A stretch of DNA of 63,314 nucleotides, counting the filler, from Nemertoderma westbladi (lineage: Eukaryota; Animalia; Xenacoelomorpha): assembly GCA_032718475.1 (NCBI GenBank). It is 3 parts of 3 records of this genome, joined end to end, with 100 filler letters (N's around TTAATTAATTAA, not from the genome) between each part and the next. Parts side by side here need not be neighbours in the genome. Positions count along the whole stretch, not along the records: positions 25,955 to 44,661 come from JAUCBJ010000209.1; 2 more parts are not named here. One strand, written 5' to 3'. Both the position numbers and the translations under genes were made by a program. Each line of letters starts with the position of its first letter. Position 1 is the first letter of the stretch. Shown piece by piece: positions 1 to 63,314 of this stretch. The notes under the pieces were generated by a model, which was not told where the DNA came from, did no database searches, and saw only the letters and a program-made list of their open reading frames with translations.

Positions 1-158
1 ATTTAATGTTTAGACATGTGGCCCTCTAGCGGGAGACCATTGCACTGATGGTGTCTGAAAGTCTCTCAAAAATCTCAACTTTTGCTCATATTGATACCTA
101 CAAATTTTCAACTTGGCAGCTTTAAATCCGACAAAGTTATTAGCATGTCAAAATCGTA

Positions 159-175
159 ACGACGACGACGACGAC

Positions 176-220
<45 letters not shown>

Positions 221-243
221 AACGACGACGACGACGACGACAA
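159..243. repeat. (ACG)n microsatellite inside a probable non-autonomous element (about 1-320)
   Basis: Near-pure ACG array with ACA interruptions. The downstream motif CGTGGCTCGCCC(C)ACAT (304-320) recurs at about 38299 and, inverted, at about 23884, which suggests a dispersed element. Confidence 0.9.
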
Positions 244-317
244 CTATTTGCATAAATTGACCCACCCCCTAACAGTGTCAATTCGCTAAGGCTCCGCCAA
301 CTTCGTGGCTCGCCCCA

Positions 318-1012
318 CATATCCAATTTAGCCAAATCCAAGACAGTACTACCAATAAATATAGGCTTATCGAGAGTTACAGAGTCTTTCACTAATAAAT
401 GTCCCGATAATGTATTATTGTATATTATAAATTGTTCATGATTAATACGATTTACCAATTGATGCATTTATCATTGCTATTTGCGATACGAAAGTTACAT
501 CGATCTCTTATCTTTTCTATTGATTTGCCAAATAACGAATTATTGAGCAATTTCGCGACAGCTGTTTCAATATAACTTTTTGCTAGTCGCCTTTGATTAA
601 TATTAAAATCGATGTAATTTTTAAATACAAATTCTTGTTGAAAAGAATATAATTTATGTAGTTTAGTAACAATTAATCCATGTTTTATATAAAATTTTAA
701 CAGTTTCAAATGTAAATGATAAAACTCTTTATCAATTGTGTCTTAGCATGAGTTTTGGTATAGGCATCCTATATTTACGGGAGGTACCTCTTTGTATCGA
801 CAAGTTATTAAATTGTTCCCGCATATAAGGCGAAAGCATTGATTCATTTATACTTAAATGCTCGGGGGCTAACGGCAATTGTAATGTTTGATCGTGAATA
901 GCCTTGGGATAATTTAAATCACATATTAAAAAATATCCAGTAGATCCCTCAATGTCTAAATCTACCAAGTACTCGATTAGTTTTTCTGGTATTGCATTCT
1001 CTAAGTGTTTAA
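318..1012 (-). pseudogene. Frameshifted family-B DNA polymerase fragment, Polinton/Maverick/adintovirus type
   Basis: Three consecutive minus-strand frames joined by single-base frameshifts at about 733 and about 460 give GYFLICDLNYPKAIHDQTLQLPLAPEH, then DKEFYHLHLKLLKFYIKHGLIVTKLH and the PolB motif AKLLNNSLFGKSIE, then KPIFIGSTVLDLAKLDM. The fragment is truncated before the DTDS motif. Confidence 0.85.
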
Positions 1013-1383
1013 TACTTACTTCGTTCCTGTAATGCGAGTTGTTCTTGCTGTGTAAGGTGGTGAAATTGTTGTTTGTTCCGGGGAATGTTCTTATAAAGGC
1101 CCGAGATGCGTTGTTGTAGGTCATCCAAATCCAACTCGGTGGATCGAATGGCTTCCGGGGCTTTGTGTTTAACTGTGTCTGGGAAGGGAATTCGTGGGAG
1201 GCCGTGAATAAAGTTCGCTTGAATAAAAGCCTGTGGCCGAAATATACCTTACTTATCAATTTTTCAACGTTACCGAAAGGTCAGCTCTATCACTTTATTT
1301 AATTTTAATTATGTATACAACGGTAACAAGGGCGCGCCATTATTTAATAAATATTATAACTTTTGTTGGGCACAGTTTTTCGA

Positions 1384-1720
1384 GGGTAGAGGGGCCGGGG
1401 GTATAGGGGCCGGGGGTACAGGGGCCGGGGGTACAGGGGCCGGGGGTACAGGGACCGGGAGTACAGGGGCCGGGGGTACAGGGGCCGGGGGTACAGGGGC
1501 CGGGTGTACAGGGGCCGGGGGTAGAGGGCCCGGGGGGTACAGGGGCCGGGGGTACAGGGGCCGGGGGTACAGGGGCCGGGAGTACAGGGGCCGGGGGTAC
1601 AGGGGCCGGGGGTACAGGGCTCGGGGGTACAGGGGTCGGGGGTACAGGGGCCGGGGGTACAGGGGCCGGGGGTACAGGGCTCGGGAGTACAGGGGCCGGG
1701 GGTACAGGGGCCGGGGGTAC
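1384..1720. repeat. G-rich 15-bp minisatellite (GGGGCCGGGGGTACA)n, about 22 copies
   Basis: Direct reading of the tandem units. The ORF 1340..1729 is only its translation. Confidence 0.95.
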
Positions 1721-1919
1721 TAACTTCACATCCTTGCTTACTTAAAATACGTCATCTAATGGAATGTGGAGTCCCCCGTTAACGCCATGAATGACTTTAT
1801 GAAGAAACTAATAAATAATACTTCTGCCGCGGTCTTCTCGCGCGTTTCTGTTCAAAGTGTCGAAAAAAAGTCAAAGGGTCTAAAAAAAGTCTAATTTTAA
1901 TATTATGCTACTTTCCCAC

Positions 1920-3290
1920 TACAACATCGTTTATTGTTTTTGGTTAGAAAAGGCATTTCCTGTAACCGGTCTCCTTTCCCTCAATTGGTAACAACATTGT
2001 TTATTGTTGTTGGTTATAAAAAGCCGTTTCTGTAACCTGCTCCTTTCCCTTTATTGGTAACAACATCGTGTATTGTTTTGGTTAGAATAACGAGCCACTG
2101 TAACCTGCTCCTTTCCCTTAATTTGTTAAACTTCCAGTCTTTCATTTATCTGAAAAATTTAACTGTAACCTGCTTTTATTGACTTTCGTTTATTGTTTTG
2201 GTTAGAAAAATGAGCCACTGTAACCTGCTCCTTTCCCTTTATTGGTAACAATATCGTGTATTGTTTTGGTTAGAAAAATGACCACTGTAACCTGCTCCTT
2301 TCCCTTTATTGGTTACAACATCGTTTATTGTTTTGGTTAGAAAAAGCCTTACTGTAACCTGCTCCTTTCCCTTTATTGGTAACAACTTCGTGTATTGTTT
2401 TGGTTAGAAAAATGAGCCGTTTCTGTAACCTGCTCCTTTCCCTTTATAGGTAACAACATCGTGTATTGTTTTGGTTAGAAAAAGCCGTTTCTGTAACCTG
2501 CTCCTTTCCCTTTATTGGTAACAACATCGTGTATTGTTTTGGTTAGAAAAAGCCGTTTCTGTAACCTGCTCCTTTCCCTCAATTGGTAACAACATTGTTT
2601 ATTGTTGTTGGTTAGAAAAAGCCGTTTCTGTAACCTGCTCCTTTCCCTTTATTGGTAACAACATCGTGTAATGTTTTGGTTAGAAAAAGCCGTTTCTTTA
2701 ACCTGCTCGTTTCCTTCAATGAATAACAACATCGCTTATTGTTTTGGTTAGAAAAAGCCGTTTCTGTAACCTGCTCCTTTCCCTCAATTGGTAACAACAT
2801 TGTTTATTGTTGTTGGTTAGAAAAAGCCGTTTTTGTAACCTGCTCCTTTCCCTTTATTGGTAACAACATCGTGTATTGTTTTGGTTAGAAAAAGCCGTTT
2901 CTGTAACCTGCTCCTTTCCCTTTATTGGTAACAATATCGTGTATTGTTTTGGTTAGAAAAAGCCGTTTCTGTAACCTGCTCCTTTCCCTTTATTGGTAAC
3001 AACATCGTGTATTGTTTTGGTTAGAAAAAGCCGTTTCTGTAACCTGCTCCTTTCCCTTTATTGGTAACAACATCGTGTATTGTTTTGGTTAGAAAAAGCC
3101 GTTTCTGTAACCTGCTCCTTTCCCTTTATAGGTAACAACATCGTGTATTGTTTTGGTTAGAAAAAGCCGTTTCTGTAACCTGCTCCTTTCCCTTTATTGG
3201 TAACAACATCGTGTATTGTTTTGGTTAGAAAAAGCCGTTTCTGTAACCTGCTCCTTTCCCTTTATTGGTAACAACATTGTTTATTGTTCC
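1920..3290. repeat. 68-bp tandem satellite, about 20 units, related to the interior of a dispersed MITE
   Basis: Unit CTGTAACCTGCTCCTTTCCCTTTATTGGTAACAACATCGTGTATTGTTTTGGTTAGAAAAAGCCGTTT, e.g. starting at 2491 and 2559. Left units are more diverged. Confidence 0.95.
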
Positions 3291-3494
3291 GTCTCTGTAA
3301 CGTGCTTTATCTTATTATTGTTCATCATTGTTGTTTCTCCTATGAAAAGTCTTTTAGACCTTGTGACTCTTTCGACCCTTTGATCTGAAATCCACGATTC
3401 ACGGTGCCTTTCTTACACCTTTGTCGATGGGTTCTAGCCAGACAATTTTTTTTGGTCTCAACCCTATTGTGACTTTATATTATTTTTCTCATAG

Positions 3495-3626
3495 GAAATC
3501 GGCTCTGCGGTGTATAAATGTAAAGCAACTAATCCAGCTGGGATTGCTTCTAGCACAGTGGAATTAACTATTGAGAAGTCAAAGGCATCAGAAAATAAAA
3601 TCCTCGCTCCTAAATTCACTCAACAG
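3495..3626 (+). CDS. Titin-like giant Ig protein, internal exon (C-terminal half of an I-set Ig domain)
   Basis: Acceptor tttttctcatag, donor CAG/gtaaat, phase 0-0. Encodes EIGSAVYKCKATNPAGIASSTVELTI...APKFTQQ. Confidence 0.9.
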
Positions 3627-3774
3627 GTAAATATATTTAACTGTTTAACTGATAAATATTATATACAAACACATGGTAACATGGTAATTTTAATTTTAAT
3701 AATGTTATTATATTAATTTGGGAGTAACATAATAATGTTATCTTTTACCTTATGTCAGTACTGCAGTACAGCAG

Positions 3775-4056
3775 TAAACTAAAGTAAAGTAAATTTTCTT
3801 CGGCCGTTAGGCCAGGAATTACGCACAAAGTCTGACGACTTATTTCCAGAACGGTCCCCCCAGAATTATACTCCCCAGAGGAAGCTCCAGTACTCATATA
3901 GGTACCATTTAAGGATACAAGGCATAGATTCGCCCTGGCTAGACGATTCAAAGCATTCGTGCCGACACGAAAATTGCCCTGTCCCCCGAGCGTGGTTTGA
4001 ACCCACGACCTCCGAGAGATGTGAATTCAATGCAACCACTATACCAAGGAAGGTGG
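3775..4056 (-). mobile_element. tRNA-derived SINE (family A) with Nin/Deu-like core and (TTTAC)n tail
   Basis: On the minus strand: A-box TGGTATAGTGG, B-box GGTTCAAACC, core GCCTTGTATCCTTAAATGGTACCTATATGAGTACTGG, short repeat tail. A second head copy lies at about 24126-24212. Confidence 0.75.
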
Positions 4057-4294
4057 GCCCCTATCTGAAATATTGTGTCAATAAATTAGAACACAAAAAT
4101 CGTGTGGTATGTTGAAGAAACAATCATTGATTGAGTGGGAAAAAAGTAATGAGTTGTTAATTAATTGTCATTTAATTAATTGTCATGTCATTTATTTTAG
4201 TTAATTTCAGTTTAAACATACATAATTATCGTTGAATATTCTGATTTAATAAATATGCCGATGCTTTTCATTGTAAATTACTTTCGCCTTTTAG

Positions 4295-4679
4295 GTTCGC
4301 CCGCAATTAGATTCTGGGAACGCCCTTTTCGTAGCCAAAGTTCGCGGTGATCCCTTTCCTGAGGTCTCCTGGTTCATTAACGGTAACAAGTTAACCGCGA
4401 CTCCTGATGATTACATAATGACAGTAGATACCGCGGATGGATCAATTTCTCTCTTTGTGAGGGGCATACAGAGTTATGGGAACGCGGAATACAAGTGCAG
4501 AGCCGTCAATGATGTCGGCATAGCTAGCAGTACAGTCGAACTAATGGTAGACCCCAAAGGACCTAAACCAGTTAGAAGTATCGACACTGACATGGTCGAA
4601 GGGATTCCGCCGAAGTTCATACAACCTATAGTCCCCCAAGTAGAGGGAGATGTAGCTCACTTTAGTGGCACTGTTACAG
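4295..4679 (+). CDS. Titin-like giant Ig protein, internal exon (one I-set Ig domain plus the start of the next)
   Basis: Acceptor cgccttttag, donor ACAG/gtgtgt, phase 0-1. Encodes VRPQLDSGNALFVAKVRGDPFPEVSWFING...EYKCRAVNDVG...PPKFIQP...FSGTVT(G). Splices in frame to 5569. Confidence 0.9.
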
Positions 4680-5568
4680 GTGTGTTTCTATTCATACCAA
4701 ATAAGGTTACATACCGTTTTTTTAACTCAGTATTAACAGTACAGTCTGCAGTTTATTGTAGGTAGATTGCTATAAATTGTCGTTAAGAGTTAGATTGTTT
4801 TACATTGATGTGGTCATATTATTTCTTATGTGAATGGATTTCAACCAAATAGATCAACACGCTACTTAGAAGGAATTGAGTAAGCAAGTTTATAAAGAGC
4901 TTAAAAAAAGCTCATAGAATACCAGAAGTAAACGTTTCTGGCATTGGTAGCTCAGGTACTCACGCCAGATGGTTTAACAGAAAGATGGAGGAACAACGTA
5001 TATCCATAGATTTTACCGCTATTATTTAGTTGCACAATTATAATATTTCTCCGATATGTTTCAATGTAATTTTTTAAAATCACAATAACATTGATAAATG
5101 TTCAAATATTAGCCTTTACTACTAATTTTAGAAATAAATAAAACTGAATTAATTATTTAGATCCTTAATCCGACTTGGTGTATTTCCCCAGAACCCTCCA
5201 AACTCGATTAATTTTGGAAACCATATCATTAGCATTTGGAATTTATGAGTAATAAAATTACATTAATTTTAACGATAATTTAAAATATACATAATAATAC
5301 ATAAAAATCATTAATAAAAAGCTTTATTAATCTTCTCCTTTTTCCAATAGATTTGAAAAAACATTAATTATTCTAAAGAAAGGCCTATGAATTCATTACT
5401 CAAGAGTCAAGGGGACAAATTTTTCGTCATTGCAAAATTAAATGTACTTCTGGTCTCTCTATATGTAATGTTACATTTTATTGTATATCAAAGAATATTT
5501 GTTATGTTCTGTTTTTTTTTTGCAGAATCTACTGGAAATTATATATTTGATTAATATCTGTATTTTAG

Positions 5569-8500
5569 GAGATCCTCGACCCAGTATAGAATGGACTATG
5601 AATGGAGATCCTGTCCCGGATACCGATACGTTTATACGAGAACACACGGTAGACGGTCGGGTTAGTCTCACCGTTTCCGAGATACAGAAGTATGGAGCGG
5701 CGGATTACGTTTGCAAAGCGCGAAATCGGGCCGGCACCGCCTCCAGTCGGGTCCAGCTGTCGATGGAACCGTCGGAGACCGATCGACGCGGTCGTCTGCA
5801 CTCCGACGACGCTCTCCGTGGAATGCATCCCCCTCGATTTGTTAAACAAGTGACTCCGCGATTAGAGTCCGCTGGTTCTGCTATAGTTCTAGAAGCTCAG
5901 GTTGTCGGGCAACCAACTCCTAATATAGTTTGGACGATGTTCGGTAGGCCTATACTCCCAGCGGCCTCGATTAACTTGGAGGAGCGGCGACTCGAAAACG
6001 GCGTCGTCCAACTGATAATAACACGTCCTGACGAGGTCGGCGACACACCGATCTGCTGCACGGCAGAGAACCAAGTCGGTTCATGTTCGTCTCAGTTGGA
6101 TTTATTAATAGATCACGAACCGCGATACCCTCCGGAAGTGCGTACGGCGATGGCTGTCGGCAATGGTAAATCTCCACCCAGATTCGTGAACATTAAATAT
6201 TACAACGTTGGAAAAACTATTGCAAAACGAATGCAACCGCCCACATTCGATGCCCCTCTGACTTTGTCACCCACCGATCACAATATTATCGAATTACAAG
6301 GACGAGTTTCTGGGGAACCGTTTCCTGTTTTGCGATGGTGTATCGATGGTCAACCGATATACGATGGCGGGGATTTCTATATCGAGGGCGATGAGTTCGG
6401 AAACTGTTGTCTCTTTGTTGAGAATGCCGACAGGTACGGGAACGCTCAGTACTCTTGCATCGCCGAGAATCCGGCGGGAACAGCCATGAGTAAGGTAGAC
6501 CTTATTTCTCAGATGGAATCCCCCAGTGATGCAGTCGAATTCCCAACTACAATGGAGTTTGACATGCCTCCTGCTAACACAGAACCGCCAAAATTCTTAC
6601 AACAGATTGCGCCAAATATTGAAGGTCGTCTTGCTACTTTTAAATGTATTATCTCTGGTAAGCCTTTTCCGACTGTCACATGGTATAAAAATGGTAAGAT
6701 TGTAGAAAATTCTGATGATTTTTCAATTCATCGAGGAGCCGATGGCCTATGTTCTCTAGTTGTCAATGATGTCCATCGGTATGGTTCTGCTGAATATACT
6801 TGCCAGGCCGTCAATACGGTTGGTCGCGCTACCAGCACCATCGAAATTACAATAGAAACGCCACCACTTAGTCCTAGAATGCTAACAACCCCGTTGTTCG
6901 TCAATGAACTGAAACCTATTGTTGATTTGATCAATGACGAGGCCGAGATTGAGGGTCGCATAGAATGTGATTCAACTCCCACAATCTCTTGGTATCGCAA
7001 CGGGCGATTGATTCAGTCAGATGAGGATTTTGATATTTTATACTCACCCATTGATGGAAGAGTCAAAGTTTCTGTTCACAACGCCCATAAATATGTTTCA
7101 TCGCAGTTCACATGCACTGTAGGCAATGCAGCTGGAACTGTTAGCTCCAAAGTCATTCTTTACATGACGTCACCTACCAAGCCTCGTATATCTTCATTAT
7201 ATCGCCCACCAAGATTTATCTCGGAGATTCATACAAAGTTGGAGGGAAATTCAGTTACATTTGAGTTACAGGTGGAAGAACCAGAAGATCAATCCGCCAT
7301 TCCTAAAGTTACTTGGTACATCGACGGGAAGGTAATCACACCAGAGAATAGAGATTTCCGTGTTAAGACTCAACCAAAAGGCGTTCATTCTCTTATTGTT
7401 AAACATGTTTCTCAATATCCAAGGAATGATTACAAAGCAGTGGCTGAGACTGAGTCAGGACGGAGTGAAATTGAAGTTCACTTTGATTTAGAAGAATTTT
7501 TACGAAATGAGAAATCAAAGTCTGCAAGAGATGAATGCGCGCCAACATTTAAACAACAAATCATTCCCACAATTACTGATACATTGGCGACACTCCATGC
7601 GGTTATTTATGGTAAACCTGAACCAACCATTAGATGGTTTAGAGATGGGGTCCCAATTATAACTGGAGGAGATTTTGACATTGAGAGAACAAGTGATGGT
7701 CAGTGTTCATTACAAATTGTGAACATAAATAAACATGACCACATAGAATTCATTTGTGAAGCTAGTAATAATTTAGGAATTGCAAATAGTGCATTAAAAT
7801 TATTTGTTAACCCAATTGAGGATGTTGAACCTCCGAAATTTATCCAACATATTGTCCCGAATGTAGAGGGTTCTACAGTTTTATTTTGCGGTATTATATC
7901 AGGTAATCCGAGACCTTCTGTTTCCTGGTTTATGAATGATAAAAGGTTGGTAAGTGGTGGAGATTTTACTGTTGCCACAGATGGAAGTAGCAACGTTAAG
8001 CTTGAAGTTGTAGACTTTCAGAGGTATGGCAGTGTTGAATATAAGTGCAAACTCGAAAATTCTGCTGGATCTGCTACAAGCGCCGTTGATCTAGAGCTAG
8101 ACAAAGAAGAAGACATTACAGAACCCCCGCCACGAACATTTGAAGAACCGCCCCAATTCACTGAAGAAGTTAGACCAGTAATGGTTGGACGTAATGCTGA
8201 GTTCCATTGCAGAGTTACTGGTATTCCTAAACCGACCCTTACTTGGTCTATTAATGACGTGCCAATACGGCCTAGTCCTGGCATGCGCATGAGAACATTG
8301 CCAGATGGATCTAACATGTTGGAAATACTGAACATTCAAAAATATCAAAATTCTTCAATTACATGCACAGCTGATAATCTGATGGGATCTGCTGTTAGTG
8401 TCGTTCAAATAGAACCTGAGGAAGCCGAGAAACCATTAATCGAAATTGAGAAACCGTCTTTTGTGTCTCCATTGGAAGCTTTTATAACTGACAACTGTGC

Positions 8501-11500
8501 AGTTTTAAGAGCCAAAATATGTGGGATACCGAAACCAACAGTGGAATGGTCTATTGATGGCCATCCTCTCCCACAATCTCGTGATTTCATAAGAACACAT
8601 CGTGAGGATGGATTTGTTTCTCTTTGTGTCCGGGATATTCACAAACATGGCAGTGGAGAATACAAATGTGAATTGACCAACATTCATGGAAGTGCAACAA
8701 GTGTTTATAACCTTGATGTTTCCATGGAAACAGATGAAAGTCAGCCAAGTAAGCGAAAATCGGACATTGTCGAGGATGAGCTTAAAGTTAAATCGCAAAA
8801 ACGTGAAATTAGTGAACAAAAAATATATATTTCACCAAATAAAGAAAATCAGAATGCTGCTCCATCTATTCACATTGGCCAATATATGCCAATATTTGAA
8901 TATCCAATCACATCTACAAAAGACAATGACAGGGTCACATTGACTGCAGTTGTAGATGGTCAACCGCCTCCAGATATAATATGGTATATGAATAACCGAG
9001 AAATTAATAACACTAATGACTTCAAAATAGCTCCTTTAAGAGAAAAACATTCCACACTAACTATATCTTCTATCACAAAATTTGGATCTTCTGAATTTAA
9101 ATGTGTAGCTAAGAACTCGATAGGTGAAGCAAGTAGTTCATTGAATATAACAGTAGATGACCCCGATGATGAATTGATTGACTTAAGTTATTTATTAGAA
9201 GGGCCACGTCCATCAGACAGTCTAAAACGAAGAGCGCAATCACCACCTGTTGACAAACCAAAGGATGAGAAGGAAGCTAAGGAAGAAGTTGAAGAATTGA
9301 AGCACCACCAACCTAAACAGCAGAAGGTAAAGCCAAATGATATTTCCCCAGAGTTTCAAGAGCACTTAACTGCCTCAAAGAAGGATGATATATCTGCTAT
9401 TGTTACTGGCCGAATTATTGGAATGCCAAAACCAAGTGTGAAATGGTTCGTTGACGATAAACCAATCATAGATGACAACGATTTTAAAACCAATCACGCT
9501 GCAAATAATGTGTTAACATTATTGGTGCAAAATCCAAGCAGTTGGGGATTAGCTGAGTTTAAATGTGTAGCATCTAACAGATCTGGGGAAACTGTATCAA
9601 CCCTGAAACTTCCCCATATGGCGGGTCTACAGGATGTTGCCTTGAGAAATACCGATGAATTAAATAAACAGCGTATTAAATTTCGTTCTGAACTTAAACA
9701 ATTACAAAAATTAGACAAAGTTTTCATTAAAGGTATTTTGAAATTTCATCCTGAACACACAGAATGGTATGTAAATAAATCCAGGATTACACCAGGTGCG
9801 GATTTTATTTTGGATTACAATAAAACTGAGATGTGTGTTACGTTGGGTATAAGCAATTTTAAGAAATATAATGGAATGAAATTCACATGTGTTTCCACTT
9901 CAGAAAAAAGTCTATCGAAATCGGAATTTGTATTAAATATTGAGGATTCTAAAGATTCAACTGACACTGACGCCACATCATTGCATCCCAACTCAAGCAA
10001 TAAAAATCGGAGCGTTACATTTGCCGACGATCAAGTAACACCTACGAACAAGGTTCAGACAAAAGAACCTGACCAAAGCGAGGGTGAACCAAAGGGGGAA
10101 GTGCAAGAAAGTCCTGCCAAATTAAAAGAAGGAGAACCAATGTTTCAACAGCATCTTCAATGCAATGTCAGAAACAACAGGGCAGAGTTTACCGGGAAAG
10201 TTCTTGGTTTTCCCTTTACAAAAGTGACCTGGTTTAGAAATGGTGCGGAAATATATGATGCAGGAGATTTTTTGATTGACAATCTTTCTGATGGTACTGT
10301 GTATCTTGAAGTCGATCATTTCAATATGCATGGTGATGGTAAATATGAATGCGTTGTCGAAAACAGTCAAGGCAAGGTTGTTTCCAGTTTCGTCATTCCG
10401 AGAGGTAAAGTTGTAGAGGATGTAACAATGGAAGAAGGTTTGAAAAACATTAAGAGTAGAAAAATTAAACCAAAGGCAAAGGGCGATGAACTCTCTGATG
10501 ATGCTGAATTTGAACCTAAACAAAAACAAATACGGGTTGGTAGTAAAGATAAACATAGTGATGATAATGAAGTTATTGCGGTTGATGTAATGGAATTGGC
10601 AGCCAGTGTCACCGAACCCCGAGCGGATCATGAAGAAAAGCATGAACCCAAGCCCGAAACTCTCAAAAAGAAGTCAAAAGGTACAGGATTGAAGAAAAAG
10701 AAGACATCCATAACACCAGAGGAAAATCTAGACATGGACAAATTAGATGAAATTCCTATTTCCGAGCAAGTTTTGGACTCACAGTCTGATCCAAAACGTA
10801 AACTGGAAAGTAAAGGGTTAGATAAGACAACCCAAGAAACTAAACCAGAAAAAATTAAAAAGAAATCGGAAGATACTGTTTTAGAAAAGAAGAAGAAATC
10901 ATCAATAACACTGGATGATAAACCTGATATAACAGATTTAGACAAAACAGATAAACTACCTGTTGATCAACAAGTGTTAGATACAGAGTCACCCACAGTA
11001 CATGAGCCAGAAATTGGAGCTGCTGAAAAGAAACCACAAGAAAGTAAACCAGAAAAAATTCAAAAAAAGCCAAAAGATACAGTTTTGGACAAGAAGAAAA
11101 AAACAACAATAACACCAGATGATAAACTACAGATATCAGATTTAGATAAACCAGATAAACTACCTGTTGATCAAAAAGTGTCAGATACCGAGTCGGCCAC
11201 AGTACATGAACCAGAAATTGGAGCTTCTGAAAAGAAACCACAAGAAACGAAAGCAGAAAATCTGAAGAAGAAGCTAAAAGATACAGTTATTGACAAGAAG
11301 AAGAAAACATCCATAACACCAGATGAAAAACCACAGATATCAGATTTAGATAAATTGGATGAAGTACCTGTTGATGAAAATATGTTTGATACAGAGACGC
11401 CTGCAATACATGAACCAGAAATTGGAACATTTGAAAAGAAACCACAAGAAACTAAACCAGAAAAACTAAAGAAGAAGCCAAAAGATACAGTTGTTGACAA

Positions 11501-14500
11501 GAAGAAGAAAACATCCATAACACCAGACGAAAAACCACAGATATCAGATTTAGATAAATTGGACGAAGTACCTGTTGATGAAAATATGTTTGATACAGAG
11601 ACGCCTGCAGTACATGAACCAGAAATTAGTGCATCTGAAAAATTACCACAAGGAACAAAACCAGAAAAACTAAAGAAGAAGCCGAAAGATACAGTTGTTG
11701 ACAAGAAGAAGAAAACATCCATAACACCAGATGAAAAACCACAGATATCAGATTTAGATAAATTGGATGAAGTACCTGTGGATGAAAATATGTTTGATAC
11801 AGAGACGCCTGCAATACATGAATCAGAAATTGGAACATTTGAAAAGAAACCACAAGAAACTAAACCAGAAAAACTAAAGAAGAAGCCAAAAGATACAGTT
11901 GTTGACAAGAAGAAGAAAACATCCATAACACCAGACGAAAAACCACAGATATCAGATTTAGATAAATTGGACGAAGTACCTGTTGATGAAAATATGTTTG
12001 ATACAGAGACGCCTACAATGCATGAACCAGAAATTGGAACATTTGAAAAATCACCACAAGAATCTAAACCAGAAAAACTAATGAAGAAGCCAAAAGATAC
12101 AATTGTTGACAAGAAGAAGAAAACATCCATAACACCAGATGAAAAACCACAGATATCAGATTTAGATAAATTGGATGAAGTACCTGTGGATGAAAATATG
12201 TTTGATACAGAGACGCCTGCAATACATGAACCAGAAATTAGTACATCTGAAAAGATACCACAAGAAACTAAACCAGAAAAACTAAAGAAGAAGCCGAAAG
12301 ATACAGTTGTTGACAAGAAGAAGAAAACATCCATAACACCAGACGAAAAACCACAGATATCAGATTTAGATAAATTGGACGAAGTACCTGTTGATGAAAA
12401 TATGTTTGATACAGAGACGCCTGCAGTACATGAACCAGAAATTAGTGCATCTGAAAAATTACCACAAGAAACAAAACCAGAAAAACTAAAGAAGAAGCCG
12501 AAAGATACAGTTGTTGACAAGAAGAAGAAAACATCCATAACACCAGATGAAAAACCACAGATATCAGATTTAGATAAATTGGATGAAGTACCTGTGGATG
12601 AAAATATGTTTGATACAGAGACGCCTACAATGCATGAACCACAAATTGGAACATTTGAAAAGAAACCACAAGAAACTAAACCAGAAAAACTAAAGAAGAA
12701 GCCAAAAGATACAGTTGTTGACAAGAAGAAGAAAACATCCATAACACCAGACGAAAAACCACAGATATCAAATGTAGATAAATTGGATGAAGTACCTGTG
12801 GATGAAAATATGTTTGATACAGAGACGCCTGCAGTACATGAACCAGAAATTAGTACATCTGAAAAATTACCACAAGAAACAAAACCAGAAAAACTAAAGA
12901 AGAAGCCAAAAGATACAGTTGTTGACAAGAAGAAGAAAACATCCATTACACCAGACGAAAAACCACAGATATCAGATTTAGATAAATTGGATGAAGTACC
13001 TGTGGATGAAAATATGTTTGATACAGAGACGCCTACAATGCATGAACCAGAAATTAGTACATCTGAAAAGTCACCACAAGAAACTAAACCAGAAAAACTG
13101 AAGAAGAAGCCAAAAGATAGGGTTGTTGACAAGAAGAAGAAAACATCAATAACACCAGGTGAACAGCCACAGATATCAGATTTAGATAAATTTGATGAAG
13201 TACCTGTTGATGAAAATATGTTTGATACAGAGACGCCTACAATGCATGAACCAGAAATTGGAACATTTGAAAAATCACCACAAGAATCTAAACCAGAAAA
13301 ACTAATGAAGAAGCCAAAAGATACAATTGTTGACAAGAAGAAGAAAACATCCATAACACCAGATGAAAAACCACAGATATCAGATTTAGATAAATTGGAT
13401 GAAGTACCTGTGGATGAAAATATGTTTGATACAGAGACGCCTACAATGCATGAACCAGAAATTAGTACATCTGAAAAGTCACCACAAGAAACTAAACCAG
13501 AAAAACTGAAGAAGAAGCCAAAAGATAGGGTTGTTGACAAGAAGAAGAAAACATCCATAACACCAGATGAAAAACCACAGATATCAGATTTAGATAAATT
13601 TGATGAAGTACCTGTGGATGAAAATATGTTTGATACAGAGACGCCTGCAATACATGAACCAGAAATTAGTACATCTGAAAAGATACCACAAGAAACTAAA
13701 CCAGAAAAACTAAAGAAGAAGCCAAAAGATACAGTTGTTGACAAGAAGAAGAAAACATCCATTACACCAGACGAAAAACCACAGATATCAGATTTAGATA
13801 AATTGGATGAAGTACCTGTGGATGAAAATATGTTTGATACAGAGACGCCTACAATGCATGAACCAGAAATTAGTACATCTGAAAAGTCACCACAAGAAAC
13901 TAAACCAGAAAAACTGAAGAAGAAGCCAAAAGATAGGGTTGTTGACAAGAAGAAGAAAACATCAATAACACCAGGTGAACAGCCACAGATATCAGATTTA
14001 GATAAATTTGATGAAGTACCTGTTGATGAAAATATGTTTGATACAGAGACGCCTACAATGCATGAACCAGAAATTGGAACATTTGAAAAATCACCACAAG
14101 AATCTAAACCAGAAAAACTAATGAAGAAGCCAAAAGATACAATTGTTGACAAGAAGAAGAAAACATCCATAACACCAGATGAAAAACCACAGATATCAGA
14201 TTTAGATAAATTGGATGAAGTACCTGTGGATGAAAATATGTTTGATACAGAGACGCCTACAATGCATGAACCAGAAATTAGTACATCTGAAAAGTCACCA
14301 CAAGAAACTAAACCAGAAAAACTGAAGAAGAAGCCAAAAGATAGGGTTGTTGACAAGAAGAAGAAAACATCAATAACACCAGGTGAACAGCCACAGATAT
14401 CAGATTTAGATAAATTTGATGAAGTACCTGTTGATGAAAATATGTTTGATACAGAGACGCCTACAATGCATGAACCAGAAATTGGAACATTTGAAAAATC

Positions 14501-15359
14501 ACCACAAGAATCTAAACCAGAAAAACTAATGAAGAAGCCAAAAGATACAATTGTTGACAAGAAGAAGAAAACATCCATAACACCAGACGAAAAACCACAG
14601 ATATCAGATTTAGATAAATTGGACGAAGTACCTGTTGATGAAAATATGTTTGATACAGAGACGCCTGCAATACATGAACCAGAAATTAGTACATCTGAAA
14701 AGATACCACAAGAAACTAAACCAGAAAAACTAAAGAAGAAGCCAAAAGATACAGTTGTTGACAAGAAGAAGAAAACATCCATTACACCAGACGAAAAACC
14801 ACAGATATCAGATTTAGATAAATTGGATGAAGTACCTGTGGATGAAAATATGTTTGATACAGAGACGCCTGCAATACATGAACCAGAAATTGGAACATTT
14901 GAAAAGAAACCACAAGAAACTAAACCAGAAAAACTAAAGAAGAAGCCGAAAGATACAGTTGTTGACAAGAAGAAGAAAACATCCATAACACCAGATGAAA
15001 AACCACAGATATCAGATTTAGATAAATTGGATGAAGTACCTGTGGATGAAAATATGTTTGATACAGAGACGCCTACAATGCATGAACCAGAAATTAGTGC
15101 ATCTGAAAAATCACCACAAGAAACAAAACCAGAAAAACTAAAGAAGAAGCCAAAAGATACAGTTGTTGACAAGAAGAAGAAAACATCCATAACACCAGAT
15201 GAAAAACCACAGATATCAGATTTAGATAAATTGGATGAAGTACCTGTTGATGAAAATATGTTTGATACAGAGACGCCTGCAATACATGAACCAGAAATTG
15301 GAGCAACTGAAAGGAAACCACAAGAGACTAAACCTGAAGAACTTGAGAAGACACCTAAG
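5569..15359 (+). CDS. Titin-like giant Ig protein, 9791-bp exon: 14 I-set Ig domains followed by PEVK-like 68-aa repeats
   Basis: Acceptor tattttag/GA (phase 1 completes G-D-P-R-P), consensus donor AAG/gtaagt at 15360. Repeated PxF...GxPxPxxxW...YxCxAxNxxG Ig motifs, then a P/E/K/D/T-rich repeat. Gene start and end lie outside the recognisable exons. Confidence 0.92.
10690..15359 (+). repeat. Coding tandem repeat: 204-bp / 68-aa unit, about 23 copies
   Basis: Unit KKKKTSITPDEKPQISDLDKLDEVPVDENMFDTETPAIHEPEIGTFEKKPQETKPEKLKKKPKDTVVD. Spacing is 204 bp (e.g. 11292 and 11496). There are 3 diverged copies plus 20 near-identical ones. Confidence 0.95.
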
Positions 15360-15413
15360 GTAAGTTTTCATATAGTGATATTATAAAACTTTATACAATA
15401 CTTATTTAAACCA

Positions 15414-15660
15414 TAGAGACCAGAGAGGGAGGGGGGGGGGGGAAACTGGACGCAATAAAAATTCATCATTCATCCCTCTCCAGGGGAAATTGAACGCAAA
15501 TAACAGTTGATTACTCTCAAAAGTAAACTGTAACCTGTTCTATTGTGTTTAGTTTATTGTTTTGGTTAAAATAACGTGCCACTGTAACCTGCTCCTTTCC
15601 CTAAATTGAGAATTTAACATTGAGACGGGTTATTAATTCGCCAAGATGGGATTTGCGCCC
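15414..15660 (+). mobile_element. MITE family copy with G-run terminus (partial)
   Basis: AGAGAGGG-Gn-AAACTGGACGCAATAAAA...CTGTAACCTGCTCCTTTCCC, collinear with the full copy at 21012-21283. Confidence 0.75.
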
Positions 15661-15904
15661 TGAAAAGTAGATCCGATAGGATCTTCTCGTCTTTATTTCT
15701 CCAGCAACACCTACTGAATCGTGTAGTTTGCGTTCATGTAGAGTAGTTGATAGAGATGGTATTATGTAGCATAAAACTCGGCGTTTGTTATGTGTTGTTT
15801 ATCTCAAGCACTCAAGCTGATATTTAGTGTAACCCTTTTTAGTATTGTATAACAACCATCAATTTATTGTTCAATTTATTTCGTCAGTGTCGATGTCTCA
15901 CCCA

Positions 15905-16236
15905 CCGAATAAAAGTACATTTTCCCCTGTGGCTGGAAAGGTCTTCAGGTAACGGGAGTGGTGTGATTTCCTGATGTTGTTCATTTTTGATGGCCAGCCT
16001 TGCAGCCTTCCATTAACATACAAATCATGAATTCGGTCTTAGAAGCATTTTATATGCAATCCAACCTCATTAACAGCGCTTTCCACTTGGTTCAGTAGAA
16101 GTTGTAGGGCCTACATCTGCTGGCGTATTAGAAAGAAGGGCAATAGCAATGTCATCCGCAAAGTAGATGTCTGTGAATCTAGTAGTTGCCGGATATCAGC
16201 TGCTTCTACGTTCTGAACACATGGTCTTCTTCACCA
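15905..16236 (-). mobile_element. Decayed RTE-type LINE reverse transcriptase fragment
   Basis: Minus strand reads RRSS.YPATTRFTDIYFADDIA...LLLNQVESAVNEVGLHI..SKTEFM with frameshifts; FADD is the catalytic motif. Confidence 0.65.
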
Positions 16237-16544
16237 GTTGTGGCGGTTGGGTGCAATCTTGGCCCGCGTCCAACCTTCGCCCGATTGGGGGAGAGGAGCA
16301 GGTTACAGACACGATGGGTTACAGAGTCCAATTTTTCTAACCGAAACAATAAACGAGGTTGTTAACACTCATTTTGAGGGCGAAGAGTGCTCCGGGAGAA
16401 GTTTGCTGCGTCCCGTTGTGGCTGTCCTCGTTTCATAATCCAATATATTAATAGGCGCAATATAATAATATATTAATTATATTATATATTAATGTGTCGC
16501 CTATGTGCAGTTCACGAGCCAGGATTGATAATATCTAAATCCTA

Positions 16545-18252
16545 TACAAGCAATGATTACTTCTGGTATTCCTGAAGTTCTTAAGATTTCCAGGATTTTA
16601 TTGACCTAATTCCTTGAAATGGTCTCCATAGTATCTAAGCTTTCAGAGTGCGTGCGTTCATTTTAGTAATCTTTTGTGTCTTCTTACATTTCCGCAGGGT
16701 GGTTCTTCTTTCTTCTCTATCTTCTGTTGCAGTAGCCAATTTGTCGATCCTAGTCGGTGTATCACTGCGTAGAACGAAGAGATTCCCACAACAAATGAAA
16801 ACAATTAAGTTGGTGCCAGTTCCCGAGAAGGTAAACCTAACACACTATGGTTCTTATTGGGGAATCTCATTGATCTTGATTGTTGCAAAACTATACAATA
16901 GAATTCTATTAAATCGCATCAGGGATCCCATTGAGAGTCTGTCGCGGAAATCAGAATGGGTTCCGTAAAGGTCGTGGGACCATGGAGCCCATTTTGGCAC
17001 TTAGAAGGATAATTGAAGAGTTATCAAAAAAGAAAGACAGGCATCTGGCTGTTATCTTTGTTAACTTCTTCAAGGCCTTTGATTCAGTCTCTCGATCACA
17101 TATGTTCAGCATACTTTCATTATATGGGATTCCTGAGAAGATTATTGCTGCAATCAGATCAGTATACGATGGCTCGACGACATTTGTGTGTTCCATTAAT
17201 GTGACACAGATCCATTCGAAGTTTAAGGAGAGTCCTTCACTCAATAAATTCTTATTCATAATTGTGGTTGACTATGTCCTACGCATGTCCGTAGATCACC
17301 ATAATCATGGTAGCACCCCCTACTGGCTCCAAAAGTCGAGGAAATCCAGTCACGTACCTAACTGATCTAGACTTTTCTGATGACGTAGGAGTACTCTCAG
17401 AATCACTAGAGGGAGCCCAACGGCTCCTCATCTCATTAGAACAGGCTGCTTCTAGTGTTGGTCTATTTGTCAACTCAAAAAAGACCGAAACCAGTTAAAT
17501 TCGACAGGCCTCAGGAAATGCCTGACTGTATAAGCATAAGCACTAATGATATTGTGCTTGAGCATGTATACGACTCTACTACCTGGCATCATGGAAATCA
17601 GGTGAGGACCTTCGAATACGTAAGGGGAAGGCATGGGCAGCATTGGAAGGGGTTTCCAGGATTTGAAAGTCACGCAGAATTCATCGGAAACTTAACGTCC
17701 GATTATTAAGAGCAGCAGTAGTTCCAGTACTCCTCTGTGTGGTAGTCCATGCTGGGCTCTAACTGCTGAGGACACCAAATCTCTGGATAGCACATTCACG
17801 AGAATGCTGCGTCGTGTTCATTGTCTCAAGTACTATGCACACATCTCCAACAAGACTCTACATAACATTGGAAGTGTCTCCGATGTGTCTCCGCTTGTGG
17901 TTCCCACAAGTTTGATTGACACTAGAACAAAGCAGCCTCATTTTTGCTGGACATTGTTTTCGCCGTGAGAATTTTTCGCCGATAAGAATGGTAGACAGCC
18001 CATGACTTTCGTGAGACGTCTCCTAAAGGACACTGGCCTTGAAGATGCGGATAATCTCGCGAAACTCATGGGGGATAGGGAGTTGTGGCGGTGCAACTTT
18101 GTTGACAAGCCGGCATAGCATTCTTAATGCCCGCTGCATTGGGCTTGCCAATTGTGGATTGCATGGTGGTGACAAAATGTTTTTGTTAAGCTGGCATACC
18201 ATCTCAATGTGCAGTTTCAATACAGCAGGCCGATTATAGTAATCGTAGTAGC
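16545..18252 (+). mobile_element. Degenerate 5'-truncated RTE-clade non-LTR retrotransposon (RT and 3' end)
   Basis: Frameshifted pieces LVPVPEK..GISLILIVAKLYNRILLNRI, QNGFRKGRGT, IFVNFFKAFDSV, LDFSDD, VGLFVNSKKTE. The 3' end is shared with 21388-21670 and 34760-34935. Confidence 0.85.
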
Positions 18253-18589
18253 CTTCATTGGTGCCCAATACACTGTAGCCCTCGATGACTTATTTTGTTG
18301 ATGGGACTTACTACGAACCCACATATTATGAATAGGCTACCGATATGCTTATAGGACTGCTTAACTGGGCTGACAGCTACAGGTTGCACTACACCATTAC
18401 TGTAGGCCTACTGCCATAGTTAATGTGATCTGATCAGTTCGCTAAAGGTGTATTTACTCCCCGTGGCTTTAAGTGAATCACACGAACAATTCTTGCTGAT
18501 CACTTTAAAATATCGTGCGATTCACTTCACTCAGGTGATGATCACATGACCCATGATTAAATCTAATACAAACTGATGATAATAACCAC

Positions 18590-18800
18590 CTCAGAAGTTA
18601 TTTTCGAATGGAATGGATGGAAGCATACTTATTGAACTGCTGGAAACTCCTCAGAGTCCCCCGAAAAAACATTATGAGGCGCCGTTCACCGAGAATTTGA
18701 ATTGAATTCCTGTGTAAATTATCTATCCGAGAATCCACGTACCGAAAATTATTTTGGTTGATAGCTTTAGTTAGATACATATTGGATAAAGGAGGATGCC
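18590..18800 (-). mobile_element. Possible highly decayed L1/Tx1-like RT fragment
   Basis: One minus frame reads FGTWILG*IIYTGIQFKFSVNGAS*CFFGGL*GV, resembling WI..LY...VNG..S..F...RGVRQG. It contains several stops. Confidence 0.3.
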
Positions 18801-18890
18801 TGCATTGCACCGCACTTAAAGATTAATCACATACATTTTTCATAATTACTTGATGCCGTTTAATCTAAAACTTTACATCACTACAGCACA

Positions 18891-19020
18891 GATAGGGCGG
18901 GGGAAACTCGACGCAATAAAAATCCATCTCTCTCCAGGGGAAATTGGTAGCAAATAAAAGCTGATTACTCTCAAAAATAAAACTGTAACCTGTTGTATTG
19001 TGTTTAGTTTATTGTTTTGG
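18891..19020 (+). mobile_element. MITE family copy (5' half)
   Basis: CAGATAGGGCGGGGGAAACTCGACGCAATAAAA...CTGTAACCTG...TTATTGTTTTGG. Confidence 0.7.
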
Positions 19021-21011
19021 CTGCGTCCTACAGCATGAGACGTAATTCCAAAAATAATCCACTATTATGTGACGAAGAGGTGTATCATTAAAGGAGGATA
19101 TCGGTTAAGGAGCTGGCTGCAATTGAACCTATTGAGGGGAGAATTTATTATGGTTGTCAGGTATGACAGACTTTCTGCCGATCACGTTATTTATCGTTCC
19201 TAACCTTTGATTGGCTCTCCAAGAGAAATGCTTTACAATTTATTGCCTTTTTAAATATGACAAATCTCTGACACTTTGTTATATGCTTGATTAAGTTCCC
19301 CGCTCCCCATCTGAGAAGGGTGCAGGATTCCCTCCTGCCTGTCTTATTACTATAAATAATCCCCAGGTATTTTGGACCAGTGACTTCCAGCCATTCCATA
19401 TTTGTATTGCAGTGCTTCAGAGCTGCAGAGAAGCCATGTATATATTGGTCAGTCTAGACTCATCAAATAGACAAGTAACAACTGTTAGGAAAGAACGGTC
19501 TTATTAGAGGGCATAATATTTTGTGTGCGAGTGCGATGTCTGTGTGACTGTATACATTAATAGCTTTACCAATTACTGTACAGTGTAGGGAAGTCCTATT
19601 ACTGTATTACTTGTTAAGTTTCTTTTCGTATATTGCAGTATTGGATATTGTGGTACTATAAATGTAATACTTTATGTCATTTGTTGGGGCTTATTAGATT
19701 TGTCGATTCTGATTTATAACACCTACTGACCTATTTGGAATTACTAGAATATTTGTTAATAAATGATGACTTTATAACGCTATCAGCCTGATTATTTTGC
19801 TCGTAAATCTTCCCGGTAGATATACCGTAATGTTTCGAGTATTAAATTCAATGTAATAACTGAAATTAAACCCTACCGTTACATGACCGGTACTGCGGTA
19901 CATACAAACCACCTATTTGTTAGGCCTACAAATTTGTTCCAAATTTATTTTTAACTCATTATGTAAATAATAATTACAATTTACAGTAGCAAATTTCAAC
20001 TTTTTAAATTTCCCTCTTTTAGAAACAATCAGCTGGTGGTGGGTATATTGTGAAAATTAGGTCGTTTTTCGTAAATAGGCCAAAGTTAATGGGTTAATAT
20101 TAAAAAATAAAACAGTAAAACACAATAATTAATTGTTCTAAGAAAAAAAATAAAATTAAAAATATAATTAAATTAATAATTATTGGCTGTTTTTAATAAT
20201 ATATGACAAGCTTTTAATATTCAAATATGAAATTAAGATTATATATTAAGATTATATTAAGAATTAAGATTATAGCTAGTGCGTTGTGAGTGTCGTATAA
20301 AAGTATGTTACCTAAGTATTGAAAAGCCATAAATAAAGTGGTACCACTAGGTAAAAGTGGTAGGAATAAATTCATCAAGATTATTAATCGTAAGGTATTT
20401 TTTATACGTTATCTGTGTGTGGTAGTTGATTGCGTGTGAGACAATCAATATGTTGGTTTTTTATGTTAATCAATTTCGGTTTTAGAGGATTACATTACAG
20501 TACTGTATTAGTCGCTTTACCTTTAACCTTTACTTATTTCATTACTTAAACTTAAGTTTGGTGGTAAGGCGAGTTTCCTAAATCATTGTTAAGGTACAGT
20601 ATGTTCACCTAAATACAATACAGACTTTAGGCAGAATAGTTTACACGGTTGCAGTACTGACAGCACGCAGTCCTGACCCGGACTAGAGTAGGTTGCGATT
20701 ACAGTTACAGAGGTGTTGTAGGTTGTGTTTTAATTACATTAATATTGATTAACGTCATCTTATAGTCATCAAACGTTATAATAGGTAAGTTAATAGTTAA
20801 TACTTTATTACCTTAAAAAAGAAAATAAGTTTAATGGCCACCAAGACGGCAAGAGGTATTACATCAGGGTTTATGATGTGGAAGGAACACTGTATTCATT
20901 ACACATTCAAAAAGTTTCTTTGCAGGATTCGCAACTCTATAGAAGTATAAAAAGTAGAACTAATAGATCCTACAGTACATACACCTTGAGACACCAAAAG
21001 TATTATTAGAG

Positions 21012-21283
21012 CAGATAGGGGGGGGGGGGGGGGGGGGGGGGGAAACTGGACGCAATAAAAACTCATCCCTCTCCAGGGGAAATTCGACGCATATAACAGC
21101 TAATTACTCTAAAAATAAAACTGTAACCTGTTCTATAGTGTTTAGTTTATTGTTTTGGTTAAAATAACGTGCCATTGTAACCTGTTCCTTTCCCTAAATT
21201 GAGAATTTAACATTGAGGCGGGATATTAATTCGCCAAGGCGGGTTTCGCGTCGAGTTCCCCCCCCCCCCCCCCCCCCTGTCTC
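21012..21283 (+). mobile_element. Full-length MITE with G/C-run terminal inverted repeats, possibly hAT-type
   Basis: Left end CAGATAG(G)nAAACTGGACGC, right end GCGTCGAGTT(C)nTGTCTC. An 8-bp direct repeat TATTAGAG at 21004-21011 and 21284-21291 is consistent with a target-site duplication; the exact ends are ambiguous by a few bases. Confidence 0.8.
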
Positions 21284-21387
21284 TATTAGAGATAAAAATC
21301 ATTTACGAAGTGAAAAGAGATTGTGTGACTTCCTATCAAATTGTAGGTACAGTATAAATTGATTTAGACATTTATGAGACACCATAG

Positions 21388-21670
21388 GCTACTACAACTA
21401 CTACTACTGAAGCACAGCTGCATTGAAGCTGCACATTGAGATGCTATGTTGGCTTAACAAAAATATACTTACAAAATGCCCAATTATGCAGCGTGCATTA
21501 ATAATGCTATGCCGGCTTATCACAAAATTGCACCACGACAACTCCATATCCCCTATGAATTTCGTGTGATTATCCGCATCTTCAAGGCCAGTGTCCTTTA
21601 AGAGGCATCTCAAGAAAGTCATGAACCACCATGCTTATTTTCTCTATGGGGCTGCCAAAGCACGGCTGGT
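21388..21670 (-). mobile_element. 3' end of RTE LINE, same family as 16545-18252
   Basis: Minus strand MTFLRCLLKDTGLEDADN..GD.ELSW and the 3' UTR match 18000-18250, ending in a GTA-repeat-like tail. Confidence 0.75.
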
Positions 21671-24125
21671 CCTCAAAAGAAGACAGTTATATATATATAT
21701 CCCATCTTTATGAACAACATAAACCAGCACCGTTGGTGAAGTTGTCTGTGACTTTTCCGCTAGTTGAGAGGTTCGACCCGTGCCGAACCAGTTGTAATTC
21801 CATAAATGGCAGACTGGTTGCCCACCACCCAGTGACATGGAAACGTGGGGAGTTAAGGAAAGGGTGAAGTGAATTAAAGTTGTTTATACATGAATGTGAA
21901 ACACGACAACGGGAGCCAAAAGCAACCAGAAGGCTCCTCTTGGCAGTTACCAGGCTCTCCTGGCAGTTACCTTTAATGCAGACAGGACGCCATAATATCT
22001 CCCAATGTCGAATACTCTAACTGTCCAACTATTTCTTTACTCACCCGACCCGCAGTATATGCAATCACCTCATTTCATCAACGGCGTGGGCTGAAATGAA
22101 AAGGGTTGGATAGTTAATGAACGCTCAACCTTATGAGTTAAAATGTGGTGTCTCCTCCTCACGTCACGTGATAGCCAAGGAAGGGGTAGGTAGGGGTTTC
22201 CTGTATCATGTTCACCTATTACTCGAATTTTTATTTATTAGAAGGATGTCACGTGCTACTTAAAGTCCCTAGCCATGTATACACGATAATTATCTGGTGT
22301 CTGTACTATATAACACTGCTAGTAATGCTAGTCTTATAAACTCTCTAAATGCTAGTGATAATCATTTTAACTTTATACGAAACTAAATAATTGGATACAT
22401 GGTATAAGTGAACTGCCAATATATATGCGGAATATACAACATGTTTGCTTTAGTTAATTAAAACCATTTAATATTGTGTTTCCGCCACACTCTCCTTCTT
22501 TATTGACCTACCTCTGGTATTTATAATGTCATGTAAGACACAATAAACTACCGTCTACGTGTACGGTGGTAATATTTATCAGTAATGATTTATATTTTCA
22601 ACTTTTTTTTTCCTGAGTTTTTTTGTTGTATTTTAATTGATAATAATATTATTTAATTAATTGTCAAGCAAGGTAAGTAAAGTAAAAAACCTTAACGGTA
22701 GGTATGCAAAGACCAAGAATGTTAAAAACTTAAAAGTAACTGCTGAACTGGACCTAGACGGTTGCATGCAATCAGTGATCAACTGACAGCAGTCAGCTGA
22801 CCCATAGGTTTCGCCTCACGAATGAAGGCGAAACCTACTACCGGAATGCAACCATCCAAGTAGTAATAGTATGCCACTCTCTGGCGACAGTTGGACCCAC
22901 TTCACACCTTGGGTGTTAAGTAGGTCATTAATTAATTAACCAATTAATTAATTGGTCGATTAAACAATTAATTAATTGTTTAATCAATCGATTTGTATCA
23001 AATAATGTTGCCAAAGGCAATTTAATTTGACACAAATCAATCAGATAGGGACGCGAGATGAATAAATTGTACTATAACAAACGAAATGTACAATACAATA
23101 GGCACTGTACATTACAATATACAATACATTTGTATTATTTTTGCCATACAGTAGGTAAAGGTAGAATTAAATATAAACATGCGAGCGGGGCCCAAAACAT
23201 AAATTACCCTCACTCGAAAATAAAGTGGACCAGTTTGGCCCTGAGTCATCCCTCAATAATCTGCGGTCGTTGGGCTCTTATTAGACGTAGCAAGATTAAT
23301 CCCTTTGAATCCTATACTGTACGTCAACGCGTGAATGGGGCCTGCCATAGAGTTTAAATTATTCAAACCTACAGCTGTGGGTGGGGACTGCCTTGGTATG
23401 TTGCCTTGATAGCCTTTAGCTTCGTTATCATGTAAGATTGGAAACCTTCGGTTTGCATCTTACGCGCCAGCATCACCTCAATCGCACATAGGCCAACTAC
23501 AACCATTAATTACCGCATATGCGAGCGCATATGTTAATTTAAACCTGCGCGCCTGATCGCACATAATTAAATAAGGCCCTCTTTTAATACATAAGTTATA
23601 TACAGTTTATCTTCAATTTATTGAATTTGTTTTTATTTACAACCCTAATTGTTCTACTGTATTATAATTTAAGTTTTATTATAACAAGCTATATCCTGTT
23701 AATCTTATTAATTTTATTTGTACTGAGGTTTTCGAAGGCGCTGTTTCCAATGGTCCTACTCTCAAAACGATCTAACCTACTGTATAATTAATTACTTAAG
23801 TCTGCGAGGTATGCGTAAGTAACAAATCTCGTTTACCAGTTTTCCTTAAAAAATATGAAGCTATATTGCTTAAGATTTCTGAGGGGCGAGCCATGAGGTA
23901 AGATGTTTGAGACTTTTTTAGATATATTATTACTTAATTTTGACCCCCCAGTCGATATCTATTACAATATAGGCTATATCTTTTTGCGGAGTCACAGAGT
24001 AGTCTGAAGATCCGAGTCTGCTGCTAGAGGGTGAAATGTCTCAAAGTAAAAACCATACGGTAGCTATGAATTGGTTACTAGGCAATAATACTACATTTTG
24101 TATAGTTAGGCCTATTGCTGATCGA

Positions 24126-24212
24126 ACGAAAACTGCCCTGGTCCATGTGAGGATTGAACCCACGACCTATTGGAGATGTGAATTCAAAGCAACCACTACA
24201 CCAAGGTGGAAC
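24126..24212 (-). mobile_element. tRNA-like head of SINE family A (fragment)
   Basis: ACGAAAACTGCCCTG...TTGAACCCACGACCT...GAGATGTGAATTCAAAGCAACCACTACACCAAGG aligns with 3967-4049. Confidence 0.7.
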
Positions 24213-24280
24213 AGTAACGTTTGAATTTGTTCGTTAACGTTCGAATTTGTAAGACTCTGATTTAAGACCTGAGGCACTCC

Positions 24281-24913
24281 CCACAGCCACAGCCACAGCC
24301 ACAACCACAGCCACAACCACAGACCACAGCCACAACCACAACCACAGCCACAACCACAGCCACAACCACAGCCACAGCCACAGACCACAGCCACAGCCAC
24401 AACCACAGCCACAGCCACAGCCACAGCCACAGCCACAACCACAGCCACAGCCACAACCACAGCCACAGCCACAACCACAGCCACAGCCACAGCCACAGCC
24501 ACAGCCACAACCACAGCCACAACCACAGCCACAGACCACAGCCACAACCACAGCCACAGCCACAGCCACAACCACAGCCACAGCCACAACCACAGCCACA
24601 ACCACAGCCACAGCCACAACCACAGCCACAGCCACAGCCACAGCCACAGCCACAGCCACAGCCACAACCACAGCCACAGCCACAGCCACAGCCACAGCCA
24701 CAGCCACAGCCACAGCCACAACCACAACCACAGCCACAGCCACAGCCACAGCCACAGCCACAGCCACAACCACAGCCACAACCACAGCCACAGCCACAGC
24801 CACAGCCACAGCCACAGCCACAACCACAGCCACAACCACAGCCACAGCCACAGCCACAACCACAGCCACAGCCACAGCCACAGCCACAGCCACAGCCACA
24901 ACCACAGCCACCA
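24281..24913. repeat. (CCACAG/CCACAA)n hexanucleotide microsatellite
   Basis: About 105 hexamer units read directly. Confidence 0.97.
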
Positions 24914-25233
24914 CTTCTCCCCACAGGAGAATATTTGTTTATCTGTTGTCAAAATGTTTAACTAATTTGATGTTTTGGTTACTCATTCATTATGCATTTA
25001 AAATAGGATCAGACAGGACTGATCATTTATAGTGGTTTATAATATATAATATATATTAGACCATTACACAAATTAAAATTACAAATACAATTACCCACCA
25101 CCACACAAAACGACTCAGAACTCAGGATCAAGTTGACTTTTTTTTTTTAATTAAGCATATTATTATGAAATTACATAATTAATACGACTAAATATAATAA
25201 ATATTTCAAACATATACAATATTTCGGTTATAA

Positions 25234-25800
25234 TTAATGTCTCGCATTAACTGTGCGACTGTTACTGTTCATAATCCTAGGTCGATATACAACAGTTGCT
25301 GGAGATATAACTTTTCCATTCCCTACTCTGATTTTCTGTCCATTTTCATTGTCATTCTCCTCTGATGCTTCCTCACTGTCATCGCTACTCTCCTTTGATT
25401 CTTCCTCACTGTCATCGCTATTCTCCTCCGATTCATCCTCATCACTCTCATTTCCATCATTATCACTCTCCTTATGCGAATGTTTCTGCATTTCATTCAA
25501 TTGTCTAATTATCTGCAATTTATTTTTATTTCCTAATACATGTCTTAATATCTCCTCATTATCTGAGTCATTATCCTCACCACTTTCATGTTCCTCGACT
25601 TCTTTCTCGCTCTCATTTTCTTCACCACCACTCTCATTTTCTTCTTTCTCTATCTCACTCTCCGTTTCATCATTCTCACTTTCCTCTGATTTATCACTCT
25701 TCCTCACTCATCATCCTATTTCACTATGTGGCTGTTTCTGTATATTTTTCAAAATATTCATGATTTTCTCGAATTTATGTTTCATCATTTGTTTAATCTC
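25234..25800 (-). other. Acidic (E/D/S-rich) ORF fragment of unknown origin at a contig end
   Basis: 157-aa ORF with two acidic tracts. A helical segment EILRHVLGNKNKLQIIRQLNEMQKHSHKE resembles an upstream, stop-separated segment EIKQMMKHKFEKIMNILKNIQKQPHSE. Confidence 0.35.
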
Positions 25801-25854
25801 TAGAAAATCATGAATATTTTGAAAAATATACAGAAACAGCCACATAGTGAAAAG

Positions 25855-25954
25855 NNNNNNNNNNNNNNNNNNNNNNNNNNNNNNNNNNNNNNNNNNNNTT
25901 AATTAATTAANNNNNNNNNNNNNNNNNNNNNNNNNNNNNNNNNNNNNNNNNNNN
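25855..25954. other. Artificial scaffold linker N44-TTAATTAATTAA-N44
   Basis: Exactly 100 bp; the central 12-mer has stops in all six frames. Identical to 44662-44761. Confidence 0.95.
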
Positions 25955-26150
25955 TCCCAAGCCGGCTGTCCAATCGAACAGCTCAGATCCCTCCTAAAGG
26001 ATTCCAACGCCTTGGAGGGGGGAACTGGTTAGCAAAGAAAACAAATCAGTCATATCCCAGAAAAACCTTTACAGTAGGTTTCAGAGTATTTTAGCGTATG
26101 GGGGAAAAACTGGGTTGCGGGGTGAAGGGCCAGTTACATCCCACAGAAGC

Positions 26151-27590
26151 TTTTACATCTATTCTCTTAAAATTTACTTTACTTTTTATTTCTAAATTAA
26201 TATTTACTTTACTTTTTATTTCTGTTTTCTTAAAATTTAGTTTACTTTTGATTCCTGTTGTATTAACTTTACTTTGCTTTTGATTCCTGTCACCCTGTAG
26301 TATGGTAAACTTTACTTTCGATTTATATTTAATATAGGCCTAGCAATCTACATGTGACAGGCTGACTGCTAGGCTGCTTTCATTTCAAGTCAGTAGGCAT
26401 AACCTAACCAATAACCAGTAGTTATCACTGAATAGTCTATAAATATGGTGGATCAGCAACATGAACAACAACTGAAGCAAAAAAATTTAAATCATTCATC
26501 ACTCAAAATGAAATGATCTCATTATTTCTAGACAAACATAATATATGTATTTCGAAACGCACACTCCAACGCCGCATTTCTGATTTTGGTTTCCAAAAGC
26601 AAATCGATCCTGCAAACATAAATAAAATAATTGACGCAATTCAGGCGCTGAGGTTTCATGCGCTTACAGACAAATGAAACGTATTTTGATGCGGAAGTAT
26701 GGTACTGTATTTTCGTAAGAGAGGAAGTAGTTGCGGCCATACATACATACTTCACCTTGTTTATTTACTAAGCAGAAATGGTTAAACTGCCATGTGAAAT
26801 GGGAACGTTGATTTTTTAAGTTGAACATTCTCATTGTTTTCACTGTCAAATATTACTGTGATAACCGTATTATTTACTACTGTATATCAATAGATGAATC
26901 TAGTGGGGTTTTTATTCGGTACCTTCTCCGAGAGGTTGCCAACCGAGAGGTTCATTCCTTCTCCCTCCACTCCCTACTCCGCAAGCTCTAGGGATACTAT
27001 ATTACGACCAGTGGTGGTGGGCAAATCATCGTGTATTGAGCCATTGAAGCTCCTGACACAGAGCTGGAAGAGGACTGTGGCCTTTGAGCTGTGGTTACAG
27101 TAATGGATTCCGAGATGTCTGTTCCTTCAATATGCGAAATTATAGACGTCTTCGTTCACTGGACACCGTATTGACAGTGGTGTCACTCATGAAATTCAGT
27201 CTTTAGCTTACTGCTTTGTTGTGTACCGGTTTGATTATACTACCATATAACCGCTTATGCCTACTGTCTTTTGAAATGAAAGCAGTCTGGAAGTCAGCCT
27301 GTCACATGTAGACTGCAAGGCCTATATTAAATAGAAATCGAAAGTAAAGTTTACCATACTACAGGAATCAAAAGCAAAGTAAAGTTAATGCAATAGGAAT
27401 CAAAAGTAAAGTAAATTTTAAGAGAATAGAAATGAAAAGTAAAGGAAATATTACAGTAGGAATAAAAAGTAAAGTAAATTTTAAGAAAACAGAAATGAAA
27501 AGTAAATTAAATATTAATTAGAAATAAAATGTAAAGTAAATTTTAAGAGAATAGAAATGAAAAGTAAAGTTAATATTCATTAGAAATCAA
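26151..27590. mobile_element. Foldback-like element with long modular inverted repeats
   Basis: 26151-26402 is the reverse complement of about 27256-27590. The outer parts are ~30-bp tandem subrepeats (AAAAGTAAAGTAAATTTTAAGAGAATAGAAATG); the inner parts are unique (e.g. TACATGTGACAGGCTGAC / GTCAGCCTGTCACATGTA). Confidence 0.75.
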
Positions 27591-27619
27591 AAAAGGAAAA
27601 TAGCGGCAATCACCACCGT

Positions 27620-28165
27620 ACATAATAATATCAATATGCAAAACTTACCAATCAAAAAAGTAACTCAAATTAAATTTTTATGTATATGGATAGATAACAA
27701 ACTTACCTGGAATAACCACTGCGCGTATATGTTCTAAAAAAATTTCAAAATCAATCCTACCGTTAAATATACTGAAATTACTTTACTATGCTCTGATACA
27801 ACCTTATCTTACGTACGGAATAGTGATCTGGGGAACTAGCAGACCTGTTCGCAATAACCCGATTAAAATTAATATAAACAAACTAATTAGAGCAATTACC
27901 TCCAGTCACAACAGGAAACTCGCACCACAACTTTAGAGACATTTAAATATACTACCTACAGACCAATTATTACACCGACTCGAAACATACAAATTAATGT
28001 GGGAAATCCACAACAATAAAAAACGATATTTTTTATCACATCACTGTTCCAACAAACATCATCTGTACATAATTACAATACTCGATCAACGTCACGCAAA
28101 AACTACTTCATACCTCGGACCCAACTATTACAAACACAAAATTCTCTAAAATATCATGGTGCCAT
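27620..28165 (+). mobile_element. Decayed CR1/L2-group LINE ORF2 C-terminal fragment
   Basis: KFLCIWIDNKLTWNNH..KISKSI..LLYYALIQPYLTYGIVIWG..KLIRAI, with stops and frameshifts. Confidence 0.75.
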
Positions 28166-29550
28166 TTTTTTATTGATTTTAGAGCTGTTTTTCAACAATT
28201 CTAGAAATTGGAGAACACATATTTAGCAACTCTAGAAATTGTAAACCAATTTTATAAATTGTATACAGTACAGTAGTACTCGACAGAACACAGAAAGAGT
28301 CAAACATTCAAATATGGTGGTGATACGGTACAGCACATAAGGGTTACACAAGTCTCTTATGCTTTACCGTGCCACTGTTGTTATGAAAAATACCACAGGG
28401 CATCGCAAAATACACACTAATGCAATAAAATTACAACAATTCTAGAACACGAAATAAAAATTCAATGGTTTTGTTTTTACCTAGAATCCTAATTACAGTA
28501 AACCATGCAGCCGGAATTTACTAGCTAAACTTGGAAATAGGGTAAATCTAAAAATCAAACATTTCGTGAAAATTTGAAGAGTGCCTTTTATGGAACTCAA
28601 TAGACACCGACATAAAACAAAGCAAATCTAAAAAAAACATTAGCTAGGAAACTAAAATTCAAATTAATTAATGACCTACAGTAAACACAAATTAATTAAC
28701 TATTATCAATACAAGCACAAAATTTAAACCTTTCGTTCAAAATTAATGTTATAATTATTTACTTCTAACAGATAACACGGGTAAATATTAGGAATCTGTA
28801 TGGAATATTGGATGAAGCAGACTTGCAATTACAGTAGTATAGCGGCTGGCGGAGCTAGAAAATCCCCCCCCCCCCCCCATCCCCCCTCCCCCCCCCATCC
28901 CCCCTCCCTCCCCCCTCCAGATTGGCCGATGGCAGGTACTACTAGCCACCGCTACTGTCAGTTCCTGCCAGGCACTTATAAAATTCTATACATAAACAAA
29001 AAAACATAAACCTTAAAAATATTAAAACGCTCACTACTGTGTGAATTATTATATTGTTTAAATAATTAACTTCAGGACCCAATTATATGAGGCGTTAGGC
29101 GTGATATCTTTTAAAATAATTAACTTAACTCCTTTTCCCTAAGATTTTATAATAACATAACAAAAGTTTCATACGCGTTTTTCATCACCAATTATTGTTC
29201 GTAATGTTAAAATTTTGTAATAATCCACAAGGATCATCTAGTACAGGCTTTTCAGCCTATGACCCCGTAGGGATTTTATATATGACTCAGCTACCCTACA
29301 TAGATGTTTAGTGCAAACTTGGGACATTTAAAAAAATTTGGGTAGACTTCACCAAACGGTTGCTCTCGTTTTTTAGGGGGTCTTAAACATAGCAACGGAG
29401 AAAATTACCATAGCAACAGCTCTTATAGTAGATATGACGATTAAAAATTTATAGCAGATTAATATTTTGGATATGAAGAATTTAATGGCATATTTCGTTT
29501 TTTGAAAATACCATAGCAACCAGGCGAAAACGACCTTCAAAGATAGCAAG

Positions 29551-32440
29551 ATATCACGTATAATGAACAATATGCATTCTTTTTCAGTTTCTAGTTGCCA
29601 TGGCAACGAGTAACCTTGACTAAAAACATGCTACATATTAGCGGCAGCGTTTTTAAATCTACCTCTACCCCCACTATATCGAGTATAAAGAAAAATATGC
29701 AATATGTTTTACTTTCTAGATGCCATGGCAACGTGTCAGAATTGTTAATAAAGTGTCTTTAATATCTGTTAGCCGTTTACACTAAGTAAATTAATCACAA
29801 TTATATCATTCAGCGTCAAGCAGTTTCTCTGACAGGCACATGTATTTACTAATGAATCAGGAAATTGGTGAAAGGTATTTATTGGGCAACAACATTCCAT
29901 TTGCACCAGTATTCCAACCAAAATCTAATACACTTAGATTTATCACAGAGTCATTGCATAATGATGCAATCTTATTTATTATGTAGAGACATCGCAAATT
30001 GTGACCATTTATAGATTCTGTTGTTGGAGGGAGATCCTATTACTACTACTAGGATCGGCATGTTGCATTGCAGCTGCATTTTTAAGAATGCTTTCTATGA
30101 ATTCTAGGTCATTGATCAAGAAAACTTGCTACCTCCGTGCAGCATAAAGGAGGTGCCACCTGTGGCTGCATAGACCCTCTTACTAGGGCTAATCTGGTCC
30201 TGTAACTAGGACACCCTTCGTTCTGGGATAAGGACGCCCTTGGTCATGGATTAAGGACCCATATACTTGGCTGCAGGGGTATATTGCCTGGCCAGGCAGA
30301 CCTGCTTCTACCAATGGTACAAATGTGATCTACCAATGGCTGATCAGGAGTAGAGTGTTCTCATGTCCACTCTGAGTGCACTTCACTGCGACCTGCACCT
30401 GGCAGCAGGGGTACAGGGCATGACCCAGCAGATGAGCTGCACAGCCAATGGTGGGTCATGTGCCCCAGAGTAGATATGGGTGATGGGCCTCATATCTGAC
30501 TCCACTGCGATACCCACCCTGTGGAATGGCAAACCAGGGTGTGGTATTTGCCCCGAGAGCTACCTCGGCAACCCCCACTATGGATTACATTGAAGAGTTA
30601 TCAAAAAAGAAAGATAGGCATCTGGCTGTTATCTTTGTTGAATTCTTGAAGGCCTTTGATTCAATCTCACGCTCACGTATGTTCAGCGTACTTTTATTAT
30701 ATGGGATTCCTGATGAAAATATTGCAGCAATCAGATCAGTATTCGATGGGTCGACAACATTTGTGTCTACTGTTGATGGTGACACAGAACCATTTGAAGT
30801 ATTATGGGGAGTCCTCCAAGGAGACGCACTTGCGCCATTCTTGTTCCTAATTGTGGTTGACTATGTTCTAGGCATGTCCTTAGATCATAATAATTATGAT
30901 GGGGTGAATTTAACTCCACCTACTGGCTCCAGAAGTCGAGGAAATCCTGCCAAGTATCTAACTGATCTATACTTTGTTGATGACAGAATAACTAGAGGGA
31001 GCCCAACGGCTCCTCAGCTCATTAGAACAGGCTGCTTCTAATGTTGGTATTTTTATTAACTCCAAAAAGACCAAAATTTTGACAGTTAACTTTGAAAGTC
31101 CTCAACAAGTCTCTGACCGAATGAGCATAAGCTCAAAGGATGGATCCGGAAGTCAGGTGAGAACCTTCGAATACGTAAGAGAAAGACATGGGCAGCCTTG
31201 AATCGGCTTTCCAGGATTTGGAAGTCACAGAGTATTAATCGGAAACTTAAGGTCCGATTATTTAGAGCAGCAGTAGTTCCAGTACTCCACTATGGGAATC
31301 CATGCTGGGCTCTAACTGCGCAGGACACCAAATCTCTGGATGGCACATTCACAAGAATGCTACGCAGGGTTCATTTTGTGAATTACAATGCACACATCTC
31401 CAACCAGACACTATATAACATTGGATATGTCTCATTGGTTCCCCCAAGCTTGAAACTATAACAAAGTCGCCTCCGCTTTGCAGGATATTGCTTTCGCCTT
31501 GATAACCAGCCAGAGGACCATACCTACTCTGGCGCACATGTCCCACCATTGTATTTCCAGCTCATCTGCTGGGCCATGCCCTGTACCCCTGCTGCCAGGT
31601 GCAGGTAGCTGTGAAGTGCACTCAGAGTGGAAATGAGAAGACTCTACACCTGACCAGCCATTGGTAGATCACATTTGTAGCAATGGTAGAGGTAGGTCTG
31701 TCTGGCCAAGCCATATACCCATGCAGCCAAGTATATGGGTCCTTAATCCAGGACCAAGGGCGTCCTTGTCCCAGAACGAAGGGGGTCCTAGTTACAGGAC
31801 CAGATTTGCCCTAGTAAGAGGGTCTATGCAGCCACAGGTGGCACCTCCTTTATGCTGCATGGAGGTTGCAAGTTTTCTTGATCAATGACCTAGAATTCAT
31901 AGACAGCATTCTTAAAAATGCAGCTGCAATGCAGCATGCCAATCCTAGTAGTAGTAATAGGATCTCCCTCCAACAACAGAATACATAAAATGGTCACATT
32001 TTGCGATGTCTCTACATAACAAATAAGATTGCATCATTATGCAATGACTCCTTAATAAATCTAAGTATATTCGATTTTGGTTGGAATACTGGTGCAAATG
32101 GAATGTTGTTGCCCAATAAATACCTTTCACCAATTTCTGATTCATTAGTAAATACATGTGCCTGTCAGAGAAACTGTTTGACGCTGAATGTTATAATTGT
32201 GATTAATTTACATAGTGTAAACGACTAACAGATATTAAAGACACTTTATTAACAATTCTGACGCGTTGCCATGGCACCTAGAAAGTAAAACATATTGCAT
32301 ATTTTTCCAAATACTCGATGTAGTGGGGGTAGAGGTAGATTTAAAAACGCTGCCGCTAATATGGTTTTAGTCAAGGTTACTTAGTTGCCATGGCAACTAT
32401 AAACTGAAAAAGAATGCATATTGTTCCTTATACGTGATAT
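29551..32440. repeat. Long inverted repeat: arms 29551-30479 and 31518-32440 (about 925 bp each) around a ~1.0-kb spacer
   Basis: The arms are reverse complements along their length with scattered substitutions and small indels (outer ends ATATCACGTATAATGAACAA / TTGTTCCTTATACGTGATAT). Confidence 0.9.
30589..31530 (+). mobile_element. RTE LINE RT fragment in the spacer of the inverted repeat
   Basis: IEELSKKKDRHLAVIFVEFLKAFDSI..GVLQGDALAPFLF..YFVDD..KVRLFRAAVVPVLHYG..W.LT. Same family as 16545-18252. Confidence 0.85.
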
Positions 32441-32449
32441 AATGGTGGC

Positions 32450-32710
32450 AGAATGGTGGTGGCTTCTGAGGCCTGGAATGGGATCGACCTGTTCTTTGGA
32501 CGAAGATTCGTCTAACAAGTTGAACGTCTGGCAGATCCGAGTGATATTTTCCAAAAACTCGCATTTATCAAGTGAACGAGTCCTTCTTCCAGTCCCCAGA
32601 AAGATTATGACTTTTCATTTTCATGGTGGCATTAGTCAGAACCACCAACGCGGCTATCAACAAAATTATGTTAAATCGCATTACGGATCCTGTAGAACGA
32701 CTTCTTCAAA
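32450..32710 (+). mobile_element. Decayed RTE RT N-terminal fragment
   Basis: LLPVPRK..GIS..AAINKIMLNRITDPVERLL read across frameshifts. Confidence 0.55.
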
Positions 32711-34759
32711 TTAATTTCACACAAATCAGATTAATTAATAAAAAAATTGTTACATTGAAAATAAAAATTTGAAAGCTAAAACTGATAAAAATGATTAACA
32801 TAGCATTCAGGCCAACAGGAAAGCTAAGTTTCGAAAATTTTTGACCATCCCACATCTCATAATTTTAAGATTCAAAAAGACACCTCAATTTTTCAAAAAT
32901 GGCACTTTTCAACAGGCAATTTCCAGTTTTGAAATTGATAAAATTTGGTCAAGTAAGGTGTCATTATGTGAGGAAACATGTAATTTACTCATATCAAAAA
33001 AAAATCACGTTTTTTTCAAAGCAGCAGCCGCCCATGTCTCTCCATATACCATGTTCCATTTAAGGTGCAATGGGCGTTAAACGGTTAATTTACGATCAGC
33101 GAGAGTAGTATCCAGTTGAGACGGAGACACAGACGTGTTCATTATCGAGGTTGACTGACTACATTCTTCGGACAACCATAACTTGGATGGGGTGGAAATA
33201 CACCTTCTATCTGGTAAGGTAGCGGAGCCCTGATGAAAAGCTCATTGAGATTGAAGGCGGGACTTTTCCTTTCAGCAATGGACCCTGTGCTGCTCAATGA
33301 TGTACACAATGTTGTATATCAAAGCATAAGCAATGAGGTGTTATACATTATGGTCGCAGCACATTACCAAAAGCCTGCTCCATCCTGCAAACCTGCCGCG
33401 TAAGGCTAGCCGGTCATTGCCATAACCGGGAGAATGAGCCTGTTAACGACCTTCGTAACCGTATTTAGTGTTGCACTTGAGAACACCGTCGAATTTGGGA
33501 TGTTTATGGATTTGGTGCGGATTCGATTTCGAGTCCGCTGACATGGCACTAAAGTACGAGCAATTATGTGTGTATCATTGTTCCTTCTAGTCAGTAACAA
33601 TTCCGTAACTCCGACCGTGCACAGAAACCCCCCAACACATAAATCCAGGTATTTCGATATATATAAATTATATAGAGTATAGCTTCAAAATTTAATTAAA
33701 ATCTATTTAATTTGAGAAGTTAAGCTGAAATATCGTATTTTTATAGAAATTTATAACCCACAAGTGAAGTGAATCATAACAGACACAGCGCTAAACGGGA
33801 ACCATAAGTTATAACAATCTCATATTAGGTGATCCTGCACGCACGTACTACACAAACTTCGTCCACTAAGGAATGTAATTGTAAAATAAAATAAATAATG
33901 TAAACAAAAAATTACTACCTTGGAATAAAAGTTATACTGCAAACTTTGTTTAAGATTTTAGTTAGAAAAGTCTGCCACGCCACCTCAACCTTCTCTCTTT
34001 TCTCTGAACATGCACAGTATATCGTGTTATCAACGAAATTAAATATCGCCAAATTTTCAGTTCAAAGCCAATTTCACTCGACACATCAATTGGACATAAT
34101 GGTTAGTTAGTGTTACTTAGTAACAATCCAACGTGTACGGTGCAAGGCGACGCTCAGCAGTAGGCCTACACTTACCGACAGTATGTGATGATATGAATTT
34201 GACAAATTTTTGCGGCCACGAAAAATACTTTTTTAAGATATTCGAAATCAGAGCCTTTATTACCATCATATGGTGTATGCAACTGGTATGCAGATTGTAG
34301 CATATAAATATATATTATTAATGCACCGAAATTTAGAATATTTACTAGAAAATATTAAGTAATTTACTAGAAAATAGAAGATATTAAAGTGCCTTTAATA
34401 TACTACTAATTCTGCCGCTAACGAGTTCAACACAAATAACGATAAATAACAATAAAATCATCTCTGGTAAATTTGACTCTAGCACTCACTATTATATTTA
34501 TTTACCTCAGTCTAATAATGTACGGACAAGTTAAGATCCTCTAGGACTATGCAATTATCTAATGTATACCACATTATATACCATATTATATATTACCAGG
34601 TGTAGGTCATGTACAACGTGTTTTATTACTAAGTATATTATTCTTCTTATTATATTAAAACAAAGACTGATATAACGACATTTCGAAGTTTTGTGGTGGG
34701 ATCAAATTGTTGAATAATTTGTATAATAAATTGAAAAGTAATTGAATAAATTGTTCAAT

Positions 34760-34935
34760 AATTGGTATGCTGCATTGAGAGCTTACTGGTTTTATCGACA
34801 ATAACTCCGAATCGACAGTCATCCGCGAGATTATCCGCATCTTCAAGGCCAGTTTCCTTTATGATGCGTCTCAAGAAGATGATGGGCTGACCAGAGTCCA
34901 CTATGCTTACTCTCTCCGTGAGGCCGCCAAAGCTC
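34760..34935 (-). mobile_element. 3' fragment of RTE LINE
   Basis: GQPIIFLRRIIKETGLEDADNLA matches about 17990-18070. Confidence 0.7.
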
Positions 34936-36308
34936 AAGGTTGATCACAGGCTTGTCCTCAGGGTTTCCAACACAATATATAGAAGACCTTGATAAACTAC
35001 ATCTAACTCATGCATTATCTAGTCTATCGTACAATACACAATAAATAATGGAATACAAACAAACTCAATAGGCCGACGTTGATTGTATAACTACTTAGCT
35101 AATTGGGACTCACCTGATTATTTATAGTCTTCTTAATCTGTTTGAATTATCTCTCAACAAAATGTAAAATTCCGATCGAGAAAAAGCAAATCTCACGCCA
35201 AAGACAATTGAAAGTGATCCCAACTCCTTGTTATATCAAACAAAAATACCGACAGCAAAGCCAAATGGGTTGCTAGGCAATATTGAAGGCGGAGCTTCTA
35301 CTCTGTACCTATCTCAATTAACTTATCTTAATTTAGCGCACAATAATCATATAAATGTCGATAAAAATATATTTAATAAAATTATGGTTACGTAATTTCC
35401 CCATAGGTATGTAAATATATTTCCTAAATAATCAATTACATTTATAACTCATGTAATAAATAAATTCAGTTATAAATTTACCAAATTAAAAGTGCAAATG
35501 ATTAGCCAATGGCATCCTCTGAAAGTAGGGCAGTATTCTGCGTAGCATTGTGAATGGTGCGGTTCAGCTTTGGTTTCCCCGATGGAAGTAAAGTTTTATT
35601 ATACTTGTAGCGATACATTGCTATAGGGATTGGGCCCACGGTTTATATAGTAATGGTCCTAATATGTGTCAAGCGATTCCATCCATTTTGTACCCGTTAC
35701 ATATAAATTCCCTGGCTGTACATGAAGGGCCCACCTTTACTAATTGCGCATAGTGGAGGCGGCCTTACATCAAAGCATTTAATAGCTATGTCATTCAGTA
35801 TAGGGAGTTAGATGGTGAATTTTTTTAACAAATCCACATTTGAAATCACTGACATTCTTCGCACGGTTAAGAAATGAAAATAAATAAACAATAAACTTAA
35901 TTGAATTTACGTGCTACAGCCATCGCATTTCACTTTTTAGCCTTCACCATCATGTAGATATTTCGCTCAATCTATCTGTGCTGTCCATTTCACCTGTCGT
36001 CCGACCTATGTTTTACACAAAACATTTCTAATCCACTGTAAATAAGATTCATTTATTTCATTATTAATGCCCTTTTATTCTCTTCTCTTCATGACTACAT
36101 GAATTTCTGTTCTGTTTTTATATATTCTACAGTATTTGTCCATCATATAATGTTAAAATTATTTGTGATTTACTGGTTTTGTTTATCGATTGTTTTTACT
36201 ACCGGCTTTGGCTGAAATAAATATAAATAAATCCAAAGTTATCTATTACTTTATATTACAACTATCTGTTTTATACTACAATTTAAATATATTGATAATT
36301 ATAGATCA

Positions 36309-36591
36309 CTAGCAGGCAATACCCGAGGCATGTTACCCGGTATTTCCCGCTACCGGCATAGGCCTACTGGCGTACTGGTACCGGTATAGGCCTACTGACG
36401 TACCGGTACCCAGTACCGGTACCGAACGTGAATTAAACTTTCCGAAAAGTGGCCTATAACGACCGCTGGTTAATGTTATACACACATGCCAAGTTCCAGC
36501 TGCCCGTTTTGGAGGAGTTCGAACACAGAGAGAGAGAGAGAAAGAGAGAAAGAGAGAGAGACAGACAGAATTTGATTTTTATAGGTATAGA
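36309..36591 (-). mobile_element. Non-autonomous Helitron (about 283 bp)
   Basis: Minus strand starts TC (TCTATACCTATAAAA), has a (CT)n/(CTGT)n microsatellite near the 5' end and a subterminal hairpin CCGGGTAACATGCCTCGG, and ends CTAG. It sits between host A and T with no TSD. Confidence 0.8.
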
Positions 36592-36826
36592 TTAGGCTAT
36601 TTTTATTGATTTGACAGCCGAATTTCCACATAATTTATATTCAAAACAGAAAGAGAGTCACATTTTATTATTTCTAAAACAGCATCCAATGTGCCGTTTA
36701 AATATGAGGGAATGTTAAAATTTAAATGATTGATATATACAATTATCCATGGAATTAAATTTCTAAATTTGCATTCTTATAACTTAGATTTGCTTTCCAT
36801 AAGAAGTACAATACTAAGATGCAATG

Positions 36827-37003
36827 TAGAGATAGGGTGGGATTTTCGACGCAATTAAAATTCACCCGCTCTAGAGGAAATCGACGCAAATAAAAACTAA
36901 TTACTCCCAAAAATAAAACTGTAAGGAACCTGTTTTTAATGACTTTAGTTTATGTTTCTGACTAAAATAAAGGCCACTGTAACCTGATCCTTTCCCTTAA
37001 TTG
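36827..37003 (+). mobile_element. Diverged MITE family copy
   Basis: TAGAGATAGGGTGGGATTTTCGACGCAATTAAAA...CACTGTAACCTGATCCTTTCCC. Confidence 0.65.
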
Positions 37004-37660
37004 ATATCTAGTCTCCCCCAACCTCCATAATTTATCCCACGCTTGTATTCTGCTGTGAATTTCCAGTTTATGTATAGGCCCTACATTCAATTTCTGCTAT
37101 CACCTACATAAATAATTAATTAATTAAGCATTATAATTAATCTAATAATTATTCCATTTTTTCATGAAATTATTTCATTTTACTGTTTTGAAAATATATT
37201 TATTTACTTCCTATGTACTTTTATATGATAACCAATAATGTATGAAATTAATGACATTAATGACATCGGGTTAGTGTTAAATGATAATTGTAATTAAGGG
37301 TTTAAGCTTCCACCACTTCTTTAAAGCTGCCAAGTAGTCTAGTCCCCCATACAATCGTATTTTATAAACTGTAGTACAGCCTGGTCCTACTCAGGACCCA
37401 GGGTCTCTTTAACGCCAAGACTTACTAGGCTGTAGCCTAGGGGCCCCAGCTTGAAAGGTATCCCTTTTAATAATAATTGGGAACAAATTCCTAGCTATCG
37501 CCACCATAATATCACCCAAACTAGACTAGTTACAGTAGTAGTTCTCAATCAAAGACATTCATGGAAACAATAAAAAGCATCGACTAACAAGCGCAAAATA
37601 ACGCGTCTATTCCGCGTCTACTAACACATGAACTACCAATCCTACAACAAAAAAACATTC

Positions 37661-37733
37661 ACCGGAATGGTGGGATTGAACTCGGTACCTAGAGATTCTA
37701 AGTCCCACGCTCTACCAACTTCGTCAATGCGTC
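37661..37733 (-). pseudogene. tRNA-like pseudogene or SINE head
   Basis: Minus strand AGTTGGTAGAGCGTGGGACTTAGAATCTCTAGGTACCGAGTTCAATCCC has D-loop and T-loop motifs but poor acceptor- and T-stem pairing. Confidence 0.45.
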
Positions 37734-37981
37734 GTATGAGGCCTTATTACTAAAACCCAACGTGAAATTAACAACAACACCAACGAAGAGAATACTAGAA
37801 GAGCTAAAACTTTACTGAACTTTTAATTTGTTATAATTTGATACGTTGAAAAATATGCAAATTATTGATTTCAACTACTTTTACAATTACAATAACAACA
37901 ATTTCATCACAGTTAGATCAACAGCGAGTTGTTATAGCACTTTATATCTCTCGAGGATAACACTCACTATAGACGATGAGT

Positions 37982-38440
37982 TACAGTATTTACTCGAATA
38001 AAGCCTGTGCGTTTAAGTTTATTCGAGGGGGGTGTTTATTCGGTTCCAAGTTTTATGGTTTTAGTGGGGGCGTTTATGTTTACGTTCTAGATTTTCAGCA
38101 TTTTGAATCTAAATACCCTAATGAAAATGTTGTTAAATTCAAGAAAACAAGTTAAACAAATGAAATAATTCTAATAAATCAGGATTATCTTTATTACACA
38201 TACAGCCTATTACCGCGGTACAATACCCTACAATATATTTACCTTCAGTCTATCTATATATTAATGATGAGTGTGTGCTAGAGGCATCGCTCACTAATCG
38301 TGGCTCGCCCCACATGGTAATATTATTAAAGTCAGATGCGTTTATTCGGGGAAGGCGTTTAAGTTGATAATTTGATAGTAAGAGGGGCGTTTATTCGAGG
38401 GGAGGGGGGGGGGGGGGGGGCTCTTATTTGAAGAAATACG
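37982..38440. mobile_element. Decayed Tc1/mariner-pogo-type MITE
   Basis: Ends TACAGTATTTACTCGAATAAAGCC and GGCTCTTATTTGAAGAAATACG are imperfect inverted repeats. Internal GCGTTTATTCG subrepeats are present. Confidence 0.5.
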
Positions 38441-38632
38441 CTCCTTTAAAAAAAACTGAAACTTAACTTTATATTGCTCTACGTCTTTGTCAATCCAACA
38501 TCATCAAACAAATCCTTTTGCGAAACACAATAGCAAACGCTACAATCTCTATAACGTGAATGATTTATAATATGGCAGGTACAGTATGATTGTATTGAAC
38601 TACTAAAAATAATAATTTTAATAATAATTTCA

Positions 38633-38900
38633 AGCAGCAGCTTGGTCTAGTGGTGACATTACTGTGCTTCCGATTAGGGAGCCCGGGTTCGATCCCTAGA
38701 TGGGGCAGCACTGTTTGGGCACAGTGCTTTAAATGCTGCAGCCTAGCCCAACCCCGGCTTTCATCCTTCAGTGGTCGATAAATGGGAACCAAGGCAACTT
38801 GGGAAACAGAGTGGAAGGGTTTACTGTGGAAGATCACCCATGGTGGTGAACAGGCATTCCTTGGCTTAACGAGCCTAAAAGATTCTCCCATTCCCATTCA
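38633..38900 (+). mobile_element. Full-length tRNA-derived SINE (family B) with Nin/Deu core
   Basis: A-box TGGTCTAGTGG (38643), B-box GGTTCGATCCC (38686), core CTTTCATCCTTCAGTGGTCGATAAATGGGAACCA, (CCCATT)n tail, and a TSD AATAATAATTT at 38620-38630 and 38902-38912. Confidence 0.8.
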
Positions 38901-39999
38901 AAATAATAATTTTTACTCAATTTTAACTGCAAAATCTGTAAACTATTCAGTTATAGTCTAGTCAGTTATATTAACTGTCATTAAAATATTTTAATTATCA
39001 CTAAAATGAATTACTATAAAATCACTATAAAAATTTAAAATCTAATTTACACTAAATAATAGAAATGAGCAGGTTACAGTGGCAAATTACTCCAACAAAA
39101 ACCATAAACGAAATAAAGAAGTACATTATTAATGAAATTAATATATTTTAGTAATTATAAAATATGAGATATCCACAAAAGCTTTACATTTTTACAGCAT
39201 AAGTTTCCTATGTGGTTATTAATGGCAGAAATCGTTTCTTATTGTTAGAATTTTGGAGGTACTTTACAGCGGCATGATTCTAATCGCTTTATTTTCACTT
39301 ACTTGTGTAACATATGGATACCGAACTGTAAAGAGGTCGTTTATTTATGCACCAAGACTAACTTATTATATAAATGATATATGAATATGAATGAAAAATA
39401 ATGAATATAAAATGATACATAAATGAAAATATTTTTATAACAAAAACAGAAACGCCGTTCTCGTTAATTAGGTTGATAAAATATTCAAACATAGTAAAGC
39501 GATACATTTTGGAAATTTTATTGTTCTATAATATCCTGCGAAATTAATCTTGAATTTGAATAGGAAATTTGGGAAAATATGTATTACATTAGCTTCTCGA
39601 AATGGAAAAAAAAGGAAATTGCGGATGAGATTGAAAAAAAATCGTTATTTCTTAACAGAATGTGCTCAATAATGAAAATTAAGGAGAATTAAATTCAACT
39701 TATAATAAAAAATAAGTATTATTTGGTACCTACAGACAGGTGAATCGACAATGTTACATTGGTACACTAATCACATAGGAAAATGCGAAATGCATAATTT
39801 AATCAAGCAAAAAGCAAATTCAAATAAATATTAACAATGAAATAATAAATATAGCAGTTTTACTAATTCAAAATACGAGCTGAAAAATATACAAGCGCTA
39901 TTACAGTAATTGAATACAATGTCATACCTACACGGCCTGGCCTATCTTCATTTAAAATGCAGTAATATTACCAAAAAACATTAATTGATATATCGTTAA

Positions 40000-42900
40000 C
40001 TAATTGGCATAGTAATTTGCTTTGAGAATTTCAGTGACAATGTAAGATTGTCCAGTTTTCCTTAAACCTTCACAGAATTGGTTAAAGTCAGAAATCGGTC
40101 GTCTTATTATCAGGGCTATAAGCGCATTGTTTTTCTCCAAGTCAGTGGTTATGCTTGCTATCTCCTGAGTCTGGCTGTGAGTGAGCACTCCATTGGCTTC
40201 AAGGTACACCAACAATTCAGAGGGGTCTATACTGTTAACTAAATCCCACCTGGAATAGCTAAGTTGTGCCAGAACAGGGCTCCCTGGGGCTGGGCCGTGA
40301 AACCAATTCTGATAAAATGCAGTTTTAATGGGTCGAGAATAGGGGCAAGGGATAGTTGGAGACAAAAGGCATTCATTGAGATTAATGAAGTGGTAACATG
40401 ATTCTTTATCACAATGGGGGACGTCATGTACTTCACAGTTTACTGTACACGGACAACGCACCATCGTCGTAAACGTTATGTTAACAAATTTTGAAGTAAC
40501 TTTATTGACGCAAATATCAGCTAGTATTTCCTCAATGTTACATTTGATTTCTTTCACAATTGTTGTTTTCGGTGGGTATGACGCTTCGGTTTGACCGCTT
40601 GGGTCTATCGTTTGTTTCCTAAGTATTTGAACTTTTATTCTATTTAAATGTCTTTTCGATTTCGTGAGTATTATGTGGTGGTAAACATCGATAAAAAGTC
40701 TCGTCACATTGTAATATAATTCGGGTTCAACTTTCCTGTCCCCGATTGAGAAAGTCCATTCAATTAGTCGTTTAACCAGAGCGTTATATATACCGTCAAC
40801 CAGGAAACCATTAAATATTAAATAATATTCAACATCAGTTGGTTTAGTTTCGAAATATATTTCATCATTACATGGTTTAAGTCGACACGGTACGTAAAAT
40901 GATAACCGATTAACATCAATAATTGATGCAGTTGATATCTGCGATGCTGTGATGGAATGTTCCAACACATTGCTCTCAACTTGAACTCTTTCGCATAACA
41001 AATCAAAACGAACCAAAATCTTTAGCAAGAAACTCTTTTGATGTAAGTTATCTTTCCACATAATATCTACTAGTTGGTCCCATAATATTCCCTTTTTATA
41101 GAGCTCACCCCACAATATTCCATTGGCCGAAACAACACCATCGTCAACAGATATAACTTTTCGAAACATATCAATAACCCATTGCGGACTCAGAATTACG
41201 GTTTCATCTATATTGTTATCATCAAAATAAACAACTGATCCAATATTATGATAGTATTTCAGCATAGTTATCAATGAGTTTTCACCCATTTGTATACCCT
41301 GCTTCGATAGAATTTCATTCATTTCACTCACCGAACAGTACAAAATATTATTAGAGCAGAGTTCAAAAATAATTTGTTCAAATTTAAAATATTTCAGTGG
41401 TATTTCCTGTCTATAATTCATTGCCAGCTTAACTATTTCATTGCGCAGATTAACCATATCAATATCAACTTCACCAGATTTAAGATTGTTTTCTATTGCA
41501 AAGTAGGATAGCTCCAAATATTGTCGGTATTTTCTGAAACGTACAAACTTATCAATTATCCCAAATTTTTTATTAGCCAGTTGCTTCTGGATGTCAACCT
41601 CCACAGCTAGATCTGCTCGATGAGTTCCAACTATAAATACTCTTCTAATCTCAGAGTCATCTTGCCCATTTGACGTGTAAGAATAAATATTGGATAACCA
41701 TAAATCAATAAATTCTATATTTTTCATATCATTTTGAAAACTTAAATCTGCTTTGCCTTCCAAATCTTTTGTGAGATCAAAAACGACTACATAAACAGCG
41801 TGACTGTTTATAAATATTTGGTGAGTAATGTAGTACAACATTTGCCCTCCGAAATCCCATATATTTAATGACAAATGTTCGTCTTGGTGTGCGTATTTGT
41901 CCATTGCATTTTCATCCTGAGTAACTTTCATCATCATGTCACCTAGAGCAGAGCTGACCCCTAAAGGAATATTAGCTACTTGCTTAGTAATATCGTCAAC
42001 TTGGTGACGTCCGATTTCGTCACATGTTAATCTGTGAAGTGGAACGGCTTTTATATTTTTAACTATATCCACATTAGACTCATCTGTAACATCGTACTCA
42101 GTGTTGATACTGTTAGTCGAAAGGTTGTCACTTCCCTTAACCACAGGATCGCAGATAGTAACAGTAACTCCAATCTTATCTAAAACCTTGCTGAAGATGT
42201 CTAAAGCTATTGTTTTTTCAGCATTTGAAATCATTTCTTGCCGACTAACAAGTTTTGTCCAATTTGTACAGTTGGAGAGATTAATATGACAATAGGTAGT
42301 GGTATCAATACCATGAGTAATACATTCATTGATGTTGAACTTCTGGCCTGTCAAGTTATTCTTTAAGCTGGTTTTACCTGCTAATTCTTGGCCGAGCAAC
42401 ATTAATCTCATTTTAGAACTAATTCGTTTTCCCTCACACAATGATTCGTTGTAAGAAGATATTGCCTCTGGGCCCTGGACAATGATTTCTGAAGGTGTGT
42501 GTTTCTTTATGTAAGTTATCAGATAAGGATGAGGCCTAACCACTATGGTTGGTACTCTTTGAAGACATTTTATATTCCATCTATCCTGCAAACACTTATC
42601 AACAAGTCCTCTTTGGACAAACTCGTTTACAATGTTTTCAGTTGATTCCTCATCTTCTTTCCAAAGAGCACACAGACTGAGAATATCGTATTCACGTTTA
42701 TCGCAAATGGACATTTTGAGGAATTTCATCCGATCTTGAAGCGAAAGGGAATTCAGAGTCCAAACTATTATTTTACCAACAAGCCGTACAGACGTTTGGT
42801 CGGTCATTTCGGATATTTCGTGTATATAGTCTACAATATCTTTCCACTTCTTTGCAATTTCAAGAATGAACTTGTTGGTCCACGATCGCCTCTGACTACC

Positions 42901-43785
42901 TCGTCCTGTCGTGCTAATAATTTGCAGGAATCCATCCCAATAACCGACTACTAAGTGGTTTCCAGCTCCATTAAACTCAAGGCAGGAAATCCTATTTTCT
43001 CTATTATTTAAAACATTAAGGCAGCAACCGTTACTAGCAGACAATATGTATATGACCCTTAAGTCACTCACGGCAACAGTAGTTCCTGTAGGGTGATATG
43101 CAATGCTGTCCGCATATATTTTATCTTCAGCTATCAGACTCCACATTACTTCACCCGTTTCAGCTATCCATGAATGGATCTCTAAACCACCAGCAGAAAC
43201 AATACACCGATAATCTGGAGACCACACAAGTCTAGAGACTTGCCCGGAATGACGGGAAAATTTCGAAATTGGAAGATGCTGACGGTCACATGATAAACCT
43301 CGGATGTCACAAGGCCAAATTTTCACCAGCTTGTCTACAGAACAGCTAGCCAGTTGCAAATTTAATGGTGCAAATGCAAAATCAGTTACCAAACCTTCAT
43401 GTGCCACCCAAGTAACCTTTGAAAAACTGTCGCATCCTAGAGTTATGACAACGAGTTTATTATCAGCACAGACGCCAAAAACATCCGAGTTAAATGAAAA
43501 CGTTACTTTTCTAATACATCTTTTTCTTGTTTCAATTTGATTCGATGGAATATCGAAGAGGATATCGGTGGTTTCGCTGTTCCACACGAGAACCGAACCG
43601 GTATGTGTACCTGCGACTATCGCTCGACCATTAGGAGACAGACAACTGCACGATAGATCCACCCGACTGTTAATAGACCTGATTGGTCTGCGCGTGGAAG
43701 AGTCGGCAATAGAGAGGCTATTCCCGTGGCGGAAGAATATTTGTTTTTCTTCCGGAAGAAACTTGGCATCATATATAGGATTCAT
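40000..43785 (-). CDS. ROCO-family protein: WD40 repeats / Apaf-1-like winged helix / Roc GTPase / COR / C-terminal CARD-like death fold (1261 aa, no introns in the ORF)
   Basis: WD repeats (AHEGLVTDFAF..LASCSVDKLVKIW, RHSGQVSRLVWSPD). Roc motifs GQELAGKTSL, THGID, WDFGGQ, VGTH. COR motifs LKYYHNIGSVVYF and VILSPQW. Terminal DLVNSIDPSELLVYLEANGVLT..FNQFCEGLRKTGQSYI. Confidence 0.9.
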   Translation of the reverse strand: MNPIYDAKFLPEEKQIFFRHGNSLSIADSSTRRPIRSINSRVDLSCSCLSPNGRAIVAGTHTGSVLVWNSETTDILFDIPSNQIETRKRCIRKVTFSFNSDVFGVCADNKLVVITLGCDSFSKVTWVAHEGLVTDFAFAPLNLQLASCSVDKLVKIWPCDIRGLSCDRQHLPISKFSRHSGQVSRLVWSPDYRCIVSAGGLEIHSWIAETGEVMWSLIAEDKIYADSIAYHPTGTTVAVSDLRVIYILSASNGCCLNVLNNRENRISCLEFNGAGNHLVVGYWDGFLQIISTTGRGSQRRSWTNKFILEIAKKWKDIVDYIHEISEMTDQTSVRLVGKIIVWTLNSLSLQDRMKFLKMSICDKREYDILSLCALWKEDEESTENIVNEFVQRGLVDKCLQDRWNIKCLQRVPTIVVRPHPYLITYIKKHTPSEIIVQGPEAISSYNESLCEGKRISSKMRLMLLGQELAGKTSLKNNLTGQKFNINECITHGIDTTTYCHINLSNCTNWTKLVSRQEMISNAEKTIALDIFSKVLDKIGVTVTICDPVVKGSDNLSTNSINTEYDVTDESNVDIVKNIKAVPLHRLTCDEIGRHQVDDITKQVANIPLGVSSALGDMMMKVTQDENAMDKYAHQDEHLSLNIWDFGGQMLYYITHQIFINSHAVYVVVFDLTKDLEGKADLSFQNDMKNIEFIDLWLSNIYSYTSNGQDDSEIRRVFIVGTHRADLAVEVDIQKQLANKKFGIIDKFVRFRKYRQYLELSYFAIENNLKSGEVDIDMVNLRNEIVKLAMNYRQEIPLKYFKFEQIIFELCSNNILYCSVSEMNEILSKQGIQMGENSLITMLKYYHNIGSVVYFDDNNIDETVILSPQWVIDMFRKVISVDDGVVSANGILWGELYKKGILWDQLVDIMWKDNLHQKSFLLKILVRFDLLCERVQVESNVLEHSITASQISTASIIDVNRLSFYVPCRLKPCNDEIYFETKPTDVEYYLIFNGFLVDGIYNALVKRLIEWTFSIGDRKVEPELYYNVTRLFIDVYHHIILTKSKRHLNRIKVQILRKQTIDPSGQTEASYPPKTTIVKEIKCNIEEILADICVNKVTSKFVNITFTTMVRCPCTVNCEVHDVPHCDKESCYHFINLNECLLSPTIPCPYSRPIKTAFYQNWFHGPAPGSPVLAQLSYSRWDLVNSIDPSELLVYLEANGVLTHSQTQEIASITTDLEKNNALIALIIRRPISDFNQFCEGLRKTGQSYIVTEILKANYYAN

Positions 43786-44661
43786 CCTATCATTATTGCT
43801 CCGATTATTTTGTTAAGAATACCAGCAAATCATCAAGCTGTTGAGACGTATAATGGAGTTTTCTTTAACAAACTTTTTGAATCTTAATTCAGGAACAGTT
43901 GATTCAAATTCCTTCAAATAAAATTTACAAATCAGAGATGCAGGTTAACAGGTAACAAATGTGGTGCTCAGTTGCAAAGTAATGAAAAGTTTTACTGTGA
44001 TACGTGCTGGAATAAAAAAACAGGTTTATAGTAAATTTAGAATGCGCTAACTACAGTAGGCATGGGGCATATATATACAATATAGATCAGGTGATCTAAT
44101 TGAATGTACCGCACCGGCAAGCCACAATCATATTCACCCACCCACTCACTCACTACCTATTAATATATCCAATCATACACATCACAAGACCAACGGTAAA
44201 AAGTACCTAAGATGTAATTGTGGATTGACCAACACAATGTTGCATTGTCTAACAATACACTTAAGACTTTGCACCCAAAGTAAATGAACATGTAATTATG
44301 AGATACAGTAGGCTAAAACTATTTCTGGTAAGGTGTTAACTACAATAGGCGCACTATACTATATTAGAAGGATTTTGAGCGTTAAAAACCGATTTATTTA
44401 CAAAACATAGAATAAGAAATTACAAGAGCGTTTTTTATAATATTCAATGAAATGTTCAAAATAGGTATGAAGTTAGTCCAGGATCATACACCCCAAACAT
44501 ACAAAACTAACTGTTTCTAACTAACCGTTTCATCTAATATCTTTAACAACTTGACCTACGGTATTACTTCAGCTATAATAATTTATTAATCAGTTAATAA
44601 TAGACCTTCATAACAAATTAAACGACTATATTGTTACTATAATTATAACCATGTTTCCCCC

Positions 44662-44761
44662 NNNNNNNNNNNNNNNNNNNNNNNNNNNNNNNNNNNNNNN
44701 NNNNNTTAATTAATTAANNNNNNNNNNNNNNNNNNNNNNNNNNNNNNNNNNNNNNNNNNNN
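44662..44761. other. Artificial scaffold linker N44-TTAATTAATTAA-N44
   Basis: Same 100-bp construct as 25855-25954. Confidence 0.95.
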
Positions 44762-45030
44762 ACTACAGTATAATCGTCGGAGGACGCACTAACCAATATA
44801 TTTTAGTAATTAATTAATGATTTCAAGAAAAATACGCAGTCGACTGTCTGACATTTTGTCAACGATTTAAAAGTAAAGTTAATTAAATTAATTTAAATTA
44901 AGTTAATTAGTTAATTAAATTAGGGAATTAATTACATTAGTGTATGTTAATGGACGCTTTGGTTGAATGGGGTATAAGTAAGAAGAAATACGGATTGCCT
45001 TATACTAACTTCCAAATACAATGCGGGGTG

Positions 45031-45460
45031 CGGGCACTAATGACTCGCAGGCACTAACGTCTCACTTGCAGACAAGGTCCTCGGGCACTAATGACTCGAG
45101 GGCACTAACGTCTCACTTACAGACAAGGTCCTCGGGCACTAATGACTCGAGGGCACTAACGTCTCACTTACAGACATGGTTCCCGGGCACTAATGACTCG
45201 CGGGCACTAAAGTCCTGAGACATTAGTGCCCGCGGGCACTAACGTCTCGCGGGCACTAAAGTCCTGAGACATTAGTGCCCGCGGGCACTAACGTCTCGCG
45301 GGCACTAAAGTCCTGAGACATTAGTGCCCGCGGGCACTAACGTCTCGCGGGCACTAAAGTCCTGAGACATTAGTGCCCGCGGGCACTAACGTCTCGCGGG
45401 CACTAAAGTCCTGAGACATTAGTGCCCGCGGGCACTAACGTCTCGCGGGCACTAATGTCC
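45031..45460. repeat. Composite minisatellite built from a GGGCACTAA monomer: 51-bp units, then 49-bp palindrome-containing units
   Basis: Three 51-bp units from 45031, then about five 49-bp units from 45201 containing the perfect palindrome TTAGTGCCCGCGGGCACTAA. Confidence 0.9.
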
Positions 45461-46002
45461 CCCAATCGTATAAAGTAGGTCATGTATAAACAATCAAACA
45501 TTGTCGCTTAAACCTCATTCCTTGGAGACATTGCTGCTTAGAATTTATTAGAAGACAGTCAGGGCTTATTGCTGTCAAAAAAAACGTCTGTGTGTTTGTC
45601 TGTATGTATGGCTTGGAAGGGTAAGAAGTGCTCTACTTCATGGCCAACTATACAAAGAAATGTATCGATTATTTGGGTTATTAATTATTTAAGCGGGTAA
45701 AATTAAGCTCTTGCTGTATAAAAATAGCACAGGTCGATTCGCCGTGTCCCATTCTCACAAAGTTTATATTATATTCGAGTGTTTAATATAAAGATGTATG
45801 ATTATTTATTGATTGAAAATAAAATAGTGTATAAATATGTAATATTCCCTCACGCAGCCTGAACTTTGCCTATGGTAGCGAATAGGGAAGGATTTTCTCT
45901 GTATCATAGCAACGTTGTACAGTATAATTATTTAACTCTGGCTAGCTGGGAAGACAGGTAGCAAGCCGGTTGGAGTGTTGAGTGTGTCTCAGTAAATCAG
46001 TC

Positions 46003-48148
46003 AGTGTCTGCACCAGTGTCTGCACCACTGTCTGCACCATGTGTCTGCACACTGTCTGCACCAGTGTCTGCACCGGTGTCTGTACCAGTGTCTGCGCCAG
46101 TGTCTGCACCACTGTCTACACCAGTGTCTGCACCACTGTCTGCACCACTGTCTACACCAGTGTCTGCACCAGTGTCTGCACCAGTGTCTGCACCAGTGTC
46201 TGCACCAGTGTCTGCACCACTGTCTACACCAGTGTCTGCACCACTGTCTACACCAGTGTCTGCACCAGTGGCTGCACCAGTGTCTGCACCAGTGTTTGCA
46301 CCACTGTCTGCACCAGGTGTCTGCACCACTGTCTGCACCAGTGTCTGCACCAGTGTCTGCACCAGTGTCTGCACCAGTGTCTGCACCACTGTCTGCACCA
46401 GGTGTCTGCACCAATGTCTGCACCACTGTCTGCACCACTGTCTACACCAGGTGTCTGCACCACTGTCTGCACCAGTGTCTGCACCAGTGTTTGCACTACT
46501 GTCTGCACCAGGTGTCTGCACCACTGTCTGCACCAGTGTCTGCACCAGTGTCTGCACCACTGTCTGCACCAGGTGTCTGCACCACTGTCTGCACCAGTGC
46601 CTGCACCAGTGTCTGCACCAGTGTTTGCACCAGTGTTTGCCCCACTGTCTGCACCAGGTGTCTGCACCACTGTCTGCACCAGTGTGTGCACCACTGTCTG
46701 CACCAGTTTCTGCACCAGTGTCTGCACCAGTGTCTGCACCACTGTCTGCACCAGGTGTCTGCACCAGTGTCTGCACCAGTGTCTGCACCAGTGTCTGCAC
46801 CAGTGTCTGCACCAGTGTCTGCACCACTGTCTGCACCAGGTGTCTGCATCACTGTCTGCACCACTGTCTGCACCAGTGTCTGCACCAGTGTCTGCACCAG
46901 TGTCTGCACCACTGTCTGCACCAGGTGTCTGCACCAATGTCTGCACCACTGTCTGCACCACTGTCTACACCAGGTGTCTGCACCACTGTCTGCACCAGTG
47001 TCTGCACCAGTGTTTGCACTACTGTCTGCACCAGGTGTCTGCACCACTGTCTGCACCAGTGTCTGCACCAGTGTCTGCACCACTGTCTGCACCAGGTGTC
47101 TGCACCACTGTCTGCACCAGTGCCTGCACCAGTGTCTGCACCAGTGTTTGCACCAGTGTTTGCCCCACTGTCTGCACCAGGTGTCTGCACCACTGTCTGC
47201 ACCAGTGTGTGCACCACTGTCTGCACCAGTTTCTGCACCAGTGTCTGCACCAGTGTCTGCACCACTGTCTGCACCAGGTGTCTGCACCAGTGTCTGCAGC
47301 AGTGTCTGCACCAGTGTCTGCACCAGTGTCTGCACCAGTGTCTGCACCACTGTCTGCACCAGGTGTCTGCATCACTGTCTGCACCACTGTCTGCACCACT
47401 GTCTACACCAGTAGTGTCTGCACCACTGTCTGCACCAATGTCTACACCAGTGTCTGCACCACTGTCTGCACCAGTGTCTGCACCAGTGCTTGCACCACTG
47501 TCTGCACCACTGTCTGCACCAGTGTCTGCACCAGTGTCTGCACCAGTGTCTGCACCAGTGTCTGCACCACTGTCTACACCAGTGTCTGCACCACTGTCTG
47601 CACCACTGTCTGCACCAGTGTCTGCACCAGTGTCTGCACCAGTGTCTGCACCAGTGTCTGCACCAGTGCTTGCACCACTGTCTGCACCAGGTGTCTGCAC
47701 CACTGTCTGCACCAGTGTCTGCACCAGTGTCTGCACCAGTGTCTGCACCACTGTCTGCACCAGGTGTCTGCATCACTGTCTGCACCACTGTCTGCACCAC
47801 TGTCTACACCAGTAGTGTCTGCACCACTGTCTGCACCAATGTCTACACCAGTGTCTGCACCACTGTCTGCACCAGTGTCTGCACCAGTGCTTGCACCACT
47901 GTCTGCACCAGGTGTCTGCACCACTGTCTGCACCAGTGCCTGCACCAGTGTTTGCACCACTGTCTGCACCAGGTGTCTGCACCACTGTCTGCACCACTGT
48001 CTGCACCACTGTCTACACCACTGTCTGCACCACTGTCTACACCACTGTCTACACCACTGTCTGCACCAGGTGTCTGCACCACTGTCTGCACCACTGTCTG
48101 CACCACTGTCTGCACCACTGTCTACACCACTGTCTACACCACTGTCTG
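46003..48148. repeat. 12-bp minisatellite (GTCTGCACCAGT / GTCTGCACCACT, with 13-bp variants)
   Basis: Direct reading of the array. All long ORFs here are repeat translations. Confidence 0.97.
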
Positions 48149-48437
48149 CTTAACGTTTACACCCAACGATTACTGTTAGTTATTACTGACTGAAGTTATA
48201 TTTTTATATATTATAAACTATATAATACATTTTGTACCTGGACATAGCCAAAAGTATACTCTTAACAACATATATCCAAGTGTAAATTTCTAAAACATTC
48301 GTCCATTGGAAATTTTTCAATCCAAAATATATTTTTTTTATTTTCTCAATTTACCAAGGTCTATACAATCTTCAAAATTGAGCAAAATTGGGGTAACTTT
48401 TCAAAATTTTCTCGATGACTATAAATTGAATATAATA

Positions 48438-49319
48438 TTAACCTATGATTCCCATGGTAGTGATTTCTTTTTCGTAGGGTTCGGTACACGTTACCAGATC
48501 GACGCCATTGGCTAGCAGTTCAAACTTCCCGCGGTATCCCCCACCCACTGTAAGTATATCCACATCGCTATACATACCCCCATACTCGTAAAGTATCTTA
48601 GCCCTGAAGTAATCCGACTGGTGGTTTAGAGTCAGGTATTCCGTAGCTTTGTGTGCACTCGGGGCGAGTCTCTTGAATAAGCGCAAGTTTATCGGAATTA
48701 CATACAATCCAGGTGATTCTAAACACGTCAATGTTAATTTACAAAGATAAATGAAATCTGGTAATTCGCCTTGCCAGTATATCCAGTGTATTGGTCTTCC
48801 ATTGAGTTGGTAAACTCCGTACTTATCACTGAAAGTTAATAAAGTTTTGGGATTCTTGCCATTTTCTAGTTCGGCAAGAAACTTTTTCACTATTTTTGAA
48901 TCTGTACTGTTTTCGATAACATTTGAAATCTCGGTAGCTAAGTTGGCATACGTTTTGGCATCTGTGAAACCTTTATAAGTATTTTCTGGGAGATTTGTGT
49001 CACAAAATAGAGTTTCAGTTTTATTTCTCGTATTATATAAATCATCTTTCTGTTCTTCTTGTGGTTTGTGGGCATAAAAGGTTACTAGTTCACCTCGAGT
49101 AGCTTCGTTGGATACTGTGCTCGTTGTCTTGGCAACTTTTGAAACAATCGCTGATGTATCCTTGGTTACCATGTAAACGACTCTATCATGTGACTGTTTG
49201 CGTACGGGGTCGATTGTCATGGTTTTATTGCAATAAAAGTTGAATATTCCCGTTAAACCAGCCAGGGATATTATTATAAGGAAATATAGAAGGATAACTT
49301 TTAATATTTGTTTTCGCAT
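48438..49319 (-). CDS. Type II membrane glycosyltransferase, GT32 / DXD (capsule-synthesis-like) family; probably only the first coding exon or truncated
   Basis: N-terminal hydrophobic anchor (ILKVILLYFLIIISLAGLTGIF), a stem region, IHWIYWQG..P, and HQSDYFRAKILYEYGGMYSDVD. The ORF stops about 37 aa after DXD at ATA G/gttaat, a possible donor. Confidence 0.78.
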   Translation of the reverse strand: MRKQILKVILLYFLIIISLAGLTGIFNFYCNKTMTIDPVRKQSHDRVVYMVTKDTSAIVSKVAKTTSTVSNEATRGELVTFYAHKPQEEQKDDLYNTRNKTETLFCDTNLPENTYKGFTDAKTYANLATEISNVIENSTDSKIVKKFLAELENGKNPKTLLTFSDKYGVYQLNGRPIHWIYWQGELPDFIYLCKLTLTCLESPGLYVIPINLRLFKRLAPSAHKATEYLTLNHQSDYFRAKILYEYGGMYSDVDILTVGGGYRGKFELLANGVDLVTCTEPYEKEITTMGIIG

Positions 49320-49439
49320 TCTCTATAAAGGATGTTAACACATAATGGTACATGGTGTAGGCCTATTAAATACATAATAACCCTATGATCAACTAACCCT
49401 AACCAAAAAAAATAAACTGATAAATCCAAGTTAAAGTGC

Positions 49440-49565
49440 TCATGAGTACAAGTTAAATAACTGGGAGCAAATCTTGGGATAGGAGTAGCGCCCAGCCCAC
49501 CCCTACCCTCGGGTAGCAGCTATCGAAAGAGGAGCCTTCGGGTCGCCTCCGGCTTCGGCCGACTG
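49440..49565 (+). mobile_element. SINE/LINE 3'-end remnant
   Basis: GGAGTAGCGCCC...GTAGCAGCTATCGAAAGAGGAGCCTTCGGGTCGCCTCCGGCTTCGGCCG resembles, from memory, the stem-loop tail of invertebrate SINEs. Confidence 0.4.
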
Positions 49566-51828
49566 TTTGCTTGCAAAGTGCTGTACGATACGCTACTGTA
49601 GGCCTACTACAGTTTTATTATACTGTAACTCTACTAGTCAGATTCGCCTAGGACTCCGGGACAGCTACTAAAACACATGCCCGAATTTATTGTGTAACGA
49701 AATTGTGTGTCAATGCCATCAGGCAGTCACTTCACTCTCATTCTAATGCTGTAGCAGGAATATACTGTAAGTTAAATGTAACTCTATAAGTACACAAAGC
49801 GGCATAGCAAACCGAGGAGACAGTGGGAATCCATACTCTGCAGACAGCTTTGCACAGTCAAAATGTCAAACGTATATTTCGTAACTTCGAATTACGGAGG
49901 TGAGCTCCACAAAAGTTATCGGTTAAAATTTTTAGTTTTGCCTTTTTATGAAAATTAATGAATCGGCCTATTTATTAATATTTGGCAAAATTTTAACAAA
50001 TTTTTGGCTTTAATCTGAAAAATTGGCTGTAAAACAGAAATATAAAATTCCCAACCGATAACCCCAAAAGGGTGCTTATAAGCATTATGCTTGTTGCCCA
50101 ATTGGGTGAACTTCGATGTTCAATAAAATAAATGTTAAACGAAGTAACTTTTAAAAAACAGCCGAAACCCTTTCGAATGAGCCAAAAATAAACAAAATTG
50201 GTTGAAAAATGGCGGAGGAGTAGTAATTTGAAAAATGAAAAATTTAATTCCGAGATAATTGCCTTCAAAGTTTAAACCTTCCCGCCAGAACTGGCTGTCT
50301 GTGTTCTGGTTGGTTAATCATAATGGCATGATGATAGAAGCACATCAGGCTAAATGGCTCATTATGGTGGTTTTCGGGGTCACTGATTTCATTCCCGATG
50401 TCGGTTTTAAATTTTGGTGGAATCTAGTCTGTCTGTTTGTCTGTCGGTTGAATGTATGTCTTACACTTTGACTGACAGACCGTCATACAGAAAGACAGCG
50501 ATAACTCAAGAACTAAAAGAATTTTCGCTAAGCGGTTTTCAGATTTGAATTGTGTAGATTATGTCAAACTTTAAAACTGAGTGCAATAATATAGAAAAAA
50601 TTGGTACCCTGTGAAAACGTTTGGTACCAGACTACCCCAAGAGTGACATAAACATTGTGTAAAAATTTCAGATGAAACCACCAATGGCTTTTCGAGATAG
50701 GTGAACCTTTATTTTGAAAGTAATTTGCACTAGTTACATTCTCACCTTAACTATTTAGTGTTAAATTAGAAAGGGGCACTTACAACACGTTTGTCGAGTT
50801 TATTTACAAATGTACTCTTTCAAGAAATAAACGCAGAATTGGACTGTTTTTTGAAAAAAAGTGGTTTTAGCGCTATCTGTTAGAGAAAAACGTGCCCATG
50901 TGAAGAATACCAGGTTTTCACTTTTCGTTAGAAATTCTATTGGAATTTTGTAAATGAAGAATTTGTATTTTTTCAATTTTCTCCATATTAGGTGTTTTAT
51001 AGCACTTATTTCTGTCTTATAACCTCCTGTATAGATACTTATTCGTTTATTGTTTTGGTTATAATCAGCTCTTCTGACACCTGCGGGTTTTAATGAAATC
51101 CTGGTATTCTTCACATGGGGGTAAACTGCAAAGTGAAATATAACAGCAGAAAATCTGGTATACTTCACAATGGCCCGAAAAACGCATTGTGTTAACAAAC
51201 GCATTAGCAGTGGGATGCGTGCTTAATATCCCGTATGCTGACTTTTGGCGGATAGCAGGTGTACTGAGTAGTGACTGACTGACTTACTGATATTTACATC
51301 TATTATTACACTTATTAGTATTTTGTTACTTTCTTTTATAATATGTAAAATAAGTAGCTGGTTATATAAATATTTTAATAAAGCTTTCAACAATGTGAGA
51401 ATAACAGTTTTTATACCAACAGTACTGACTTTATCGAACTTGTTGCTACAAATTCTGGACTTTGATATATATTATTTAAATTCAATTTCATTACTTATTT
51501 GACAAGCTTTGCTAACATTAATTATTAAGCAATGTGTTTATTTGTGAAACCGGTTGTTAATTAAATAAAGATGGACATACAAGAAGGCCATTAAATAACC
51601 ACCAAATATACTGTAGTTAGTTGTCTTTGAAAGCAATATTATTGGTTTTGCATGTAAAAATTAGGGAAAATTAGCTTGAAAATAAATTAGTATTAACAGT
51701 TTTAAAGTAAAATATCTTCGGGACAGTGCCTACTATATTGACGCATAATCTTATTTCTGTGAATTAAAATTTGTAATTATCAATTAAGTGAAAGGAGCAG
51801 GTTACAGAGGCATGTTTACTAAAACTGC

Positions 51829-52000
51829 AGAGGGGAGGTGGGGGGGACTTTCGACGCAATGAAATTTAATTAATCGACACGGAAAATCGATTCAAGTTAC
51901 ATATGGTTACTCTCAAAATAACTTTAGTTTATTGTTTTGGTTAGAATAATGTGCCACAGTAACCTGATCCTTTCCGTTAATTTATAATTTAACATTGTGA
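51829..52000 (+). mobile_element. Diverged MITE family copy
   Basis: G-run then ACTTTCGACGCAATGAAA...TTATTGTTTTGGTTAGAATAATGTGCCACAGTAACCTGATCCTTTCC. Confidence 0.6.
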
Positions 52001-53065
52001 CGATTTATTAATTTGCAAAGATATGATTTCCGTCAATTTTTCCACCACAATAATATGCAGATAATCTAGAAATAATTATAACAATAAACATAACAATAAA
52101 CATAAAGGTAATGTTGTATTCACGTAATGGAGTATAAACGTAAACCATATTCGGTAAAAGATAATATAATTTATTTAATTGGTTTGATTTGATTTCTTGG
52201 AGGGAGTCCAATAGTAATAAAGAAACTGGGTTCGTTCGGGCTTCCTTTTTAATACCATGAAGCCTTTGTTAATAATTGATTTCTCTATATATATAATAAT
52301 AGTATAATGCCCCCTCCTGATCAAATGATAGTAATTGTAAGCTTGAATGAAGCATTTGCATTACTCTGCTTAGGCCTACCTTCTTGGTGGGATCATATCG
52401 TTTTCTTAGGTTGGAAGAAATACACCACCTGTGTTATAGCGCATTTGATTAAAAATGGTTTCGGTTTTATCTGGTTTTAAAATAGTTATAAGATTATTAT
52501 ACCTCGTGATGAGCTTATTTCCTCCACTCCGGCACTAAAGTGCGCTAGGTTGGTTACCTTCAAAATGAAGGACGCTCGAATGTACTGGTTTTATATTGTA
52601 ACCAAGACGCCTTGGAAAGCATCGTTCAACCATTTACCGTTTATTTAAATGACTTCATAAAAAGTAATAGTAATATTTTGACAAGTAAAATAACAAATAA
52701 TTAATATACTGTAGATGGCTCACATGTGGTTTATTCCAGATAAAACAAAACTATTGAATTCTAATTTAGGATTCATATTTCCAATTAGCTAAACTTTCCA
52801 GATTATTTTCGCCTTTCGGGTCAATGGCAAGGGTCCAAAATTTCTCAGGTTAGAGCCTTACGACTTAGGGTTAGGGTTACATGACAGTTTTAATTAGGGT
52901 TTGGGCCTGACCAACTAACCCTAACGAAAAAAACTGTAAGCGGATTCAATTCCGTTACATTATTCACCTTAGATTGGGACCAGTGGCATTTTATCAATAT
53001 AGTTGGGGATACGAGATTACCAATAATAATCTCGCCTCATAACCAACTTTGGGGGGGGGGGGGGG

Positions 53066-53611
53066 GGCGACACAAGCCCTAAAGCCACAGAGAGAGGTGA
53101 GAGGTCAAACCACCTCGGAGGGAGAACATAGCTAGTAGAGGCTAGCGGCGGGGGGAAACACTCACAGGGAGTGCCAAAGTGACAATTAGTGTATTAACCA
53201 ATAGCGGGGAGGGAAGCACGTGATTAGAGATAAGAAAGCATCCACTGGGTACAGAAGGCCAAGTACAGTAAGAGGTGAAACCAATATCTGTGTATATCAA
53301 TCATATATTATTCTGCATTACTGATTTACCGGTAAGTTCATTAGTTACACAGTTGCAGACCGGTCGCGGTCGTGACCGTCACCGCCACTGACATCACCAA
53401 TTAATCTGTGCATTTCTGCTGTTATATCTGTATTATCGTGATACCCATCACATACTGATTGTGCTAATATCGTTTGGAGTATTAATATTGAGAAACAGAA
53501 ACTCTATCATTTTCCCCGACGTCCTTCGGCCAAAGCGACTTAGTACAACTGCCCAGCAGAACGGTGACGCGAACAAATCTAACCCGGTCGGGATCTTAGG
53601 ATCCCGTCACA
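53066..53611 (+). mobile_element. Possible solo or 3' LTR
   Basis: Preceded by a G-run (PPT-like), starts GGCGAC (TGTGAC-like), ends GTCACA, and is GC-richer than its flanks. No second copy occurs in the window. Confidence 0.25.
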
Positions 53612-53774
53612 AAAACAAACAAATAATTAAAGTTAAAGTGCTGGCTAGGCCTTCTGCAGTACTGCACATTATAACTTAAGTCAATATGGTGAGGGGGGGG
53701 GGGCATTCCGGCTTCATGGGGTCATCGACGGTGAGTGGAACTAGTTGTGTTTCAAATTTTTCAAATTCAAAAAT

Positions 53775-54000
53775 TGCGTGTTTTGACGCAGATTTTTCGC
53801 GCACAGAGGTGGATTCTAAATTCAATTAAAATTAAATCATCTCCAGGGAAAAAATTGACGCAAGTAACATGTGATTAAGATCAAAAAGAATCTGTAACCT
53901 GTTCTATTGATGATTTTAGTTTATTGTTTTGGTTAGAATAATGTGCCAATGTAACCTGCTCTTTCCCCTTAATTTATATATTATAATTAACATTGTTAAT
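53775..54000 (+). mobile_element. Diverged MITE family copy
   Basis: CTCCAGGGAAAAAATTGACGCA...CTGTAACCTGTTCTATTG...TTATTGTTTTGGTTAGAATAATGTGCCAATGTAACCTGCTC. Confidence 0.6.
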
Positions 54001-54548
54001 TCACCGAGTTACAATTAAAGAGATAGATAATTGGTTAATATTTAAAATAAAAAGGAATAATAATGTAAATAAAATATAATTTATGTTATTTATGTGTATT
54101 TTATACATTTTTTCATTGTGTTTTTGTGGGATCTTCCTAGTTATGGGTCGCCCTAGGCCATAATCGACCTCATTCCGGTACTGGCTACAGGATCCCTGGG
54201 GAACTATATGTCTACCAACTACTCAGTGTGTGTATGTCTATCTATTTTCAGTTCTGTAGGCCTATTACCGACAACAAGTATCACGTTAGTGGGGCCTTCA
54301 CTCTGGACGGAGTAAGCAGGCTTAGCGGGAGAATGGGGAACTCCCGAATCCCCCCACATTTTATATTTCAGACTTTGAACAGACGTGTACCAAGTACTGT
54401 ATGATTTAATTTATTCAAAGATTGACCGAATTCTTACCCTTAAAACTGATCAAAGTGACAGACAGAAAAGTTCTAGAGCTATTAACTACTAGCATTATGC
54501 CTATTAGACAGAATACTTGAAACAAATCTGCTATATTATTTTTAAATG

Positions 54549-56798
54549 TTGGGTGGGGTGGGGTGGGTGGTAGCGGTATAGGATACGGTTTGCGGTGGGG
54601 GTGTAAGAGACGGTTTGGGGTGGGGGTGTGGGTGGCGGTATAGGAGACGGTTTGGGGTGGGGGGTAGCCTTATAGGAGACGGTTTGGGGTGGAAGTGTGG
54701 GTGGCGGTATAGGAGACGGTTTGGGGTCGGGGTAGCCTTATAGGAGACGGTTTGGGGTGGGGGTGTGGGAGGCGGTATAGGAGACGGTTTGGGGTCGGGG
54801 TAGCCTTATAGGATACGGTTTAGGGTGTGGGGGTGTAGGAGACGGTTTGGGGTGGGGGGTAGCCTTATAGGAGACGGTTTGGGGTGGGGGGTAGCCTTAT
54901 AGGAGACGTTTTGGGGTGGGGTGTGGGTGGCGGTATAGGAGACGGTTTGGGGTGGGGGTGTGGGTGGCGGTATAGGAGACGGTTTGGGGTGGGGGGTAGC
55001 CTTATAGGATATGGTTTGGGGTGGGGGTGTAGGAGACGGTTTGGGGTGGGGGTGTAGGAGACGGTTTGGGGTGGGGGTGTAGGAGACGGTTTGGGGTGGG
55101 GGTGTAGGAGACGGTTTGGGGTGGGGGTGTAGGAGACGGTTTGGGGTGGCGGTATAGGAGACGGTTTGGGGTGGTGGTGTAGGAGACGGTTTGGGGTGGG
55201 GGTGTAGGAGACGGTTTGGGGTGGGGGTGTGGGAGGCGGTATAGGAGACGGTTTGGGGTGGCGGTATAGGAGACGGTTTGGGGTGGTGGTGTAGGAGACG
55301 GTTTGGGGTGGGGGGAAGCCTTATAGGAGACGGTTTGGGGTGGGGGGTAGCCTTATAGGAGACGTTTTGGGGTGGGGGTGTGGGTGGCGGTATAGGAGAC
55401 GGTTTGGGGTGGGGGGTAGCCTTATAGGAGACGGTTTGGGGTGGGGGTGTGGGTGGCGGTATAGGAGACGGTTTGGGGTGGGGGTAGCCTTATAGGAGAC
55501 GGTTTGGGGTGGGGGTAGCCTTATAGGAGACGGTTTGGGGTGGGGGTAGCCTTATAGGAGACGGTTTGGGGTGGGGGTGTGGGTGGCGGTATAGGAGACG
55601 GTTTGGGGTGGGGGTAGCCTTATAGGAGACGGTTTGGGGTGGGGGTATAGGAGACGGTTTGGGGTGGGGGTGTAGGAGACGGTTTGGGGTGGGGGTGTAG
55701 GAGACGGTTTGGGGTGGGGGTGTAAGAGACGGTTTGGGGTGGGGGTGTGGGTGGCGGTATAGGAGACGATTTGGGGTGGGGCGTAGCCTTATAGGAGACG
55801 TTTTGGGGTGGGGGTAGCCTTATAGGAGACGTTTTGGGGTGTGGGTAGCCTTATAGGAGACGGTTTGTGGTGGGGGTAGCCTTATAGGGGACGGTTTGGG
55901 GTGGAAGGTAGCCTTATAGGAGATGGTTTGGGGTGGCGGTATAGGAGACGGTTTGGGGTGGGGGTATAGGAGACGGTTTGGGGTGGCGGTATAGGAGACG
56001 GTTTGGGGTGGGTGTGTAGGAGACGGTTTGGGGTGGCGGTATAGGAGACGGTTTGGGGTGGGGGTGTAGGAGACGGTTTGGGGTGGGGGGTAGCCTTATA
56101 GGAGACGGTTTGGGGTGGGGATAGCCTTATAGGAGACGGTTTGGGGTGGGGCGTAGCCTTATAGGAGACGTTTTGGGGTGGGGGTGTAGGAGACATTTTG
56201 GGGTGGGGGTGTATGAGACGGTTTGGGGTGGGGGGTAGCCTTATACGAGACGGTTTGGGGTGGGGGTGTAGAATACGGTTTGGGGTGGGGGGTAGCCTTA
56301 TAGGAGACGGTTTGGGGTGGGGGGTAGCCTTATAGGAGACGTTTTGGGGTGGGGTGTGGGTGGCGGTATAGGAGACGTTTTGGGGTGGGGGTGTAGGAGA
56401 CGTTTTGGGGTGGGGGGTAGCCTTATAGGAGACGTTTTGGGGTGGGGGTGTGGGTGGCGGTATAGGATACGGTTTGGGGTGGGGGTGTAGGAGACGTTTT
56501 GGGGTGGGGGGTAGCCTTATAGGAGACGTTTTGGGGTGGGGGTGTGGGTGGCGGTATAGGATACGGTTTGGGGTGGGGGTGTAGGAGACGTTTTGGGGTG
56601 GGGGTGTAGGAGACGGTTTGGGGTGGGGTGGGGGTGTGGGTGGCGGTATAGGACACGGTTTGGGGTGGGGGTGTGGGTGGCGGTATAGGAGACGGTTTGG
56701 GGTGGGTGGTAGCCTTATAGGAGACGGTTTGTGGTGGGGGTGTAGGAGGCGGTTTGGGGTGGGGGTATAGGAGACGGTTTGGGTGGGGGGTATAGCCT
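54549..56798. repeat. G-rich satellite, core 25-bp unit TAGGAGACGGTTTGGGGTGGGGGTG with longer variants (left part)
   Basis: Direct reading. Variants carry AGCCTTA or TGGGTGGCGGTA inserts. Confidence 0.95.
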
Positions 56799-56999
56799 TG
56801 TAGTGACCTAACATCACGAATTAATGGGTCAACATGAGAGCGGGATATTCAAACAGGGATATATAGGACTACTACCTAGGCCTACTGTACTGCTGTACGA
56901 TATACAGCTTACTGCGCTGTCAGATCAATTATCATATCTGCATATGAAATTATATCTGTTATCAATGCTATAACTAATTATTAATGAACGATCATTAAA
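56799..56999 (+). repeat. 5' LTR
   Basis: TGTAGTGACC...ATCATTAAA, identical to 60769-60969. Confidence 0.93.
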
Positions 57000-57000
57000 G

Positions 57001-57014
57001 TGGTGACCCAGACG
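57001..57014 (+). promoter_or_regulatory. Primer-binding site complementary to the tRNA-Trp 3' end
   Basis: TGGTGACCCAGACG versus the expected TGGTGACCCCGACG, one base after the LTR. Confidence 0.8.
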
Positions 57015-57085
57015 AGGACGCCAGAAACGATAAAAACGTGACTCTGTTGATGCTTTTCTGCTCTTATCGTTTATCATAACAAATA

Positions 57086-57745
57086 ATGACCGAAGCCAAC
57101 GCAGTCGCACTGAAACTTCCTGCCTTCTGGTCCGCCGAACCTGATATTTGGTTCCTGCAAGCGGAATCCCAATTTGCGATTCGGAAAATCATATGTGATG
57201 CAACGAAATATCATTATGTTGTAGCCTCCCTGGACCAAGTTATCGCCTGTCGGGTCCGCGGAATTATCTCCAACCCGCCCGCCGATCAAAAGTATGAAAC
57301 TCTTAAAGCTAAACTCGTTTCCTGTTACAGTTTAACACCCGAACAGAAGGCTTCTCGGCTCGCCAACCTCAGTGGGCTTGGAGATCGTAAACCATCCGAG
57401 CTCCTCGACTATATGTTGTCTCTCAATGATGATAAACCCCCGGATGAGTTTTTCCGCCGACACTTTGTAGAACAACTCCCACAATATGTCCAAGATGCCA
57501 TCATTGCTCTAGATTTTAACGACGTTGTCGATCTTGCTAAGGTTGCTGACAAGGAAATAGAGCGGCGGCGCGATCAACCATCTATCAACGCTGCTGCTGC
57601 AACCCGTCGCCCCCCGCGGCGCGACCATCCATCTACAAATGATGGATCCAAAGAGATTTGCTGGTACCATGCGAAGTTTGGCGACAAGGCGAAGAATTGC
57701 CGTTCCCCATGCATCCATTCGGGAAACTCCTCAACCAGCCACTAG
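57086..57745 (+). CDS. gag: Gag (intact, 219 aa)
   Basis: AVALKLPAFW..W..QAESQF, LGDRKPSELL, CHCC knuckle CWYHAKFGDKAKNCRSPC, and a slippery GGGAAAC at 57721-57727. Confidence 0.9.
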   Translation: MTEANAVALKLPAFWSAEPDIWFLQAESQFAIRKIICDATKYHYVVASLDQVIACRVRGIISNPPADQKYETLKAKLVSCYSLTPEQKASRLANLSGLGDRKPSELLDYMLSLNDDKPPDEFFRRHFVEQLPQYVQDAIIALDFNDVVDLAKVADKEIERRRDQPSINAAAATRRPPRRDHPSTNDGSKEICWYHAKFGDKAKNCRSPCIHSGNSSTSH

Positions 57746-60735
57746 TGGCGGCAAGTGATAGAGAGCCACTCTATCACTCTATCACAGGGTCGAGAGAGCC
57801 GCCTTCTGTACGTCTGGGACCGAAACTCTGGTACGCGCTTCCTCGTTGATTCTGGCGCCGATTTCAGTGTTTATCCTGCTTCCCCTCGTGAAAGGCGCTT
57901 AGGGAGATCCGTCGATTTCTTAAACTCTGACTCTCTCACTGCCGCGAATGGCAGCCCCAATGCGACTTATGGTACTCGTTTAATTCCACTTAATCTCGGA
58001 TCCCGTCGGTTCTCATGGAATTTTGTCCTCGCCAATGTAACGCAACCAATCTTGGGTGCTGATTTCTTCTGTAGTCAAGGAATCCTCATAGACCTCAAGA
58101 ACCAATGTTTAGTCGACGCCGTAACTTACTTGACGATACCGGCACGTCGTACAAACGCGAGCACACCCAAACTCAATGCCATAAGCTCGGAAGACAACGA
58201 TTTTTTTCCCTTTTGGCTGAGTTTCCACAGATAACAACGCCGTTATTCTCCACTACCACGGTACAACACGGAGTTGAACATCATATTCCTACTAAAGGTC
58301 CTCCAACTCATGCTCAGGCTCGCCGTTTAGACCCCACGAAACTGGCTGCTGCTCGCAAAGAGTTTGAAACTTTGGAGAAACTTGGCATCATTCAGCGTTC
58401 CTCCAGCCAAAGGGCTGCGCCTCTTCACATGGTACCAAAACCCGGAGGCGGTTGGCGCCCCCTGTGGTGATTATCGCCAGCTGAATGAGGCTACAACAAT
58501 ACCTGACAGATACCCAGTTCCCCGTCTGCAGGATTTTACCGCACAGTTAGCGGGGAAAACGATATTCTCGAAAGTAGATTTGGTGCGTGGCTATCATCAA
58601 ATCCCAGTGTCTCTGGAAGATATTCCAAAGACGGCCATAATTACGCCATTTGGCTTATTCGAGTTTCGTCGCATGCCTTTCGGCCTACGCAACGCTGCAC
58701 AGGCTTTTCAAAGGCTTATGGACCACGCTTGTCAAGACCTAGATTTTTTATTTATATATCTAGACGATATACTCGTGGCCAACTCTTCCCCAGCCGACCA
58801 TCGGCGACATCTTCGTCTTCTGTTCCAGCGACTCGCCAAATATGGACTCATTATTAATGTTGCCAAATGCGTTTTCGGCGTCGCCGAACTAGACTTCCTC
58901 GGCCATCACATATCGGCTGCCGGGGTGTCACCTCTCGGCGACCACATTGCCGCTATCCAGAACTTTCCTGAACCAACCAACATCAAGGGTTTACAAGAGT
59001 TTTTAGGACTCGTTAACTTTTATCATCGTTTTATTCCACACGCAGCTCAACTCTTGCAGCCCCTTCACTAAGCTACAAAGTCGAGTAAGGATAAAACTAT
59101 CACGTTTACGAGTGACATGAGAACAGCTTTTTCAGCTGCCAAACATGCGCTTTGCAAAGCCACATTACTCTCGCACCCCGTCTCTACCGCTACAACGAGT
59201 TTAACTGTTGATGCATCCGACAAAGCTGTTGGTGGGGCCCTGGAACAATACATTAATGGGGCGTGGCGGCCAATCTCGTTCTTTTCCCGTAAATTACAGC
59301 CGGCTGAAACTCGCTATTCAGCATTTGACCGTGAGTTGTTGGCAATCTACCTTGGTATTCGTCACTTTCGCTACTTTCTGGAGGGCCGGTTGTTCCATAT
59401 CTTCACGGACCACAAACCACTCACGTTCGTTTTCTCCAGTGCTTCTACCAACTGGTCACCTAGGCAACAACGTCACCTATCCTTTATTAGCGAGTTTACT
59501 ACGGATGTGCGTCATATAGAAGGAAACGATAATGTCGTAGCTGATGCATTATCCCGCATCTGCATCGAACCCGATATTCCAATGATCTATGCATCTACAA
59601 CACAGACCCATATTGATTATGGCACCCTCGCACGGGACCAGCAGTCCGACCCGGAGACGCAGTCGTACCGAACTGCAATGACATGTCTCATCATCAGAGA
59701 CGTTCCCCTTACGAATAGTTCAGAATCCATCATGTGTGATATTTCTACTCAACATCCTCGGCCAATTGTTCCTCTCGCATGGCACCGTCGTATATACGAT
59801 AGTGTACACAACCTATCACACCCGCCTCGTTGCAGAACGGTTTGTTTGGCATGGTCTCCATAAGGAAGTTGGAGCATGGGCACGCACCTGTTTATCTTGT
59901 CAACGGGCCAAGATTCATAAACATAATTCTGCACCATTACAATCTTTTAGTGTTCCAGATCGCCGGTTTGCTGTGATCCACGTGGACATTGTCGGACTAC
60001 TTCCGATTTCTCAAGGAAACTCATATATATTCACTATAGTTGATCGATTTACACGCTGGCCCGAAGCTATTCCCATGATGGAAGCTACTGCCTTAGCTTG
60101 CGCGCGAGCCCTTCTCACTCACTGGGTTGCTCGTTATGGCATCCCGAGTGACATTACCTCAGACCGCGGCCGGCAGTTTACATCCAATCTGTGGAGCAAC
60201 CTCAACAAACTTGTTCATCCGCTGAACTGGTCTATGGGACCACCCTCCATCTTCCCGGCCAATTTTTTGAGCCCCCTGACCCCCACTCTTTCAATGACTC
60301 AGACACGGCACCCCTGCTTACTCAACTCCGCGAGTCCATGAAGACACTACTGGCTATCCCGACATCCCATCATGGCGAACGACGAAGCCATGTTTCTAAC
60401 GACACCCGTAATTGCAGCTACGCTTTCGTGCGACATGATGCTCACCGCACACCTCTCCAATGTCCTTACAATGGACCCTTCAAGGTTCTTGAGCGCAACA
60501 CTAAATACATGACTCTCGAATTCAATGGCCGCAAAGACACTGTCTCAATTGACCGGCTTAAACCAGCCTACGTTGACTCTGATTTCGGTATTCCGTCGCC
60601 TTCAAACGTACGCCCCCTAGCGGCCCCAAGACGACACGCCCTCGGGAGGTTTCGATACTTTCCCCTCAGCCCGCACCAAAAGTTGAGGTTACAACTCGGT
60701 CGGGTCGGATAGTTAGACCACCTGAACGCTTATGA
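57721..60735 (+). pseudogene. pol: Disrupted pol (protease, RT, RNase H, integrase)
   Basis: FLVDSGA, YLDD, DAS..YSAFDRELLA, TSDRGRQF, GPF. Frameshifts at about 57770, 58205, 58460, 59825 and 60215, an in-frame TAA at 59069, and a deletion in the integrase core. Confidence 0.92.
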
Positions 60736-60768
60736 GTCGCGGGAATATTTCTCCACTTGGGGGAGTAC

Positions 60769-60969
60769 TGTAGTGACCTAACATCACGAATTAATGGGTC
60801 AACATGAGAGCGGGATATTCAAACAGGGATATATAGGACTACTACCTAGGCCTACTGTACTGCTGTACGATATACAGCTTACTGCGCTGTCAGATCAATT
60901 ATCATATCTGCATATGAAATTATATCTGTTATCAATGCTATAACTAATTATTAATGAACGATCATTAAA
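60769..60969 (+). repeat. 3' LTR
   Basis: Follows the PPT TTGGGGGAGTAC and is identical to the 5' LTR. Confidence 0.93.
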
Positions 60970-63314
60970 GCCTTATAGGAGACGTTTTGGGGTGGGGGTG
61001 TGAGTTGCGGTATAGGAGACGGTTTGGGGTGGGGGTGTGGGTGGCGGTATAGGAGACGGTTTGAGGTGGGGGTGTAAAAGACGGTTTGGGTTGGGGGTAT
61101 AGCCTTATAGGAGACGTTTTGGGTTGGGGGTGTGAGTAGCGGTATAGGAGACTGTTTGGGTGGGGGTGTGGGTGGCGGTATAGGAGACGGTTTGGGGTGG
61201 GGGTGTGAGTGGCGGTATAGGAGACGGTTTGAGGTGGGGGTGTAAGAGACGGTTTGGGTTGGGGGTATAGCCTTATAGGAGACGTTTTGGGGTGGGGGTG
61301 TGAGTAGCGGTATAGGAGACTGTTTGGGTGGGGGTGTGGGTGGCGGTATAGGAGACGGTTTGGGGTGGGGGTGTGAGTGGCGGTATAGGAGGCGTTTTGG
61401 GGTGGGGGTGTAGGAGACGGTTTGGGGTGGGGGTGTAGGAGACGGTTTGGGGTGGGGGTGTGGGTGGCGGTATAGGATACGGTTTGGGGTGGGGGTGTAA
61501 GAGACGGTTCGGGGTGGCGGTATAGGATACGGTTTGGGGTGGCGGTATAAGATACGTTTTGGGGTGGGGGTGTAGGAGACGGTTTGGGGTGGGGGTGTAA
61601 GAGACGGTTTGGGGTGTGGATGGCGGTGTCGGAGACGGTTTGGGGTGGGGGTGTAAGAGACGGTTTGGGGTGGGGGTGTAAGAGACGGTTTGGGGTGGGG
61701 GTGTGGGTGGCGGTATAGGAGACGGTTTGGGGTGGGGGTGTAAGAGACGGTTTGGGGTGGGGGTGTAGGAGACGGTTTGGGGTGGCGGTATAGGAGACGT
61801 TTTGGGGTGGGGTGTAGGAGACGGTTTGGGGTGGGGGTGTAGGAGACGGTTTGGGGTGGGGGTGTAGGAGACGGTTTGGGGTGGGGGTAGCCTATAGGAG
61901 ACGGTTTGGGGGGGGGGGGGTGGCCTTATAGGAGACGGTTTGGGGTGGGGGTGTAGGAGACGGTTTGGGGTGGGGGTATAGGAGACGGTTTGGGGTGGGG
62001 GTGTAGGAGACGGTTTGGGGTGGGGGTATAGGAGACGGTTTGGGGGGGGGTATAGCCTTATAGGAGACGGTTTGGGGTGGGGGTGTAGGAGACGGTTTGG
62101 GGTGGGGGTATAGGAGACGGTTTGGGGTGGGGGTGTAGGAGACGGTTTGGGGTGGGGGTATAGGAGACGGTTTGGGGTGGGGGGTATAGCCTTATAGGAG
62201 ACGTTTTGGGGTGGGGGTGTGAGTGGCGGTATAGGAGACGGTTTGGGCTGGGGGTGTGGGTGGCGGTATAGGAGACGGTTTGGGGTGGGGGTGTGGGTGG
62301 CGGTATAGGAGACGGTTTGGGGTGGGGGTGTAAGAGACGGTTTGGGGTGGGGGTGTAGGAGACGGTTTGGGGTGGGGGTGTAAGAGACGGTTTGGGGTGG
62401 GTGTGAGTGGCGGTATAGGAGACGGTTTGGGGTGGGGGTGTGGGTGGCGGTATAGGAGACGGTTTGGGGTGGGGGTGTGGGTGGCGGTATAGGAGACGGT
62501 TTGGGGTGGGGGGTGTAAGAGACGGTTTGGGGTGGGGGTGTAAGAGACGGTTTGGGGTGGGGGTGTAAGAGACGGTTTGGGTGGGGGTGGGGGTGGGGTA
62601 AGAGACGGTTTGGGGTGGGGTGTGGGTGGCGGTATAGGAGACGTTGTGGGGTGGGGGTATAGGAGACGGTTTGGGGTGGGGGTGTAGGAGACGGTTTGGG
62701 GTGGGGGTGTAAGAGACGGTTTGAGGTGGGGGTGTGGGTGGCGGTATAGGAGACGGTTTGGGGTGGGGGTGTGGGTGGCGTTATAGGAGACGGTTTGGGG
62801 TGGGGGTGTGGGTGGCGGTATAGGAGACGGTTTGGGGTGGGGGTGTAGGAGACGGTTTGGGGTGGGGGTGTAGGAGACGGTTTGGGGTGGGGGTGTAAGA
62901 GACGGTTTGGGGGGGGGGTGTAAGAGACGGTTTGGGGTGGGGGGTGTAAGAGACGGTTTGGGGTGGGGGTGTAAGAGACGGTTTGGGGTGGGGGTGTAGG
63001 AGACGGTTTGGGGTGGGGTGTGGGGGTATAGGAGACGTTTGGGGTGGGGGTATAGGAGACGGTTTGGGGTGGGGGTGTAGGAGACGGTTTGGGGTGGGGT
63101 GTGGGTGGCGGTATAGGCAACGGTTTGGGGTGGGGGTGTAGGAGACGGTTTGGGGTGGGGTGTGGGTGGCGGTATAGTAGACGTTGTGGGGTGGGGGTAT
63201 AGGAGACGGTTTGGGGTGGGGGTGTAGGAGACGGTTTGGGGTGGGGGTGTAAGAGACGGTTTGGGGTGGGGGTGTGGGTGGCGGTATAGGAGACGGTTTG
63301 GGGTGGGGGTGTGG
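60970..63314. repeat. G-rich satellite (right part, runs off the window)
   Basis: Same units as 54549-56798. The ORF 61273..63120 is only its translation. Confidence 0.95.

What the first reader, a model, noticed from the sequence alone, without database searches (positions are those of the whole stretch)
40000..43785. Rearranged apoptosome-like protein: WD40 / Apaf-1 winged helix / Roc-COR GTPase / CARD
Seen: one uninterrupted ORF with about 7 WD40 repeats (about 43785-42900), a segment LCALWKEDEESTENIVNEFVQRGLV..HPYLITYI (about 42760-42500), a full Roc G-domain, COR with a Cys/His-rich end, and a terminal CARD-like fold (about 40270-40003). Established: Apaf-1 is CARD / NB-ARC (with winged helix) / HD2 / WD40, and its winged helix reads, from memory, LCILWDMETEEVEDILQEFVNKSLL..HDL. 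ROCO proteins dimerise through Roc-COR. Inference: Apaf-1 parts (sensor propeller, winged helix, a CARD effector) are reassembled in reverse order around a GTPase switch instead of an ATPase. This could be a GTP-driven caspase-recruiting or innate-immune sensor. Invertebrate ROCOs with death folds are known, but I do not recall this exact architecture.
Basis: partly seen in the sequence, partly recalled or inferred. Interest (0 to 1): 0.85.

Follow-up and report, generated by a model that had tools for sequence, protein, structure and literature searches.

The report
ROCO GTPase with stray Apaf-1 domain
An intact animal gene joins a WD40 propeller, a lone winged-helix domain of the kind found in the cell-death protein Apaf-1, an LRRK2-type GTPase module and a caspase-recruitment domain; it likely works as an immune or cell-death sensor within a known mix-and-match invertebrate family, and it lacks the ATPase that builds an apoptosome ring.

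Summary
One 1261-codon ORF (43785-40000, minus strand) encodes seven WD40 repeats, an NB-ARC/Apaf-1-type winged helix (WHD), Roc, COR and a C-terminal CARD. The WHD is supported by two tests: Pfam APAF-1-like_WHD (E 3.5e-4, below cut-off) and a profile of 33 bacterial NB-ARC segments built without the query (E 1.6e-7; 0 of 2000 shuffles reach it). In other runs the ORF is open and under purifying selection (20 synonymous, 13 replacement changes). One contig carries a cDNA adapter on the sense strand, so the 3' half is likely transcribed. The Roc-COR core belongs to a known invertebrate ROCO clade that swaps end domains and often ends in a death fold, and ROCOs with CARD are published. The ATPase domain, the GxP motif and HD2 of Apaf-1 are missing, so no apoptosome ring is expected. 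The propeller is not shown to come from Apaf-1, and in the best-studied bacterial ROCO GTP binding breaks the dimer. What looks new is the orphan WHD between propeller and Roc. Verdict: new variant of a known kind.

The parts
40000..43785 (-). Single uninterrupted ORF, 1261 aa, WD40-WHD-Roc-COR-CARD
   Evidence: spanned in one contig without indels in runs X2 and X3
42877..43785 (-). Seven-repeat WD40 propeller, aa 1 to about 303; presumed sensor
   Evidence: Pfam WD40 72.8 bits; repeat layout; origin not resolved
42502..42876 (-). Helical linker plus NB-ARC/Apaf-1-type winged helix, aa 304-428; matched core aa 334-405; His419 is a candidate equivalent of Apaf-1 His438 after a 9-residue insertion in the wing
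41416..42498 (-). Roc GTPase domain, aa 430 to about 790: G1 aa 465-472, G2 Thr490, G3 aa 643-647, variant G4 aa 720-725, G5 aa 763-766; long variable insert between G2 and G3
40990..41400 (-). COR-A, aa 796-932
   Evidence: Pfam 52.1 bits, cut-off 35.3
40471..40893 (-). COR-B-equivalent region, about aa 965-1105
   Evidence: no Pfam hit in the query; aligns with relatives whose COR-B is weakly detected
40300..40458 (-). Cys/His-rich tail, aa 1110-1162, likely a zinc-binding module shared by the invertebrate ROCO clade
   Evidence: C1111 and C1147 in 39 of 40 rows, H1132 in 35, C1130 in 31, C1117/H1120/C1125 in 29
40027..40251 (-). CARD, aa 1179-1253; presumed effector
   Evidence: 4 synonymous and 0 replacement allelic changes
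39260..39999 (-). Likely 3' UTR; AATAAA at 39293-39288; the cDNA-like contig of run X4 is inferred to end at about 39260
44007..44020 (-). Possible splice acceptor for a 5' UTR exon (pyrimidine tract plus CAG); untested

Best explanation
This gene encodes a ROCO GTPase with a WD40 propeller and an Apaf-1-type winged helix in front and a CARD behind, and it likely acts as an intracellular sensor whose predicted GTP/GDP switch controls how its CARD recruits a CARD-bearing caspase or adaptor. Shown: the domain order, the open frame, purifying selection, and placement of Roc-COR in the invertebrate clade that swaps end domains. Inferred: (1) the propeller fills the N-terminal input slot that LRR, Neuralized, Macro, TAZ or DED domains fill in relatives; (2) Roc-COR cycles between dimer and monomer with nucleotide, as in C. 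tepidum Roco, direction unknown here; (3) the CARD fills the output slot that Death or Death-TIR fills in relatives; (4) the winged helix was carried in from an NB-ARC (probably Apaf-1-like) gene and now serves mainly as a folded spacer that sets the propeller against Roc, since the ATPase it latches in Apaf-1 is gone.
For: Domain hits. Best Roc-COR relatives are echinoderm and mollusc proteins at 26-30% identity, with Neuralized/Death/TIR or kinase ends. Quick tree of 44 rows: the query falls in a 20-row set with SH-aLRT 97, apart from the bacterial-type rows. 13 of 38 scanned relatives list a Death domain among their best five families, and P0198 is CARD-FN3-Roc. G1, G2, G3 and G5 match the family. 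33 allelic differences in the ORF: 20 synonymous, 13 replacement, no stop or indel; pN/pS 0.19, p 2e-6. The X4 contig ends in the Smart-seq template-switch oligo on the sense strand, and its other end lies about 28 nt after an AATAAA. Published parallels: Trichoplax ROCOs with CARD and death domains, Aplysia ROCO-TIR-Death proteins, prokaryotic AP-GTPase conflict systems with variable effectors.
Against: No function, ligand or partner was tested. The query is a long branch (1.74) of unusual composition, and only the quick tree finished. G4 reads THRAD, with the Asp one place later than in the THxD form of many relatives, so guanine specificity is assumed. COR-B, the dimerising half, is not detected by Pfam in the query. 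The cDNA-like evidence is one contig from a run whose kind is only guessed, and it covers aa 646 onward, not the WD40/WHD half. With GTP favouring monomers in C. tepidum Roco, how two CARDs would be brought together is open.
Confidence: 0.55

Rival explanations
1. The winged helix is a working latch moved from an ATPase to a GTPase. It would pack on Roc, hold GDP through His419 as Apaf-1 His438 holds ADP, and swing away when the propeller binds ligand. Or it would dock on HD1 of the organism's own Apaf-1 and so tune the apoptosome.
For: The whole WHD appears kept, with a His before the last helix and 4 synonymous to 1 replacement change in aa 296-428. In Apaf-1 the WHD blocks the nucleotide pocket and also contacts the neighbour's HD1 (PMC4691890, passages). 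P0023, a metagenome protein of bacterial type, has NB-ARC-WHD joined directly to Roc-COR, so this junction appears to have arisen twice.
Against: In P0023 the WHD keeps its own ATPase, so it needs no role on Roc. The alignment puts the His equivalent either at Lys406 (His lost) or at His419 after a 9-residue insertion, so the key residue is ambiguous. The WHD-HD1 contact is minor in Apaf-1 (about 763 of 2805 square angstroms). Five allelic changes are too few to show special constraint.
Confidence: 0.13
2. The protein is a non-immune or inhibitory scaffold: a CARD decoy or a trafficking/developmental ROCO whose GTPase cycle is slow or altered and which does not activate a caspase.
For: Variant G4. 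No close paralogue: other contigs in the runs match only 21-45-base stretches of Roc-COR at 80% or more, and none match the WD40/WHD part. No sign of rapid diversification in the propeller (5 synonymous, 5 replacement changes). ROCOs have varied cellular roles (PMC6337361, passages).
Against: A CARD output and an Apaf-1-type part both point to death or immune signalling, and Death, DED, TIR, HEPN and caspase ends dominate among relatives.
Confidence: 0.2
3. One reading: a GTP-driven apoptosome, a ring or large platform built from reordered Apaf-1 parts.
For: WD40, WHD and CARD are all present; mouse Apaf-1 is among the WD40 hits, E 5e-10.
Against: No NBD, GxP motif or HD2. The ring interface is mainly NBD-NBD. 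Roc-COR proteins are described as dimers or monomers. The propeller is not closer to Apaf-1 than to WDR5.
Confidence: 0.05
4. A recent chimeric retrocopy or assembly artefact with no function.
For: The ORF has no intron; retroelement remnants lie elsewhere in the window; no protein with the same layout was found.
Against: One contig spans the whole ORF in X1, X2 and X3; pN/pS 0.19 with no stop in 33 differences; indels occur only upstream of the ATG; every domain is far diverged from any found donor; Roc-COR is one long open frame (about 760-830 codons in many loci) among the relatives too.
Confidence: 0.04

Closest known systems
Invertebrate modular ROCOs, e.g. Neuralized-Roc-COR-Death-TIR (Lytechinus LOC129271251, Mactra; Aplysia ROCO-TIR/Death proteins in PMC9334734)
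   Same: Same Roc-COR subtype (28-30% identity), same insert between G2 and G3, same Cys/His tail, death fold right after it.
   Different: WD40 plus WHD in place of Neuralized; CARD in place of Death-TIR.
Trichoplax adhaerens ROCO repertoire (Civiero et al. 2014, PMC4104024)
   Same: Kinase-less Roc-COR surrounded by CARD, death and repeat domains, some with AAA ATPase domains (passages and figure legend).
   Different: The text and legend list TPR, LRR, MBT, SH3, TIR, AAA and CARD, not WD40 or an isolated winged helix; the figure itself could not be seen.
Apaf-1 / CED-4 / Dark (AP-ATPase STAND proteins)
   Same: Homologous winged helix; also has a CARD and WD40 repeats.
   Different: No NBD, GxP motif or HD2; order reversed; one propeller, not two; GTPase instead of ATPase; no basis for a ring.
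P0023, metagenome NB-ARC-WHD-Roc-COR protein of bacterial type
   Same: Winged helix followed directly by Roc-COR.
   Different: Keeps the full NB-ARC ATPase, has no WD40 or CARD, and its Roc-COR groups with bacterial-type rows.
Bacterial WD40-Roc(-TIR) proteins
   Same: WD40 with Roc; top ESM Atlas clusters for the whole protein, score 0.75-0.84, leads only.
   Different: Bacterial; no CARD or WHD among the listed families.
DAPK1, LRRK2, C. tepidum Roco
   Same: Roc-COR tandem; DAPK1 ends in a death domain.
   Different: No kinase, LRR or ankyrin here; LRRK2's WD40 is C-terminal.

Membership tests
ROCO (AP-GTPase) | Roc G-domain with G1-G5 motifs | tested here: met
   Pfam Roc 52.6 bits, cut-off 27; G1, G2, G3, G5 as in relatives, G4 variant; G4/G5 variation is usual in Roc (PMC6337361)
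ROCO (AP-GTPase) | COR directly after Roc | tested here: met
   COR-A 52.1 bits, cut-off 35.3, aa 796-932
ROCO (AP-GTPase) | COR-B dimerisation subdomain | tested here: inconclusive
   No Pfam COR-B hit in the query; region aligns with relatives that have weak COR-B hits
ROCO (AP-GTPase) | GTP binding, hydrolysis and nucleotide-dependent dimer cycle | not testable with these tools
   needs biochemistry
Invertebrate modular ROCO clade | Roc-COR groups with Neuralized/Death/TIR-type invertebrate ROCOs; Cys/His tail | tested here: met
   SH-aLRT 97 set of 20 rows in a quick tree, long branch; tail residues conserved
Apaf-1/CED-4 family | NB-ARC nucleotide-binding domain with Walker A/B | tested here: not met
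   No NB-ARC Pfam hit; only P-loop is Roc G1
Apaf-1/CED-4 family | HD1 with GxP motif | tested here: not met
   No GxP[LI] in aa 290-430; alignment
Apaf-1/CED-4 family | Winged-helix domain | tested here: met
   Sequence homology; under the Pfam cut-off; fold not confirmed by structure prediction
Apaf-1/CED-4 family | HD2 then C-terminal WD40, with N-terminal CARD | tested here: not met
   Roc starts at aa 430, right after the WHD; WD40 is N-terminal and CARD C-terminal
Apaf-1/CED-4 family | WD40 repeats descended from Apaf-1 propellers | tested here: inconclusive
   Apaf-1 about 55th of 248 PDB hits; 31 database hits were generic WD40 proteins, fungal or bacterial where named
CARD (death-fold) | CARD profile match | tested here: met
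   27.9 bits, cut-off 23.9, isolated; 22.9 in the whole protein; CED-4 and RAIDD hits

The most novel reading that the evidence does not exclude
The Apaf-1-type winged helix has been transplanted from its ATPase onto a Roc GTPase and still works as the nucleotide latch, coupling ligand binding by the propeller to GDP release and CARD exposure. That would be a STAND-style autoinhibition module running on a GTPase, with a parallel winged-helix/Roc junction in bacteria.
Probability: 0.13. Interest if true: 0.8.

Novelty: new variant of a known kind. Interest (0 to 1): 0.45.

Why it matters
Invertebrate ROCOs with death folds are a large, almost untested group of candidate immune sensors. This one shows that parts of the apoptosome (AP-ATPase) system and the ROCO (AP-GTPase) system can be joined in one animal protein that selection keeps intact. 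It offers a clean test of whether the winged helix of Apaf-1/NLR proteins can work without its ATPase, and of how a Roc-COR cycle controls a CARD. If the winged helix is only a spacer, the gene is one more shuffle in a family already known for shuffling.

Full report
Observation. The minus strand holds one open frame, 40000-43812 stop to stop, with its first ATG at 43785 and 1261 codons. Pfam finds WD40 repeats over aa 15-293, APAF-1-like_WHD at aa 371-402 (E 0.004), Roc, COR-A at aa 796-932 and CARD at aa 1179-1253. Cut out, the CARD passes its cut-off (27.9 against 23.9 bits) and the WHD improves to E 3.5e-4 but stays under its cut-off. Seven repeats of about 42 residues can be laid out by eye. 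The CARD's best solved relatives are the CED-4 and RAIDD CARDs.

Is the winged helix real? Direct searches failed and the structure models were too poor to use. A lead came from a local search of the 236 other fetched proteins, where the best match to the segment was the winged helix of P0023, an NB-ARC-Roc-COR protein (E 0.079 in that set; pairwise E 8e-4). I used the NB-ARC part of P0023 to collect bacterial relatives from 301 genomes. A profile of 33 HD1/WHD segments, without the query, matches aa 334-405 at 17.5 bits (E 1.6e-7 for one comparison). 0 of 2000 shuffles reach that score (best 4.3), and of 235 other proteins only P0224, which has its own NB-ARC, scores higher. A 17-row subset finds human Apaf-1 315-447 first among PDB chains (E 3.9e-16), then AfsR, plant NLRs and Dark, and aligns to the query by hhalign at 72% probability. 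Against the Apaf-1 residues printed, aa 371-395 has 11 of 25 ungapped identities (counted by eye); the best of 34 bacterial segments has 9. So it is an AP-ATPase-type winged helix, closest to the Apaf-1 kind, though the donor gene is not identified. The GxP motif, the nucleotide-binding domain and HD2 are absent: Roc begins at aa 430 and the only P-loop is Roc's. The His of the MHD/LHD motif aligns either to Lys406 or, after a 9-residue insertion, to His419.

Is the gene real and used? Four runs hold the DNA, from three studies; X1 may be the window's own source. X2 and X3 (one sample) span the whole ORF in one contig, with no indel; X4 covers its 3' half. All 33 differences in the ORF are listed: 20 synonymous, 13 replacement, none a stop; pN/pS is 0.19 (binomial p 2e-6). 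Six indels lie upstream of the ATG. The X4 contig stops at 41850 in a 20-letter loose end that is the reverse complement of the 3' part of the Smart-seq template-switch oligo (PMC13234734, passages; 42 papers hold the string with 'template switch'). The oligo is oriented as the 5' end of a minus-strand cDNA. From record length and offsets, the other end falls at about 39260, 28 bases after an AATAAA; that last stretch lay outside what was laid, so the position is inferred. This is one contig in a run whose kind the tool only guessed as DNA, and it covers aa 646 onward. I read it as likely transcription of the 3' half. The contigs of X1-X3 all stop at 38871, at the edge of what looks like a tRNA-type short repeat (my reading), as DNA assemblies would.

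What family? The Roc-COR search returned 56 proteins, led by echinoderm and mollusc proteins at 26-30% identity. The alignment is continuous from aa 430 to the death fold, including the long G2-G3 insert and the Cys/His tail. In a 41-row alignment G1, G2, G3 and G5 are family-typical, G4 reads THRAD, and the tail cysteines and histidines are kept in 29-39 of 40 rows, so the Cys/His end is a family trait. A quick IQ-TREE run on 44 rows (chosen by coverage from the fetched proteins, plus bacterial-type rows) puts the query, on a long branch, in a 20-row set with SH-aLRT 97 whose members end in Neuralized, Death, TIR, DED, Macro, TAZ or kinase domains; P0023 groups with the bacterial-type rows. 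Of 38 longer relatives scanned (of 205 Roc-related proteins held; best five families shown), 13 list a Death domain, and P0198 is CARD-FN3-Roc. None of the 205 proteins matched the query's WD40, and none of the 80 ROCO loci matched its WD40, CARD or WHD; among those proteins a WHD was seen only in P0023.

How it likely works. By position, the propeller is the input, Roc-COR the switch and the CARD the output, the same three-part plan described for prokaryotic AP-GTPase conflict systems (PMC8195603, passages) and seen in Aplysia and Trichoplax ROCOs (PMC9334734 and PMC4104024, passages). An apoptosome ring is not expected: three quarters of the Apaf-1 protomer interface is NBD-NBD, and the WHD plays a supporting part there and latches ADP through His438 (PMC4691890, passages). 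The direction of the switch is open: older work has the GTP dimer as the active form, whereas C. tepidum Roco is dimeric when empty or GDP-bound and monomeric with GTP (PMC5714945, abstract). With its ATPase gone, the simplest role for the WHD is a folded spacer inherited from an NB-ARC donor. The bolder reading, a latch on the GTPase, is not excluded and gains a little from the parallel junction in P0023. All of these functional steps are inference.

Novelty. ROCOs with CARD are published, N-terminal WD40 repeats on ROCOs are mentioned in review text (PMC11378527, passages and section 10), a ROC-caspase fusion is reported in Owenia (PMC11463336, passages), and invertebrate Apaf-1 homologues are known to shuffle their ends (PMC2246300 and PMC6321704, passages). 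Seven literature searches listed no paper describing a WD40-WHD-Roc-COR-CARD protein or an isolated Apaf-1 winged helix on a ROCO. The library is partial, and I could not see the figures, nor did I open the supplements, that list about forty animal ROCO layouts. Earlier unchecked notes of this scan report several other Roc-COR-CARD genes in other animals and a caspase-Apaf-1 fusion in this same genome; these are leads only, but they fit a lineage that reshuffles Apaf-1 parts. Verdict: a real, selected gene and a new variant of the invertebrate modular ROCOs; the orphan winged helix is the unusual part. Interest 0.45.

Noticed in passing
window 5469-15386 (+), with a further Ig exon at 4295-4765: 3305-codon open frame with 13 I-set Ig domains followed by a long A-rich low-complexity region; titin-like giant exon.
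   Followed up: partly
window 57080-60340 (+): Ty3/gypsy-type LTR retrotransposon remnant (DUF7041, protease, RT, RNase H, integrase) broken into several frames.
   Followed up: partly
window 16913-17365 (+) and 30484-31041 (+): Short reverse-transcriptase fragments.
   Followed up: no
window 48438-49322 (-): 294-codon frame with a DXD-type glycosyltransferase domain (Gly_transf_sug E 6e-8; weak TcdA_TcdB row E 0.001), probably an ordinary eukaryotic glycosyltransferase exon.
   Followed up: no
window 40300-40458 (-) and alignment A4: Cys/His cluster after COR conserved across invertebrate ROCOs, with no Pfam match; likely an unannotated zinc-binding module.
   Followed up: partly
protein P0023: Metagenome protein with a full NB-ARC ATPase and winged helix fused directly to Roc-COR: two NTPase switches in one chain. 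None of 34 related NB-ARC loci showed a Roc within their short flanks.
   Followed up: partly
runs X1-X4, window 40620-41731: Several other contigs match short Roc-COR stretches at 80-90%, implying further ROCO genes in this organism.
   Followed up: no
window 45040-45460, 45960-48190, 24170-25030, 54800-56800, 60950-63314: Tandem repeat arrays that produce long spurious open frames.
   Followed up: no
window 38565-38897 (-): Short repeat with a tRNA B-box-like motif (SINE-like, my reading) at which three runs' contigs break.
   Followed up: partly
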